DNA of 43,646 nt from Rhodospirillaceae bacterium (GTDB lineage Bacteria; Pseudomonadota; Alphaproteobacteria; Rhodospirillales; UBA2165). The notes below the pieces were generated by a model. That model did no database searches, was not told the origin of the DNA, and saw only the letters and a list, made by a program, of their open reading frames with translations. Made by a program: the position numbers and the translations under genes. The stretch covers positions 1 through 43,646 of the forward strand of contig JABIIH010000098.1 in the NCBI GenBank assembly GCA_018649245.1. The letters are read 5' to 3'. This document shows, piece by piece, positions 1 to 43,646 of this stretch (positions within the stretch are counted from its first letter, which is position 1; each line of letters opens with the position of its first letter).

Positions 1-449
1 AGGGCTTTTGGCTACCGTCGGATGCCAAACCGAACCGCCGTTCCAATTGGGTCTCAAATGACATTCTAACGGGTACGCTCAAAGCCATCGAAGCCAAGCA
101 TGTCATGATTGTTGCCGATAGTTGTTACTCAGGACGGCTGGTGCGCGGCGCCAAAGTCTCAATTGGTGATCCGGAGTACCTGAAAAAAATATCCCGCAAG
201 AAAGCGCGTGTGGTGATTACTTCGGGTGGGCTAGAGCCGGTCGCTGACAATGCTGGTGATGGTCATTCTCCCTTCACCTCGGCATTGCTGAAATCCCTGC
301 GCGCCAACAATGGTGTTGTCGACGGCAACTCATTGTTTAACAAAATTCGCCGGCCGGTTATGGTCAGTGCGGATCAAACTCCGCAATTCTCTGATATTAG
401 GAAAGCCGGGCATGATGGCGGCGATTTTCTGTTCGTGCGCCGAAAGTAA
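1..449 (+). CDS. Caspase-like (peptidase C14) domain protein, C-terminal part; the 5' end lies outside the window
   Basis: Frame 3 is open from nt 3 (GFWLPSDAKPN...) into the listed ORF 105..449. It contains the caspase-type catalytic-Cys context KHVMIVADSCYSG. Motif recognition only. Confidence 0.65.
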   Translation, partial: GFWLPSDAKPNRRSNWVSNDILTGTLKAIEAKHVMIVADSCYSGRLVRGAKVSIGDPEYLKKISRKKARVVITSGGLEPVADNAGDGHSPFTSALLKSLRANNGVVDGNSLFNKIRRPVMVSADQTPQFSDIRKAGHDGGDFLFVRRK

Positions 450-454
450 ATAAT

Positions 455-853
455 TTACGAGACCGGCACGCCTTCATCACCAAGTTTATCAACCACTGAT
501 CTTACATGGTTGGAAAGCACCTCTATCAAAGCGCGGTGAAACGGATCGGCGACAGACATTTTCTTGGCCATCTGAGCTCGCGATATAACCAGCAGCTTTA
601 CTTCATCCTGAGCATAGGCCGAGGCCATGCGGGGTTTATCGTTGAGCAAGGCCATTTCACCAAACAGGCCGCCTTTGGGCACTTCACCCAAGACAACTTC
701 TTCACCGTTGACCTTTCGGGTTATTTCGACCACGCCTTCGGTCACAATAAATGCCAGATCGCCTGACTCACCTTCCCGGAAGATATAACGACCGGCTTGT
801 ATTTCGCGGGTTTCTAACCCACTTGAACGCGCCTTCTTATCTATATTTTCCAT
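455..853 (-). CDS. Single-domain cyclic-nucleotide-binding (cNMP) protein, 132 aa
   Basis: Contains the phosphate-binding-cassette motif FGEMALLNDKPRMASAYA, preceded by the beta-roll pattern YIFREGESGDLAFIV. It is a paralog of the adjacent gene. Confidence 0.8.
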   Translation of the reverse strand: MENIDKKARSSGLETREIQAGRYIFREGESGDLAFIVTEGVVEITRKVNGEEVVLGEVPKGGLFGEMALLNDKPRMASAYAQDEVKLLVISRAQMAKKMSVADPFHRALIEVLSNHVRSVVDKLGDEGVPVS

Positions 854-862
854 GAATTAAGC

Positions 863-1309
863 CTAAGAAGCTCGAATATTAGCCTGAACCAATTGATCCG
901 CTAGCCCTCTGATATGACTGGTCAAAATATCAATCAGAGCGCGGTGAAACGGATCAGCGCTTTCTAATTTTTTGTGAAACACTTCACGCGAGATAACCAA
1001 TACTTCGACGCTGCCTTCAATGGCGCGGGCGGAAGCCATACGCAGACCATTATCGATCAGCGCCATTTCGCCGAACATGCCGCCTTTTATTACCGTCCCG
1101 ATGGGATTGTCTTTGTCCTCAATGACATGCGAAATTTCGACTTTGCCGTTCAAGACGACAAATGCCAAATCACCGGATTCACCTTCCCGAAAAATATACT
1201 GGCCTTCTAAAAAAGCGCGTTTTTCCGTACTGGCGCCGCGCTTGATTTTTCCATCATCATCTTCTTTTTCAGCTTTGCTATCTGTAGTGGCGTCTTGATC
1301 ATTCATCAC
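863..1309 (-). CDS. Single-domain cyclic-nucleotide-binding (cNMP) protein, 148 aa
   Basis: Contains FGEMALIDNGLRMASARA and YIFREGESGDLAFVV. It shares the C-terminal DPFHRALI motif with the 455..853 product. The gap to the downstream paralog is 9 nt. Confidence 0.8.
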   Translation of the reverse strand: MMNDQDATTDSKAEKEDDDGKIKRGASTEKRAFLEGQYIFREGESGDLAFVVLNGKVEISHVIEDKDNPIGTVIKGGMFGEMALIDNGLRMASARAIEGSVEVLVISREVFHKKLESADPFHRALIDILTSHIRGLADQLVQANIRAS

Positions 1310-1376
1310 TGATCCCCTCCAAACACCGTCAATCTAGCACGTCGTCACAATAATCCAAATAGTTGAAACGAAAATT

Positions 1377-2456
1377 TTACGGCAACCGGCCCTGGATTTG
1401 CGGCGAGTCAGAAGTATAGCGGTAGCAGCGGAACATGATATTATTGCCGGTATAAGCCGGATGCTCGTATTCAACAAAATAAGGCGAGACATATTCCCAA
1501 ACGATCTCCCCTTCCGGTGTGACTTCGAACAAACGGCCCCAGAGACCTTCGCAGATCAAGGTATTGCCGGAAGACAGGCGCTGACAGCCGCTGATAAACC
1601 AGCTGACGAAAGAACGCCGGGGCGTACCTTGATATACCCAAACTTCTTCGTTAGTCGCCGGATCAATCTCGACAACCTGCGAGCCGGTCTCGGGACCATG
1701 AATATGAACATCGGCGCCATTGGCAAAGAATAATATATTGCCGTTCTCCAGCATCTGCACATCATGATGTTGTCCGTAGGCGATATCCCGCAGTGACCAT
1801 TTAATTTTCTTGGTCTCATAATCGATCATTGCCATGGTGTTGTTGTAGCGCCAATTGACAATCACATCGCCGTTCGGGCATGGCGAAATTGTGTTGGCAT
1901 GAGCATATTCGTGGCGGTGGACGGACGGATCAATTGGGAAGTCATCCTTGTCCATATCGGTCAGCACATCCCATTCCCAGACGATATTTCCTTTGGGATC
2001 GATTTCACGGATGACATCGGTAAAAATCGCGCCGTCGTGCTCTTCCCCTGCCATACCACCTGGAATGGTTTTCCACACATCCGGATCAGTTTGCTTGGTC
2101 CAGGCAGCGTAAACTGTATTGCCATTGGGCTTACGGCGGAAATCATGATGCTGCAGGTGATCGACATGCTCCCAGACGATATTACCGTCCCAGTCATACT
2201 CGATTAAATGACCACCCTTGGCCGGCAAAAACGGATTTTCTTCCTCCGTTCGAATGGCCGCCAGCAAATTACCATTTTCCAGCAAATAAGCATAATTGCC
2301 GACATCATTGGGCAATTCCCACTGATGAACGACATTGCCGTCCATGTCTATCAGATAGGTGTTATAGAGCCCGAGCGGCGTAAACAACGTATAGCCGGGG
2401 GTCGATTTATTCGCATTATGCTGTAAGACGCCACTGCGTGGATCAATTGCTGGCAT
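1377..2456 (-). CDS. Arylsulfotransferase (ASST)-like beta-propeller family protein
   Basis: Shows repeated HHD/NGN-type motifs (HLQHHDFRRKPNGNT, GQHHDVQMLENGNILFFANG, HANTISPCPNGD) of the kind I associate with the ASST family. No N-terminal signal peptide is visible. Confidence 0.55.
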   Translation of the reverse strand: MPAIDPRSGVLQHNANKSTPGYTLFTPLGLYNTYLIDMDGNVVHQWELPNDVGNYAYLLENGNLLAAIRTEEENPFLPAKGGHLIEYDWDGNIVWEHVDHLQHHDFRRKPNGNTVYAAWTKQTDPDVWKTIPGGMAGEEHDGAIFTDVIREIDPKGNIVWEWDVLTDMDKDDFPIDPSVHRHEYAHANTISPCPNGDVIVNWRYNNTMAMIDYETKKIKWSLRDIAYGQHHDVQMLENGNILFFANGADVHIHGPETGSQVVEIDPATNEEVWVYQGTPRRSFVSWFISGCQRLSSGNTLICEGLWGRLFEVTPEGEIVWEYVSPYFVEYEHPAYTGNNIMFRCYRYTSDSPQIQGRLP

Positions 2457-2489
2457 TTTGAAAACCTCCCTTTTATATTTCTATTTAAG

Positions 2490-3566
2490 CTAACTTGGAT
2501 CGCCAAGTCGACCGGCAATTTCAGCCGAGTCGGCTGCATAGCGATAGCAGCGGAAAATGGAGCGGCCTGGTTTATAAGGTGCTTGGTCAGATGCATACGG
2601 CGAATTATAGTTCCACACAATTTCACCGTCGCGCGTGACCTCAAATAAACGTCCCGAGCGGCCTTCACAAATTAACATATTGCCGTTCGGCATTGGCTGG
2701 CAACCGCTGATAAAGGGACTGTCAAAAGTATAGGGTGGTGAGCCGACATATTCCCAGACCGTTTCATTAGAATTGGGCTCAATTTCAAAAATTCGCGAGC
2801 CTTCATTCGGTCCGTGATACGGTCCATGAGCGCCATTGGCGTAGACCAAAATATTACCGTTCTCGAGCATTTGGACATCGTGCTGATGCCCCAATTTCCA
2901 ATCACACATTTCCCAGGAGAATTGTTTGGAGTCCCGGTCAATGCGGGCAATTAAATGATTTTGCCGAAAGCTGATCAGATAATCGCCATCCGGCAAGGGG
3001 CAAATAGTATTGGCATGCGCCCATTCCTTACGATGCTCAATCGCACAAATCGGATATTTGCTGTAGTCCTCGATATCGGTGGCGAAATGCCATTCCCAGA
3101 CCGTATTACCGTCTTTATCAATTTCCTGAATACCATCGCCGTAAATACCATTTTCGTGCTCAGATCCTTCACGTCCACCCGGTACCTTGGCGGCCAGTTC
3201 TTCCGGCATAAGTTCCCAGCGGACATAGCAGGTGTTACCGTTTTCGAGGCGGCGGAAATCGTGATGCTGGAAATGGTCGGTATGCTCCCAGACGATGTTA
3301 CCATCCCAATCCATTTCAACAATATGACCGCCTTTGGCGGATAGTCCCAAGACCTGCTCGTCTGTCCGGATCGCCGCCAGTAAATTACCATTCGGCAACA
3401 AATAAGCGTAATTGCCCGGCAGGCCGCCCATTTCCCATTCGTGAACGATCTTTCCGTTCATATCCGTGAGCTTTACCGTTGACGTGCCAAGCGTCCAAAA
3501 AATGGTGTAACCCGCTGAAGCTTTTGATTTATCGTAGACCGATACGCCATCGTTTTCGTAAAGCAT
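2490..3566 (-). CDS. Arylsulfotransferase (ASST)-like beta-propeller family protein (tandem paralog)
   Basis: Collinear with the 1377..2456 product (YAYLLPNGNLLAAIRT, HFQHHDFRRLENGNT, GHQHDVQMLENGNILVYANG). The gap to the paralog is 33 nt. Confidence 0.55.
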   Translation of the reverse strand: MLYENDGVSVYDKSKASAGYTIFWTLGTSTVKLTDMNGKIVHEWEMGGLPGNYAYLLPNGNLLAAIRTDEQVLGLSAKGGHIVEMDWDGNIVWEHTDHFQHHDFRRLENGNTCYVRWELMPEELAAKVPGGREGSEHENGIYGDGIQEIDKDGNTVWEWHFATDIEDYSKYPICAIEHRKEWAHANTICPLPDGDYLISFRQNHLIARIDRDSKQFSWEMCDWKLGHQHDVQMLENGNILVYANGAHGPYHGPNEGSRIFEIEPNSNETVWEYVGSPPYTFDSPFISGCQPMPNGNMLICEGRSGRLFEVTRDGEIVWNYNSPYASDQAPYKPGRSIFRCYRYAADSAEIAGRLGDPS

Positions 3567-3678
3567 ATTCCCCCCTATTTGGATATTAAACTACTTTTTT
3601 CTGAAACTAGTCAGACCGTATTCGAGGCACAACGTCAAGGCCAAGCAGAGCATTTCTATGATGCCAATTTACGCCACC

Positions 3679-4119
3679 CTATAACTTCTGAGCATTTTCC
3701 AATATCGCCCGAAGCTCATCGTTAATTGGTTGCGACTTTTGGGTCTCAGCATCGAGGCAGACGGTAATGACTTCGTCTACTGCGATACACTCATCGCCAC
3801 TAAAAATGCCCTGCCCCAAAACATAGGACGTGCGGCCGATTTTTGTCACCACAGTGCCGATATCAACACTTCCCGGATAATGCAGGGTCTTGAAATACTC
3901 AACCGAGAACTTCACCAAGGCAAAGCCGGCCAGAATATCATCGCCGAGCGTAATCATCTGCTCGTGGCGAAACTGCACCCGGCCATCTTCAAAAAATTCA
4001 TTGATGGCACCATTATTTACATGGCCATTAGGATCGAGATCACGATAACGGATGGTGGCACTGGTCCAGCTCACATAGGCGTCTCGGGATTTAAGATCTG
4101 GCTCCTGGGTGTCAGTCAT
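3679..4119 (-). CDS. Acyl-CoA thioesterase, hotdog fold (YbgC/4HBT-like)
   Basis: The N-terminal pattern IRYRDLDPNGHVNNGAINEFFEDGR is typical of 4HBT-type thioesterases. Size is 146 aa. Confidence 0.7.
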   Translation of the reverse strand: MTDTQEPDLKSRDAYVSWTSATIRYRDLDPNGHVNNGAINEFFEDGRVQFRHEQMITLGDDILAGFALVKFSVEYFKTLHYPGSVDIGTVVTKIGRTSYVLGQGIFSGDECIAVDEVITVCLDAETQKSQPINDELRAILENAQKL

Positions 4120-5044
4120 TTCTAGCAGGCCAAGTTGTTTCGAGTATTTCGATCATTATTTTGTCCATTGGCAGATTAGCTTTAAGCGTTTCATAGCTTT
4201 GCTCAGCCAAGGTCGCAAGATCAATATCACCCATGCAATCATTTGCGGTTTGGATAAGTTCATCCGGACCAGCGGTAATACAAAGGTCGGTATAGGCGTT
4301 GGTTGCTCCGGTATACTCAAGCAATACCGGCACGCGATTTATCACTGAGTGACAAATTCGAGTGACGGAGACAATGCTATGATGATCGGTTTTCTGCAGC
4401 GACAGATTAACGCGGCTGCGAGCCATCAAGGCATCTCTAAGATAAGTCGGCACCGGCATCGCCGGGTAATAAACCTCGTGGCCGGCTGAGGATATTTCGG
4501 TAACCAGTCTTTGGCGACGGTCACAGGGAAGACCGCACATCAGAAAATCAATATCCCGCTCATCGTCTGGTAGCTGTTTTATGTTCTCCAGCTGTCCGAG
4601 ATAACCAAATGGCAAATAAGCAGTGTTTGGATTCATGACCGAGCAAGCCTCGACAGATTCTTCCAACATACACCAGACAAACTCGGCGTTTTTGGCTGCC
4701 AGCTCAAAGGCCGCCAAGGTCGCCGGGTCGTCTCCTTCCGCGCCATAATTCCAGGTCCCATCAGGCGCGATGGCTTCGGTACAAACCAGCCCATATTTAA
4801 CGCCGGTCATTTTCAGCTGGTTGGGAAAACTTGGTTCCGTGTAAAAGCGGTCAAAGAAAAGGTTGAGAGCATTGGGATCGAGTTGGCTGGTGCCGGTTCT
4901 CACTTCAAGGCCCTGGCTTTCAAGCGCGCAGCTCACAAACCGCACACTGTCAGCCATCATCTCCCAGAGATGCGGATTCAAATTGCTCAACATGATATTG
5001 ACGTTCATATGAAAACGTATAGCGAGATTCTGCTGACAGGTCAC
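4112..5044 (-). CDS. Hypothetical protein; the C-terminal half is faintly like a GT-B/CgeB-type glycosyltransferase
   Basis: Long ORF whose stop region overlaps the thioesterase start by 8 nt. The pattern IDFLMCGLPCDRRQRLV...RICHSVINRVPVLLE resembles a GT-B C-terminal domain, but only weakly. The true start may be the internal MNVNIML. Confidence 0.45.
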   Translation of the reverse strand: MTCQQNLAIRFHMNVNIMLSNLNPHLWEMMADSVRFVSCALESQGLEVRTGTSQLDPNALNLFFDRFYTEPSFPNQLKMTGVKYGLVCTEAIAPDGTWNYGAEGDDPATLAAFELAAKNAEFVWCMLEESVEACSVMNPNTAYLPFGYLGQLENIKQLPDDERDIDFLMCGLPCDRRQRLVTEISSAGHEVYYPAMPVPTYLRDALMARSRVNLSLQKTDHHSIVSVTRICHSVINRVPVLLEYTGATNAYTDLCITAGPDELIQTANDCMGDIDLATLAEQSYETLKANLPMDKIMIEILETTWPARND

Positions 5045-5080
5045 CCGGGATTAATTAAGGGGACAGTTTACTCAATTATG

Positions 5081-6109
<1,029 letters not shown>

Positions 6110-6294
6110 GTGATTAATGTGGTGCCGAGACCGCTCAAAGGCAAAACACAAATCCTCACAATGGGGTGATTGTGGATTGAGGACATCTTCTTGGCACATC
6201 CTATCGACCAGGATACAGGTTGCCTAAAGCGTCCGCGAAGTAAGTTCACACAGATTTTAGTTGTGGCTTAAGAGATAAACTTTAAGAATACTCC

Positions 6295-6648
6295 ATGGCA
6301 TTATCAGAAAATATGCGGGCGAAGGTTTGGCTCTACATCCGGATGTCCTTGGCCGCCGGGCTGCTCGGTATCGGCTACGGCTATTACCTGCAGGTGATGG
6401 GCCGGGTCGAGATGACCGGCTTCCTGCATGTCGAGTTTGCCATCCGCGGTATTATTATCGGCGCCTTGTTTTGGGCCTTGCAGATTTTTATCATCAATGG
6501 CCCCAAGGGCGACCGCCTCAAAGCCATGACCTATGGTCCAAAAGTGCTGATTAAAACCATCGGTTATTTGGTGGTGATCGAGATCGGTTTTCTGATCGGC
6601 GATGTGATTTTTAACTTCGAAAAATACCAGACCTATTTGGGCAAGTAG
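6295..6648 (+). CDS. Hypothetical small membrane protein (117 aa)
   Basis: Has three or four hydrophobic segments (SLAAGLLGIGYGYY, IIIGALFWALQIFII, IGYLVVIEIGFLIG). The antisense ORF 6304..6651 has no such features. Confidence 0.4.
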   Translation: MALSENMRAKVWLYIRMSLAAGLLGIGYGYYLQVMGRVEMTGFLHVEFAIRGIIIGALFWALQIFIINGPKGDRLKAMTYGPKVLIKTIGYLVVIEIGFLIGDVIFNFEKYQTYLGK

Positions 6649-6653
6649 CAACC

Positions 6654-6890
6654 ATGCTGGAAAAGCTGCAAAAATTTAATAAGATTTTCATGCGCATCAC
6701 CTGGGTATTCCTGATCATCGGCAGCGTCGATCATTTCAGTTGTGAGCTTGAAGCGACCATGTTTGCCTGTGAAAATCTGCCGCACGAGATCGCCCAATAT
6801 AATCTCAAATTACTGTGGCTGATGGTGGCTATCATATTCTTAGGCGAAGTCATGGCCTGGATACTAAAGCGCCGAGCCCAAGCTGAATAG
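6654..6890 (+). CDS. Hypothetical small membrane protein (78 aa)
   Basis: Has two hydrophobic segments (ITWVFLIIGSV, LLWLMVAIIFLGEVMAWIL). There is no other support. Confidence 0.25.
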   Translation: MLEKLQKFNKIFMRITWVFLIIGSVDHFSCELEATMFACENLPHEIAQYNLKLLWLMVAIIFLGEVMAWILKRRAQAE

Positions 6891-6896
6891 ACTATC

Positions 6897-7802
6897 CTAT
6901 TCGACTTTCCGGTATTCCGCTTGCAGCGAAATTTCACCCTCAGACTTAATGATACCACGCTCAGCCAGATCAATAATATGCGAGAATACAGAATGCCGGG
7001 CGGCTCCGGTGAGTCTCGGGTCCAAATCCTGATACATCCGCTCGACCATGGCCGGAATATTGGTGACGCCTTGATCCAGGCAATCGAGGATTTGGGTTTC
7101 CCGCTGTTTACGGTGCACCATGATGCCCCGGACATATCGTTGAGGATTTTTAATCCGTCCGCCATGGGTGGGATAATAAACCTCGTCACTGCGTTCAGCC
7201 AGCATCCGCAAACTCGCCATGTAATCGGCCATATCGCCATCCGGCGGCGAGACTACAGTGGTTGACCAGCCCATGACATGATCACCGGGAAAAAGCGCAT
7301 TTTCTTCCCGCAAATGATAACAGAGGTGATTTGAGGTATGGCCCGGCGTATGGACGCAGTCAAAAGTCCACCCCTCCCCTTCAACGACATCGCCGCCTTT
7401 GAGCACAAAATCCGGCACAAAATCCTTATCACCGCCCGCCTCAACCACCGCATCTTTGGCATACTTACCTGCCCCATGAGGGCCAAAGCCATAGGTCTTT
7501 GCGCCGGTGCGCGCCTTGACGAGCGCGGCTGCCGGTGAATGATCCATATGGGTGTGGGTGATCAGCTGATGGGTAATCTCTTCGCCCTCAAGTGCCGCCA
7601 ACAAGGCATCGACATGCTCCGGGTAATCAGGTCCCGGATCAATGACCGCAACTTGGCCCCGCCCAACAACATAAGTGCCGGTGCCCATGAAAGTATAGGG
7701 GCCGGGATTATTGGCAACAATGCGCCGGATCATTGGTGTGACTTCAACCATCACCCCATATTCACACTCAAATTTGCGATTGAATTTAACGTCTTCTGTC
7801 AT
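6897..7802 (-). CDS. MBL-fold metallo-hydrolase
   Basis: Contains the HxHxDH motif (ITHTHMDHSPAA) and a downstream HTPGHTSNH. It starts 12 nt after the histidine kinase stop. Confidence 0.85.
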   Translation of the reverse strand: MTEDVKFNRKFECEYGVMVEVTPMIRRIVANNPGPYTFMGTGTYVVGRGQVAVIDPGPDYPEHVDALLAALEGEEITHQLITHTHMDHSPAAALVKARTGAKTYGFGPHGAGKYAKDAVVEAGGDKDFVPDFVLKGGDVVEGEGWTFDCVHTPGHTSNHLCYHLREENALFPGDHVMGWSTTVVSPPDGDMADYMASLRMLAERSDEVYYPTHGGRIKNPQRYVRGIMVHRKQRETQILDCLDQGVTNIPAMVERMYQDLDPRLTGAARHSVFSHIIDLAERGIIKSEGEISLQAEYRKVE

Positions 7803-7814
7803 AGAATTATTTAT

Positions 7815-9197
7815 TTAAACTCGTTGGGATTCTTGTTCCTCAAAGCGCAAGACAACCTTTAAACCCGGCAGATTGTCATCGAGCTCAATATCGGCACAAT
7901 GCAATTGTGCGACGGCGCGCACAAGACTTAATCCCAAGCCACTGCCGGGCGAATTGCGGCTCGCTTCCAAACGGACGAAGCGATCGAGCGCCTGCTCTCG
8001 ATCTGCCGCTGGAATGCCCGGACCGCTATCGGCAACTATCAGTTCCGGCCGGTTAGCGGCCTCACGCAACACCAATGTAAGATTGCCGCCTTCAGGCGTA
8101 TACTTAACGGCGTTGTCCAACAAATTGGCCAAGGCCTGCGACATCAGATGCTTGTTACCGTATACAGTAATCCCCCGGGCAACATCGCTGGTCAGGGTCA
8201 TCGATTTTTCTTCAGCGACCGGCTCATAGAGTTCGGCCATATTACGCACCAAAGCGCTGAGATTAAAATCTTTCGAATCTGCTTCAAGCTGGCCAGATTC
8301 CGCCTGCGCAATATTCAACAGCGCATTAAAAGTTTCCAAGAGATCAGAGGCTTCGTCGATGGTTTGCAGCAGAGCATCACGATATTCAACTTCCGAAGCC
8401 TCGCCCATCAGCGTGACTTCAAGGCGGGAACGCAGGCGGTTCAAGGGCGAGCGCAAATCATGGGCGATGTTTTCGGTCACCTGCCGCATACCCAACACCA
8501 AGCGCTCGATCTGTTCCAGCATATCATTGAGGTTATCCGCTAGGCGGTCCAACTCATCGCCACCACCGGAAACCGGAATACGCTGCTGTAAATCACCCGC
8601 CATGATATCCCGGCTGGTGCGGTTAATCGCTTCGATGCGACGGAGAAAATTGCGGCTCATCATCAGCCCGCCGACAAGTCCCAGCGCCAAGGTCAGCACC
8701 ACCGCCCACGTCAGTGAGCGGCGCATAATTTTTTCGATGCGCAGCCTTTCATGGGTATCGCGCCCGACCAAAAGCTGGTAGCCCTGCCCCAACAGGAGAT
8801 GCCGGCCCCGCGCCTGATGAGTTTCTACCTTGCCACCAATTGGCCGCTGGTAGGGAAAATCGAGCCAGCCGCCTTCCTGGGTCTCGACATCCGGCCAACC
8901 ATTCAGATTTCCCGCCAGCGCTGTTCGTCTTGGATCGATTAGCAGATAAAGACTTTGACGCTCGTTGCGGGAGCGCTCCCGGACAATTGCCGCCAGGCCG
9001 GTGACGCCCCTCGCCCGATATTGCTCCGACAGCCCGGTGATTTCAGCATCAATGGTATCGTCCGTTTGAATGGCGGTGATGCCGGCTGTCCACCAATAGA
9101 TAAAACCCAGCAAAACAAAAACCGAGACGCCAAACAGCACCAAATAGACCAGCGCCATCCGAAAGGCGGTGGTGTGTATGGTTCTAGCCAGGTTCAC
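7815..9197 (-). CDS. Sensor histidine kinase (two TM segments, HAMP, HisKA, HATPase_c)
   Basis: H-box ENIAHDLRSPLNRL, N-box LANLLDNAVKYT, G-boxes DSGPGIP and GSGLGLSLV. I placed the start at the GTG at 9197 (VNLARTIHTTAFRMALVY...), which overlaps the regulator stop by 14 nt. The ORF-track start at 9368 would overlap the regulator by 185 nt. The ATG at 9158 is an alternative. Confidence 0.85.
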   Translation of the reverse strand: MNLARTIHTTAFRMALVYLVLFGVSVFVLLGFIYWWTAGITAIQTDDTIDAEITGLSEQYRARGVTGLAAIVRERSRNERQSLYLLIDPRRTALAGNLNGWPDVETQEGGWLDFPYQRPIGGKVETHQARGRHLLLGQGYQLLVGRDTHERLRIEKIMRRSLTWAVVLTLALGLVGGLMMSRNFLRRIEAINRTSRDIMAGDLQQRIPVSGGGDELDRLADNLNDMLEQIERLVLGMRQVTENIAHDLRSPLNRLRSRLEVTLMGEASEVEYRDALLQTIDEASDLLETFNALLNIAQAESGQLEADSKDFNLSALVRNMAELYEPVAEEKSMTLTSDVARGITVYGNKHLMSQALANLLDNAVKYTPEGGNLTLVLREAANRPELIVADSGPGIPAADREQALDRFVRLEASRNSPGSGLGLSLVRAVAQLHCADIELDDNLPGLKVVLRFEEQESQRV

Positions 9198-9861
9198 GGA
9201 GACAATATCCGGCACCGCGCACGGTTTGCAAAAGCGCGGTGTCGAAATCCTTATCGATTTTGGTACGGAGGCGGCTGATATGGACATCGATGACGTTGGT
9301 CTGCGGATCGAAATGATAATCCCAGACATTTTCCAACAACATAGTGCGGGTAACGATTTGCCCGGCATGACGCATCAAATATTCAAGCAGGCGGAACTCA
9401 CGCGGCTGAAGCTGAATTTCGACCTCGCCGCGCTTGACTTGGCGCGTCAACAGATCGATTTCGAGATCAGCTACTTTGAAACTGGTTTCAACTTCAGCAG
9501 GGTTACGGCGTCGCACCAGAGCTTCGATACGGGCAAGCAGTTCGGTAAAGGCATAGGGTTTGACGAGATAATCATCTCCCCCGGCTTTGAGACCTTTAAC
9601 CCGGTCATCAACGTCACCAAGCGCGCTGAGAAATAGAATCGGTTCCTGATGCCCTTCGGCGCGCAATCTTTCAACCACACTAAGCCCATCGAGTTTGGGC
9701 AGCATGCGGTCAACGATCAGCACGTCATAGCCGCCTTCGCTTGCCATCGCCAAGCCGTCTTCACCATCACCGGCATGATCAGCGACATGACCGCTTTCGC
9801 CTAGGCCTTTGATCATATAGCCAGCGGCTTCTTTATCATCTTCGATAACTAAGATACGCAT
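9184..9861 (-). CDS. OmpR-family response regulator (receiver plus winged-helix)
   Basis: Receiver motifs MRILVIEDD, LIVDRMLPKLDG and YLVKPYAF. The C-terminal winged helix reads LQPREFRLLEYLMRHAGQIVTR...DVHISRLRTKID. Confidence 0.9.
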   Translation of the reverse strand: MRILVIEDDKEAAGYMIKGLGESGHVADHAGDGEDGLAMASEGGYDVLIVDRMLPKLDGLSVVERLRAEGHQEPILFLSALGDVDDRVKGLKAGGDDYLVKPYAFTELLARIEALVRRRNPAEVETSFKVADLEIDLLTRQVKRGEVEIQLQPREFRLLEYLMRHAGQIVTRTMLLENVWDYHFDPQTNVIDVHISRLRTKIDKDFDTALLQTVRGAGYCLREPG

Positions 9862-9913
9862 GGCGCTACTTTACCTGATCAGATGGATTTTGAAATGTTA
9901 GAATAAAATTAAA

Positions 9914-9948
9914 GGACGCCTCAGCCCTATCTAGGCGCTGAGACGTCC
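9914..9948 (-). terminator. Probable Rho-independent terminator downstream of the DegP-like gene
   Basis: Imperfect hairpin GGACG(C)CTCAGC(C)CCTA-TC-TAGG(C)GCTGAG(A)CGTCC. On the minus strand it is followed by the T-rich stretch CTTTAATTTTATT. It lies 51 nt after the stop at 9999. Confidence 0.5.
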
Positions 9949-9998
9949 CTTTCCCGTAGGTATTAATTCAGTTTCGACCTTGCCTAGGCCTTCTCCAC

Positions 9999-11561
9999 TT
10001 AAACTTTTTTCAGGGGCAGCGCGACGAAGCGTTCATTAGCACCCCGCATCACTAGAAGAAGGACAGCGCGGCGATTGCTTTTCAGGGCCTCATCAATCGA
10101 TTGGGCGACATCAGTGGGCTTGGAGACAGCTTTGTTTCCCACTGATAATATCACGTCGCCCTGATGAAGCCCGGTTGCAGCCGCCGCGCTGCTGGGCAAG
10201 ATATCGGTTATGACGACACCCCCTTCGGCCCCCACTATGCCTAGGGACTTTCGGGTGCGTTCGTCGAGTGTGGCGAGTTTCATGCCACTAACCGATTGAG
10301 GTTTCGAATTTTCTTGTTCGTCTAGGTTGAGCTTAGCGAGCTTTTCGGCTGCCGGTGCTTTACCGATTTTGGCATCAAGCGAGATTTCTTTGCCATCGCG
10401 CCAAATCGTAAACTCAGCTTTTTCATTTACGTTGAGATTGGCCACCAGACGCGGCAGATCGCGCAGTTTGGCAACGTCTTTGTCATTCACCTCAAGGATG
10501 ACATCACCGCGTTTAAGGCCTGCTTTCAGGGCCGGGCTTTTGGGCATGACGCGGGAGACCAAGGCTCCGGTAGCGTCTTCGAGGCCAAGACTGTCAGCCA
10601 GTTCTTTGGTCACACCTTGAATATGGACGCCAAGCCAGCCGCGTTCGACGGTGCCATTTTCGCGCAGATCAGCAATAATTTTTTTGGCTTGAGTTGACGG
10701 AATAGCAAAGCCGATGCCAACATTTCCGCCCGAGGGCGAAAAGATGGCCGTGTTGACGCCGATCACTTCGCCTTTAAGATTAAAGGCCGGACCACCGGAA
10801 TTACCTTTATTAATGGGCGCATCGATTTGCAGGAAGTCATCAAATGGGCCGGCACCAATATTGCGGTGGCGCGCTGAGATGATTCCCGTAGTTGCGGTTT
10901 GGCCAAGACCGAACGGATTGCCGATGGTGACTATCCAGTCACCGACCCGCATGTTCTCCGAGGCGCCGAACTTAACGTAGGGTAATTTATCACCGGCATC
11001 GATTTTAAGCAGTGCCAAATCCGTTTTAGGGTCAGTGGCAATCAGTTTTGCTTGGATTACTTTGCCGGTGCTTAGCTTAACCTTGATCTCGTCGGCGTTA
11101 TCGATGACGTGATTATTGGTGACGATGAAGCCGGCCTTATCGATGATAAATCCTGAGCCAACACCAGTTGTTTTTTGTTGCGGTGATTTTTGTTGTGGTT
11201 GCCCTTGATTGGGACTGCGAAAGCGCCGCTGATCACGTTCGTTAAAAAACTTCTCGAAGAATTCTTCAAACTGGTTGCCAGAAAATTTAGGTTGGCCGGC
11301 GTCTACAGTTTGGCTGACCATAATGCTGACAACCGCGGGGCTAACTTGCTCAACCACATCGGCAATATTTACCGGCAAACTGGGAACAGAAATATTTTTA
11401 ACGGCTTTCACTGGAGCTTTTGAAGACAACACCGTACTTGCTTCCAAACCACCAATGGTACCGAGCAGAGCCACCGTTCCAATAATAGCTGTTGCGGCCA
11501 CACCCAGTATGATCTTGTTATTCCTACTTTTTATTCTTAATTCTTCATTTAATGCGGGCAT
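9999..11561 (-). CDS. degP: Do-family periplasmic serine endoprotease (DegP/DegQ/HtrA type) with two PDZ domains
   Basis: Catalytic triad contexts TNNHV, DLALLKI and GNSGGP. An N-terminal hydrophobic anchor or signal is present, and two PDZ-like repeats follow (GLKRGDVILEVN, GLHQGDVILSVG). Confidence 0.9.
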   Translation of the reverse strand: MPALNEELRIKSRNNKIILGVAATAIIGTVALLGTIGGLEASTVLSSKAPVKAVKNISVPSLPVNIADVVEQVSPAVVSIMVSQTVDAGQPKFSGNQFEEFFEKFFNERDQRRFRSPNQGQPQQKSPQQKTTGVGSGFIIDKAGFIVTNNHVIDNADEIKVKLSTGKVIQAKLIATDPKTDLALLKIDAGDKLPYVKFGASENMRVGDWIVTIGNPFGLGQTATTGIISARHRNIGAGPFDDFLQIDAPINKGNSGGPAFNLKGEVIGVNTAIFSPSGGNVGIGFAIPSTQAKKIIADLRENGTVERGWLGVHIQGVTKELADSLGLEDATGALVSRVMPKSPALKAGLKRGDVILEVNDKDVAKLRDLPRLVANLNVNEKAEFTIWRDGKEISLDAKIGKAPAAEKLAKLNLDEQENSKPQSVSGMKLATLDERTRKSLGIVGAEGGVVITDILPSSAAAATGLHQGDVILSVGNKAVSKPTDVAQSIDEALKSNRRAVLLLVMRGANERFVALPLKKV

Positions 11562-11611
11562 TTTTAGCTCTCCATCTTCCCTAAAGCGGGAAATTTTTGT
11601 CTAAATGTTTC

Positions 11612-11638
11612 TTGATCACGACTTTTTGGCTTTGATCA
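11612..11638. promoter_or_regulatory. Direct repeat TTGATCA-N13-TTGATCA upstream of the DegP-like gene; candidate response-regulator site
   Basis: TTGATCA occurs at 11612-11618 and again at 11632-11638, exactly 20 bp apart. The repeats lie 51-77 nt upstream of the start at 11561. OmpR-family regulators typically bind direct repeats. Confidence 0.25.
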
Positions 11639-11826
11639 GTTGACAATGAAGACCTTAATAAGCACAACCTTGCTGCAATATTTCCGCATCATTACTATTT
11701 CGTAAGGTTATGCGTGGCAAAAATATAAACTGGTAGTTTTGGCAAGCTGGCAGTTTTTTGTTATATATAGAGCAACCAGAATGGTTGTTAAGTAATTAGA
11801 GTAGCTTAGAAATAGAGTTTAGGACC

Positions 11827-12786
11827 ATGACACCCTCGACCAAGAAACAAGTTAAATGGGGCTCAACAATTTTTACATTGTTGTGGATCCTGGCCGTCGG
11901 GGTAGATCAATTTGGCGATTTTGGCACCTTTGACTACGGTAGTTCCGTGCGCGAAGAGCAGTTGCAGGAACAATTGAACGAATGCCGCGGTTCATTCAAG
12001 GTGCGCTATAATTGTAAGTCAGCCATATTACGCTCTCATGGCCGCGACAATATCAATTATTGGGGCTCCAAGATTGGCTGGACCTTTGGTCCCGCTTTAT
12101 TAATTTATATCGTCTTCAATCTTTGGCTTCGCCGGGTTGAATGGAATGAAGAAAAAGAACGCCGCCGCTTGCGTTTGATCCGGATGGAGAAAAAACGCCA
12201 GAAAAAAAGCCGGGCCGCCTCGGAAGAAGGCCGTCAACGCACCATTGCGGCACAGCGGCGCCAGTCGATCAAAAAAGCTGAAAAAGACTCCATGCGGGTG
12301 GAAATGGACCGGCCTCTCAATGTCTTGGTCGTCACCCAGGATGATTTGTTGATCGACAAAATGACGCCGAGATATTTTGCTCAAGGCTATCATATTATTG
12401 GCTCAGATTTACGGGATGTCTTCCTCAGCTTTAAGGAAATTGGCTATCATATCGTCTTGATCGAAAATAAATTTACCGAACCTGAGCTCCATCCGGAAGA
12501 CGCAAAAGATCCGGATTTCCCAGGCCTGCCTTTACCGGTCGCAACAACGATCAGCAAAATGCGCGAACGCAAAGACAATATTCGAGTGGTCAGCTGGGCG
12601 CAGGAATATGAGGGTCTATCTGAATCTGAATTAGCAGAAAAAGCTACTGCTCTGGGTGCCGACGTTGCTATCTCAAAATCCTCCGAGATTGAAGATATGG
12701 TTGATCTTTTCATATCTTTATTGGCGCGGAAGAGTACGCCTGATCCGGATATCTACGAAGAAGACGAAGAAGACGACGACTATTAG
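11827..12786 (+). CDS. Hypothetical membrane-anchored protein with a basic coiled segment, a receiver-like (pseudo-receiver) domain and an acidic tail
   Basis: Two hydrophobic segments (IFTLLWILAVGV, FGPALLIYIVFNLWL), then a K/R-rich stretch at aa 101-155. A receiver-like pattern follows at aa 164-300 (NVLVVTQDD ... HIVLIENKF ... RVVSWAQ ... AISKS). The tail is EEDEEDDDY. Confidence 0.6.
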   Translation: MTPSTKKQVKWGSTIFTLLWILAVGVDQFGDFGTFDYGSSVREEQLQEQLNECRGSFKVRYNCKSAILRSHGRDNINYWGSKIGWTFGPALLIYIVFNLWLRRVEWNEEKERRRLRLIRMEKKRQKKSRAASEEGRQRTIAAQRRQSIKKAEKDSMRVEMDRPLNVLVVTQDDLLIDKMTPRYFAQGYHIIGSDLRDVFLSFKEIGYHIVLIENKFTEPELHPEDAKDPDFPGLPLPVATTISKMRERKDNIRVVSWAQEYEGLSESELAEKATALGADVAISKSSEIEDMVDLFISLLARKSTPDPDIYEEDEEDDDY

Positions 12787-12788
12787 TA

Positions 12789-13952
12789 TTATTTAAGCAC
12801 TGTCTCCGCCAACTGGGCCCAAAAACTGGCACCGATCGGCAACACATCATCATTAAATTTATAGTGTGCACTGTGCAGTGGATGAGAGGTCTCGCCCGCT
12901 AACTTGCTGCCCAGCCGGACAAAGCATCCCGGCACTTCGTTGAGCATAAAGGCGAAATCTTCAGAGGCCATGGTCGGAGGATAGGCGACATCTATAGCTT
13001 CCTCACCAACAACTTCGGTGGCGACTTTTAAGGCGACATCGCTGCTCACGGGTTCATTGACCAGAACCGGATAACGATGATCATAATTTAATTCTATGGT
13101 CGCTCCATGAGCGCTCGCCACGCCTGCGGCGACGCGGCGGATCAGCGGCTCTAGTATTTTCTCCGACTCAACGGCAAATGATCGCGCTGTCCCTCTTAAG
13201 ATCGCCTGATCTGGGATGACATTGTCGGCTTCACCGGCATGAAATTGGGTGACGCTGACGACGATGCCTTCTATCGGGTTGGTGGTCCGGCTGGAAATCG
13301 TTTGCAGCGCTTCAACAATTGCCGAGCCGGTAACAATCGGATCAATGCCTTGATGGGGAGCAGCCGCATGACAGCCGACACCAGTTACAATAATTTCAAA
13401 CAGTGCCGCCGACGCCATACCTTGGCCCGGACGAATGCTGATTTTACCGGCAGCCATATTCGGCCAGTTGTGCATACCATAGACCGAATCGACTGGAAAT
13501 TGATCGAATAGGCCTTCCTGCACCATCACGCCGCCACCGCCGGCCATTTCTTCAGCGGGCTGAAAAATAAATTGTATGGTGCCTTTAAAGCGCTTGGTAG
13601 CTGCGAGATATTTCGCCGCCCCCAACAGCATCGTGGTGTGCCCATCATGACCACAGGCATGCATTTTACCCGTTACCTTAGATTTAAACGGCAAATTCGT
13701 CTGCTCTTCGATATCGAGTGCATCCATATCGGCCCGGAGGCCCAGCGCTCCACCATCACCATTCTTCAAGCTGCCAATTACACCCGTTTTGGCTAAACCT
13801 CGGCTCACTTCTATGCCGAACTCATTTAACTTCTCAGCGACAAAATCCGAAGTTCGAACTTCTTCAAAGGCTGTTTCAGGATATTCATGCAGCTGATGGC
13901 GCCAATTGGTCATTTCCTGATGAATATCCTGGATTTCCTTGAGTATCGGCAT
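12789..13952 (-). CDS. M20-family amidohydrolase (hippurate hydrolase / N-acyl-amino-acid amidohydrolase type)
   Basis: Contains MHACGHDGHTTMLLGAAK, FQPAEE and other M20D-type motifs. Size is 387 aa. Confidence 0.85.
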   Translation of the reverse strand: MPILKEIQDIHQEMTNWRHQLHEYPETAFEEVRTSDFVAEKLNEFGIEVSRGLAKTGVIGSLKNGDGGALGLRADMDALDIEEQTNLPFKSKVTGKMHACGHDGHTTMLLGAAKYLAATKRFKGTIQFIFQPAEEMAGGGGVMVQEGLFDQFPVDSVYGMHNWPNMAAGKISIRPGQGMASAALFEIIVTGVGCHAAAPHQGIDPIVTGSAIVEALQTISSRTTNPIEGIVVSVTQFHAGEADNVIPDQAILRGTARSFAVESEKILEPLIRRVAAGVASAHGATIELNYDHRYPVLVNEPVSSDVALKVATEVVGEEAIDVAYPPTMASEDFAFMLNEVPGCFVRLGSKLAGETSHPLHSAHYKFNDDVLPIGASFWAQLAETVLK

Positions 13953-14051
13953 AAAGCGGTTCCCGGCAATAAATTGGAATTAGACTAATAAATTAACTGT
14001 TTTCACGAACAGGCTTGACTTACTTGGCATTTAGGACAAATTTTTAATTAT

Positions 14052-14075
14052 AACCAAGTAAAAACTTGGTTTTTT
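14052..14075 (+). promoter_or_regulatory. Perfect 8-bp-stem palindrome plus T-run in the nadA leader/promoter region (attenuator or operator candidate)
   Basis: AACCAAGT-AAAA-ACTTGGTT at 14052-14071 is followed by TTTT at 14072-14075. It lies 30 nt upstream of the nadA ATG. Confidence 0.35.
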
Positions 14076-14105
14076 GGACCACAGCGACGAGGAATCGTTA
14101 GTCGC

Positions 14106-15122
14106 ATGATTAATACTGTCGTCGAAGCAGGTGCCGAAGCCCTCACGGCGGATGCCCTCGATCCCTTCATTGATATTGAAGAAGAGATCAATCGCCTGCG
14201 CCGCGAGAAGAATGCCGTCATCCTGGCGCATTACTACCAATCGCCCGAAATCCAAGATATAGCTGATTTTGTCGGTGATTCCCTGGACCTGTCGCGCAAG
14301 GCCGCCGAGACAGATGCTGATATGATTGCGTTTTGTGGCGTTAAATTCATGGCAGAATGCGCCAAAACATTAAGCCCAAACAAACTCGTTGTGTTACCGG
14401 ACGGCGAAGCCGGCTGTTCGCTGGAAGATTCCTGCCAGCCGGAAGACTTTAAAAAGTTCCGTGAGAAATTTCCTGATCATTTGGCGCTCAGCTATGTCAA
14501 CTGCTCGGCCGAAGTAAAAGCGTTATCAGACATTATCGTAACTTCCTCCAACGCAAAAAGTATCCTTGATCAAATTCCGCCAGAGCAAAAATTAATATTT
14601 GGACCGGATCGACACCTTGGTGCCTACCTCGCCAAAGAAAGCGGTCGAGATATGGAAATCTGGCCCGGCACCTGCATTGTTCACGAGCAATTTAATGAGC
14701 GTGAATTAGTCAAGTTGATGGTGCGTCATCCAGAGGCCAAAGTGGCCGCTCACCCAGAATGCCCTGAAAACATCCTCAAACATGCTGATCACGTCGGCTC
14801 GACACGTTCATTGCTTGAATTCGTGACCTTATCTGAAGGACAGGAATTTATTATTGCCACCGAGCAACAGATTATCCATCAGATGGAACTCGCCGCCCCG
14901 GACCGGACGTTTATTGCTGCGCCAGGACCTGATGGCACGTGTAACTGCGCCAACTGCCCGTTTATGGCTCTGAACGATATGGAAAAGCTTTATCTCGCCA
15001 TGTTGAACGAGGCGCCGCGCATTGAAATGCCGGAAGACCTCCGCCTTGCAGCCTTGGCACCTTTACAGAAAATGCTGGATATGTCGCCAACTCAGCAAGT
15101 TAAGAAATCGGTCGCGGCATAA
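14106..15122 (+). CDS. nadA: Quinolinate synthase
   Basis: Contains VILAHYYQSPEIQDIADFVGDSL, the conserved Cys-containing segments (GEAGCSLEDSC, GTCIVHEQF, CNCANCPFM) and has the expected size of 338 aa. Confidence 0.9.
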   Translation: MINTVVEAGAEALTADALDPFIDIEEEINRLRREKNAVILAHYYQSPEIQDIADFVGDSLDLSRKAAETDADMIAFCGVKFMAECAKTLSPNKLVVLPDGEAGCSLEDSCQPEDFKKFREKFPDHLALSYVNCSAEVKALSDIIVTSSNAKSILDQIPPEQKLIFGPDRHLGAYLAKESGRDMEIWPGTCIVHEQFNERELVKLMVRHPEAKVAAHPECPENILKHADHVGSTRSLLEFVTLSEGQEFIIATEQQIIHQMELAAPDRTFIAAPGPDGTCNCANCPFMALNDMEKLYLAMLNEAPRIEMPEDLRLAALAPLQKMLDMSPTQQVKKSVAA

Positions 15123-15130
15123 ATCCTGAT

Positions 15131-15988
15131 ATGGCTTTAGATTGGCCGGACGGCCTTGATCTCAAACTCATCGATAATATTATTGATGCTGCCTTTGCGG
15201 AAGACATTGGCCGTGGCGACCTGACTTCCCAAGCGGTCATCCCGGCTGACACCAGATTTAGCGGCGTCATGTCGGCACGCCAGGAGATGGTTTGTGCCGG
15301 CCTGCCTGTCGCCGGTCGCGTCTTTGAGCGGTATTCGAACAAAATCACCTGGAAGGCGAAAGCCAAGGACGGTGATTTGGTGGCAGCGGGCTCAGTTTTG
15401 GCTGATTTAGCCGGCCCAGCGGTTGATTTGCTGACCGCAGAACGCACAGCCATCAACATTTTGCAGCATTTATCTGGTATTGCTACCCTGACCCGGGAAT
15501 ACGCCGATAAAATTGCCGATCTCGACACAATTTTGCTGGATACCAGGAAAACCATCCCGGTCTATCGTCAGCTGGCTAAATACGCAACCCGTATGGGCGG
15601 CGCAACCAATCACCGGATGGCGCTCGATGACGGCGTGTTGATCAAAGATAATCATGTCGCGGTATCCGGCGGCATCACTGAGGCGGTACGCCGCGCCAAA
15701 GCTAACAATTTGCCCAACATCGAAGTTGAATGTGACACCCTTGAGCAAGTCAAAGAAGCAGTCGAAGCCGGTGCTGATATGATCCTGTTTGACAATATGA
15801 GTGCCGAAATGATGGTTGACGCCGTGGCAATTGTCGACGGACGTGTGCCGACTGAGGCCTCAGGTGATGTCAATTTAGCGACCATTCGCGCCAAGGCAGA
15901 GTCTGGTGTAACTCATATCTCGGTCGGCGCCCTCACCCATTCCGCCCCAGCCGTTAATATTGGGCTGGATTGGAGCGCTGAAACCTAA
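15131..15988 (+). CDS. nadC: Nicotinate-nucleotide pyrophosphorylase (carboxylating)
   Basis: Contains LLDTRKT, GGATNHRMALDDGVLIKDNH, IEVECDTLEQV and MILFDNM. It starts 8 nt after nadA. Confidence 0.9.
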   Translation: MALDWPDGLDLKLIDNIIDAAFAEDIGRGDLTSQAVIPADTRFSGVMSARQEMVCAGLPVAGRVFERYSNKITWKAKAKDGDLVAAGSVLADLAGPAVDLLTAERTAINILQHLSGIATLTREYADKIADLDTILLDTRKTIPVYRQLAKYATRMGGATNHRMALDDGVLIKDNHVAVSGGITEAVRRAKANNLPNIEVECDTLEQVKEAVEAGADMILFDNMSAEMMVDAVAIVDGRVPTEASGDVNLATIRAKAESGVTHISVGALTHSAPAVNIGLDWSAET

Positions 15989-17646
15989 ATAATTCCAGTT
16001 ACTTCACCATTTTCATCCAGACCAATCTTATTTGCAGCCGGCTCACGCGGCAAGCCGGGCATGGTCATCATATTACCGGCAATGGCGACGATAAATTCAG
16101 CCCCACCGTTTAACCTGAAATCATTGAATTCAATGATATGACCTTGCGGGACACCTAACGCTTTGGGATCTGTCGAAAAACTGTATTGTGTCTTGGCAAT
16201 GCAGACCGGCAGCCCGCCCTTACCCAAGCGCTCTAAATTCTCGAGCTTTTGCTGGGCCTCGGGTGTAAGGGCTATATCCGCCGCCCCATAAATTTTTGTC
16301 GCGACAGCTTTGAGTTTATCCTCGACCGATGCGTCCAATGGGTAGCAATATTTAGGCTCAGACTCATTTGAAGAAATCTCGATCACCTTGCGGGCGAGAT
16401 CCATGGTGCCCTCGCCACCATCGACAAAATGTGTAGCCGTGCCGAAAGGAATACCTTTTTCACCACAATATTCTGCGACTGCGGTGACTTCGCCAGCGCT
16501 ATCGCTGGCGAATTGATTAAGTGCTACCATGACCGGAACACCAAAAGACCGGGTGTTTTCAACCTGACGATTAAGATTTTCCGCCCCTTTCAACACCGCC
16601 TCGGCGTTTTCCAATTCGATGTCGGCCAGCGCAATACCACCATGGGCCTTTAAGGCTCGTATGGTTGCGACGATAATGACCGCATTGGGCCTTATTCCGG
16701 CTGAACGACATTTAATATCAAAAAATTTTTCAGCCCCGAGGTCTGCGCCAAAACCGGCTTCGGTAAAAACATAATCGGCCATTTTCAAGCCAGCGCGCGT
16801 GGCAATCACCGAGCTGCAACCATGGGCAATATTGGCAAAAGGCCCGCCATGCACCAAACACGGCGTTCCCTCCAAAGTCTGAACCAAATTCGGGTTAATC
16901 GCATCCTTTAGCAGCGCCGCCATGGCCCCGTTAGCATCCAGCTGTTTGGCAGTTATTAAATTTCCTGCGCAATCCTGAGCCACCACAATATTGCCGAGAC
17001 GGCGTTGCAGGTCTTGGGTATCGCGGCTTAAGCTAAAAATCGCCATGACTTCCGAGGCTGCAGTAATATCGAACCGACCGGAATGCGATAGATCAGCGCC
17101 ATTGCGGTTCATCGAGTGGGTAACCTTCCGCAGTGCCCTGTCGTTCATATCCATTACCCGCGGCCAGGTAATTTTGTCACGATCTATATCCAGCTTGTTA
17201 TCCCAGTAAAGATGATTGTCGATAATGGCTGACAACAGATTATGCGCCGACGAAATCGCATGGAGATCACCGGTAAAATGAAGATTTATGTCTGCCGAAG
17301 GAATAATCTGAGATTTGCCGCCACCAGTACCACCACCTTTCATGCCAAAAACCGGTCCCAGGCTGGGCTCCCGTAGACAAATGGCGACTTTTTCGCCGAG
17401 CCGGTTGAGCCCGTCACCCAAGCCAATCGACGTTGTCGTTTTGCCTTCGCCATATTTCGTCGGTGTCATGGCCGCAACCAATATTAATTTACCGTCCGCG
17501 TCCGGCGCCAAGCCATCAACGTAAGACAACGGAATTTTCGCTTTGTCACCGCCAAAAGTAATTAGAACGTCGGCCGGAATGCCAAGCTTCCCGGCAATAT
17601 CGTCAATGGGCACTGGCCCGTCTGCTAATTTTTGTCCGTTTTTCAT
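15985..17646 (-). CDS. fhs: Formate--tetrahydrofolate ligase
   Basis: Contains TPTKYGEGKTTTSIGL, EPSLGPVFGMKGGGTGGG and FANIAHGCSS, with the expected size of 553 aa. Its stop codon overlaps the convergent nadC stop. Confidence 0.95.
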   Translation of the reverse strand: MKNGQKLADGPVPIDDIAGKLGIPADVLITFGGDKAKIPLSYVDGLAPDADGKLILVAAMTPTKYGEGKTTTSIGLGDGLNRLGEKVAICLREPSLGPVFGMKGGGTGGGKSQIIPSADINLHFTGDLHAISSAHNLLSAIIDNHLYWDNKLDIDRDKITWPRVMDMNDRALRKVTHSMNRNGADLSHSGRFDITAASEVMAIFSLSRDTQDLQRRLGNIVVAQDCAGNLITAKQLDANGAMAALLKDAINPNLVQTLEGTPCLVHGGPFANIAHGCSSVIATRAGLKMADYVFTEAGFGADLGAEKFFDIKCRSAGIRPNAVIIVATIRALKAHGGIALADIELENAEAVLKGAENLNRQVENTRSFGVPVMVALNQFASDSAGEVTAVAEYCGEKGIPFGTATHFVDGGEGTMDLARKVIEISSNESEPKYCYPLDASVEDKLKAVATKIYGAADIALTPEAQQKLENLERLGKGGLPVCIAKTQYSFSTDPKALGVPQGHIIEFNDFRLNGGAEFIVAIAGNMMTMPGLPREPAANKIGLDENGEVTGII

Positions 17647-17737
17647 AAATCTATCTTAACTGTTCCCCAAATCGATAAAACTATATAGAAATGAAATAGT
17701 TAGGAAATCGTTGCGGAATTGAGAATGCGGCGAAATA

Positions 17738-18625
17738 GTGATGAAAATTAGGTCGTTTTTAATTCCAGGAAACCGCATGTCTAAACCGCCTTATGGTCGT
17801 CTAATTAAGATGGGTCTGCAAACATTACTCGGTCTCAAACGCCAAGGATTTTTCATTCCCTATCGCTATGCCAACCAGCTCAAAGAAAGCGGTACTCTCG
17901 ATACCTATCAGCCTCTTTTAGCAATGTTTGACGTCCGCAAAGAGGCTCAAATCGAATTCATCCAAATTATTAATAAATACTCTCAAATACTTGATAAAAT
18001 TGGAAGAAATTCGCCACCAGGGCCGCGCTGGGGTCAAGATTGGTTTCCCAGGCTTGATGGTGCAGCACTATACACCATGGTGCGCGAACGCCAGCCTCGT
18101 TGTATCGTCGAAGTGGGTTCCGGCCACTCAACGCGCTTCATGGCGGAGGCAGTTAAAGATGGTGTGCTCACCACCAAAATTACGACGATCGACCCGGCGC
18201 CCCGGGCAACCATCAGTGCCCTTGATATCACGGCCATTCAGAGCACGGTCGAACAAGCCGGTATGGAGCCCTTTGAGCAACTAGCTACTGGCGATATATT
18301 GTTTATTGATTCGAGCCATATCCTGATGCCCGGTAGCGATGTTGACTATCTCTTTAATCGCGTGCTGCCGACATTACCCAGCGGTCTTATTGTCCACATT
18401 CATGATATTTACCTGCCAGACGACTACCCGCTTCGCTGGGCGTGGCGCGGCTATAACGAACAGCAGGGAGTAGCTGCCTTGCTGCAAGGTAGCGGGTTTG
18501 AGATATTATTCTCCAGCCATTATGCTGCCACCCGGCTGGCCGATACCCTTGCCGCCAGCGTGATCGACCGGCTGGAACTGTTTAACAACGCCGCCGAGAC
18601 CAGTTTATGGCTGGAGAAGAAGTAG
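17738..18625 (+). CDS. Class I SAM-dependent methyltransferase (Methyltransf_24-like)
   Basis: Contains CIVEVGSGHSTRFMAEA (glycine-rich SAM loop) and ILFIDSSH. The start is uncertain: GTG at 17738, ATG at 17741, or ATG at 17777 (MSKPPYGR). Confidence 0.6.
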   Translation: MMKIRSFLIPGNRMSKPPYGRLIKMGLQTLLGLKRQGFFIPYRYANQLKESGTLDTYQPLLAMFDVRKEAQIEFIQIINKYSQILDKIGRNSPPGPRWGQDWFPRLDGAALYTMVRERQPRCIVEVGSGHSTRFMAEAVKDGVLTTKITTIDPAPRATISALDITAIQSTVEQAGMEPFEQLATGDILFIDSSHILMPGSDVDYLFNRVLPTLPSGLIVHIHDIYLPDDYPLRWAWRGYNEQQGVAALLQGSGFEILFSSHYAATRLADTLAASVIDRLELFNNAAETSLWLEKK

Positions 18626-18683
18626 AGATTTACGCCACGAACATCAAATGACGAAGTAATTTTAGCCCCAAGGATTATTTGAA

Positions 18684-20126
18684 ATGAAATTATTTGAGCC
18701 CCTGAATATCAACGGCATGGTTATTCCCAACCGGATTTTAGTGCCAGCCATGGTAACGCGCCTATCGGGTGAGGACGGCTTGATCAATCAAGACATCATT
18801 GATCGTTACGTCCGTTATGCGGAAGGTCAGGTGGGATTAATTGTCGTCGAAGCGATGGCCATACACGGCGCCAAGGCTGGCCCGTTGCTGCGTATCAGCG
18901 ACGATAGTTTCATTCCCGGCCACGCCGAGCTAACCAAGCAAATCCATGACACCTCTGATTCAAAAGTGGTGCCGCAAATTATTCATTTCATGAAAATTGC
19001 CCGCTCCGGCTGGCGTCAAACTCTCGATATGCTGTCGCCGCAAGATATTGACCAGATTATCGAGGAATTTGGTGATGCAGCTTTACGCGCGCGCGAGGCC
19101 GGTTATGACGGAGCCGAACTTCATGCGGCGCACGCCTATACCCTCTCATCATCACTTTCCCGCCTCAACGCCCGGCGGGATGAATATTCAGGCCGTACCC
19201 TAGAGGGCCGTTTGCGCATGGTCGGCAAAGTTGTCGCCAATGTGCGGACAAAGGTCGGCAATGACTTCCCTGTTGGCATCAGGATGCTGGCCGATGAGTA
19301 TTTGCGCGACGGCTATACCGTGAAAGATGCCAAATTAATTGCACTTAGAATGGCGCAACTGGGGCTCGATTATATTTCGCTTTCAGTCGGCGGAAAATTT
19401 GAGGATGCTGTTCATACGCCCGGAGAAATTCTCCATGGTTATTCCGGCTATTCCGGTGAGCGCTGTATGCCCGGTGACAATCACGCCGATATGCTGCATG
19501 TCCACCTCGCTGATGAGATTAAATCTTTCATCAATGCCAAAGGCTTCACGACTCCGATTGTGACAGCCGGTAAAATATCCAATCCGGCTCACGCCAAGAT
19601 GGTTATCGAGCAAGGTAAAGCTGATATTGTCGGTATTGCTCGTGGACTTTTGGCCGATGCGGATTGGGCCGTTAAAGTGCGGGATGGCCAAGAGGACCGC
19701 ATCGTTCATTGTACCTATTGCAATGTCTGCAAAGAATTGGATGGCGCCCATAAGGAAGTCCATTGCTTTTTGTGGCCCAAACACGCCCGCCAAGCGCCGC
19801 CTGATCAACCGGACAGTGACGCGCCGACTTGGGCAAGCAATGAAGGTGCACTCGATGCCACAGAAGAAGACGGTGTGGTCACGCTCAAATGGTCAAAAGC
19901 CGAGGGCGAAGTTTCGGGTTACGATGTCTATCGCGCCGACGACAATGGCGAGGTCGAGATTATCGAAGCCGTCAAAGGCTCGCGGTTGGTCGACCGCTCA
20001 ATTTTAGCCGGTATGCCTTATCGCTATTATATTCGGGCTTATAATAGTGTCGGTCAGGCCAGCGTGCCGTCGAACAGTGTTCTTATCGACCCCGCCCTGC
20101 CCGATTACGCGGCGGCCGTTGTTTAG
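18684..20126 (+). CDS. Old-yellow-enzyme-type NADH:flavin oxidoreductase with a 4Fe-4S-type Cys motif and a C-terminal fibronectin type III domain
   Basis: The N-terminus reads LFEPLNINGMVIPNRILVPAM, followed by YDGAELHAAHAY and DIVGIARGLLADADW (OYE TIM barrel). The Cys motif is C343-x2-C346-x2-C349-x11-C361. Residues aa ~385-470 read as FN3 (VTLKWSKAEGEVSGYDVYRADDNGE...YRYYIRAYNSVGQAS). Confidence 0.75.
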   Translation: MKLFEPLNINGMVIPNRILVPAMVTRLSGEDGLINQDIIDRYVRYAEGQVGLIVVEAMAIHGAKAGPLLRISDDSFIPGHAELTKQIHDTSDSKVVPQIIHFMKIARSGWRQTLDMLSPQDIDQIIEEFGDAALRAREAGYDGAELHAAHAYTLSSSLSRLNARRDEYSGRTLEGRLRMVGKVVANVRTKVGNDFPVGIRMLADEYLRDGYTVKDAKLIALRMAQLGLDYISLSVGGKFEDAVHTPGEILHGYSGYSGERCMPGDNHADMLHVHLADEIKSFINAKGFTTPIVTAGKISNPAHAKMVIEQGKADIVGIARGLLADADWAVKVRDGQEDRIVHCTYCNVCKELDGAHKEVHCFLWPKHARQAPPDQPDSDAPTWASNEGALDATEEDGVVTLKWSKAEGEVSGYDVYRADDNGEVEIIEAVKGSRLVDRSILAGMPYRYYIRAYNSVGQASVPSNSVLIDPALPDYAAAVV

Positions 20127-20150
20127 AGTTGGTAATTGAGGAGTATTTAT

Positions 20151-20657
20151 TCAGTCTCTGACACGAATTCGCACGAGTTCTGCCTCGGGGATTTCACTGG
20201 CGCGGGTCAGGATATAAATTGCCGCCGGCAACATCACTCCTGCCATAATCAGCGGCAGCATCCAAGTCTTGGCAATGAAGAGCACAACCACAGCCAAGCT
20301 TAGTGACATCATTGAAACCGCCATGATTTTTGCTTTTTTAGGTATGATGCGGTGATTGTCCCAATTTGAGACCACAGGTCCGAAGTATTTGTGACCGTAC
20401 AGCCAGCCATGGAAACGTTTTGAGGACCGCGCAAAAGCCCAGGCGGCCATAATTAAGAAAACCGTTGTCGGTATGCCGGGGGTGATGGCACCGATGGCGC
20501 CCAAGGCAACACAAAACCAGCCAAAAAAGATCAGCACAGGCCGTAACCAAGGCTTTGCCTCGGGAACTGGGCAGCGGTCCATGTGTTCAAGGTTGATCTT
20601 ATTTTCGCTCATAATAGCTATATGAGAACCGTTCTCACCATATTCAATGAATTTCAT
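20151..20657 (-). CDS. DUF454 / YbaN-family inner membrane protein
   Basis: Contains GIPTTVFLIMAAWAFARSSKRFHGWLYGHKYFGP...NW, as in YbaN-like proteins. The true start may be the internal MDRCPVP. Confidence 0.6.
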   Translation of the reverse strand: MKFIEYGENGSHIAIMSENKINLEHMDRCPVPEAKPWLRPVLIFFGWFCVALGAIGAITPGIPTTVFLIMAAWAFARSSKRFHGWLYGHKYFGPVVSNWDNHRIIPKKAKIMAVSMMSLSLAVVVLFIAKTWMLPLIMAGVMLPAAIYILTRASEIPEAELVRIRVRD

Positions 20658-20720
20658 CGACTAATTTACTAGGATTTTCACGTATATCCTTGATCGTGGT
20701 TAATTCTTGGAAATTAACGG

Positions 20721-21875
20721 CTATTTGTACGGATCAGCAGCATCTCTCAGGCCATCGCCAAAGAAATTAAAGGCCAGCACGGTAACAATCACCGGAATTG
20801 CCGGAAACAGTAACCACGGATAGACGGCGACGGCTTGGAAATTTTGCGCTTCGACCAATAATACGCCCCATGAGGTTACCGGTGGTCTTAAGCCCAGCCC
20901 AAGGAAACTCAAAGCGGTTTCAGCCAGGATCATTGACGGAATTGAAAGTGTTGCTGAGGCGATCAAATGGCTCATGAAATTAGGCAATAAATGCCGCGCA
21001 ATAATCCGCTTTGGCGGCGCCCCCATCAAGGCTGCCGCAGTACAGAAATCTTCCTCACGCAGCGCCAATAGTTTAGATCTGACGGCACGCGCCAGTCCCG
21101 GCCAATCAACCAGCCCTAAGATGATGGTGAGGCCAAAGAACACCGTGATGGCGCTCCAATCCTCCGGCATGGCGGCTGAAAGTCCCATCCACAATGGCAA
21201 TTCAGGTATCGAGCGCAGGATTTCGATCGTGCGTTGGGCGACATTATCGACCCAGCCACCGAAATAACCGGCTGCCCCGCCGATGGTGAGTCCAAGCAAA
21301 AAGCTAATGGCGATGCCGACCATACCAACGGTGAGCGAAATTCTAGCGCCATAGATCATACGCGACCAAATATCGCGCCCCAGCCGGTCGGTGCCTAGAA
21401 AAAAGAACGTGCCGCCATCAGCCGGACAAATCAAATGAAGATCGGCTTCAAACAGGTTCCAGAACTCATATTTATCGCCACTACAGAAAAAGCGGAGTTT
21501 TTGAATCCGGTTTGGATTGGGCGTGTAATCGCGCCTGAGAGTTTCCAGATTTAGCTTATAATCGAGGCCATAGACAAAGGGCCCTTCAAAGCCGTTATCG
21601 CTGAACAGATGAATCTGCTGCGGTGGCGCAAAAATATGATCGGTATGACGATTGAGCAGATCATAGGGAGCGATGAACTCGGTGATAAAGATCGACAGGT
21701 ATAAAACTGCCAGAACAGCACCGGCGGCAACGGCAATTTTGTGGCGCTTCAATCGCCACCACATCATACGCCACTGGGACGCCATATAGAAGCGTTCCTG
21801 CTCAGCCGATAGTTCCTCCACCTCCTGCGGGTTGAAGGGATCAGGCGAGACGAAATGTTCGAGTTTATCGCTCAT
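20721..21875 (-). CDS. ABC transporter permease, peptide/opine/nickel (Dpp/Opp/YejE-like) family
   Basis: Multiple TM segments and the binding-protein-dependent permease EAA-type loop (ALMGAPPKRIIARHLLPN). Its start overlaps the upstream permease stop by 4 nt. Confidence 0.85.
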   Translation of the reverse strand: MSDKLEHFVSPDPFNPQEVEELSAEQERFYMASQWRMMWWRLKRHKIAVAAGAVLAVLYLSIFITEFIAPYDLLNRHTDHIFAPPQQIHLFSDNGFEGPFVYGLDYKLNLETLRRDYTPNPNRIQKLRFFCSGDKYEFWNLFEADLHLICPADGGTFFFLGTDRLGRDIWSRMIYGARISLTVGMVGIAISFLLGLTIGGAAGYFGGWVDNVAQRTIEILRSIPELPLWMGLSAAMPEDWSAITVFFGLTIILGLVDWPGLARAVRSKLLALREEDFCTAAALMGAPPKRIIARHLLPNFMSHLIASATLSIPSMILAETALSFLGLGLRPPVTSWGVLLVEAQNFQAVAVYPWLLFPAIPVIVTVLAFNFFGDGLRDAADPYK

Positions 21876-22867
21876 TTGCGCGTGCCCTCCAGTCGAATAC
21901 GAGGATCAAGCACCGCTAGCAGCAGATCGGAAATAAACATCCCAACCACGGTTAGGAGCGAAACAAACAGCAGGAATGAGCCGGCCAGGAACATATCTTG
22001 GCTCGTGAGAGCATCGAGAATAACCGGCCCAGTCGTCGGCAAATCCATGATCACGGCAACGATAACAGCGCCCGAGATGACTTGCGGCAACAGGTTACCA
22101 ATGTCGGCAATGAATGGATTGAGGGCCATGCGCAGTGGGTATTTCAGCAGCAATTTCCCTTCCGGCAGACCTTTCGCCCGCGCTGTTACGACATATTGTT
22201 TGTGCAGCTCATCAAGCAAATTGGCCCGCAACCGCCTTATCATGCCAGCCGTTCCCGAAGTCCCGATAACCACCACCGGAACAATCAAATGCTCTAGCAG
22301 CGACAGTATTTTATCGAACGTCCACGGCTGGTTTTCGAAAGATGGATCAACCAGGCCACCAATCGAAGTACCAAAATATTTACGCGCCAAGAACATTAAA
22401 ATCAGCGCCAGCAGAAAGTTTGGCGTCGCCAGTCCAATAAACCCGACAAAGGTAAGTCCGTGATCACCCCAGCTGTATTGATGGGTCGCTGAATAAACGC
22501 CGATCGGAAAGGCAACAATATAAATAAAAACGATAATGCTAAAATTGAGAATAAGCGAAAATACAAACACTTCACCGATGACTTCCGTGACCGGCAAATC
22601 AAATTCGATCGAGCGACCGAAATCACCCTGCACAACGCCACCAATCCAAGAAAGATATTGCAGCCAAACTGGCTTATCGAGACCAAACTCTTCTTTTAAA
22701 TACGCAATTTTCTGAGGATCGACCGCCTCGCCTTGGCTTTCCAGCTCAGCAATATAGCTGGTCAGATAATCTCCTTCGGGCAGTTGAATAATGACGAATA
22801 CCAATGCGCTGACAACCAGCAACGTCAGGATCATCGTCAAAATCCGGCGGGCGAAATAATTAAGCAT
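21872..22867 (-). CDS. ABC transporter permease, peptide/opine/nickel (Dpp/Opp/YejB-like) family
   Basis: The N-terminus MLNYFARRILTMILTLLVVSALVFVIIQLPEGD is typical of DppB/OppB/YejB. The EAA-type loop reads YVVTARAKGLPEGKLLLKYPLRMALNP. Confidence 0.85.
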   Translation of the reverse strand: MLNYFARRILTMILTLLVVSALVFVIIQLPEGDYLTSYIAELESQGEAVDPQKIAYLKEEFGLDKPVWLQYLSWIGGVVQGDFGRSIEFDLPVTEVIGEVFVFSLILNFSIIVFIYIVAFPIGVYSATHQYSWGDHGLTFVGFIGLATPNFLLALILMFLARKYFGTSIGGLVDPSFENQPWTFDKILSLLEHLIVPVVVIGTSGTAGMIRRLRANLLDELHKQYVVTARAKGLPEGKLLLKYPLRMALNPFIADIGNLLPQVISGAVIVAVIMDLPTTGPVILDALTSQDMFLAGSFLLFVSLLTVVGMFISDLLLAVLDPRIRLEGTRK

Positions 22868-22872
22868 GGGGT

Positions 22873-24798
22873 CTAATTCAACTTTCTTTTTGTATTCTTC
22901 GCACTAAACCAGAATTGATCGGGACGATAGACGCCAAAATGCGCGCCGGGATCCCAATTATAAATTGCTACTTTCGGCACATTTCTTAAATTCTTTTTGG
23001 TCACAACTACCTGCGGCACACTGGATATGATACCAATCGAAAAAAGCTGATTGGTGTATATGTCAAGCATCTCAGTCCAAATACGATGGCGCTCGTCTCG
23101 GCTCGTGGCGCCAGCCCAAACTTTATTCAGCTCGGCCAATTTAACCGCCAGCGGCATATCAGTTTTCTCTCCAGCCCGGCCACGGGTTTCAACATGCTGG
23201 CCCCATTTTGGCCATTGCAATTGTTGCTGACTGGTTGGCGCCAGCTCCTGCGGGCTCGAATCCGGGCTTGGAATTCCGTTCTCCAAACCGAACCACATCG
23301 ACATTTTAACCAGACCACTAAATATCCGATTGCGTAAAACATCGCGCTGCATCGGTTTTAAGAACAGTTTGATGCCAATATTGCGCCATGAATCACGGAT
23401 TAGTTCCATCACATCGGAGGGCTCGGATTCTTCGGTCGAAAATACCACCGTCAATTCCAGCCGTTTGCCGTTCGGCAATAGCCGGATACCGGCCGGTGTT
23501 TTTTTGGTCAGCCCCATTTCATCAAGCAATGCATTGGCGCGTTTTATATCAAATGTCGCCCAACGTTTTTGAAACTTTGGTTGATAGAGCGGGCTTTCCG
23601 GCAACACCGTATTATTGCCTTCCCGCGCCAAACCATAATAAATCACCTGGTTGATCTCACGGCGATTAATACCGAGTGACATGGCCCGTCTAAACCGTAC
23701 ATCCCGGAATAGTTTACGCCACACCGGGTCTTGCACTGTCAAATTGGGGAACAATGCCCAGCGCGAGCCTTTGGCGGTTCGCCACAACAGGGTCGAGAAA
23801 CCAGATTGCTTTTCCGATTGTTTGAGTGCCGTAACGTTACTGAAATTGAGTCCACGGGCCTGCAGATCGCTCTCGCCGCTGCCGGTTTTTATCGGGATCA
23901 ATTTGTTGTTGGTCACATTCATCCGGACTTCATCGATATAAGGCAGCTGCCGGCCTTTAGCATCGATCCGATAATAATAAGGATTGCGCTTGAAGGCAAA
24001 ACGCTTGGCCGGTGGCTTGGTGGCTAACATCCAGGGCTGCAGGGTCGGCAAATCCGGATTGGCATTTTTATATTGCTGGCCGACGGCATAATGAAGGGCC
24101 ACCCAATTGCGTTTTTTAGCCGCTTTTACTTGTGCCTGCAAAGTCGCAGCATCGGTATATTTGGCATGGTACTTTTTCATATAATGAGCTGGCCGGTAGA
24201 GATATAACGGCCGTGCGCCCGCTAAACGGGGTAGGAAGAACGGATTTGGCTTGGACCAGCTATAGCGGATGGTAACATCGTCAAGCACCTCAAATTTCGC
24301 CCGTTCACCATCAACGATTAAAGCCGCCGGCGGACTTTCGTTGCGGACTTCAGTATTGGTCGCAACATCTTCCCAGTAATAGCGGAAATCTTCCGCGGTG
24401 AATGGATGCCCATCCGACCATTTATGGCCAGCTCGCAAATGAAGCGTAAAAATACGCCCTTCCTTAACGTCAAGCTTAGCCAATATATCCGGCTTGATGT
24501 TAAAGCTTTGATCGTACCCGGCCAATCTCGCATAACCATAAACCACCATTTGGCGGGTGTCTTTTTTGCGGCCCATAAGAATATTGAGTCGGCCACCGTG
24601 GCGTCCAGGTTCAACACCCTCTCCGGTAAAGTTTACAACTGACGGATTTTTCGGAATACGCTGGGCTACTGGCGGCAACTTGCCGGCTTCAACATCAGTC
24701 TTCAGGCTGGGTGTTTCGACGAGATCCATCGCCCGGGCTGAAGTAATCGGCAATGATACTAAAATAGATAATAGGCTGATTAAAAAAGATTTTTTCAT
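22873..24798 (-). CDS. ABC transporter substrate-binding protein, family 5 (YejA/OppA-like), secreted
   Basis: Signal peptide MKKSFLISLLSILVSLPITSARA. At 641 aa it has the size and pattern of family-5 SBPs (WSDGHPFTAEDFRYYW). Confidence 0.85.
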   Translation of the reverse strand: MKKSFLISLLSILVSLPITSARAMDLVETPSLKTDVEAGKLPPVAQRIPKNPSVVNFTGEGVEPGRHGGRLNILMGRKKDTRQMVVYGYARLAGYDQSFNIKPDILAKLDVKEGRIFTLHLRAGHKWSDGHPFTAEDFRYYWEDVATNTEVRNESPPAALIVDGERAKFEVLDDVTIRYSWSKPNPFFLPRLAGARPLYLYRPAHYMKKYHAKYTDAATLQAQVKAAKKRNWVALHYAVGQQYKNANPDLPTLQPWMLATKPPAKRFAFKRNPYYYRIDAKGRQLPYIDEVRMNVTNNKLIPIKTGSGESDLQARGLNFSNVTALKQSEKQSGFSTLLWRTAKGSRWALFPNLTVQDPVWRKLFRDVRFRRAMSLGINRREINQVIYYGLAREGNNTVLPESPLYQPKFQKRWATFDIKRANALLDEMGLTKKTPAGIRLLPNGKRLELTVVFSTEESEPSDVMELIRDSWRNIGIKLFLKPMQRDVLRNRIFSGLVKMSMWFGLENGIPSPDSSPQELAPTSQQQLQWPKWGQHVETRGRAGEKTDMPLAVKLAELNKVWAGATSRDERHRIWTEMLDIYTNQLFSIGIISSVPQVVVTKKNLRNVPKVAIYNWDPGAHFGVYRPDQFWFSAKNTKRKLN

Positions 24799-24799
24799 C

Positions 24800-26713
24800 T
24801 TAGGATGCCTTTCTCAATTCAGCGCCGTCACCAGCAACGCGGACAAAATGCTGGTCGGCAATTTCCATCAATTGGGCATCGGCATCACCGTTTAAGGTAA
24901 AGGGAGCCGGCCAAGCTGCAGGCACCGAAGCCTTGCCTTCCATCAAGGCATCAAAATCCAATTGACGGTCAGGATCGGGATACGGCACAGCGGCTAAAAG
25001 GGCTTTGGTATAGGGATGAATTGGGTCTCGGAATAGAATTTCCCGGGGCGCGACTTCGACCAACCGGCCAGCGCACATAACGGCTATATTGTCAGCAACA
25101 TAATCGACCACGGCCAAATTATGAGAAACAAACAAATAGGTGAGCCCAAGCTCTTCCTGCAGGTCTTTCAAGAGATTTAGAATTTGCGCCTGAATAGATA
25201 CATCAAGGGCTGAAACCGGTTCGTCACATAACAACAGTTCAGGTTTTAAGGCTAACGAGCGCGCAATGCTAATCCGCTGGCGCTGTCCGCCGGAAAAACT
25301 ATGAGGATAGCGATTGAGGAAGCGTGGATCGAGACCAACCAAATTCATCAGCTCTTTCACCATCTCAATGCGATATGCAGCGTCGCCAATTTTATGAATA
25401 TCCAATGGTTCACTGACGATATCAAATACTGTCATCCGTGGGTTAAGCGACCCAAATGGGTCTTGGAAGACATACTGATATTTGGTCCTGAACGGAATTA
25501 ATTCAGCGCCGCTTAAATTGGTTAAATTAACGTCGGTGCCGGCGTCATTAAAGATTACCTCACCGGTATCAGGCTTCAATGCGCGCATAATAATTTTACT
25601 GAGGGTGGTTTTACCGCAGCCGCTTTCACCCACCAGGCCCAGTGTCGTGCCGCGCTGAATATCAAAGCTTACATCGTCCACGGCTTTTATCGTATCGTGG
25701 CCGGAGCCAAACATGCCGCCTTTGCGGATGCTGTATGATTTGGAAATATTACGCACGCTTAAAAGTGGCCGCGTATCAGCAGCGTCAATTTCCGGACGTT
25801 CATCAGGTTCCAATAGATGACCGGTGGTATGCTCAATCTCGCGGATCGGCACTAGGCGCTCACCCGGCTTCATATCAAAATGCGGCACTGCGCGCAGCAA
25901 TGATTGGAGATAAGGATGGGATGGCGCACGGTAAATATCGTCTTTCGTCCCGGCTTCGGTAATTCTGCCGTTATACATCACCACAATTTCATCTGCGATA
26001 TTCGCCACTACTCCCAGGTCATGAGTAATAATGAGCACTGCCATTTCTAAATCGGTTTGCAGGTCGGCAATCAATTTCAATATTTGGGCTTGAATCGTCA
26101 CGTCCAAAGCCGTGGTTGGCTCATCGGCGATCAACAAGGCCGGGCGACAGACGAGCGCCATGGCGATCATAGCACGTTGACGCAATCCGCCGGAAAGCTC
26201 AAAAGGATAAGTATCGAGCGCTTTTTTCGGATCTGGAAAACCTACGACCCGCAACATTTCTTCAACCGCTTCATAGGCAGTAGGTTTATTTACATCACTA
26301 TGCAGCAGCATTGCCTCGCTAATTTGATTGCCGATGGTATGCAGCGGTGACAGCGACGTCATTGGTTCCTGGAAAATCATTGAAATACGGCCGCCACGAA
26401 TGGCTTGCATGGCTTTGCCGTTGCGATCCAACTCGGCGATGTTAGTGGCCCCAAAACGACGTTCCGGACTTACATGCAATTCTGAGCGCTGCGGATCAGC
26501 AAACAAAATTTCGCCGCCGGTAATCATTGCCGCTTTCGGCAAAATTCCCATGATGGCTTGCGCAATCGTCGATTTACCGGAACCAGATTCGCCAACAATG
26601 GCGACCGTAGACCCTGGCTGCACCCGAAAAGAGACACCGGCAACGGCCTGCACTGTCCCAGAGGGCACCTGAAACTCAACGGATAAATTGTTTACCTGCA
26701 ATAGTTCATTCAT
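24800..26713 (-). CDS. ABC transporter ATP-binding protein with two fused ATPase domains (YejF-like)
   Basis: NBD1 carries GESGSGKST, LSGGLRQR and LLIADEPTTALD. NBD2 carries GESGCGKTT, FSGGQRQR and LLLCDEPVSALD. Confidence 0.9.
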   Translation of the reverse strand: MNELLQVNNLSVEFQVPSGTVQAVAGVSFRVQPGSTVAIVGESGSGKSTIAQAIMGILPKAAMITGGEILFADPQRSELHVSPERRFGATNIAELDRNGKAMQAIRGGRISMIFQEPMTSLSPLHTIGNQISEAMLLHSDVNKPTAYEAVEEMLRVVGFPDPKKALDTYPFELSGGLRQRAMIAMALVCRPALLIADEPTTALDVTIQAQILKLIADLQTDLEMAVLIITHDLGVVANIADEIVVMYNGRITEAGTKDDIYRAPSHPYLQSLLRAVPHFDMKPGERLVPIREIEHTTGHLLEPDERPEIDAADTRPLLSVRNISKSYSIRKGGMFGSGHDTIKAVDDVSFDIQRGTTLGLVGESGCGKTTLSKIIMRALKPDTGEVIFNDAGTDVNLTNLSGAELIPFRTKYQYVFQDPFGSLNPRMTVFDIVSEPLDIHKIGDAAYRIEMVKELMNLVGLDPRFLNRYPHSFSGGQRQRISIARSLALKPELLLCDEPVSALDVSIQAQILNLLKDLQEELGLTYLFVSHNLAVVDYVADNIAVMCAGRLVEVAPREILFRDPIHPYTKALLAAVPYPDPDRQLDFDALMEGKASVPAAWPAPFTLNGDADAQLMEIADQHFVRVAGDGAELRKAS

Positions 26714-27210
26714 GCTGGCTGCCCACTCTCAGGTATCCTGATATTAAGCGCGTCTATATTGCGCAGCGTCGCACTACTCAATTCCAACTTATTCTGCATC
26801 GCTGCGCGAACGGAGTTGAGAACAACCTGTTCAAAATCGGACAAATTAGACTCAAAGCGAAAGGTATGACCGGCGCCTTTTAGACGTAACTGCATCCACC
26901 CATTACCGCCGCTCCGCCAAGTCGTAAAATATGACAGCGAAAGATCGGTGAGTTTTTCCCAGGGAATAGCTCGATACTTAAAAATCTTCATCGTAATCTT
27001 TTGTTCATCCAATTCTATGCGTGCAAATTGGCGGCACAATGTCCGCAATCCATAAAGCGCAAATAAAGCCGCGCAACCAAGCAGGATTAGCACACCGCCA
27101 GCAGCTTTCGCCCCTAATACATAGGGAGCAAAACAAAAATTAAACCCCACAAAAGCACGAAAATAATCGGCTCGAAGATTGACGAGGGAATAGCCGTGAT
27201 TCGTTATCAT
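26710..27210 (-). CDS. Hypothetical membrane protein (two TM segments plus a possible bacterial PH-like domain)
   Basis: Hydrophobic segments FVGFNFCFAPYVLGA and GGVLILLGCAALFALYGL are followed by a beta-rich region (IELDEQKITMKIFKYRAIPWEKLTDLSLSYF...GWMQLRLKGAGHTFRFES). It starts 1 nt after the upstream stop and overlaps the downstream ATPase start by 4 nt. Confidence 0.55.
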   Translation of the reverse strand: MITNHGYSLVNLRADYFRAFVGFNFCFAPYVLGAKAAGGVLILLGCAALFALYGLRTLCRQFARIELDEQKITMKIFKYRAIPWEKLTDLSLSYFTTWRSGGNGWMQLRLKGAGHTFRFESNLSDFEQVVLNSVRAAMQNKLELSSATLRNIDALNIRIPESGQPA

Positions 27211-27211
27211 T

Positions 27212-30200
27212 TTATTGAGCCTTAGGCCGTTCCTTTATTGTATGTACATTACTATTATCGGCCTGCAAAGCAGGTAAATCGTGATCACCATTAATATTTT
27301 CCAGCGATCTCGCTTGAAATTCCCAATTTTCAGATAATTGAAAGCTTTGCTCATCTATTTTAATCGGTTCTGTCATACTTTTAACGATTCTACTGGCCAA
27401 TAGATCTACGGCATTTACTTCCGCAATCGGACTGACAATAAACGCAATGGTCATATCCTCGATTCGAGCTGCGATGTCGGTCTCACGCATGCACGCACTT
27501 ACCCGATTGGCGACTTCCCGTAATAACCGGTCACCAACATCATCGAGCATCGCGCTGTTCAGATTAAAGTTCTTTTCAATATCAAACCACATTAACGCCG
27601 ATAATTCTTTATACCGCTCATTGCGCGCAATTATATTATTCAAGCGATCCGTAAACAGGCGTCTGTCAGGCAGATTAGTTATTGCATCACGAACCGTCGA
27701 GGCGTCGCTGAGATCCCGTGTCGTGCGCTCTAGGCGATCGGCAACCGAACGGGTCACCCTCGCACTCATATCGACATCTTCTGAAATCAATTTAAAGAAC
27801 ACATCTTTTGAAATGCTCATGACATTCAGATTGCTGGCAGCCTTGATCGTTGCGGTTCTTGGTGCGTCACACAACAAGGCCAATTCACCAAACAAATCAT
27901 TTTTCTTCATGGTGACTAGAGTTTTCGGGCCATCTAGAGTTTCTAGAATGACATCTGCTTCACCGCCAACGATGACATAGGCTTTATCGCCAACTTCACC
28001 TTGCTCGAACACAGTTTCACCGGCGTTATATTCATAGCGTTCACTGGCAAAGGAGAGCAATTTCAATCTTGAGCGGTCGAGGCCGCCAAATAGAGGTACG
28101 CTGGCAAGAACATCAATTTCATCGCCGAACCCGCCTTCGGCCCGGGTTTCTTCGACCGGTTGCTCGACTGATTCAGTTTTAACCTCGTCACCTTGAACGG
28201 CAACTTTACCGCCGGCGATAGAATAAATTTGGTCAAACGGCACATCGACTTCAATTTCACTCGGCACAAATAACAGGCTTTTACCTTCCTGTTCCCGGCG
28301 AATACTGTTCAAGACATTTGCCTGACTTTCGCCATCCAATCCCGTCAACGCTTCGTTCATAACAAACATGTCAGGTTGTTTGATCATGCCGCGGGCGATG
28401 GCCAATTTTTGGCGCTGGATATTTGAAAGTCGAGCACCAGCATTACCGACTTCGAAATTCAGACCTAAGCCAATAATTTCTTCGCGTAAGCCGGTCTCCC
28501 TAATAACCGCGGCCATTAATTCACCCACAGCATCAGCACTTTCAGCCCGTTCGCTGGCCAATTTGCCAAATAAAATATTATCCTGAACCGAGCCCGCCGA
28601 ATTGAAATTCTCGGTATCAAAAAACTCAACCGCGGCGCTAAGATTCTCTGGCAAATTGTCACAAAAGACCGTGCGCGCTTCCAATAGCTGCAGAGCAAAA
28701 TCATCTTCGATCAGACCAAGGTGATGACGCGCTGGTATTAACTTGAAGGGTAAGGCAATTAAATGTGCCCGGTCTTCATCGCTGATACTTTCAATACCAT
28801 TTTGAGTTATGCGATTTAAGAGAGCTTCAAATTCCGGCAAATCTTCGGCGCTAATGAAACTAAAACGTTCAAAAAATTCGTGATCAGCTGGCAGACCGCG
28901 GAATAAATCGACCATAATTTCCGCCAAGCGGTGTCCCTTGGTTAGGAAATCATTGCTTAAACCACATTTCTCAAGCACCTCCAAAACATACGCATTCTCA
29001 CCGAGTGCATCAATTTCAAATTCCTCACCCACCGGGGTGCCAAATAAAATATTTTCCGCCACCGACGCGTTGGTATTGAATTTTTCTTGTTCAAAGGATT
29101 CAACAAAACCGGAAATTTCCGCCTCGTCCAATTGCTGGCGCAAAATTTTTCTGGCCGACAATAATTTGCCTGCCAAATCCGGGCTACTATTATGATCAAC
29201 AGTTTGGCGCAGACCAATCTGATAAACATCATCTTCCAGGCCAACCTGCGCCAAATAGTGAATTTCTTTTTGCGTTAACGCCGCCTGATCTTCGGCACCG
29301 ACCATTGCCATATCGACCCAATCCGCTTGAATGTCATATGGACTGTTGCCGGAACCAATTGAATCGGCAACAAACCTAGCCCGCGTGGATTTCTCTTCAT
29401 CTGAATAACCGGCCTCTCTCATTGGCCGGTGTTTAAGGCCATAAAGTAAATTATCGCGGATGGTGCCTGAAAATATATAAGGCTCTTGGCTAACATAAGA
29501 GAATTTTCGACCGGTCACAGCTTCCGGCATGTCGGTAACATTTTGCTCACCCAAGGTGATGCGGCCACCTGATGGCGATAATAGACTTGTCATTAATTGG
29601 GACAACTCCCCCTTACCGCTACCCGGCGCGCCAACCAGCGCGACATGCGACGGCAAATCCATCGACATGGATGCGCCATCGATTACCCGCAGACCATCAT
29701 CCTCGATCCAACTGATATTTGCCGCCATCAATTTACCTTCAAGCGTCGGCAAATCTTCAACGTCGAGCTTTTGCTGATCCTCGTCAATCAGTTCGGGGAT
29801 TTCAAATTTCTCAATCAACTGCTGGTATTTGATCTTGGAATCTTCCAGCCGCTGATAATAGGTCAGCAGCATTTTCCAAGGGGCGGAAACATCTTTGTAG
29901 GCACTCAAAACGGCAATCAAGGCACCCATGGTTATGTCGCCGTTGATAACAAGCAATCCACCAATGGAGAAAAAGAAAAATGGTGTCAGCAGAGCAAGGA
30001 AGTTGTTGATAAATTTTATAAAGAATTTCTTCTGGTAGATTTGATAGCGAATATTATAGATTCGACCGAGGCGATCAGATAAATCCGCCAACTCATATTG
30101 CGAGGTATCATTGGCATGTATCTCATGTGCGCCGGACACTGTTTCACCAATGCGCTCAGACAGGCGGCGCACTGTTAAGACGCGTTCCTTGCCGAGTAAA

Positions 30201-30793
30201 TTTACTTTCTTTTGTAATTTCGGAATTAAATAACCCTGCAATGGATAAAGCGCTATAGCCGCCAGACCAAGCTTCCAATCCTGAACGAACATAAAGACCA
30301 TCAAGGTAACTAATGTGCCGCCCTGATAAGAAGGTAAGGACAATGCTTCGCCAAAGAAACCACCGAGCGGCTCGGTTTCCAAGGTAACCATAGAGACGAC
30401 TTCACCCTGAGAAGTTTTTCGAAATTGTGGTAATGGAAATCTGAGAACGCGTTCTAAAAGCTGAAAGCGGAGGCGGCGCAGCATCCGCTCACCTGCAGCA
30501 CCACGATAGACATTAATAAAATATTTGAAGCCACCATTGACGAAAACTAAAAGCAGAAAAAGACCACAGAGCGTTAACAAATAGGGGACCTGCTCTAACT
30601 CCATGCCCAAATAGTTTTTAGGAAAAGCAAGTTCTTTACTACCGCTTTTACCGCCTAGCGCGTCATCAATGATCTGTTTTGGCAGCGCGAGATAAATAAA
30701 ATAAAACGGCAGAGATGCACCAGCCAGAATTCCAAGAAACAATTGTTCTTTTTTGCTGTAGCGCAAAACGTATTGGAAAATGCCTTTATCCAT
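27212..30793 (-). CDS. Multidomain protein: ABC-exporter transmembrane domain, atypical ABC ATPase domain, cNMP-binding domain and degenerate GGDEF domain
   Basis: TMD at aa ~1-320. Walker A GAPGSGKGE at aa 388-396, Q-loop VSQEP, signature-like LSNIQRQ at aa 789-795, and Walker B-like DMFVMNEALTGLD. The cNMP cassette FGELALLCDAPRTATIKA lies within the cNMP domain (aa ~895-1010). The GGDEF-like domain at aa ~1030-1160 (DAITNLPDRRLF, GDRLLREVA) has RETD followed by EDMTI in place of GGDEF. Confidence 0.8.
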   Translation of the reverse strand: MDKGIFQYVLRYSKKEQLFLGILAGASLPFYFIYLALPKQIIDDALGGKSGSKELAFPKNYLGMELEQVPYLLTLCGLFLLLVFVNGGFKYFINVYRGAAGERMLRRLRFQLLERVLRFPLPQFRKTSQGEVVSMVTLETEPLGGFFGEALSLPSYQGGTLVTLMVFMFVQDWKLGLAAIALYPLQGYLIPKLQKKVNLLGKERVLTVRRLSERIGETVSGAHEIHANDTSQYELADLSDRLGRIYNIRYQIYQKKFFIKFINNFLALLTPFFFFSIGGLLVINGDITMGALIAVLSAYKDVSAPWKMLLTYYQRLEDSKIKYQQLIEKFEIPELIDEDQQKLDVEDLPTLEGKLMAANISWIEDDGLRVIDGASMSMDLPSHVALVGAPGSGKGELSQLMTSLLSPSGGRITLGEQNVTDMPEAVTGRKFSYVSQEPYIFSGTIRDNLLYGLKHRPMREAGYSDEEKSTRARFVADSIGSGNSPYDIQADWVDMAMVGAEDQAALTQKEIHYLAQVGLEDDVYQIGLRQTVDHNSSPDLAGKLLSARKILRQQLDEAEISGFVESFEQEKFNTNASVAENILFGTPVGEEFEIDALGENAYVLEVLEKCGLSNDFLTKGHRLAEIMVDLFRGLPADHEFFERFSFISAEDLPEFEALLNRITQNGIESISDEDRAHLIALPFKLIPARHHLGLIEDDFALQLLEARTVFCDNLPENLSAAVEFFDTENFNSAGSVQDNILFGKLASERAESADAVGELMAAVIRETGLREEIIGLGLNFEVGNAGARLSNIQRQKLAIARGMIKQPDMFVMNEALTGLDGESQANVLNSIRREQEGKSLLFVPSEIEVDVPFDQIYSIAGGKVAVQGDEVKTESVEQPVEETRAEGGFGDEIDVLASVPLFGGLDRSRLKLLSFASERYEYNAGETVFEQGEVGDKAYVIVGGEADVILETLDGPKTLVTMKKNDLFGELALLCDAPRTATIKAASNLNVMSISKDVFFKLISEDVDMSARVTRSVADRLERTTRDLSDASTVRDAITNLPDRRLFTDRLNNIIARNERYKELSALMWFDIEKNFNLNSAMLDDVGDRLLREVANRVSACMRETDIAARIEDMTIAFIVSPIAEVNAVDLLASRIVKSMTEPIKIDEQSFQLSENWEFQARSLENINGDHDLPALQADNSNVHTIKERPKAQ

Positions 30794-30924
30794 AATCTAT
30801 TTACCCCTGCCCCCAATTATCAACTCACAAATCAGGTAAGCGTTGTGAAATTAGTCGATTTTTTCGGTTACTTTAAAGATAAATCCCTGAAATTGCTCGA
30901 TTTTTTTTATTATGTTTACCTAAT

Positions 30925-32073
30925 TTAATTTATCCAAGCTTTTATCAGCCCAGCTGTCGTATCTGCTCCATTCATATTCAGCTCGTTAAGACCGTCAAGC
31001 GGTTGTTCAACTGCCGCATTTATTGTATTTGCGAGCCCGTCAATGGTCAATTCATCTTCAGGAATTTGGCGAATAAGTCCGCGCTCCGCTAATAGGCGTG
31101 CCCGCAGCGTCTGCTCGGTCTCATGTCCCCCAGCATAAGGTACGACGATACCGTTAGCCTTAGTGAGAAGGATTTCCATCAACGTATTGTAGCCCGCTTG
31201 TGAAACCGAAAGATGACAATTTTTAAGCAGTGTCACGAAATCAGAACGCGCGCGTTCTATCATAACTCCGGGCACTTCTTCTGCCTTTAGCGAATTAAAA
31301 ACTGCATCAGACATGCTGTAGCCTACAAGAATACGCCAAGTTCGATCCGCAACCGTTGTCAAGGACCGAGCCTTCAAGGAAGTCCTGAGCAAATTCTCAC
31401 CTACCGCGCCACTGCCCGATGAAACGATAATTTCTTCGCTGCCCTGATCACCTGCCGCTTTCATCGCCAAGTCTTTTTCCACCACATAGCCGGTGTAGTG
31501 CAACATGTCCTTGATATCTGCGGCCCGCCTAAAGGTGTTCTCGAACGGAATAAGCGCAGCATCACCGTGGATCAGAACATCGTCAAAATAGCTACGTGCC
31601 GTTTCCACCATTTCGACATCGCGCTGCGGTTTGTTCTTTTCGACCAGGATATCGCGCACCGAACATACGATGTGAGGACGCGGCGTGGCTTTGCCGGCAG
31701 CCTCTAATAAGGGGATCAGTTCAAACCGCAACTGCCGGCGGCCAAAGGGATAAAGCTCAATTATCAAAACATTTGGTTGAATTTCCTGGAAAATCTCAAG
31801 CAGCTTTTGTTTGCGCATCTGTTTTAAATCTTCATCCACCGGATTGCCCTCGGCATCAACCAGGCCATCAAAACTCCGGTCATTTGCTTTAACCGATGGC
31901 AGTTGGACAAAAGTCATACCACTGCTATCCAATACCGGGACATCTTCACCGCCCGAGATTACCGTCACCTCGAGCCCTGCGGCCGTCATGGCGCGGGCCA
32001 GAGTAGCTGCCCTTTTGACATGACCAATGCCCAGCAAATGCTGAACATAAAACAGGACTTTTGGCTTACTCAT
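30925..32073 (-). CDS. Predicted GT-B glycosyltransferase (COG4671 / MurG-like family)
   Basis: The N-terminus KVLFYVQHLLGIGHVKRAATLARAM is the pattern I associate with COG4671 predicted glycosyltransferases. It is a paralog of the 35054..36292 product. Confidence 0.6.
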   Translation of the reverse strand: MSKPKVLFYVQHLLGIGHVKRAATLARAMTAAGLEVTVISGGEDVPVLDSSGMTFVQLPSVKANDRSFDGLVDAEGNPVDEDLKQMRKQKLLEIFQEIQPNVLIIELYPFGRRQLRFELIPLLEAAGKATPRPHIVCSVRDILVEKNKPQRDVEMVETARSYFDDVLIHGDAALIPFENTFRRAADIKDMLHYTGYVVEKDLAMKAAGDQGSEEIIVSSGSGAVGENLLRTSLKARSLTTVADRTWRILVGYSMSDAVFNSLKAEEVPGVMIERARSDFVTLLKNCHLSVSQAGYNTLMEILLTKANGIVVPYAGGHETEQTLRARLLAERGLIRQIPEDELTIDGLANTINAAVEQPLDGLNELNMNGADTTAGLIKAWIN

Positions 32074-32659
32074 ATTTGGTCATTTCGAGATTTAATTCAT
32101 GGACGGATAATTTCCCGGCTGCATCAAGCTTGAACATCTGCGCGCAGCCATCCAACAACTTAACCGGCGGTTTGTTGACCATGTCCCAATCTATGGCGGC
32201 GGCGTAAAGAGCACGAATAACACCTTTGTGGACAACTGCTATGGTGGGCTGACCATGTTCCGCGATTTCGGTTAGCAACGGTGCAATTCGGACTTGCACC
32301 TCGCGCGGGCTTTCACCCTTGGGTCCGCGAAAATCCAAACCTTTAGCTTCCCAGGCCGCCATCAAATCTCCGTGCTCTTCGCGAAGATCTTTTAAGGTCC
32401 GCCCTTCCCACTCACCCCACGCCATTTCAACCAAGCGATGATCGGTTTCGGGTTCGCTGCCGGAAAGTATTGTCGCGGTCTCAAAGGCGCGTTTTAACGG
32501 ACTGGCTAGCCAACGAAACCCAGCTAGCTCTTTTGGCATTATCCAGCCACCGACTTCAGCCCGGCCAGTATCATTAAGCGGGACATCGGTGCTGCCTTGC
32601 ACCAATCCGGTGGCATTCCATTCGGTCGTGCCATGACGAATAAGGGCAAGCAGTGTCAT
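32066..32659 (-). CDS. Histidine phosphatase family protein (phosphoglycerate-mutase-like)
   Basis: Contains the catalytic RHG motif (LALIRHGTTEWN), a downstream SPLKRAFETA and VVHKGVIRAL. Size is 197 aa. Confidence 0.8.
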   Translation of the reverse strand: MTLLALIRHGTTEWNATGLVQGSTDVPLNDTGRAEVGGWIMPKELAGFRWLASPLKRAFETATILSGSEPETDHRLVEMAWGEWEGRTLKDLREEHGDLMAAWEAKGLDFRGPKGESPREVQVRIAPLLTEIAEHGQPTIAVVHKGVIRALYAAAIDWDMVNKPPVKLLDGCAQMFKLDAAGKLSVHELNLEMTKYE

Positions 32660-33771
32660 TGGATTAAAGCTCTCAAAGTTTGGTCCAGGGTTTTGGCAGC
32701 CGCCTCAATGGAATGCTCATTTCGCACTATTTTAATAGCCGCCTCAGACATTTCTTTTCGTTCAACTTGGCCAGTTAACAGATCGCTCACTTTAGCAGCG
32801 AAATCCACGGCATTGCCAACCTCGCATAAGAGACCGGTCTCACCAGCGCGGATAATATCGGCGACGCCACCGGTCGCGCCCGCAATTACTGGCAGCCCCA
32901 TCGCTTGCGCTTCCAGCATGGCCATACCGTAGGCTTCGTTGACGGCGGGCCAAACAAATAAATCGCAGCCGGCCAAAATCGGGCTTATTTCATTTTCCGG
33001 TAACTCACCAAGGAAAACTACGCGATCCGTCCCGAGATGAGATTCAACCTGAGCTCTCGCCGGACCATCGCCAATAACCAGCAGCTGCCAGTCTGACGTT
33101 TTAATGTTCTTTAAGGCCTGACCCAACACTTCATAAGACTGAAGCTTGGCATCGTCGCGCATCATCGCCACAGTAACCATCATAGGTAAATTTGGCTCGA
33201 GTTGATGGCGCTCGACAAGTTCGGCTCTAGCTTTTGCACCGTCTATGAGGGACGGCATTTTCATAAATGGCTTTAAAGATATCAGTTTGCTCGGGTCTTT
33301 CATAACCGGCAAGACGCAGACGCTATCCAGCGAATTTAAACTGATGATCGCATCGGCGTGCTGAATAATATCGCCTAACACCCGATGGCTCATATCCCAC
33401 GGCCCACCGGCACGCTTGGGCGCGTAGGATACTTCGGCCGCGACGTACGGAATATTAAGCGCTTTTGAAACCAGCGGGCCAATCCAATCCATCGCTTTAT
33501 AATATAGACGATAAGTAAACCAGATATCCGGACATTGAGCAGAATCGGTATATTGAGCAATCAACTCTTCAGCAATTTTGTGGCCTTCTGATTGCAACTT
33601 CTTTTGTGCTGCCAAATCACCCGTAGGCTCCCGTGCCTTCAATTCTGAGGCGATTTCAACTTCGTGTCCGCAGATTTTCAACGCCTCAATAAGAGAGCGG
33701 GCAACACGCCGGTCGCCGGAAGGCACTTCAGAATTCGGCGATTTCATGGGGGCGTAAAAAGCAACCTTCAT
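32656..33771 (-). CDS. Glycosyltransferase family 4 (GT-B, Glycos_transf_1)
   Basis: The C-terminal domain pattern EAYGMAMLEAQAMGLPVIAGATGGVADIIRAGETGLL is EX7E-type. Confidence 0.8.
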   Translation of the reverse strand: MKVAFYAPMKSPNSEVPSGDRRVARSLIEALKICGHEVEIASELKAREPTGDLAAQKKLQSEGHKIAEELIAQYTDSAQCPDIWFTYRLYYKAMDWIGPLVSKALNIPYVAAEVSYAPKRAGGPWDMSHRVLGDIIQHADAIISLNSLDSVCVLPVMKDPSKLISLKPFMKMPSLIDGAKARAELVERHQLEPNLPMMVTVAMMRDDAKLQSYEVLGQALKNIKTSDWQLLVIGDGPARAQVESHLGTDRVVFLGELPENEISPILAGCDLFVWPAVNEAYGMAMLEAQAMGLPVIAGATGGVADIIRAGETGLLCEVGNAVDFAAKVSDLLTGQVERKEMSEAAIKIVRNEHSIEAAAKTLDQTLRALIQ

Positions 33772-35033
33772 GCCACTTGGTCTACATCTTTGTTTTGTGG
33801 CCGCTCGGCTGCCAAATCAAACAGTGGGTACAATTTAGTCATACAGGATTTGAAATCAAAGGAAGTACGGACGTTTTCCGCTCCGGCCTCGCCTAGTTTT
33901 GCCCGATGCTGGGGATTCTGGATCAGCACGGTTAGTTTTTCCGCCAGCATTTTAATGTTACTGGGCTCGACCAGCAGACCCGTGGCTTCATTTTCGATCA
34001 GCTCTGGGATCGCGGATACAATCGTGGACAGACACGCCAAGCCTTGTGACTGGGCTTCCATCAAAACATTTGGTAGGCCATCTCGGTCACCATTGCCAGC
34101 CACCAGACTGGCGAGCACGAAAAAATCAGCTTCTTGGTATTGCACCGTGACTTCTTCCTGAGATTGCGAACCCAGCCAAGTAATACGGTCTGCAATCCCC
34201 CACCCTGCCGCGGCGCGCTTTAATTTATTAATCAGCGGCCCGCCGCCAACATGGACGAGATGCCAATTGAGGTCTTTTGGCAAGAGCGCCAGTGCCGCCA
34301 GCAAATCTGCATAACCTTTTTTTTCAACCGCGCGGCCAACCGATAATATTCTAACCGGATCATCTGCGTTAGCGCCATTGCGGTCGCTATAGTCAATCTG
34401 GCGGGCCGGAAAGCGTTGTAGATCTATGCCATGATAGGCCAGCGTTACTTTATTCTTTTGTTCAGTAATTGACGCCAAATAGCTTTGGTTCACTTCTGTA
34501 CACGTTACCGCCCATGAGCATTCTTTTAATTTGTCGCGCAAATCCCACTCGGGCGTGGTCCAGATATCAATAGCATGGGCCGAGCAAGACCATGGCAGGC
34601 CCTTAAGTATCGCAGCGTAACGCGTAACCGAAGAAGGTGTATGCAAAAAATGAGCGTGCAGATGCTCTATGTTGTCAGACAACTCCGCCGCCAGAACCAG
34701 CGCCTGACCAAACCGCCTGACCCGATTGAACGAGCGGTCACGGGCCAAATCCCGCTTCCATAATTGATAGACTTTTTGATAGGACGCCCAGCCGCGAACT
34801 TGACGCCAGGCCCGCCAAACACGGCCTATTTCCTGATACAGGTACTCCGGCAGATAACTAACCGGTGCGGTAATTTCAGCGTGAATGGGGTGGGTTTTAG
34901 TATCGGTCGGATGGCGCAGCGATACTATTTGTAACGGCAGGCCATGTTTCTCGAGCTCGCGAATTTCCTGCGCGATGAAAGTCTCGGAGAGACGCGGGTA
35001 ACCTTTGAGAATAATCGCTGTAGCTTTGGCCAC
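33768..35033 (-). CDS. Glycosyltransferase family 4 (WcaL-like)
   Basis: N-terminus ILKGYPRLSETFIAQEIRELEKHG and C-terminal LPNVLMEAQSQGLACLSTIVSAIPELIENEATGLLV. Confidence 0.8.
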   Translation of the reverse strand: MAKATAIILKGYPRLSETFIAQEIRELEKHGLPLQIVSLRHPTDTKTHPIHAEITAPVSYLPEYLYQEIGRVWRAWRQVRGWASYQKVYQLWKRDLARDRSFNRVRRFGQALVLAAELSDNIEHLHAHFLHTPSSVTRYAAILKGLPWSCSAHAIDIWTTPEWDLRDKLKECSWAVTCTEVNQSYLASITEQKNKVTLAYHGIDLQRFPARQIDYSDRNGANADDPVRILSVGRAVEKKGYADLLAALALLPKDLNWHLVHVGGGPLINKLKRAAAGWGIADRITWLGSQSQEEVTVQYQEADFFVLASLVAGNGDRDGLPNVLMEAQSQGLACLSTIVSAIPELIENEATGLLVEPSNIKMLAEKLTVLIQNPQHRAKLGEAGAENVRTSFDFKSCMTKLYPLFDLAAERPQNKDVDQVA

Positions 35034-35053
35034 GAGTACCTCGTGCTATGTTG

Positions 35054-36292
35054 CTATCGACCTACAACAGCGAGATCAGCAGAACTTTCGCCAGTACGTT
35101 TTCTATCAAGATGCTTGCCAGCCAAGCGGCTGATATTCGGTAAGCCATCCAGCAGACCAGGCAACACAACATTCGAAGGCGGATATTGTTGAGTTAACTG
35201 ACGCAACGCCGTTATCATCAAAGATGTATTACGAATTCCGTCATCATTCAACAACGACATCAACCCCAATTCCTGGGCTCTTGAAGCACGTATGTATTGC
35301 TCCAACCTCGGCTGTGTTCGGGGAATGATCAGGCCCGGCTTATTAAAAGATAGAATTTCACAGAAAGTATTGTAGCCACCCATCGCGATGACACCGACCG
35401 CATTTTTCATCAAATGCTCAAAATGGGCATCAAAAGTGATGGCATCGACCTGATCCAATTTCTCAATCCGCTCTAGAAAATTCTCCTGGGCCTCGGTTTG
35501 CATAAAGGGGCCAAAGACAAGAAGAGACGGATGGGGAATAGATTCTCCTGTTTCGTAAGCCCGCAGCACCCAATCGATTAGCGCCTCACCATCACCGCCA
35601 CCGCCTGCGGTCACCAAGTAATATGGCTGTTCCGTCACAGAAGCAGAAACACTGGCTGCCGCATCCGGCACGCCATAGCGCAGATAACCAGTATAGACGA
35701 TTTTGCGGCGTACTGATTCTGGCAGATCAACGCCGGTTAGTGGATCATACACCTGCGGTAATCCATAAACCCACAATTCATCATATAGGTCTTCCAACGC
35801 AGGCAGGACGTTTTTGCGTTCCCATTCCGGCACCAGTAATGCCGGTTCATCCATGACATCCCGGAGACCAAGCACCAATGAGGTGCCGCGCTGTTTTAAC
35901 ATCTGCAGGGTTTCTGCCACTTCACCGCGTAGACCTAATGGCTCTTTATCAACAATAAATATGTCAGGATCAAAAACATCCGCCGTATGCTGGATGATGG
36001 AACCACGCAACTCCATGGTTTTCTCAATATCCAAATGCAGATTAAGCGGCGTGTAATCACCATTGCGCAATTTAATAACGCCCGGCACCCGGACAAAGTC
36101 AACGCGCGCGCGGAAATCAAAACTACCGATGATCGGCGAGCCGGAAAGAATGAGCACGGAAAGTTTGTTATAGGAGCCTACCAAGTAATGCGCGATTGCC
36201 CGGCACCGCCTAAGGTGGCCGAGACCAAAACTATCGTGACTATAAATCAGGACACGGTAATCGTCCCGCTTGGTAACACTCTGGCTGGTCAT
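35054..36292 (-). CDS. Predicted GT-B glycosyltransferase (COG4671 / MurG-like family)
   Basis: N-terminus RVLIYSHDSFGLGHLRRCRAIAHYL, and C-terminal AMGGYNTFCEILSFNKPGLIIPR, which is a MurG-like nucleotide-sugar-binding pattern. Confidence 0.6.
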   Translation of the reverse strand: MTSQSVTKRDDYRVLIYSHDSFGLGHLRRCRAIAHYLVGSYNKLSVLILSGSPIIGSFDFRARVDFVRVPGVIKLRNGDYTPLNLHLDIEKTMELRGSIIQHTADVFDPDIFIVDKEPLGLRGEVAETLQMLKQRGTSLVLGLRDVMDEPALLVPEWERKNVLPALEDLYDELWVYGLPQVYDPLTGVDLPESVRRKIVYTGYLRYGVPDAAASVSASVTEQPYYLVTAGGGGDGEALIDWVLRAYETGESIPHPSLLVFGPFMQTEAQENFLERIEKLDQVDAITFDAHFEHLMKNAVGVIAMGGYNTFCEILSFNKPGLIIPRTQPRLEQYIRASRAQELGLMSLLNDDGIRNTSLMITALRQLTQQYPPSNVVLPGLLDGLPNISRLAGKHLDRKRTGESSADLAVVGR

Positions 36293-36450
36293 TTTTCCCC
36301 CGAGCCATAACTTTCTTGTAAATTAAGGCTACTATTGCACGTAAATACCACACTCGAAAAGAGAAATTTAATCAATTTTGAGCGTTAATATGTGGAGTAT
36401 CGCCAAAGATCAAGGTAACCTAAACATTTGAAACAGTTAGGTATTGTCGA

Positions 36451-37182
36451 TTGTTGAACAAAATTTCGCTTTTATGCCCATCGCGTGGCCGCCCCAATGA
36501 CATGGAGCGCTTGATTAAGAGTGTTGCTGCGACGGCAACTGAGCCATCTCGTGTCGAAATTTTACTTTATGTCGACGATGATGACCCAGAAAAAATAAAT
36601 TACCTGGTCAGCCATAAAAATCTGTCAGTTGATCCCGCGGTAGGGCAACTTTTAAATGTTGATCTGCTCGTCGATGAACCGCTGACAACGCCTCTCATCA
36701 ATAATATTTTAGCCGACCGCGCCCAGGGTGATATTTTAATAATCACCAATGATGACCAAATATTTGTCGATAAAAATTGGGATGTCAGGATAGACCAGGA
36801 AGCCTCTAAGTATCCGGACGATATCTATTGTATGTGGTTCAATGATGGTCGCTATCAGGAAAAAATATGCACTTTTCCAATTCTCAGCCGCAAATGGGTT
36901 GATACTCTCGGCTATATTGAGCCATTTTTATTTGAGCATTTTAATTGTGATTTATGGACTTGGCAGATCGGCCAGATGATCGACCGACTCCATTACATCC
37001 CGGATATCCTGGTCGAACATCTCCACCCCGATACCGGTAAAGCGGAAGCTGATGAAACGACAGAGCGCAATCTAAAAGGCGGCAGACCTGATCGTGACCG
37101 GGCAATATTTGCCAAATTTGAGCGTTATCGTGTACTCGATGCCTCATTGCTTAAAGACGTTATCGAGGCAGCAAAGAAATAG
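36451..37182 (+). CDS. Hypothetical protein, possibly a GT-A-fold glycosyltransferase
   Basis: ISLLCPSRGRPNDMERLIKSV...VEILLYVDDDDP and IITNDDQIF resemble the GT2 N-terminal strand and a DxD region. The start is a TTG. It is divergent from the glycosyltransferase operon. Confidence 0.4.
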   Translation: MLNKISLLCPSRGRPNDMERLIKSVAATATEPSRVEILLYVDDDDPEKINYLVSHKNLSVDPAVGQLLNVDLLVDEPLTTPLINNILADRAQGDILIITNDDQIFVDKNWDVRIDQEASKYPDDIYCMWFNDGRYQEKICTFPILSRKWVDTLGYIEPFLFEHFNCDLWTWQIGQMIDRLHYIPDILVEHLHPDTGKAEADETTERNLKGGRPDRDRAIFAKFERYRVLDASLLKDVIEAAKK

Positions 37183-37187
37183 CCGAC

Positions 37188-38291
37188 CTAAGTGCTGGTT
37201 TCGGTATGGTAGATAAAAATACGGTTTTGGCGAACCAAAGCGCGTACTTCTGATTCCGGGTTTTCAGGAAAATAGCCTCGTTGCCGGCAATGAAAATCCG
37301 GCACGTCTTCACCAGCACCTTTAACCCGGAATCGCACAAAGGTATTTTGGCCTAAAGAACGCGCGCTGATAATTTCTACTGGAACCCCATCTTCAAATTT
37401 TAAATTGCCCCGATTTCTTTTATCGTCTGGGGTGTCATCATTCTCGGTTTCTAAAATAATTGCAGCTGGCCGAATAATCGCTTCAACATTGCAGCCATCC
37501 TCGCAATCCGGCACTTTAATTGCGCCCAAGGGAGACTCTAATTTGCCACCCGATGCGACTCCGTTCACCGAATTTGCCTGACCAAAAAATTTGGCTACAT
37601 AGGCGTCGGCAGGTTCAGTATAAATCTCGTTCGGCAAACCCTGCTGGAGGATTTTGCCATCCGGCCCCATTACCATCATCTGATCTGCCATAAATAATGC
37701 TTCTTCAGGATTATGGGTGACCATTAAAGTTGCGACGCCGGAGGATTTTAGAATCCCTAAAGTCTCTTCTCTGATCTGAATACGCATGTTTTGATCGAGA
37801 CCGGAAAACGGTTCGTCCAATAACACGACGGCAGGTTTTGGCGCCAGTGCGCGGGCCAAAGCAACCCGCTGTTGTTGGCCACCCGATAAAGTATGCGGAA
37901 ACGCCTCCCCTTGACCCAACATGTTTACCCGCTCCAAGACCTGATCAATGCGTTGATTTGCCTCCTCGGTTGCAAGCTCGGTGAGGCCGAAAGCGACATT
38001 GTCTCTAACGTTCAAATGAGGGAACAAAGCAAAATCTTGAAACATAAGGCCCACGCCGCGTTTCTCAGCGGGAACATGAGTATTCGCTTCAGCCACGATC
38101 TTGTCGCTGATCCGCACTGATCCTTGCTGCAATTTTTCGAGACCGGCGGCGATACGTAGGAGTGTTGTTTTGCCGCAGCCGGAGGGACCCAGCAAACACA
38201 GGATTTGACCTGATGGTATTTCCGCGCTGACGTTTTTGATCACCTCGTTGGTACCAAATCTATGTGAGATATTTGAAAGGTATAATCCCAT
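37188..38291 (-). CDS. fbpC: Fe(3+) ABC transporter ATP-binding protein
   Basis: Contains GPSGCGKTT, LSGGQQQRVALARAL and VLLDEPFSGLD, plus a C-terminal TOBE-like extension. It sits in an operon with a two-module permease and an FbpA-like SBP. Confidence 0.75.
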   Translation of the reverse strand: MGLYLSNISHRFGTNEVIKNVSAEIPSGQILCLLGPSGCGKTTLLRIAAGLEKLQQGSVRISDKIVAEANTHVPAEKRGVGLMFQDFALFPHLNVRDNVAFGLTELATEEANQRIDQVLERVNMLGQGEAFPHTLSGGQQQRVALARALAPKPAVVLLDEPFSGLDQNMRIQIREETLGILKSSGVATLMVTHNPEEALFMADQMMVMGPDGKILQQGLPNEIYTEPADAYVAKFFGQANSVNGVASGGKLESPLGAIKVPDCEDGCNVEAIIRPAAIILETENDDTPDDKRNRGNLKFEDGVPVEIISARSLGQNTFVRFRVKGAGEDVPDFHCRQRGYFPENPESEVRALVRQNRIFIYHTETST

Positions 38292-40003
38292 CAGCCCTGA
38301 TCCTCACTGCTACGGCCAGAGAAAAATCTGGAATGGGTGATCGCTAAACTTAGTAAAATAACAGGTAATATACCGGTCGCGACAATGGCCAGTGCTGGCG
38401 GAGATGCCTGGCCAAATTGCTCAGCCGCAGCAAATTGATGGACCTGCGTTGCCAAGGTTTCAAAATTAAACGGCCGCATGATAACGGTCATTGGCAATTC
38501 CTTCATACCGTCAACAAATACCAGGAGGGCTGCGGTTAACATGCTGCCTCTGATTATGGGTAAATGAACTTTCATCAAAATATTACTGGAACTGGCGCCC
38601 AAGGTGCGGGCAACACCATCAATGTTGAGAGTGATCCGGCCCAGCGACTGTTCAATCGCGCCAACCGCCAAGGCTAAAAATCTGACGACATAACCAAACA
38701 CCAAAGCGAAGATCGTGCCACTAAGAATAAGGCCTGTTGAAACGCCAAACTCTTGACGCGCCACAGCATCAATCGAGTTATCCAGCCAGGCCAATGGAAT
38801 GATCACGCCGATTGCCAGGACGGCGCCTGGAATAGCGTAACCCAAACTGGCAAAACGGGTCACACCGGTGAGAAAATTGCCGCCTCTAAGGCGTAAACCA
38901 TATGCCAGCAACACGCCGACGGCTAAAGCAAACACCGCGGCGAGCCCCGACAGCATCAAACTGTTACCAGCGCTGGCCAAAAAATTACCGCCAATCGCTT
39001 CCCCAAAATGGCCCAATGCGCCATTGATCAACAACCCAACCGGTAATAAAAACCCAAAAAACAATGGCAGCAGGCAAGCTAAAAAAGCGCCAGCGCCCAA
39101 CCAGCCCTGCACGTCGCGCCGCGGCAAATTTTTATGCCGGGAGGTGGTATGATGAAAGCGCTGTTTACGTCTGGCAAAGCGCTCAGCGCCAATCAGAAAC
39201 ATCACAAAAAACAGCATCAGCACGGCAATCTGGGCCGCACCGCCGACATTATTCATATTCATCCAGACATCAAAGACGCCGAGCGTCAACGTACCGACAG
39301 CAAAGAAATCCACTGTGCCGAAATCGTTAAGCGTCTCCATCATGACCAATGACAAGCCGATAACGATGGCCGGACGGGCAAGCGGCAGCGCGACATTAAA
39401 AAAACTCCGCCAGGGTCCCCGCCCGAGGGTCCGGCTGACTTCCAAGACACCATGTGATTGTTCGAGAAAAGCGGCGCGCGCCAGCATATAGACATAAGGA
39501 TATAGCACGAGAGTCATCATCAAAATCGCGCCACCCAAGGAACGAATTTCCGGGAACCAGTAGTCACGCGGTGTCACCCAACCAAAAAATTCTCTTAAAG
39601 CACCTTGGACCGGACCGGCAAATTCTAGGATGTCCGTGTATAAAAAAGCGATCACATAAGCTGGGATGGCGAGCGGCAGCAATAACGCCCACTCAAAAAT
39701 CCGGCGGCCTGGAATATTGCACGTTGTAACTATCCAGGCTGTGCCGACACCAATAATGAGGGTGCCAATACCAACACCGATCATTAGTCCCAAAGTGGTG
39801 CGAATATATCGAGGTAAAACCGTCGAGGCCAAATGCTGCCAAATACTTTCTTCCGGCGAGATCGCCAAACCAATCACGGTAAGAATCGGAATTGCCACGA
39901 GTGCCGCAATGACAAAAGACGCGATGGTCCAGCCATCGGTCAAGGATCGCAACCCGTTCCGGGTCGACTGTCCAAGATGTGCTGTGGCCTGACTAACGTT
40001 CAT
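38291..40003 (-). CDS. fbpB: Iron(III) ABC transporter permease (duplicated two-module permease)
   Basis: A 570-aa polytopic protein with two permease modules, typical of FbpB/AfuB. Its stop overlaps the ATPase start by 1 nt. Confidence 0.75.
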   Translation of the reverse strand: MNVSQATAHLGQSTRNGLRSLTDGWTIASFVIAALVAIPILTVIGLAISPEESIWQHLASTVLPRYIRTTLGLMIGVGIGTLIIGVGTAWIVTTCNIPGRRIFEWALLLPLAIPAYVIAFLYTDILEFAGPVQGALREFFGWVTPRDYWFPEIRSLGGAILMMTLVLYPYVYMLARAAFLEQSHGVLEVSRTLGRGPWRSFFNVALPLARPAIVIGLSLVMMETLNDFGTVDFFAVGTLTLGVFDVWMNMNNVGGAAQIAVLMLFFVMFLIGAERFARRKQRFHHTTSRHKNLPRRDVQGWLGAGAFLACLLPLFFGFLLPVGLLINGALGHFGEAIGGNFLASAGNSLMLSGLAAVFALAVGVLLAYGLRLRGGNFLTGVTRFASLGYAIPGAVLAIGVIIPLAWLDNSIDAVARQEFGVSTGLILSGTIFALVFGYVVRFLALAVGAIEQSLGRITLNIDGVARTLGASSSNILMKVHLPIIRGSMLTAALLVFVDGMKELPMTVIMRPFNFETLATQVHQFAAAEQFGQASPPALAIVATGILPVILLSLAITHSRFFSGRSSEDQG

Positions 40004-40088
40004 ATTATTTACTGACTTATTTAAAATAGAAAGGAGCCGCTCTAGGTTATTACCAAAAGCGGCCCCTAAATTTTAGGTCGGCGGAACT

Positions 40089-41147
40089 TTACCCATCGAA
40101 ATCGACGCGGTCCATAATTTTCGCTGCCGTCGATCTATATTTAGCAATTTTATTTAAGTTTATTTTATCAGCCTTAAACTTACCCCAGGACGCTACCAGC
40201 GGATGCCAGGCGACACCGGCTTTAACCGGATATTCGAAGTTTTGATCGGCATACATTTTCTGAGCAAAATTTTCGCTCAGGAATTCCAGTAACTTAATTG
40301 CATTGGCTTTGTTTTTAGCGTGTTCGGTGATGGCTGCACCACTGATGTTGACGTGAGTGCCACGATCACTTTGACCAGGAAACAGCACGTTGACAGCAGC
40401 CGCCCAGGTTTTTTGTACCGGCTTTTTCTCATTTGTCGCCATGGCGCCCATGTAATAGGTATTGCCGAGCGAAACATCGCAAATGCCTTCTTTGATGGCT
40501 TTAACTTGGGCGCGGTCATTGCCTTGCGGCCGGCGGGCAAGATTGGCCTTCACGGCCCGGGCCCATTCGGTTGCGGCTTGTTCTCCTTTGGCGGCCACGA
40601 TAGACGCCAATAAGGAAAGATTATAGGAATGCTTGCCGGAACGGGTGCAAATGCGGCCTTTCATATGGGGTTTTGCGAGATCATCATAGGATGCTACTTC
40701 GCCAGGTTTCACGCGGGTTTTATGAGCGTAAACCACACGGGCGCGCGTTGTTAGACCGAACCACAGGCCATCTGGATGACGATATTGAGCCGGCACATTT
40801 TTTTCGAGCACTGAAGACTTAATCGGCTGCAACAACTCGGCGTTGGCCAGAGCATTTAGGCGGCTGATATCCACTGTCAGTACAGCATCGGCTGGCGTAT
40901 TTCGGCCCTCTGCTTTAAGGCGTTGCAACATGCCCTTCTTGGCATAAACAACATTGACTTTAATACCGCTCTGTTTGGTAAATACGTCGAGAAACGGTTT
41001 AATTAAAAATGGCTGGCGGTATGAATAGAGATTTACTTCTTCTGCAGCCTGAACAGCAGAACTCGCCAATACGGCTGATGAGACAACGGCACCAATCGCC
41101 ACCGCGGCAATAAGGCCATTTTTTTTTACTTTAGTTACTCTGGTCAT
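40089..41147 (-). CDS. fbpA: Fe(3+) ABC transporter substrate-binding protein
   Basis: A signal peptide (AVAIGAVVSSAVLASSAVQA) is followed by EEVNLYSYRQPFLIKPFLDVFTKQSGIKVNVVYA. This is the N-terminal pattern I recall from FbpA/AfuA-type ferric-binding proteins. Confidence 0.75.
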   Translation of the reverse strand: MTRVTKVKKNGLIAAVAIGAVVSSAVLASSAVQAAEEVNLYSYRQPFLIKPFLDVFTKQSGIKVNVVYAKKGMLQRLKAEGRNTPADAVLTVDISRLNALANAELLQPIKSSVLEKNVPAQYRHPDGLWFGLTTRARVVYAHKTRVKPGEVASYDDLAKPHMKGRICTRSGKHSYNLSLLASIVAAKGEQAATEWARAVKANLARRPQGNDRAQVKAIKEGICDVSLGNTYYMGAMATNEKKPVQKTWAAAVNVLFPGQSDRGTHVNISGAAITEHAKNKANAIKLLEFLSENFAQKMYADQNFEYPVKAGVAWHPLVASWGKFKADKINLNKIAKYRSTAAKIMDRVDFDG

Positions 41148-41266
41148 CGAATTTACATACCTTCAAATTGTTAAAACTATCCCGAAGACAGCTTCTATTC
41201 TGGTTCAATCTCTCATCTGATATTGCGAATGCGAATTATTCGTAACACCAGGTTAAACAAAATGAC

Positions 41267-41289
41267 TTGCAATTGCAAATCATTATCAG
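41267..41289 (-). promoter_or_regulatory. Candidate Fur/Mur-type box upstream of the fbpABC operon
   Basis: The minus strand reads CTGATAATGATTTGCAATTGCAA. The GATAATGAT half matches 9/9, and the whole matches about 13/19 positions of the GATAATGATAATCATTATC consensus. It includes the perfect 12-bp palindrome TTGCAATTGCAA and lies 120-142 nt upstream of the start codon. Confidence 0.4.
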
Positions 41290-41386
41290 AACTTTTTTAT
41301 GGTTATTAATAAGGGGATTTATAACAGGATTTTCTAGGCTTTCCTTGATTTAAATCAATTTTTTGCAAATGAGACGCAAAATTAAT

Positions 41387-41515
41387 TTACGGAATTAACC
41401 AATAGTAATCACCTGTATATCCAGCTTCATTAAACAGTTTCTGCCAATCCGCGACATGCATATAGGTGTAAGCCGTCAACATCCAACGAAGCAGCCGATT
41501 TTTAACCAAATGAAT
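41387..41515 (-). pseudogene. Possible remnant of the C-terminus of a class I SAM-dependent methyltransferase
   Basis: A minus-strand 42-codon open stretch translates to IHLVKNRLLRWMLTAYTYMHVADWQKLFNEAGYTGDYYWLIP*. The W..LF.EAGY..DYYW ending resembles methyltransferase C-termini. An in-frame stop lies immediately upstream and no N-terminal part is present. Confidence 0.3.
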
Positions 41516-41581
41516 TTAAAACCAAGGTACGTTTTATTGGAATAAAAACCGCCTTCACCAGCTCAACGTGGAGGAAAAAAA

Positions 41582-41644
41582 ATGAAAAGCTGGATACATA
41601 AAGAGTACAAGCAGCAAAACGGAGGAAATAATTATTATCAGTAA
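41582..41644 (+). CDS. Candidate 20-aa small ORF (MKSWIHKEYKQQNGGNNYYQ)
   Basis: A perfect GGAGG at 41570-41574 sits 7 nt upstream of the ATG at 41582. The stop is TAA at 41642-41644. There is no other support. Confidence 0.2.
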   Translation: MKSWIHKEYKQQNGGNNYYQ

Positions 41645-41800
41645 AACATTTATTTTTGAATTCTATTCGGGGCCGTTTTCTACTGGCTCATAAATTTTGA
41701 TATATTTTAATCTTAATCAGTGATTATTAATCAATTGAATCATATTTTAGAAATATTATTCTAAATTGAATATTTTCAATTATCCCGGCAAATCGTTCTG

Positions 41801-42406
41801 ATGAGAAATAGATTGTTGTTATCTAAAACAAACGAGTCCAAATATCCCACCAAAGGTGAAATTCTAGGGCAGCTTTCTCATGCAGTAGAGAATGCCGAAT
41901 TTGTCGATCAACTTTTGTTCAGCGTCGCCGACTGGCAGAAAAATAGATCCAACCTATTGGACAAAATCAAAAATACTTTTAGTTCGGACATGGTCGTTGT
42001 GCGCTCCAGCGCGGTTAATGAAGACCATTGGGCAACTTCTTCCGCCGGCAAGTACCTGAGCGTTATCGGTATTAAGCCCAATTCAACCGAGATAGAAACC
42101 GCCGTTAATGAAGTTATAGAATCTTATCAAGCCGATGACGGCGACAATCAAATCCTAGTTCAACCTCAGCTTCGAAATGTCGCCTTATCGGGTGTCTTGA
42201 TGAGCCGAGACTTAAATACCGGCGCCCCATATTGGATAATTAATTATGACGATTTGACCGGGCGCACGGATACCGTTACATCGGGAATAGAAAATAAAGC
42301 CATTCGAATTTTGAGGGGCAACACGGAATATTTACACTCGGCCATTAAGGGTTCTCCTTTTTATTATCGAGACATATTAGCCGAAAGAAGAATTATAGGC
42401 GACTGA
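41801..42406 (+). pseudogene. Truncated PEP/pyruvate-binding (PPDK_N, PEP-synthase-like) domain gene
   Basis: VVVRSSAVNEDHWATSSAGKYLSV and ILVQPQLRNVALSGVLMSRDLNTGAPYW match the N-terminal ATP-grasp part of PEP-utilising enzymes. The ORF ends at 201 aa, whereas relatives run to several hundred aa. It has no convincing SD. The next gene's 3' end is 33 nt away. Confidence 0.5.
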
Positions 42407-42439
42407 GTCTTAACTAAAAGTGACTCGGACCATCATTTT

Positions 42440-43123
42440 TCAGAGTCCGAGAATGGCCGGTAACTCATCTAATGATTTGATTTCATTGGCGGGCTTGCCG
42501 GGCAGTCTTTCGGTCGCCTGGCCAAAGCGGTTCACCCAATTGACTTTAAAGCCAACATTTGCCGCACCGGCAACGTCCCAGGCATTAGATGACATGAAGC
42601 AGATTCGCTCAGCTGGCAAAGAAAGCTCATCGACAGCCAATTGATAGACCGACGGATGCGGCTTATAGATTTTAATCGTATCGACCGAAATCACGGCGTC
42701 AAAAAGCTCGCTCAACCCGGCACTTTCGACAGCGGAATTGAGCATTGTCATATTACCGTTGGAGAGAATGGCGGTTCGAACGTTATTCGAGCGCAGGGTT
42801 TCAAGCATGGCCGGCACTTCCGGATAGGCATCTAACGTGGCATAAAGATTTATCAGTTTCCCCTTTAGTGCTTTGTCATCGATACCAAGAGTATCCATCG
42901 CGAAATCCAAAGCATCGTCAGTGACCTGCCAAAAATCCTTATATTCTTCCATCAGGCTGCGCAGCCAAGTGTAATTGAGCTGTTTCATACGCCAGATATC
43001 CGACAATGGCTCCCACTTGTCACCAAGCTCGTCTTTACATTGCGCGGCGGCTGAAGCGACATCAAACAGCGTGCCATAAGCATCGAATACACAAGCGCCA
43101 ATATTTTCCAGTTTTTCTGCCAT
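42440..43123 (-). CDS. Haloacid dehalogenase type II (HAD superfamily)
   Basis: The nucleophile motif CVFDAYGTLFDV is present, with downstream ILSNG, KPHPSVY and SSNAWDVAGA. Confidence 0.85.
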   Translation of the reverse strand: MAEKLENIGACVFDAYGTLFDVASAAAQCKDELGDKWEPLSDIWRMKQLNYTWLRSLMEEYKDFWQVTDDALDFAMDTLGIDDKALKGKLINLYATLDAYPEVPAMLETLRSNNVRTAILSNGNMTMLNSAVESAGLSELFDAVISVDTIKIYKPHPSVYQLAVDELSLPAERICFMSSNAWDVAGAANVGFKVNWVNRFGQATERLPGKPANEIKSLDELPAILGL

Positions 43124-43135
43124 CGTTCAGTTGCC

Positions 43136-43646
43136 CTATTTTTCAATTGGGTCAAATAAGCTCATAATCTCGCCGATGTCTTTATCACCCAGCCCCATGG
43201 AGGAGAGTTTTCTGAAAGCCTCCGAAGCCAGGGTCGCCATCGGCAAGGGGGCAATGTTTTCTTTGGCGACATCCCGCGCTGTATCCAAATCTTTCAGCAT
43301 GGTATTGCCGGCCCCGATCATCGGCTCGGTGTTGCGGGCGGCAAAGCGCGGCGCCATGATCTGAAACGGCTGCGAATCGGCCCAGCCGCCTTTCAGCGCT
43401 TCGGCCAATTTGGTCGCATCAACGACACCGGATTTTTCGGCAAAGCTAATGGCTTCGGCCAGGGTGGCGATTCCACTGGCGACAATAATCTGGTTGCAGA
43501 GCTTGGCCACCTGCCCGGCTCCACTTTCGCCCATATGAGTAAAGCGCTGAGAAAATGCCGCGACGATGGGCCGCACGCGTTCAACATCAGCGGCTTCGCC
43601 ACCAGCCATAATGGCGAGTGTACCTTCGGTGGCACCTTTGGAACCA
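43136..43646 (-). CDS. 3-hydroxyisobutyrate dehydrogenase / 2-hydroxy-3-oxopropionate reductase family protein, C-terminal part; the 5' end lies outside the window
   Basis: The frame is open to the window edge (GSKGATEGTLAIMAGGEA...). GAGQVAKLCNQ and the C-terminal helical domain pattern are typical of the family. Confidence 0.8.
   Translation of the reverse strand, partial: GSKGATEGTLAIMAGGEAADVERVRPIVAAFSQRFTHMGESGAGQVAKLCNQIIVASGIATLAEAISFAEKSGVVDATKLAEALKGGWADSQPFQIMAPRFAARNTEPMIGAGNTMLKDLDTARDVAKENIAPLPMATLASEAFRKLSSMGLGDKDIGEIMSLFDPIEK

What the first reader, a model, noticed from the sequence alone, without database searches (positions are those of the whole stretch)
27212..30793. 1193-aa ABC-exporter-like protein fused to a cNMP-binding domain and a degenerate GGDEF domain that retains an RxxD I-site
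Reading the translation gives four modules:
- aa ~1-320 look like a six-helix ABC-exporter membrane domain.
- aa ~355-865 are an ABC ATPase domain.
- aa ~895-1010 are a cyclic-nucleotide-binding domain (FGELALLCDAPRTATIKA).
- aa ~1030-1160 are a GGDEF-type domain (DAITNLPDRRLF, DIEKNF, GDRLLREVA).

In the GGDEF-type domain the active-site pentapeptide is EDMTI (aa 1112-1116). An RxxD motif (RETD, aa 1103-1106) sits exactly five residues upstream, which is the spacing of the allosteric I-site in PleD-type cyclases. Degenerate GGDEF domains that keep the I-site are known c-di-GMP receptors (PelD, PopA).

One polypeptide would therefore join a membrane transport module to two different second-messenger sensor domains, directly downstream of a glycosyltransferase operon. 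I do not recognise this architecture as a characterised family.
Basis: partly seen in the sequence, partly recalled or inferred. Interest (0 to 1): 0.85.

Follow-up and report, generated by a model that had tools for sequence, protein, structure and literature searches.

The report
Cyclic-nucleotide-sensing ABC-like membrane exporter
A 1193-residue membrane protein of an uncultured marine Rhodospirillaceae bacterium joins an ABC-exporter body, whose ATPase has lost its catalytic residues, to a cyclic-nucleotide sensor and a c-di-GMP-receptor-type domain, and it sits in a widespread, unstudied gene cluster with sugar transferases and a sugar-type importer.

Summary
The ORF at 27212-30793 (minus strand, 1193 aa) has ABC_membrane, ABC_tran, cNMP_binding and GGDEF in that order. 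RETD (1103-1106) aligns with the I-site and EDMTI (1112-1116) with GGDEF.

Across 95 GGDEF-bearing homologues, R1103, D1106 and R1135 are 93-99% conserved while the active-site pentapeptide is hypervariable. This is the PelD-type c-di-GMP receptor signature. The cNMP phosphate-binding cassette is invariant.

- The "ATPase" is not canonical. About 300 aa are inserted, made of two extra copies of the Q-loop and helical-subdomain segment. Walker A Ser/Thr, Walker B Asp (Asn in 116/117), signature GG, H-loop His and mostly the A-loop aromatic are lost. None of 117 members is canonical.
- The protein is the fused form of a widespread gene pair: an ~885-aa ABC-like protein plus a stand-alone cNMP-binding protein. 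The pair occurs in SAR324, rhizobia and others.
- The gene is embedded in a conserved cluster of glycosyltransferases and an SBP5 ABC importer.

No characterised member was found. Best reading: a second-messenger-gated, probably non-hydrolytic, export or gating component for the cluster's glycoconjugate. It is a new variant of known kinds. Function and substrate are inferred, not shown.

The parts
29804..30793 (-). Transmembrane domain (aa 1-330), six-helix type IV ABC-exporter fold. It is the most conserved part of the protein.
   Evidence: PF00664 covers aa 19-297, E 1e-27. The AF2 model shows long TM helices. Foldseek top hits are ABCB1, BSEP and TM287/288. The mean top-residue fraction is 0.75-0.82 for aa 81-320.
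29411..29746 (-). N-terminal part of the NBD homologue (aa 350-461). It holds Walker A GAPGSGKG (nt 29609-29632; Ser/Thr replaced by Gly) and the authentic Q-loop YVSQEPYIFSGTIRDNLLYG (nt 29438-29497).
   Evidence: Alignment to P-glycoprotein NBDs. Family columns.
28505..29410 (-). Insertion of ~300 aa in the NBD (aa 462-763). It holds two extra copies of the pre-Q-loop strand, Q-loop and helical-subdomain start. Copy 2 carries NTNASVAENILFGT (nt 29036-29077). Copy 3 carries QDNILFGKL (nt 28559-28585).
   Evidence: The P-gp alignment is contiguous where the query has aa ~462-763. hhalign of family sub-alignments gives probability 97.5%, E 6e-12 over 78 columns for copy 2 against copy 3, and probability 87%, E 4e-6 for copy 1 against copy 3. 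pLDDT is about 90 across this region. The copy 2 and copy 3 motifs are nearly invariant in 117 + 167 sequences.
28184..28504 (-). C-terminal part of the NBD homologue (aa 764-870). Signature LSNIQ (nt 28415-28429), Walker B MFVMNE (nt 28352-28369, Asp replaced by Asn), and VPSE at the H-loop position (within nt 28250-28276).
   Evidence: P-gp alignment. N813 is kept in 116/117 sequences, there is no H-loop His, and no GG in the signature.
27695..28132 (-). Cyclic-nucleotide-binding domain with its C-helix (aa 888-1033). The phosphate-binding cassette is FGELALLCDAPRTAT (nt 27848-27892).
   Evidence: PF00027, E 3e-18. Best solved relatives are PKG and PKA CNB domains. G969, E970 and R979 are kept in 117/117, T980 in 107 and A981 in 116. 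AF2 pLDDT is above 90, with CRP, Clr and PKG as structural matches. It is homologous (36-42% identity) to stand-alone cNMP proteins encoded next to the split form.
27332..27691 (-). Degenerate GGDEF domain (aa 1035-1154). I-site RETD is at nt 27476-27487, the pentapeptide EDMTI at nt 27446-27460, and the third I-site-type Arg R1135 at nt 27389-27391.
   Evidence: PF00990, E 5e-18. Alignments to TpbB, 3icl and PleD. R1103 94/95, D1106 93/95, R1135 89/96, with the pentapeptide hypervariable and metal-site D1071 kept in only 48/95.
30925..36292 (-). Upstream co-directional genes: GT28C-like (35054-36292), GT4 (33768-35033), GT4 (32656-33771), His_Phos_1 phosphatase (32066-32659) and GT28C-like (30925-32073).
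   Evidence: Pfam and NCBIfam. Kept next to the ABC gene in about 20 Rhodospirillales loci, and in L047, L048, L049 (SAR324) and Sinorhizobium.
26710..27210 (-). 166-aa protein following the ABC gene one base after its stop codon. Two predicted N-terminal hydrophobic helices, then a ~100-aa domain with a weak bacterial PH-domain hint.
   Evidence: ORF. bPH_6 at E 0.02 only. Homologues sit in the same position in about 20 loci and in L048.
20721..26713 (-). Downstream co-directional ABC importer: fused two-NBD ATPase (24800-26713), family-5 solute-binding protein (22873-24798) and two permeases (21872-22867, 20721-21875). DUF454 follows at 20151-20657.
   Evidence: Pfam. Conserved with the ABC gene down to Sinorhizobium at 48-63% identity. 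The closest named solved relatives of the binding protein are oligosaccharide binders, SPH1118 and an alpha-galactoside binder.

Best explanation
The gene encodes the fused, most elaborate form of a conserved module: an ABC-exporter-fold membrane protein whose nucleotide-binding domain is expanded and catalytically degenerate, together with a cyclic-mononucleotide-binding partner.

In this Rhodospirillales clade the partner is fused to the C-terminus. It is followed by a degenerate GGDEF domain that has lost cyclase residues but keeps the c-di-GMP-binding triad RxxD...R.

Most likely mechanism:
- The dimeric membrane domain is the export or gating device for a glycoconjugate made by the adjacent glycosyltransferases.
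- Its open/closed equilibrium is set post-translationally. A cyclic mononucleotide (cAMP or cGMP) binds the CNB domain and c-di-GMP binds the I-site.
- The signal is passed through the long CNB C-helix and the C-terminal dimer to the NBD-like domains.
- The NBD-like domains act as a dimerisation and regulatory module, not as an ATP-hydrolysing motor.
- The co-transcribed, canonical ATP-driven family-5 importer would take the product, or its breakdown oligosaccharide, back up.

Shown: domain homologies, motif states, conservation, the split/fused relation and gene linkage.

Inferred: ligand binding, lack of ATPase activity, direction and identity of transport, and coupling.
For: Domains and order.

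I-site:
- RETD aligns to RxxD and EDMTI to GGDEF.
- R1103 94/95, D1106 93/95 and R1135 89/96, against a domain background of 0.35-0.47, with the pentapeptide hypervariable.
- The Arg-to-Arg spacing is 32. This equals the experimentally validated B. cereus PelD triad R363/D366/R395. P. aeruginosa PelD has R367/D370/R402 (PMC7112168).

CNB domain:
- The Gly, Glu, Arg and Thr/Ser of the cassette are invariant or nearly so.
- These are the residues that contact the phosphate and ribose in Clr (G85, E86, R95, S96; PMC10127613).
- The best solved matches are PKG and PKA CNB domains.
- A class III cyclase gene lies directly upstream of the cluster in Sinorhizobium sp. B11.

Ancestral partnership:
- The ~885-aa basal form is immediately followed by a 151-182-aa cNMP protein that is 36-42% identical to aa 888-1033.

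Degenerate NBD:
- Motif assignment comes from the P-gp alignment.
- 0/117 fused-clade and 2/167 basal members have Walker A K[ST] together with Walker B DE.
- The Walker B Asp position is Asn in 116/117 of the fused clade. In basal forms it is S58/Y42/N24/D22/H9.
- The A-loop position is Leu in 74/117, and the fused clade has no H-loop His.

Other points:
- The membrane domain is the most conserved region, as expected if it is the effector.
- Linkage to the GT genes and the importer holds from 35% to 89% identity and survives rearrangements.
- There is precedent for an ABC-exporter-fold membrane domain working without ATP hydrolysis: SbmA/BacA (PMC8442886, PMC13316013).
Against: No experiment exists on any member, and nucleotide binding was not tested.

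The P-loop GxxGxGK is still fairly conserved (K394 in 98/117), as are LSxxQRQ and the D-loop Asp. Nucleotide binding, or slow or unconventional hydrolysis, cannot be excluded. The invariant residues in the insertion (for example H638, H690, R707) could supply substitute catalytic groups.

The substrate is unknown. The core cluster has no priming phosphoglycosyltransferase, polymerase or outer-membrane exporter.

The GGDEF tail has been lost about 13 times in a rough tree, so c-di-GMP control is dispensable.

In Granulosicoccus the homologue is not next to GT or importer genes.

AF2 is a monomer model and says nothing about coupling.
Confidence: 0.5

Rival explanations
1. It is an ordinary ATP-driven homodimeric type IV ABC exporter of the MsbA, NdvA or PglK type. 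It pumps the product of the glycosyltransferase operon. The two C-terminal sensor domains merely tune the rate of an otherwise normal ATPase cycle.
For: The best NCBIfam similarities are MsbA, HepA, CydDC, NdvA/ChvA and PglK, all far below their cut-offs. The fold matches ABCB exporters. P-loop Gly and Lys, the Q-loop Gln, LSxxQ, Walker B Glu814 and the D-loop Asp are present in the window protein.
Against: Both Mg2+ ligands are missing: Walker A Ser/Thr is Gly and Walker B Asp is Asn. The H-loop His and the signature GG are also absent. This holds family-wide, with 0/117 canonical members, and the basal family has Ser, Tyr or His at the Walker B Asp position. In a homodimer both sites would be degenerate. 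A 300-aa insertion sits in the helical subdomain.
Confidence: 0.2
2. It does not transport anything. It is a membrane-anchored second-messenger receptor or scaffold, PelD-like in logic, that activates or organises the neighbouring glycosyltransferases at the membrane. The ABC fold would be retained only as an anchor and dimerisation platform.
For: The ATPase motifs are degenerate. The I-site triad is PelD-like. Linkage to GT4 and GT28-like genes is tight, and GT28a is the most conserved partner at 49-64% identity as far as SAR324 and Sinorhizobium. The protein has no enzymatic output domain.
Against: The membrane domain is the most strongly conserved part and has many invariant polar and charged residues. 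This is more than an anchor would need. The full six-helix exporter architecture and coupling-helix region are retained with good model confidence. The cluster has no other candidate exporter.
Confidence: 0.15
3. The GGDEF-like tail is an evolutionary remnant used only for dimerisation. The conserved RxxD is structural and c-di-GMP plays no role. Only the cNMP domain is a sensor.
For: The tail is missing from 22 of 117 close homologues and from all cultured relatives. It appears to have been lost many times. Mean conservation of the tail is the lowest in the protein.
Against: Within a poorly conserved domain, exactly the three residues that form the c-di-GMP site in PelD and PleD stay 93-99% conserved, while catalytic and metal residues drift. 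A purely structural role does not predict that pattern.
Confidence: 0.15

Closest known systems
PelD (Pel polysaccharide c-di-GMP receptor of P. aeruginosa and B. cereus)
   Same: [quoted passage not shown] The Arg-to-Arg spacing is 32-35 residues, and 32 here. It works next to a GT4 glycosyltransferase (PelF) to switch on export of a glycan (PMC7112168).
   Different: PelD has a four-helix anchor and a GAF domain. It has no ABC-exporter fold, no NBD homologue and no cNMP domain. No sequence relation was found beyond the GGDEF superfamily, and PelD was not among the PDB sequence hits of the tail.
Type IV (ABCB-like) half-transporters for glycans and lipids: MsbA, NdvA/ChvA, PglK, HepA
   Same: They share the membrane-domain family (PF00664) and NBD homology. 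These are the best NCBIfam similarities and Foldseek matches. They likewise sit next to glycan synthesis genes.
   Different: All scores are far below the family cut-offs (for example MsbA 176 against 602 bits). Catalytic motifs are degenerate, the NBD carries a ~300-aa triplication insert, and C-terminal sensor domains are present.
ABC proteins with degenerate sites or non-pump function: CFTR, SUR, TM287/288, TAP1 (from established knowledge)
   Same: These are ABC-exporter folds in which a nucleotide site has lost catalytic residues. The protein is used as a gated channel or regulator, and CFTR is additionally under cAMP/PKA control.
   Different: In those proteins only one of two sites is degenerate and a consensus site still hydrolyses ATP. 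Here a presumed homodimer would have two degenerate sites. Cyclic nucleotides would bind directly to a fused domain rather than act through a kinase.
SbmA/BacA (SLiPT family)
   Same: It is an ABC-exporter-like membrane domain that transports without ATP hydrolysis, driven by the proton gradient (PMC8442886, PMC13316013). It shows that the fold can work without a motor NBD.
   Different: SbmA/BacA has no NBD at all and imports peptides. The present family keeps a remodelled NBD homologue and sensor domains. No specific sequence relation was tested.
CRP/Clr, PKG and PKA cyclic-nucleotide-binding domains
   Same: They share the fold and the phosphate-binding cassette residues. A long C-helix follows the beta-barrel, as in CRP dimers.
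   Different: The output is neither a DNA-binding nor a kinase domain. It is an ABC-like membrane protein, fused or encoded as a neighbour. Ligand specificity (cAMP or cGMP) cannot be read from the sequence.

Membership tests
ABC exporter, type IV fold (PF00664 + PF00005 half-transporter) | Six-helix ABC_membrane domain N-terminal to an NBD | tested here: met
   PF00664 covers aa 19-297 at E 1e-27. PF00005 is found in two pieces. The AF2 model and Foldseek hits point to ABCB1 and TM287/288.
ABC exporter, type IV fold (PF00664 + PF00005 half-transporter) | Catalytically competent NBD: A-loop aromatic, Walker A GxxGxGK[ST], Q-loop, LSGGQ, Walker B hhhhDE, H-loop His | tested here: not met
   The window protein has GKG, LSNIQ, FVMNE and VPSE. 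Across the family 0/117 members are canonical, Asn occupies the Walker B position in 116/117, and the A-loop position is Leu in 74/117. The basal relatives are also degenerate.
ABC exporter, type IV fold (PF00664 + PF00005 half-transporter) | ATP-dependent substrate export by a dimer | not testable with these tools
   Needs purified protein or genetics.
MsbA, NdvA or PglK equivalogs (NCBIfam) | Score above the curated equivalog cut-off | tested here: not met
   MsbA 176 against 602 bits, HepA 161 against 725, NdvA-type 107 against 733, PglK 77 against 1000.
Cyclic-nucleotide-binding domain (PF00027) as a genuine cNMP receptor | Pfam match above threshold, with the phosphate-binding cassette Gly-Glu...Arg-[Thr/Ser]-Ala intact | tested here: met
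   65.8 bits against a cut-off of 27.5. G969, E970 and R979 are kept in 117/117, T980 in 107/117 and A981 in 116/117. These are the same contact residues as in Clr.
Cyclic-nucleotide-binding domain (PF00027) as a genuine cNMP receptor | Binding of cAMP or cGMP | not testable with these tools
   Specificity cannot be read from the sequence. The R-T-A cassette occurs in both cGMP and cAMP binders.
Active diguanylate cyclase (GGDEF, PF00990) | GG[DE]EF active site and metal- and substrate-binding residues | tested here: not met
   The Pfam match is met (65.8 against 23.8 bits). However, the pentapeptide is EDMTI and is hypervariable in the family, and D1071 is kept in only 48/95.
Degenerate-GGDEF c-di-GMP receptors (PelD, PopA type) | Degenerate A-site with the I-site RxxD kept five residues upstream, plus the downstream Arg of the binding triad | tested here: met
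   RETD and the five-residue spacing are supported by alignment to TpbB, 3icl and PleD. R1103 94/95, D1106 93/95, R1135 89/96. The spacing of 32 equals that of B. cereus PelD.
Degenerate-GGDEF c-di-GMP receptors (PelD, PopA type) | Measured c-di-GMP binding that depends on the I-site residues | not testable with these tools
   Needs ITC or DRaCALA with R1103A, D1106A and R1135A.

The most novel reading that the evidence does not exclude
The whole superfamily comprises 656 representatives at 50% identity that carry the NBD insertion. The reading is that it is a previously unrecognised class of ABC-exporter-fold proteins that have given up ATP hydrolysis. The remodelled, triplicated NBD would serve as a ligand-controlled clamp, and a dedicated cyclic-nucleotide-binding partner would operate the gate. 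In this clade a c-di-GMP I-site domain is added. On this reading the protein is a second-messenger-gated efflux valve for a cytoplasmically made glycoside or oligosaccharide, paired with an ATP-driven re-uptake system.
Probability: 0.3. Interest if true: 0.85.

Novelty: new variant of a known kind. Interest (0 to 1): 0.68.

Why it matters
If the reading holds, it would add a direct post-translational link from cAMP/cGMP and c-di-GMP to a membrane export device. One polypeptide would integrate two second-messenger systems.

It would also define a large family of homodimeric ABC-fold proteins in which both nucleotide sites are degenerate and the helical subdomain is triplicated. That bears on the open question of how far the ABC exporter fold can work without an ATPase motor, alongside CFTR, SUR and SbmA.

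The associated 9-12-gene cluster of glycosyltransferases plus a sugar-type importer is conserved from marine Rhodospirillales and SAR324 to model rhizobia. It has no assigned product, so a new exported glycoconjugate and its regulation are open to genetics in Rhizobium and Sinorhizobium.

Tried and rejected
Literature. They covered architecture terms, COG4671, Rhodospirillales, S. meliloti pSymB terms, guessed locus tags SMb21481-86, and cNMP-binding proteins of S. meliloti. None found a paper on this architecture or cluster. The locus-tag route failed because the plasmid records of S. meliloti 1021 carry no annotation here. cyoA = SMb21487 was confirmed, but cyo is not adjacent in strain 1021.

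Names. Cluster look-up gave only MAG-derived generic names.

Transcription signals. The promoter and terminator scan of 20000-37300 was at background level, so it says nothing about whether the 131-nt gap upstream of the gene starts a new transcript.

Fold and profile searches:
- Foldseek of the full-length model returned only generic ABCB exporters at low TM-scores.
- Foldseek of the sensor half was dominated by the CNB domain and listed no GGDEF hits in the top 50.
- Pfam on the insertion alone gave nothing meaningful.
- A PDB sequence search with GT28a gave no hit.

Rejected ideas:
- The downstream importer is a peptide (Opp/Yej) system. Its named solved relatives bind oligosaccharides.
- The weak phmmer hit of GT28b to PelD (E 8e-4) was not taken as meaningful.

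Limit.

Full report
**Observation**

The window holds an ATG-initiated ORF on the minus strand at 27212-30793 that encodes 1193 aa.
- ABC_membrane, aa 19-297, E 1e-27.
- ABC_tran in two separated pieces, aa 373-480 and about 732-870.
- cNMP_binding, aa 921-1006, E 3e-18.
- GGDEF, aa 1035-1154, E 5e-18.

RETD is at aa 1103-1106 and EDMTI at aa 1112-1116, checked by translating nt 27476-27487 and 27446-27460. HMMER alignments to solved diguanylate cyclases put RETD on the RxxD of TpbB/YfiN (RESD) and 3icl (RDGD), and put EDMTI on their GGDEF/GGDKF. The match to native-length PleD, read as ungapped, maps R1103, D1106 and E1112 to R359, D362 and G368.

**The family and the two sensor domains**

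A search of 5.8 billion proteins returned more than 100 full-length homologues at 43-89% identity. Almost all come from uncultured Rhodospirillales or Rhodospirillaceae, and they carry generic names only. There are two length classes: about 1180 aa with GGDEF and about 1030 aa without it.

In an alignment of 117 of them, the cNMP phosphate-binding cassette is essentially invariant:
- G969, E970 and R979 in 117/117.
- T980 in 107/117.
- A981 in 116/117.

These are the residues that hold the cyclic phosphate and ribose in Clr (PMC10127613). The closest solved relatives are PKG and PKA CNB domains.

In the GGDEF-like domain the picture is the reverse of an enzyme:
- The pentapeptide positions are hypervariable.
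- The metal-site Asp is kept in only 48/95.
- R1103 (94/95), D1106 (93/95) and R1135 (89/96) stand out against a background conservation of 0.35-0.47.

R1135 lies 32 residues after R1103. The c-di-GMP triads shown by mutagenesis and ITC in PelD are R367/D370/R402 in P. aeruginosa and R363/D366/R395 in B. cereus, the latter also with a spacing of 32 (PMC7112168). By sequence criteria the tail is a PelD- or PopA-type receptor domain and not a cyclase.

AF2 models are confident for both sensor domains: pLDDT is about 90 in the separate sensor-half model. They show a long helix (aa ~1007-1031) linking the CNB barrel to the GGDEF-like domain, like the CRP C-helix.

**The 'ATPase' is not an ordinary ATPase**

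Alignment to P-glycoprotein NBDs fixes the motifs:
- Walker A GAPGSGKG against GKS/T.
- Q-loop VSQEP.
- Signature LSNIQ against LSGGQ.
- Walker B FVMNEA against LLLDEA.
- VPSEI where P-gp has IAHRL.

The two halves of the NBD, contiguous in P-gp, are separated here by about 300 residues (aa ~462-763).

The degeneracy is family-wide:
- The Walker B Asp position is Asn in 116/117.
- The Walker A Ser/Thr position is S31/G24/T21/N19/D11.
- No signature GG and no H-loop His.
- The A-loop aromatic position is Leu in 74/117.
- 0/117 members combine Walker A K[ST] with Walker B DE.

Profile-profile comparison of family sub-alignments shows that the insertion contains two further copies of the segment 'strand, Q-loop, TIxDNILFG, start of the helical subdomain'. 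Copy 2 against copy 3 gives probability 97.5%, E 6e-12 over 78 columns. Copy 1 against copy 3 gives probability 87%, E 4e-6.

The motifs of the extra copies (NASVAENILFG, QDNILFGK) are more conserved than the authentic Q-loop. The region is modelled with pLDDT of about 90. The membrane domain (aa 81-320) is the most conserved part of the whole protein.

**A wider superfamily and a split/fused partner**

The insertion alone (aa 455-785) was searched against 1.84 billion representatives. It found 656 proteins at E <= 1e-10. Among full-length hits:
- 46 have only the membrane domain plus expanded NBD (~820-950 aa).
- 18 add a cNMP domain.
- 2-3 add cNMP and GGDEF.

The basal form occurs in SAR324, Alphaproteobacteria and Geminicoccales. 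Its catalytic motifs are also degenerate: Walker A K followed by Glu in 103/167, the Walker B Asp position as S58/Y42/N24/D22/H9, and 2/167 canonical.

In two basal-form loci, and in Sinorhizobium, the gene is immediately followed by a stand-alone 151-182-aa cNMP-binding protein. In the two basal-form loci this protein is 36-42% identical to aa 888-1033 of the window protein. The cNMP sensor is therefore an ancestral partner that became fused. Only the GGDEF-like tail is special to this clade. A rough NJ/Fitch analysis suggests it is ancestral there and was lost about 13 times. None of 343 plasmid or chromid records of cultured bacteria covers the tail.

**Genomic context**

In the window, twelve co-directional genes with overlapping or nearly abutting ends run in this order:
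1. GT28C-like.
2. GT4.
3. GT4.
4. His_Phos_1 phosphatase.
5. GT28C-like.
6. A 131-nt gap, then the ABC-cNMP-GGDEF gene.
7. A 166-aa membrane protein.
8. A fused two-NBD ATPase.
9. A family-5 binding protein.
10. A permease.
11. A second permease.
12. DUF454.

tblastn of these genes against related loci shows the same set around the ABC gene in about 20 Rhodospirillales loci, including loci where the two halves are divergently arranged. The set is also present at 44-47% identity, in the basal-form loci and in Sinorhizobium. S. meliloti 1021 pSymB at 831-845 kb has importer, GT28a, GT4a, GT28b, ABC and cNMP on one strand. A class III cyclase lies directly upstream in Sinorhizobium sp. B11. DUF3095 and a polysaccharide lyase lie upstream in strain 1021.

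The binding protein's named solved relatives bind oligosaccharides, not peptides: the pectin-oligosaccharide binder SPH1118 at E 5e-63 and an alpha-galactoside binder at E 2e-29. The Granulosicoccus homologues lack this context.

**Mechanism**

Shown: homology, motif states, conservation, the split/fused relation and linkage.

Inferred:
- The dimeric membrane domain is the export or gating device for a glycoconjugate built by the neighbouring transferases.
- The NBD homologue no longer works as a Mg-ATP-hydrolysing motor, because both Mg ligands, the H-loop His and the signature glycines are missing. It acts instead as a regulated dimerisation module.
- Cyclic mononucleotide binding at the CNB domain and c-di-GMP binding at the I-site triad set its state.
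- The canonical ATP-driven importer recovers the product or its fragments.

SbmA/BacA shows that an ABC-exporter-type membrane domain can transport without ATP hydrolysis (PMC8442886, PMC13316013). CFTR and SUR are known examples of ABC folds used as gated or regulatory devices (established knowledge).

Against this reading:
- The P-loop Lys (98/117), LSxxQRQ and the D-loop are still conserved, so nucleotide binding or unconventional hydrolysis is possible.
- The substrate is unknown.
- The tail is dispensable in many lineages.

Rivals are an ordinary regulated pump, a non-transporting PelD-like scaffold, and a purely structural GGDEF remnant.

**Comparison and novelty**

The protein fails the catalytic-motif test for a working ABC ATPase and all NCBIfam equivalog cut-offs. 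It passes the sequence tests for a genuine CNB domain and for an I-site-retaining degenerate GGDEF receptor.

No paper on the architecture or the cluster was found in ten searches. All source names are generic.

I rate it a new variant of known kinds: the ABC exporter fold, the CNB sensor and the I-site receptor. There is a credible chance (~0.3) that the superfamily is a new functional class of non-hydrolytic, cyclic-nucleotide-gated ABC-fold proteins.

Interest is 0.68. The architecture is real, conserved and unstudied. The degenerate, triplicated NBD is unexpected. Cultured rhizobia carry the split form, which makes the question testable. Every functional statement is still inference.

Noticed in passing
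window 22873-24798 (-): The family-5 solute-binding protein of the downstream 'Opp-like' importer has oligosaccharide binders as its closest named solved relatives: SPH1118, a pectin-oligosaccharide binder (E 5e-63), and an alpha-galactoside binder (E 2e-29). The importer probably takes sugars, not peptides.
   Followed up: partly
window 26710-27210 (-): A 166-aa ORF starts one base after the ABC gene's stop codon. By eye it has two N-terminal hydrophobic helices, and it has only a weak bacterial PH-domain hint (bPH_6, E 0.02). It is conserved in the same position in about 20 related loci. More distant loci carry a 255-aa protein with a faint DUF2334 hit there, instead of it or as well.
   Followed up: partly
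L052 16685-19436 (S. meliloti 1021 pSymB ~841.7-844.4 kb): In strain 1021 the homologue of the ABC gene is split between two reading frames (ORFs 16685-17398 and 17148-19436). This is probably a frameshift or pseudogene. Strain LMB1 and Sinorhizobium sp. B11 have an intact gene.
   Followed up: partly
L025 10001-21186 (Granulosicoccus sp. 3-233): The gammaproteobacterial homologue (1049 aa, ABC plus cNMP) is followed by an extra stand-alone cNMP protein. It lies next to YcaO, ThcOx-like nitroreductase, P450 and halogenase-like genes, a RiPP-like neighbourhood, with a CitMHS/TrkA_C transporter upstream. The GT and importer cluster is absent. A CitMHS/TrkA_C gene also flanks the cluster in two Rhodospirillales loci.
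   Followed up: no
window 18684-20126 (+): A 480-aa protein combines an Old-Yellow-Enzyme-type flavin oxidoreductase domain with a C-terminal fibronectin type III domain. This is an unusual pairing.
   Followed up: no
window 17738-18625 (+): A Methyltransf_24 gene on the opposite strand just beyond the importer operon is also kept near the cluster in many related loci, including L047 at 51% identity.
   Followed up: no
window 1377-3566 (-): Two tandem paralogous arylsulfotransferase (ASST) family genes of 359 and 358 aa.
   Followed up: no
window 36451-37182 (+): A 243-aa ORF lies on the opposite strand between the GT operon and an upstream ABC importer. It has no Pfam match and is found only in the closest relative, L002, at 93% identity.
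   Followed up: no
window 30925-32073 (-), aa 311-357: A weak phmmer match (E 8e-4) links the C-terminal part of GT28b to the start of the crystallised PelD chain 4dmz. It is probably spurious.
   Followed up: no

What the first reader, a model, noticed from the sequence alone, without database searches (positions are those of the whole stretch)
28199..29731. The ATPase domain carries a triplicated post-Q-loop segment and degenerate catalytic motifs
The block that normally follows the Q-loop occurs three times:
- KFSYVSQEPYIFSGTIRDNLLYG (aa 430-452)
- VESFEQEKFNTNASVAENILFG (aa 564-585)
- VEFFDTENFNSAGSVQDNILFG (aa 722-743)

Each copy is followed by a helical stretch with a GL turn (LAQVGLEDD, LEKCGLSNDF, IRETGLREEI). 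Only the third copy runs into the signature motif. This puts about 350 aa between the Q-loop and the signature, against roughly 50-60 aa in exporters such as MsbA.

The catalytic motifs also deviate:
- Walker A ends GKG instead of GK[ST].
- The signature is LSNIQ instead of LSGGQ.
- Walker B has Asn813 where Asp is expected (FVMNE).
- No His is apparent at the H-loop position (SLLFVPSEIE).

If the protein is a homodimeric half-transporter, both nucleotide sites would be non-canonical. That suggests a nucleotide-gated or regulatory role rather than a normal hydrolysis-driven pump.
Basis: seen in the sequence. Interest (0 to 1): 0.7.

Follow-up and report, generated by a model that had tools for sequence, protein, structure and literature searches.

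The report
ABC exporter with triplicated, degenerate ATPase
This gene encodes a membrane exporter of the ABC type whose ATP-binding domain carries a conserved 300-residue internal triplication and altered catalytic residues and is fused to two second-messenger sensor domains. It belongs to a widespread, undescribed bacterial family always found next to sugar-transferase genes.

Summary
The 1193-aa ORF (27212-30793, minus strand) is a type IV ABC half-transporter. Its nucleotide-binding domain (NBD) is split by about 302 aa between the post-Q-loop block and the helix before the signature.

The 10-residue block occurs three times (aa 443, 576, 734) and never in 20000 shuffles. Copies B and C are clearly homologous (hhalign 97%, E 3e-11). 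Copy A matches both more weakly, but with two collinear matches per pair.

Walker A GKG, signature LSNIQ, Walker B Asn813 and Ser845 at the H-loop His position are all confirmed by alignment to solved ABC structures.

These features are not private to this gene:
- The insert defines a family of at least 900 cluster representatives, mostly Alphaproteobacteria.
- Walker B Asn-Glu is near-universal in that family.
- All regions show dN/dS <= 0.09.
- The family always sits beside a conserved glycosyltransferase/phosphatase cluster.
- It is always paired with a cNMP-binding domain, as a separate gene in the plain forms and fused here.

This lineage also adds a degenerate GGDEF domain that keeps its RxxD I-site.

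Most likely this is a second-messenger-regulated, hydrolysis-impaired exporter for the cluster's glycoconjugate. That mechanism is inferred, not shown. I found no description of the family in annotation libraries or the searched literature.

The parts
27212..30793 (-). Whole ORF, 1193 aa: TMD, NBD with insert, cNMP-binding domain, degenerate GGDEF domain
   Evidence: ORF list. Pfam hits ABC_membrane, ABC_tran, cNMP_binding and GGDEF. AF2 mean pLDDT 80.6. Orthologues at 86-87% identity in L001 and L002.
29774..30793 (-). Transmembrane domain, aa 1-340 (type IV ABC exporter fold, six long helices)
   Evidence: PF00664 E 1e-27. Foldseek top hits are P-gp, TmrAB and TM287/288. Helix list.
29438..29773 (-). 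NBD N-terminal half, aa 341-452: Walker A GAPGSGKG (aa 388-395 = 29609-29632), Q-loop Gln436, and repeat copy A (aa 430-452 = 29438-29506)
   Evidence: Aligned to canonical NBDs up to about aa 460. Motif positions.
28508..29437 (-). Family-specific insert, aa 453-762, about 302 aa relative to ABCB4, mostly helical. It holds the tail of copy A ('GL' helix, aa 503-528), copy B and the start of copy C.
   Evidence: Gap in the PDB alignments. 34 invariant columns in a 73-sequence alignment of the aa 451-768 stretch (A2). AF2 insert-only pLDDT 90.4. No PDB structural neighbour, best E 0.48. 913 representative hits with the insert alone.
28946..29155 (-). Repeat copy B, aa 547-616 (ARKILRQQL...VESFEQEKFNTNASVAENILFG...LEKCGLSNDF)
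   Evidence: hhalign against copy C: 97.3% probability, E 2.8e-11. Smith-Waterman z=12.3.
28460..28681 (-). Repeat copy C, aa 705-778 (ARTVFCDNL...VEFFDTENFNSAGSVQDNILFG...IRETGLREEIIGLGL). It is the copy continuous with the signature.
   Evidence: Aligns to the canonical post-Q-loop block FSGSIRDNIMVG of STE6 and runs on into the signature.
28184..28507 (-). NBD C-terminal half, aa 763-870: signature LSNIQ (28415-28429), Walker B MFVMNE with Asn813-Glu814 (28352-28369), D-loop LTGLD, and Ser845 at the H-loop His position (28259-28261)
   Evidence: PDB alignments. Family column counts.
27764..28078 (-). Cyclic-nucleotide-binding domain, aa ~906-1010, with phosphate-binding cassette FGELALLCDAPRTAT (aa 968-982)
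   Evidence: PF00027 E 3e-18. Aligned to PKG FGERALLYDEPRTAS. Cassette near-invariant in orthologues. Homologous to the stand-alone cNMP genes next to the plain family members.
27332..27691 (-). Degenerate GGDEF domain, aa 1035-1154: RxxD I-site kept (R1103-E-T-D1106); GGDEF replaced by E1112-D-M-T-I1116
   Evidence: PF00990 E 5e-18. Alignment RETDIAARIEDMTIAF vs TpbB RESDLVARLGGDEFAV. Orthologue table.
30925..36292 (-). Upstream conserved five-gene cluster: GT28-like, GT4, GT4, histidine phosphatase, GT28_C
   Evidence: Pfam. The complete five genes are next to family members in L001-L003, L027, L028, L031 and the P0101 contig; single genes are missing or undetected in L004, L029 and L030. 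No NCBIfam cutoff reached.
26710..27210 (-). Conserved 166-aa protein of unknown function immediately downstream. Its stop overlaps the start of the next gene.
   Evidence: No Pfam or NCBIfam hit. A homologue of about 170 aa is present in all loci examined.

Best explanation
The gene encodes the exporter component of a conserved, mainly alphaproteobacterial glycoconjugate locus. It is a type IV ABC half-transporter, most simply a homodimer, from a previously undescribed family with three defining features.

1. The segment from the Q-loop strand through the helical subdomain has been tandemly duplicated. The NBD therefore carries three such modules and about 300 extra, highly conserved residues.
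2. The ATP site is remodelled in a conserved way: Walker B Asp is replaced by Asn with the catalytic Glu kept, LSGGQ becomes LSxAQ or LSNIQ, and the Walker A Ser/Thr is replaced.
3. The protein always works with a cyclic-nucleotide-binding domain, encoded by the adjacent gene in the plain forms and fused here.

This lineage has additionally lost the H-loop His and the Walker A side chain (GKG), and has gained a catalytically dead GGDEF domain that keeps its c-di-GMP-binding I-site.

The most likely mechanism is inferred, not shown. ATP binding, with little or no hydrolysis, closes the NBD dimer. cNMP and c-di-GMP binding to the C-terminal sensors gates the switch between transporter conformations. 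Export or flipping of the product of the adjacent glycosyltransferases is thereby tied to second-messenger levels.
For: Shown:
- Split NBD and motif substitutions.
- Three-fold repeat.
- Confident AF2 model of NBD plus insert, pLDDT about 90.
- The insert alone finds 913 representatives at E<=1e-3 and 236 at E<=1e-30.
- The insert holds many invariant residues.
- Family-wide motif states and the orthologue table.
- dN/dS 0.01-0.09 in every region.
- A version of the GT cluster lies beside the gene, and a stand-alone cNMP gene lies immediately downstream, in 5/5 plain members sampled; the cluster is complete in 3 of these, L029 lacks the first GT28-like gene and L030 lacks the phosphatase.
- Fused architectures +cNMP and +cNMP+GGDEF.
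- Fusions fall in about 7 separate groups on a rough tree, all lacking the H-loop His.
- Intact cNMP phosphate-binding cassette.
- GGDEF A-site lost and RxxD kept.
- In more distant fused orthologues the catalytic Glu (S, Q or D in L010, L013, L014) and the Walker A Lys (R in L013-L015) are also replaced.

From the literature:
- Degenerate GGDEF domains with RxxD act as c-di-GMP receptors controlling polysaccharide machines such as PelD and BcsE (PMC8461298).
Against: - No biochemical measurement exists.
- Lys394, Gln436, Glu814 and the D-loop are retained in this protein, and these are what a working site would need.
- The conserved, non-random nature of the substitutions (GK[E/D/N] together with N-E) could mean a remodelled but active Mg-ATP site rather than an inactive one.
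- The substrate is unknown, and no glycosyltransferase reaches a family cutoff.
- The 3D position of the three copies relative to the coupling helices could not be inspected.
- The homodimer state is inferred from gene counts in 18-20 kb loci only.
Confidence: 0.5

Rival explanations
1. It is a normal hydrolysis-driven pump with a remodelled metal site. In the family, an acidic or amide residue after the Walker A Lys (GK[E/D/N]) takes over Mg2+ coordination from the Walker B Asp, which becomes Asn, and the catalytic Glu does the chemistry. The insert and the cNMP domain only modulate the rate.
For: - Walker B N-E and GK[E/D/N] are conserved rather than drifting.
- Ser/Thr at the Walker A +1 position co-occurs with Walker B Asp more often than expected (odds ratio 8.5, p 3e-4, not corrected for phylogeny).
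- Catalytic Glu is kept in 125/175 members, and H-loop His in 82/148 plain forms.
Against: - This protein has Gly, not an acid, after the Lys, and it lacks the H-loop His.
- The Walker A +1 position varies freely among close fused orthologues (G, S, N, D).
- Walker A Lys is R or A in about 19% of family members.
- From general knowledge of ABC ATPases, Walker B Asp-to-Asn mutants are inactive.
Confidence: 0.3
2. It is one half of a heterodimer with a second family member or a canonical half-transporter. That would give one competent and one degenerate site, as in TM287/288, TmrAB or CFTR.
For: - Locus L027 carries both a plain 881-aa paralogue and a fused one, flanking the same glycosyltransferase cluster.
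- Known degenerate sites always accompany a consensus site (PMC7756269).
Against: - No second ABC_membrane gene was detected in the ~20.7-41.1 kb part of the window that was scanned with Pfam/NCBIfam; the other large ORFs of the window were not scanned.
- The five plain-form loci each have a single copy.
- Walker B Asn predominates in the family (117 of 175 full-length members, all 17 genomic orthologues), so a family partner would probably not supply a consensus site; the Walker B of the L027 plain paralogue lies outside the held locus and was not read.
- Whole genomes could not be scanned.
Confidence: 0.12
3. The unusual NBD is a decaying relic, or the repeats are chance similarity.
For: - Copy B has no direct similarity to canonical ABC sequences.
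- The A-B pairwise score is not significant on its own.
Against: - dN/dS <= 0.09 across the NBD halves and the insert.
- The insert is invariant at many positions over 73 sequences.
- 0 motif hits in 20000 shuffles.
- B-C E 2.8e-11.
- Collinear double matches in every pair of copies.
Confidence: 0.02

Closest known systems
Type IV (ABCB-like) bacterial ABC exporters and flippases: MsbA, PglK, NdvA/ChvA, HepA
   Same: - Six-helix ABC_membrane domain followed by one NBD.
- Best sequence and fold matches are these proteins and their eukaryotic ABCB relatives.
- Genetic linkage to glycan synthesis, as for PglK, NdvA and HepA.
   Different: - About 300 aa inserted between the Q-loop and the signature.
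- Walker A, Walker B, signature and H-loop all non-canonical.
- NCBIfam scores far below every equivalog cutoff, for example MsbA 176 vs 602.
- C-terminal cNMP and GGDEF domains.
Heterodimeric exporters with one degenerate nucleotide-binding site: TM287/288, TmrAB, TAP1/2, CFTR, MsRv1273c/72c
   Same: - Naturally non-consensus catalytic motifs, including loss of the H-loop His and an altered signature.
- ATP is thought to act as a bound 'glue' rather than a fuel at such sites (PMC7756269).
   Different: - In those proteins the substitution is typically at the Walker B Glu, and a consensus site is always present.
- Here the Walker B Asp is replaced, the Glu is kept, and both sites of the presumed homodimer would be identical and non-canonical.
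Degenerate GGDEF c-di-GMP receptors of polysaccharide machines: PelD, BcsE
   Same: - GGDEF fold lacking the GG[DE]EF active site but keeping RxxD.
- Attached to a membrane component of a glycan pathway (PMC8461298).
   Different: - Here the domain is fused to an ABC exporter, downstream of a cNMP-binding domain.
- c-di-GMP binding is untested.
- The second Arg needed in PelD was not examined.
ABC-superfamily ATPases with large insertions between the N- and C-halves of the NBD: SMC/Rad50 coiled coils, UvrA insertion domains (own knowledge)
   Same: A large insertion at the same topological place, between the Walker A/Q-loop lobe and the signature/Walker B lobe.
   Different: - Those insertions are unrelated domains or coiled coils in soluble DNA enzymes.
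- Here the insert is derived from duplication of the NBD's own helical subdomain, in a membrane exporter.
- Foldseek gave only insignificant SMC/MukB coiled-coil hits (E >= 0.78).

Membership tests
ABC transporter, type IV exporter half-transporter | N-terminal six-helix ABC_membrane (PF00664) domain | tested here: met
   PF00664 E 1e-27, aa 19-297. Six long helices in the AF2 model. Foldseek hits to P-gp, TmrAB and TM287/288.
ABC transporter, type IV exporter half-transporter | NBD with Walker A GxxGxGK[ST] | tested here: not met
   GAPGSGKG: the P-loop and Lys394 are present, but Gly395 replaces Ser/Thr. The family column at this position is E/N/D/S/G.
ABC transporter, type IV exporter half-transporter | Q-loop Gln | tested here: met
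   Q436 aligns to the VSQEP Gln of ABCB4/ABCB1. It is Gln in 27 of the ~118 close family members and in only 26 of the 175 full-length sequences of the broader set.
ABC transporter, type IV exporter half-transporter | Signature LSGGQ about 50-60 aa after the Q-loop | tested here: not met
   LSNIQ lies at aa 789-793, 354 aa after Q436.
ABC transporter, type IV exporter half-transporter | Walker B hhhhDE | tested here: not met
   MFVMNE: Asn813 lies opposite the Asp, and Glu814 is kept. Asn in 17/17 orthologues.
ABC transporter, type IV exporter half-transporter | H-loop His | tested here: not met
   FVPSE aligns to IAHRL, giving Ser845. His is absent in 26/26 members with a C-terminal extension.
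ABC transporter, type IV exporter half-transporter | ATP-dependent transport | not testable with these tools
   Needs purified protein.
MsbA / HepA / CydDC / NdvA equivalogs (NCBIfam) | Score above the curated cutoff | tested here: not met
   Best is MsbA at 176 bits vs cutoff 602, then HepA at 160.6 vs 725. Every hit is split into two stretches.
Heterodimeric ABC exporters with one degenerate site | A partner subunit providing a consensus site | tested here: inconclusive
   No second ABC_membrane gene in the scanned ~20.7-41.1 kb part of the window or in five plain-form loci. L027 has two paralogues. Whole genomes were not scanned.
Heterodimeric ABC exporters with one degenerate site | Degeneracy centred on the Walker B catalytic Glu | tested here: not met
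   Glu814 is retained and the preceding Asp is what is replaced. The definition comes from PMC7756269.
Cyclic nucleotide-binding domain (PF00027) | Beta-roll with phosphate-binding cassette FGE...R[ST]A | tested here: met
   E 3e-18. FGELALLCDAPRTAT aligns to the PKG cassette.
Diguanylate cyclase (active GGDEF) | GG[DE]EF active-site motif | tested here: not met
   EDMTI lies opposite GGDEF of TpbB. No canonical GG[DE]EF in any GGDEF-bearing orthologue.
Degenerate GGDEF c-di-GMP receptor (PelD/BcsE type) | RxxD I-site five residues upstream of the A-site | tested here: met
   R1103-E-T-D1106 aligns to RESD of TpbB. RxxD kept in 10 of the 12 GGDEF-bearing orthologues; L005 and L007 have QETD.
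Degenerate GGDEF c-di-GMP receptor (PelD/BcsE type) | c-di-GMP binding | not testable with these tools
   Needs a binding assay.

The most novel reading that the evidence does not exclude
This family is an ABC-exporter fold that has given up ATP hydrolysis as its motor. It has become a second-messenger-gated conduit or flippase for a glycoconjugate. The triplicated helical subdomain forms the docking platform through which the cNMP-binding domain (and here a c-di-GMP-binding GGDEF) opens and closes the NBD dimer. This would be a bacterial counterpart of the way CFTR and SUR turned ABC transporters into ligand-gated devices.
Probability: 0.25. Interest if true: 0.8.

Novelty: new variant of a known kind. 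Interest (0 to 1): 0.6.

Why it matters
ABC exporters are among the best-studied membrane machines. The accepted picture is that at least one consensus ATP site drives the cycle.

This family differs in several ways. It is large and under purifying selection. In a probable homodimer, both sites lack the Walker B Asp. The helical subdomain that talks to the membrane domain is triplicated. A cyclic-nucleotide sensor is an obligatory partner.

That combination offers a natural test of how much of the ABC cycle needs hydrolysis. It also offers a new route by which cAMP/cGMP and c-di-GMP could control glycan export directly at the transporter.

The finding also flags an uncharacterised, widely distributed marine alphaproteobacterial glycosylation locus whose product is unknown.

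Tried and rejected
- Copy B alone and as a 25-sequence profile (A3) against PDB sequences gave no ABC hit. Its ABC origin rests on its similarity to copy C.
- Foldseek of the insert-only model against the PDB found nothing below E 0.48, with TM about 0.1.
- Model coordinates are not exposed. I could not check which copy occupies the canonical helical-subdomain position or where the cNMP domain docks.
- NCBIfam on the five cluster genes and the 166-aa protein gave no family above cutoff.
- Promoter and terminator scans gave counts equal to the shuffle expectation, so they are uninformative.
- Five literature searches for the family or architecture found no description.
- Source names for family members are all generic.
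- Chance repeats and pseudogene decay were considered and rejected on statistics and dN/dS.
- dS against L012 was saturated, so only L001 and L002 give usable ratios.
- The Walker A +1 / Walker B association and the count of seven fusion groups are not corrected for phylogeny or tree error. They should be read as suggestive only.
Full report
**What is there.** The finding lies in a 1193-aa ORF on the minus strand (27212-30793). Pfam finds ABC_membrane (aa 19-297), a split ABC_tran hit, cNMP_binding (aa 921-1006) and GGDEF (aa 1035-1154).

**The split NBD.**
- phmmer against PDB sequences aligns aa ~355-460 with the N-terminal half of canonical exporter NBDs.
- It aligns aa 763-870 with the C-terminal half.
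- In ABCB4 the two halves are separated by 3 residues, and here by about 302.
- NCBIfam hits (MsbA, HepA, CydD and others) are all split in two and far below their cutoffs.

**The repeats.**
- The pattern [GA][ST][IV]x[DE]N[IL]L[FY]G hits aa 443, 576 and 734, and never in 20000 shuffles of the protein.
- Copies B and C are homologous beyond doubt: Smith-Waterman score 95, z=12.3, 0/500 shuffles; family-profile hhalign 97.3% probability, E 2.8e-11 over 39 columns.
The repeated unit is therefore helix, strand, Q-loop-like turn, xxN[IL]L[FY]G, then a helix-GL-helix.
- Copy A matches copy B at E 7.5e-4 and 9.3e-4.
- In every pair the two matches are collinear.
- Copy C taken alone aligns to the canonical post-Q-loop block (FSGSIRDNIMVG of STE6) and continues through the signature, Walker B and H-loop.
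- Copy B alone, even as a profile, does not hit ABC proteins. Its origin is established only through copy C.

I read this as two rounds of internal tandem duplication of the Q-loop/helical-subdomain module.

**The structure models.**
- AlphaFold2 with a 73-sequence alignment models the NBD plus insert at pLDDT about 90.
- It places each 'GL' at a helix-turn-helix junction.
- It gives copies B and C the same strand, short helix, strand element.
- The insert as a whole has no structural neighbour in the PDB (best E 0.48).

**The motifs.** Alignment to solved structures confirms all of these:

| Motif | This protein | Canonical |
|---|---|---|
| Walker A | GAPGSGK-G395 | GxxGxGK[ST] |
| Signature | LSNIQ | LSGGQ |
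| Walker B | FVMN813-E814 | LLLDE |
| H-loop | Ser845 | His |

Lys394, Gln436, Glu814 and the D-loop are retained.

**It is a family trait.**
- Searching with aa 340-880 gives more than 120 proteins above 500 bits at about 97% coverage. Most are 880-940 aa from Rhodospirillales and other Alphaproteobacteria.
- The insert alone recovers 913 cluster representatives at E<=1e-3, 608 at E<=1e-10 and 236 at E<=1e-30.
- The 73-sequence alignment has more invariant columns in the insert than in the catalytic motifs.
- Across 174 full-length members plus the query (175 sequences), the residue after the Walker A Lys is E, D, N or S.
- The Walker B 'Asp' position is Asn in about two thirds, then Asp and Ser.
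- The catalytic Glu is kept in 125/175.
- The Walker A Lys is R or A in about 19%.
- The signature is LSxAQ.
- All 17 orthologues from genomic loci have Walker B Asn.
- Ser/Thr after the Walker A Lys co-occurs with Walker B Asp (odds ratio 8.5, p 3e-4, uncorrected). This hints at a relocation of the metal-binding acid.
- dN/dS against two orthologues of 86-87% identity is 0.01-0.09 for the TMD, both NBD halves, the insert, the cNMP domain and the GGDEF domain. dS is near saturation, so the ratios are approximate.
- This is a maintained protein, not a relic.

**Context and partners.**
- In the window the gene follows a five-gene cluster: GT28-like, GT4, GT4, histidine phosphatase, GT28_C. It precedes a conserved 166-aa protein of unknown function and an Opp/Dpp-type importer.
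- The same arrangement occurs in related Rhodospirillaceae MAGs.
- In five plain-form members sampled from long contigs, the ABC gene is divergent from a version of this cluster (complete in three; L029 lacks the first GT28-like gene and L030 the phosphatase). In all five it is immediately followed by a stand-alone cNMP-binding gene of about 150 aa.
- Longer family members are the same protein fused to cNMP_binding (about 1010-1085 aa) or to cNMP_binding plus GGDEF (about 1150-1200 aa).
- On a rough NJ tree the fused forms fall into seven groups.
- None of the 26 fused sequences has the H-loop His, against 82 of 149 plain ones.
- The fused cNMP domain has an intact phosphate-binding cassette.
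- The GGDEF domain has EDMTI in place of GGDEF but keeps RETD at the I-site. No GGDEF-bearing orthologue has a canonical GG[DE]EF, and 10 of 12 keep RxxD.
- Degenerate GGDEF domains with RxxD are established c-di-GMP receptors in PelD and BcsE (PMC8461298).

**How it most likely works.**

*Shown:* exporter fold; triplicated module; conserved non-canonical site; purifying selection; obligatory genetic coupling to a cNMP-binding domain and a glycosyltransferase cluster.

*Inferred:*
- The protein is a homodimer, because the sampled loci mostly hold one copy.
- Both ATP sites are therefore non-canonical.
- In this lineage (GKG, Asn813, Ser845) hydrolysis is slow or absent.
- ATP binding and second-messenger binding together gate export of the cluster's product.

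More distant fused orthologues also replace the catalytic Glu and the Walker A Lys. This favours a non-hydrolytic role in the fused clade. I put this explanation at about 0.5.

The main rival is a remodelled but active ATPase (about 0.3). It fits the plain forms better than it fits this protein. A heterodimer (about 0.12) is suggested only by L027, which has two paralogues; a family partner would probably carry Walker B Asn too, although that paralogue's Walker B lies outside the held locus.

**Comparison with what is known.**
- The protein works like, and is built like, a type IV ABC exporter. It fails four of the canonical NBD motif tests and every NCBIfam equivalog cutoff.
- It differs from the known degenerate-site exporters. 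Those alter the Walker B Glu and always retain one consensus site (PMC7756269).
- Large inserts at this topological position are known in SMC/Rad50 and UvrA (own knowledge). Those inserts are foreign domains, not self-duplications.
- Pfam, NCBIfam, the source annotations and five literature searches gave no description of this family.

**Verdict.** I rate this a new variant of a known kind, with interest 0.6.

Noticed in passing
window 30925-36292 (-): Five-gene cluster (GT28-like, GT4, GT4, histidine phosphatase, GT28_C). It, or a version lacking one gene (L004, L029, L030), lies next to every family member with enough flank. No gene reaches an NCBIfam family cutoff, and the product is unknown.
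   Followed up: partly
window 26710-27210 (-): A 166-aa protein with no Pfam or NCBIfam hit. A homologue of about 170 aa is present in all loci examined. It starts 1 nt after the ABC stop codon, and its own stop overlaps the start of the next gene (ATGA at 26710-26713), which suggests translational coupling.
   Followed up: partly
window 20721-26713 (-): An Opp/Dpp-type importer: fused double ATPase, SBP_bac_5 and two permeases. Its ATPase and binding-protein genes travel with the glycosyltransferase cluster and the ABC gene in most plain and fused loci examined (not seen in L028). An exporter-importer pairing of unknown meaning.
   Followed up: partly
L027 1-1489 and 7138-10703: One metagenomic contig carries both a plain 881-aa paralogue and a cNMP-GGDEF-fused paralogue flanking the same cluster. 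The TMD of the fused copy is called as a separate 295-aa gene, which may be a frameshift or an assembly error.
   Followed up: no
L028-L031 and the P0101 contig: Four of the five plain-form loci have an extra gene of about 260 aa, with no Pfam hit, between GT28_C and the ~170-aa gene (L030 has a 166-aa gene there). It is absent from the window; L027 has a 283-aa gene at the corresponding place.
   Followed up: no
window 36451-37182 (+): A 243-aa ORF with a TTG start and no family hit, conserved at 93% identity in L002. It occupies the position where plain-form loci have the divergent ABC gene.
   Followed up: no
window 37188-41147 (-): A PhnS2/T2/U2-like ABC importer (ATPase, fused double permease, binding protein), below the equivalog cutoffs. 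Its ATPase gene lies next to the cluster in L002, L003 and L005; the permease was seen only in L005.
   Followed up: no
family alignment A1; aa 483, 492, 494, 638, 689, 690, 707 of the ORF: Invariant polar or aromatic residues inside the insert (N483, W492, D494, H638, R689, H690, R707) suggest a conserved binding or contact surface of unknown partner.
   Followed up: no

Follow-up and report, generated by a model that had tools for sequence, protein, structure and literature searches.

The five minus-strand glycosyltransferase and phosphatase genes analysed here form the biosynthetic centre of a conserved gene cluster with about 11 members and are no local oddity of the 43,646-nucleotide stretch of Rhodospirillaceae DNA that was analysed in whole (the window). 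Alongside four glycosyltransferases and the phosphatase, the cluster encodes a small membrane protein and two transport systems, an atypical ABC exporter with a cNMP sensor and an Opp-like importer of the sugar type. The first-pass annotation had named a match to a known characterised pathway as an outcome that would speak against its own interpretation; the locus does match a published cluster, the chemistry of which is uncharacterised, and the version in the window is a variant with a phosphatase. The five genes represent the sugar-building core of this cluster, whose rhizobial counterpart guards against the peptide antibiotic phazolicin. We favour, with moderate confidence, the reading that they are the core of an alphaproteobacterial red/PPP-type cluster for an exported glycan, which would be assembled in the cytoplasm with the phosphatase clearing a phosphorylated intermediate.

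The operon starts with GTa (35054..36292, minus strand, 412 aa), a COG4671-type (GT1/GT28-like) GT-B glycosyltransferase, followed on the same strand by the GT4 glycosyltransferases GT4_421 (33768..35033, 421 aa, GTG start) and GT4_371 (32656..33771, 371 aa), the branch 1 histidine phosphatase HP (32066..32659, 197 aa), start and stop of which overlap both adjoining genes, and GTb (30925..32073, 382 aa), a second COG4671-type GT-B enzyme. The layout described earlier is thereby confirmed exactly, with junctions of +20, -4, -4 and -8 nt given by the open reading frame coordinates and the gene order by the Pfam domains. Equally, the gap of 131 nt to the gene for X (27212..30793, minus strand, 1193 aa), a fusion of an ABC-exporter-like protein with cNMP-binding and GGDEF domains, holds. 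Further downstream on the minus strand follow orf166 (26710..27210), encoding a small two-helix membrane protein, and an Opp/Dpp-type ABC importer (20721..26713), in which Pfam and NCBIfam identify a fused double ATPase (24800-26713), a family-5 binding protein (22873-24798) and two permeases (21872-22867 and 20721-21875). None of the 39 open reading frames scanned in the window encodes Wzx, Wzy, Wza, a priming transferase or nucleotide-sugar synthesis, as had been noted before, and the window's cluster has no gene for a sugar dehydrogenase, methyltransferase or cyclase next to it. The five operon proteins are read as cytoplasmic because they possess no hydrophobic segment (highest 19-residue Kyte-Doolittle mean 1.39), and none of the five enzymes reached a curated family that names a substrate.

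The possible divergent GT-A gene was also substantiated, as orf243 (36451..37182, plus strand, 243 aa, TTG start) encodes a phage-type, GT2-like glycosyltransferase (PHROG 14945 'glycosyltransferase', E 7.6e-45), the model of which (pLDDT 94.3) has TarP, TarS and BcsA as best PDB folds. It is a neighbour and not a conserved member of the cluster, being present in the closest relative and absent from all 80 more distant loci.

Glyco_tran_28_C is the sole Pfam match of both GTa (28.2 bits) and GTb (40.8 bits; cut-off 22 in both cases), which are distant paralogues over their full length (23% identity, E 2e-15); the S. meliloti orthologues of both carry the COG4671 label in a published table. The AF2 model of GTa (pLDDT 76.7) retrieves GT1 UGTs and MurG as top PDB folds with E about 1e-12, and GTa is the best-conserved gene of the cluster, with 11 orthologues at 57-96% identity. 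Glycos_transf_1 is matched by GT4_421 (111 bits) and GT4_371 (104 bits). The initial 'WcaL-like GT4' label of GT4_421 stands with respect to GT4 and is weak with respect to WcaL, as the protein stays below the NCBIfam equivalog cut-offs for WcaL (97 versus 537.6 bits) and EpsE (149 versus 400 bits).

HP (His_Phos_1, 140.6 bits) contains the RHG motif that had been recognised in it, at residues 8-10, and R8, H9, R57, E78, E85 and H144 are invariant across 12 orthologues, while no curated equivalog is met (CobC-type TIGR03162, 110 bits against a cut-off of 162.9). HP is a conserved operon member rather than a stray housekeeping enzyme, as it occurs in 53 of 58 assessable loci and in 88 of 97 GTa-positive genomes, with the match missing in the other 9, and its catalytic residues do not vary in the orthologues compared. 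The annotations of Ruegeria sp. TM1040 and Azospirillum sp. B510 show the 4-nt overlaps of the GT4-HP-GTb genes as well. The pairing of HP with GT4_371 is not strict, since relative L016 has kept HP without GT4_371 and relative L101 GT4_371 without HP.

The distribution of the cluster is wide. In a class-wide sample of 301 genomes, GTa orthologues were found in 97, about one third of the Alphaproteobacteria sampled, and HP in 91; 3 genomes harbour HP alone. Both genes lie at most 5 kb apart on one contig in 72 of the 88 double-positive genomes, and are retained far apart in three complete chromosomes. Among 41 relatives, 21 possess both genes, 17 neither and 3 only one, with the locus cut at a contig end in two of these three. 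The loci of 17 relatives all contain GT4_421, HP, GTb and X, the latter as a mere 16% fragment in L014, with GT4_371 in 15 and the importer ATPase in 16. Among the 80 named loci, the 58 in which 5.2 kb or more of sequence follows GTa were assessable, and in 51 of them all four downstream genes follow in the same order, a repetition which makes the arrangement more than chance. Synteny with the fusion gene extends to 57 of 68 loci having at least 4 kb upstream, and orf166 (46 of 53) and the importer ATPase (44 of 53) are likewise companions where enough downstream DNA is available. The commonest order is a divergent X, GTa-GT4-GT4-HP-GTb, an optional deacetylase, orf166 and the importer. The deacetylase, present in most cluster versions and found in 0 of 11 genomes of the window's genus (genome G000 being just 68.8% complete), is annotated as polysaccharide-deacetylase family and matched no Pfam model, so that nothing marks it as LmbE-type. 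Three lineages have ion channels within or next to the cluster, of the MscS type in S. meliloti and TM1040 and cNMP-gated in G027. Marine metatranscriptome contigs from three runs of one study, in which DNA carry-over is possible, match sections of GTa, GT4_421 and X, and the GT4_371/HP junction, with at least 99% identity.

The published counterpart is the red/PPP locus smb21252-smb21271 on pSymB of S. meliloti 1021, which contains orthologues of all four glycosyltransferases at coordinates that match Data Set S1 of that study (PMC10128002). GTa shows approximately 50% identity to the redA position (SMb21264) in S. meliloti and S. medicae, GT4_421 53-54% to the redB position (SMb21265), GT4_371 41% over the full length to SMb21252 (E 1e-80) and GTb 41% to the SMb21266 position. 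The two loci also have in common four importer genes (SMb21260-63, 49-63% identity) and an ABC-exporter homologue, SMb21269, which has a cNMP-binding partner. In contrast to S. meliloti, the window has its exporter downstream of GTb and in fusion with cNMP and GGDEF domains, and HP lies between GT4_371 and GTb; within 27 kb of the S. meliloti cluster no HP orthologue was found, a phosphatase step therefore not being needed universally. On the other hand, S. meliloti possesses a deacetylase and a polysaccharide lyase with a signal peptide, both missing from the window's lineage (lyase in 0 of 41 relatives, in a search without positive control), and its sugar composition is therefore not transferable. 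According to the reported phazolicin Tn-seq data, insertions in redA, redB, SMb21266, SMb21252, SMb21269 and the genes for the deacetylase, the lyase and a sugar dehydrogenase have log2FC values of -3.5 to -5.4, and the smb21252 and smb21265 insertion mutants show an 8-fold lower phazolicin MIC (PMC10128002). By these Tn-seq and MIC tests the orthologues behave like genes that produce a barrier glycan of the envelope, a product not isolated, and 'PPP' (phazolicin-protecting polysaccharide) is the provisional name which the authors inferred from the fitness and MIC data (PMC10128002).

These observations bear directly on the proposal of the first-pass annotation that the product could be a soluble glycoside made by a GpgS/GpgP-like route, of which the conserved phosphatase and the linked transporters are supported and the enzymatic parallel is weakened. 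In its broader form, the proposal has the operon making a soluble glycoside or oligosaccharide of small size, for instance a compatible solute or the precursor of a thiol-like cofactor, by a synthase/phosphatase route as in GpgS/GpgP, SPS/SPP or MshA/MshA2/MshB, with the transporters for release and recapture. We consider this unlikely, although several features suit it. BshA and MshA, both of them enzymes with small acceptors, are together with PimB' the closest solved sequences of GT4_371; the in-operon phosphatase is conserved; exactly four glycosyltransferases are maintained in one-to-one orthology across orders, and genes for a polymerase or for chain length are missing; an uptake system invariably accompanies them; and the ion channels by the cluster would fit an osmotic role. 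Equally, the cluster deacetylases lack a signal-like N-terminus, and deacetylation would therefore be cytoplasmic, as for MshB or NodB. However, GT81 (GpgS-type), GT20 and GT55 synthases are absent, the matches of GT4_371 are confined to the donor-binding half, and HP is closer to PhoE (54 bits) and PspA than to GpgP (45.6 bits). Furthermore, known solute pathways use fewer than four glycosyltransferases, and S. meliloti lacks HP, loses its antibiotic barrier when the locus is mutated and needs the secreted lyase. The deacetylase in related clusters and this lyase speak for a glycan that is exported and against a soluble glycoside in the cytoplasm.

The synteny of the adjacent transporters with the glycosyltransferase genes is conserved across orders and shows that they are functionally linked to the operon, as had been suspected. 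X contains ABC_membrane, ABC_tran, cNMP_binding and GGDEF domains and scores best, always under the cut-off, against MsbA, HepA, PglK and NdvA-type exporters. Such scores are compatible with a lipid-linked route, in which the glycosyltransferases would assemble an oligosaccharide on a membrane lipid or on undecaprenyl phosphate primed elsewhere, an MsbA/PglK-like X would flip it, the product would decorate LPS, protein or a periplasmic glucan, and HP would trim phosphate off the lipid-linked intermediate. The MurG-type C-terminal domain of GTa and GTb, MurG among the fold matches and the lipid-acceptor GT4 enzyme PimB' as top solved match of GT4_421 point in the same direction, and in ABC-dependent pathways the priming enzyme is often encoded elsewhere. 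We nevertheless regard this route as quite improbable, as the window contains no priming transferase, G000 at its 68.8% completeness gave no PF02397 match, the cluster has no ligase or oligosaccharyltransferase and the conserved importer would be left without a role.

The binding protein of the importer resembles oligosaccharide binders, its nearest matches being 5ipw (3e-86), SPH1118, which binds pectin oligosaccharides (5e-63), and AgpA, which binds alpha-galactosides (2e-29); orf166 has its hydrophobic segments at residues 25-59 and a weak bacterial PH-domain signal (bPH_6, E 0.02). Alternatively, the importer might supply the substrate, an oligosaccharide or peptide that the enzymes of a salvage or catabolic operon would then glycosylate, dephosphorylate or remodel. 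The glycosyltransferase genes and the importer indeed share direction with short junctions in the commonest arrangement, and the Rhizobium etli opt operon, said to join an oligopeptide-type ABC importer to redA- and redB-like genes, reportedly confers peptide-uptake phenotypes in work by Vos and colleagues from 2007 and is said to be required for complete symbiosis and for resistance to stress. Nucleotide-sugar glycosyltransferases are, however, atypical of catabolism, and in the S. meliloti fitness data insertions in the four importer genes had no phazolicin effect (log2FC -0.41 to +0.53) while those in all four glycosyltransferase genes had one (PMC10128002), which leaves a salvage function highly improbable.

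In the favoured reading of an exported glycan, the four soluble GT-B enzymes would use nucleotide sugars to assemble a defined glycan on the cytoplasmic side. HP, translationally coupled between GT4_371 and GTb, would strip off a phosphate that a phosphorylated acceptor or intermediate brings in, in the simplest case what GT4_371 produces, and thereby free the next transferase to act; the order and co-occurrence of the genes and an intact active site suggest this step. Conserved synteny in turn suggests that X may pass the finished or growing glycan over the inner membrane under cyclic-nucleotide and c-di-GMP control and that the importer may retrieve glycan fragments.

Among known systems, the mycobacterial glucosyl-3-phosphoglycerate synthase and phosphatase GpgS/GpgP, MshA/MshA2/MshB and BshA/BshB likewise let a glycosyltransferase act on a phosphorylated or small acceptor, with a phosphatase following and, in the thiol pathways, a deacetylase as well, and GpgP is a branch 1 histidine phosphatase as is HP. 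Unlike these pathways, the window's cluster combines four glycosyltransferases with two transport systems that find no counterpart there. The S. meliloti msbA2 operon SMb21188-SMb21191 on pSymB also places glycosyltransferases beside an ABC exporter of the MsbA-like kind for an uncharacterised glycan; it is a different locus (SMb21188 at approximately 938 kb, the orthologues at 837-841 kb). In comparison with the Pel system, the cluster lacks export parts of the PelG, PelE, PelB and PelC type, uses an ABC-exporter fold as membrane partner and adds a dedicated importer and a phosphatase. Nevertheless, Pel (PelF as GT4, PelA as deacetylase, PelD as degenerate-GGDEF c-di-GMP receptor) equally performs GT4 chemistry in the cytoplasm and has no gene set for a lipid carrier, its PelA is paralleled by the deacetylase of most cluster versions, and, as in other second-messenger-gated exopolysaccharide machines, an inner-membrane GGDEF-type receptor protein adjoins the glycosyltransferases.

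The operon is probably, with a confidence only somewhat above even, a phosphatase-bearing representative, the majority form, of the red/PPP-type system known from Sinorhizobium meliloti 1021, in which a glycan would be made in the cytoplasm, exported by X, an ABC-exporter-like protein fused to cNMP-binding and GGDEF domains, and retrieved as fragments by a sugar-type importer. The layout described in the first-pass annotation, five minus-strand genes with their junctions and a 131-nt gap to X, is borne out by the ORF list. The glycosyltransferase genes GTa (35054-36292, 412 aa), GT4_421 (33768-35033, 421 aa, GTG start) and GT4_371 (32656-33771, 371 aa), the histidine phosphatase gene HP (32066-32659, 197 aa) and the glycosyltransferase gene GTb (30925-32073, 382 aa) follow each other with junctions of +20, -4, -4 and -8 nt, as derived from the ORF coordinates, and X (27212-30793, 1193 aa) lies 131 nt from the last operon gene. 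Hydrophobic segments are absent from all five operon proteins, and none of them attains an NCBIfam curated cut-off. A promoter and terminator scan of 30600-37300 returned 7 and 9 candidates versus 8.7 and 7.5 in shuffles, which is no excess and is uninformative on operon boundaries. Short contigs from a single study (three marine metatranscriptome runs) match parts of GTa, GT4_421 and X at 99% identity or more and also span the GT4_371/HP junction (32621-32810), which demonstrates presence in RNA libraries and is not proof of transcription.

Equally, the initial observation that Wzx, Wzy, Wza, priming transferase and nucleotide-sugar genes are missing holds for all 39 ORFs scanned over the whole window, among which no ABC-2 pair, GT2 synthase, flippase or polymerase and no outer-membrane export protein was found either. 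A Wzx/Wzy-, Wzm/Wzt- or synthase-dependent polysaccharide locus was rejected, as its defining genes are missing from these 39 ORFs. A lipid-linked route with the priming enzyme encoded elsewhere is considered quite unlikely; no match to the priming phosphoglycosyl transferase family PF02397 turned up in the window's own genome assembly, which is 68.8% complete.

The first and last transferases, GTa and GTb, have Glyco_tran_28_C as sole Pfam match (28.2 and 40.8 bits, respectively; cut-off 22) and are full-length paralogues of each other (23% identity, E 2e-15). The AF2 model of GTa (pLDDT 76.7, pTM 0.78) adopts a GT-B fold with matches to plant UGTs, macrolide glycosyltransferases and MurG (E ~1e-12, TM 0.48-0.63), while GTb scores 25 bits versus a cut-off of 250 for the MurG equivalog; both proteins are members of the GT1/GT28 clan and are not MurG. 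The two middle enzymes carry the Glycos_transf_1 (GT4) domain, GT4_421 with 111.3 and GT4_371 with 103.7 bits (cut-off 26.4), with neither reaching the cut-offs of the GT4 equivalogs WcaL, EpsE, BshA and MshA. The early label of a WcaL-like GT4 stands for the GT4 family and is weak for WcaL itself, with 97 bits versus a cut-off of 538 (EpsE, 149 versus 400). The nearest solved sequences are PimB' and BshA for GT4_421 and, for the donor-binding half only, BshA, MshA and PimB' for GT4_371.

The phosphatase HP belongs to branch 1 of the histidine phosphatase superfamily, with the Pfam match (His_Phos_1, 140.6 bits; cut-off 21.7) and the catalytic residues both present, its RHG motif comprising residues 8-10. 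R8, H9, R57, E78, E85 and H144 do not vary among 12 HP orthologues (G10 is kept in at least 90%), which marks the enzyme as intact and maintained by selection. The solved sequences closest to it, PhoE (54 bits), PspA, a phosphoserine phosphatase (53), GpgP (45.6) and CobC (42), do not indicate a substrate, and the CobC alpha-ribazole phosphatase assignment (TIGR03162) was rejected with 110.2 bits, below the curated cut-off of 162.9. An analogy to the mycobacterial GpgS/GpgP pair had been proposed from the sequence. As to its phosphatase half, a branch-1 phosphatase does reside in the operon and GpgP (4pz9) is of the same superfamily (E 5.7e-11), outscored by PhoE and PspA. The synthase half is lost, as no GT81 (GpgS-type) enzyme was found and the four transferases match only Glycos_transf_1-type and Glyco_tran_28_C models. 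In three orders HP overlaps GT4_371 on its upstream side and GTb on its downstream side, which hints that the phosphatase acts between those two transferases; counter-cases to the pairing are one locus that keeps HP without GT4_371 (L016) and one that keeps GT4_371 without HP (L101). A search for HP-transferase fusions gave a single 438-aa sequence on one contig (P0124), with a GT4_371-like C-terminal part (45% identity) and an HP-like part (60%). It was not counted as a Rosetta-stone fusion because it is a single case and its junction reads like out-of-frame sequence; with this apparent frameshift, the protein may have arisen from a sequencing or gene-calling error.

The conservation of the cluster was addressed in 17 loci around HP orthologues taken from relatives at genus, family and order level, and GT4_421, HP and GTb adjoin one another in every one of them. 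GT4_371 is found in 15/17 loci, with no room for it in L016 and L023 unresolved by ORF calling; an X homologue occurs in 17/17, in L014 only as a 16% fragment, and the double ATPase of the importer in 16/17. A wider scan of species-representative genomes by GTa alignment recovered at least 590 relatives, of which 80 loci from Azospirillum, Inquilinus, Reyranella, Marivibrio, Curvivirga, Caenispirillum, Dongiaceae, Stellaceae, Kiloniellales and others were examined. In 58 of these 80, GTa is followed by 5.2 kb or more of sequence, and among them GT4_421 is present in 55, GT4_371 in 54, HP in 53, GTb in 53 and all four in 51. X occurs in 57/68 loci having at least 4 kb upstream, and the small membrane protein orf166 and the importer ATPase occur in 46/53 and 44/53 loci that extend 8.5 kb or more downstream. 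The linkage of operon and X, for which a synteny comparison had been suggested, is thereby confirmed in near and wider relatives. In the commonest arrangement X is divergent from GTa-GT4-GT4-HP-GTb-orf166-importer, whereas in the window's family it has been relocated between GTb and orf166, with the cNMP-binding and GGDEF domains fused.

Individual loci deviate from these arrangements. L021 (G031:C37) bears two X-type genes (2267-5384 and 11498-15022), one divergent and split (74% + 12% of length), the other fused, full-length and lying downstream of GTb, and looks intermediate between the two X arrangements. In L014 (G009:C132), from a same-genus genome, the cluster is divided between this contig and C7, and the X fragment after GTb is followed by 7.6 kb of unrelated DNA. 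In an order-level relative (L115, G027:C123) a cyclic-nucleotide-gated ion channel (Ion_trans + cNMP_binding; 11476-12669, minus in the locus) takes the place of GT4_371-HP in opposite orientation between GT4_421 and GTb, and MscS-type channel genes adjoin the cluster in S. meliloti and Ruegeria sp. TM1040.

On the level of genomes, 41 relatives were profiled with thresholds of E <=1.2e-44 for HP and E <=1e-20 for GTa; HP was found in 22, GTa in 23, both in 21 and neither in 17. Of the three single-gene genomes, G027 is a true variant; the 2.1-kb contig of G019 ends within GTb and the 2.3-kb contig of G037 in GT4_421. Since only 7/12 genomes of the window's genus, its own genome counted, possess the cluster, it is gained or lost as a whole. 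In a sample of 301 genomes spread evenly over the class (GTa E <=1e-60, HP E <=1e-22), GTa occurs in 97 and HP in 91, with both in 88, GTa alone in 9, HP alone in 3 and neither in 201. The two genes lie at most 5 kb apart on the same contig in 72 of the 88 double-positive genomes, and three complete chromosomes (G088, G257, G304) keep both of them far apart. The co-occurrence (88/97) together with the retention upon separation identifies the phosphatase as a core part of the system, and the concern that it might be an unrelated housekeeping enzyme is answered by its conservation in these genomes and in 53/58 assessable loci. These class-wide counts, which place the phosphatase within the system, are new here.

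Beyond the operon, the divergent plus-strand orf243 (36451-37182), noted initially as a possible GT-A gene, does possess a GT-A fold according to its structure model (pLDDT 94.3), with matches to TarP, TarS, WrtF and BcsA (E 1e-9 to 1e-8 for TarP, TarS and BcsA). It has no Pfam match at E 0.001, the weak GT2 match reaching 13.2 bits versus a cut-off of 23.3 (E 0.087), but matches PHROG 14945 'glycosyltransferase' with E 7.6e-45, and its homologues are annotated at source as GT2 or BlmF-like. Present in the closest relative (L012) and in 0/80 more distant loci, it is a lineage-specific neighbour outside the conserved cluster. Upstream of GTa, a second ABC importer (37188-41147, minus) with a PhnS2/T2/U2-like binding protein, a fused double permease and an ATPase is kept in position in the family-level loci L012, L017, L018, L019, L029, L031 and L033 and not in order-level relatives. 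At 41000-42406, an AT-rich stretch (GC 0.35 at 41001-42000) precedes a 201-aa ORF with a fragment-length PPDK_N match only, perhaps the remnant of a gene. At the far end of the window, tandem stand-alone cNMP-binding-domain proteins of 132 and 148 aa (455-853 and 863-1309, minus) adjoin two arylsulfotransferase-like genes (1377-3566).

Other carriers add a deacetylase to the system, which in order-level relatives directly follows GTb. On pAB510d of Azospirillum sp. B510 the order is X-importer-GTa-GT4-GT4-HP-GTb-deacetylase, and on the megaplasmid of Ruegeria sp. TM1040 it is importer-CoA transferase-MscS (opposite strand)-GTa-GT4-GT4-HP-GTb-deacetylase-methyltransferase, with 4-nt overlaps of GT4, HP and GTb in both. 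A GTa copy on an Azospirillum oryzae plasmid is a lone gene beside transposases and uninformative. The deacetylase is found in 7/41 relatives and was not found in the window's own incomplete genome nor in 11 other same-genus genomes; a lyase of the S. meliloti type was found in 0/41 relatives in a search run without a positive control. The N-terminus is not signal-like in the TM1040 and S. meliloti deacetylases, while a signal-like N-terminus is present in the S. meliloti lyase (Pfam Polysacc_lyase).

Regarding transport, orf166, a membrane protein with two helices, gives a weak bacterial PH-domain signal, and the binding protein (22873-24798) of the Opp/Dpp-type importer (20721-26713) is nearest to 5ipw (3e-86), the pectin-oligosaccharide binder SPH1118 (5e-63) and the alpha-galactoside binder AgpA (2e-29) and far from peptide binders. 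These relatives and the S. meliloti data, in which the four importer genes show log2FC values of -0.41 to +0.53 with phazolicin (supplement of PMC10128002), suggest a role of the importer in the recovery of sugar fragments and not in the supply of the pathway. Within the red/PPP-type reading, four GT-B enzymes would assemble the glycan in the cytoplasm with one dephosphorylation step by HP, X might export it upon sensing of cNMP and c-di-GMP, and the importer would recover its fragments. The small soluble glycoside that the first-pass annotation envisaged as product is an unlikely alternative, to which the fixed four-transferase set, the cytoplasmic nature of phosphatase and deacetylase, the missing polymerase and outer-membrane parts and the recurring channels (MscS-type in two orders, cNMP-gated replacing GT4_371-HP in G027) lend some weight; the secreted lyase needed in S. 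meliloti, on the other hand, favours a polymer. The same four-transferase set, cytoplasmic enzymes, lack of a polymerase and recurring channels keep alive the equally doubtful possibility that there is no surface polysaccharide at all and that a defined small oligosaccharide or glycoside, built on a phosphorylated acceptor other than a lipid, is completed within the cytoplasm, released to the periplasm via X and retrieved by the importer. Four single-addition transferases would act first and the phosphatase after them, most lineages also employing a deacetylase in the cytoplasm, and X would be gated by cyclic nucleotide and c-di-GMP and not be driven by ATP. If true, this would constitute a make-export-retrieve cycle under second-messenger control, serving a new, possibly osmoregulated class of periplasmic protectants in a third of the Alphaproteobacteria.

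An orthologue of GTa, the most conserved gene of the cluster, occurs in the mentioned 97/301 genomes including rhizobia, Azospirillum and roseobacters, with functional data consisting of S. meliloti fitness and MIC phenotypes only. In this organism, fitness under phazolicin is described as requiring nine genes in the interval from smb21252 to smb21271 (PMC10128002), with log2FC values of -3.5 to -5.4 (supplement of PMC10128002), and insertion mutants of smb21252 and smb21265 as having an 8-fold lower phazolicin MIC (PMC10128002). PPP, 'phazolicin-protecting polysaccharide', is given there as the authors' provisional name for a presumed, uncharacterised envelope polysaccharide (PMC10128002). 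No phazolicin effect was seen for the MscS and MBL hydrolase genes or for SMb21255 (supplement of PMC10128002). Insertions in SMb21270, the small cNMP protein beside the exporter with 5 TA sites, gave log2FC values of +1.09, +1.46 and +3.13, which are not significant (supplement of PMC10128002); such a raised fitness trend would fit a negative regulator. The phazolicin barrier phenotype is on record for S. meliloti alone (PMC10128002), and Agrobacterium orthologues are mentioned to have surfaced in a pyocyanin-sensitivity screen (PMC10128002). Once identified, the product would account for a widespread envelope barrier to peptide antibiotics and perhaps for part of symbiotic fitness, and would reveal the role of the cyclic-nucleotide-sensing ABC-like protein.

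GTa homologues of ~50% identity reside on Sinorhizobium, Ensifer and Rhizobium chromids (274 plasmid records), with the order importer (four genes), GTa, GT4_421, GTb, methyltransferase, X and a 154-aa cNMP-binding protein in S. medicae and S. meliloti. In strain 1021 the matched region (pSymB 837144-840736) corresponds to SMb21264 (redA, COG4671; 837144-838358), SMb21265 (redB, GT4; 838365-839612) and SMb21266 (COG4671; 839609-840796), with the 'ABC exporter' SMb21269 at 842345-844435 (Data Set S1, PMC10128002). The msbA2 operon (~938 kb, ~100 kb off) is a different locus and was rejected as counterpart, as was the neighbouring yet separate Clr-regulated nodP2-smb21248 cluster. With 95% or more of each query covered, GTa is 50% identical to redA, GTb 41% to SMb21266, GT4_421 53-54% to redB and GT4_371 41% (E 1e-80) to SMb21252. 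The latter is located 14 kb upstream and has a deacetylase gene and an MscS-type channel gene as neighbours. The importer SMb21260-63 is 49-63% identical to that of the window, and SMb21269 is 35% identical over 74-77% of X, with the 154-aa cNMP protein being separate. The deacetylase (SMb21253-type) and the secreted lyase (SMb21259) of S. meliloti had no match in the searched genomes of the window's genus; new in the window are the fused and relocated X, the absence of the deacetylase and the adjacent phage-type GT-A gene. While the window carries HP, the 27-kb region of S. meliloti has no HP orthologue, and the studied locus is an atypical, phosphatase-less version of a system of which the phosphatase-bearing form is the majority.
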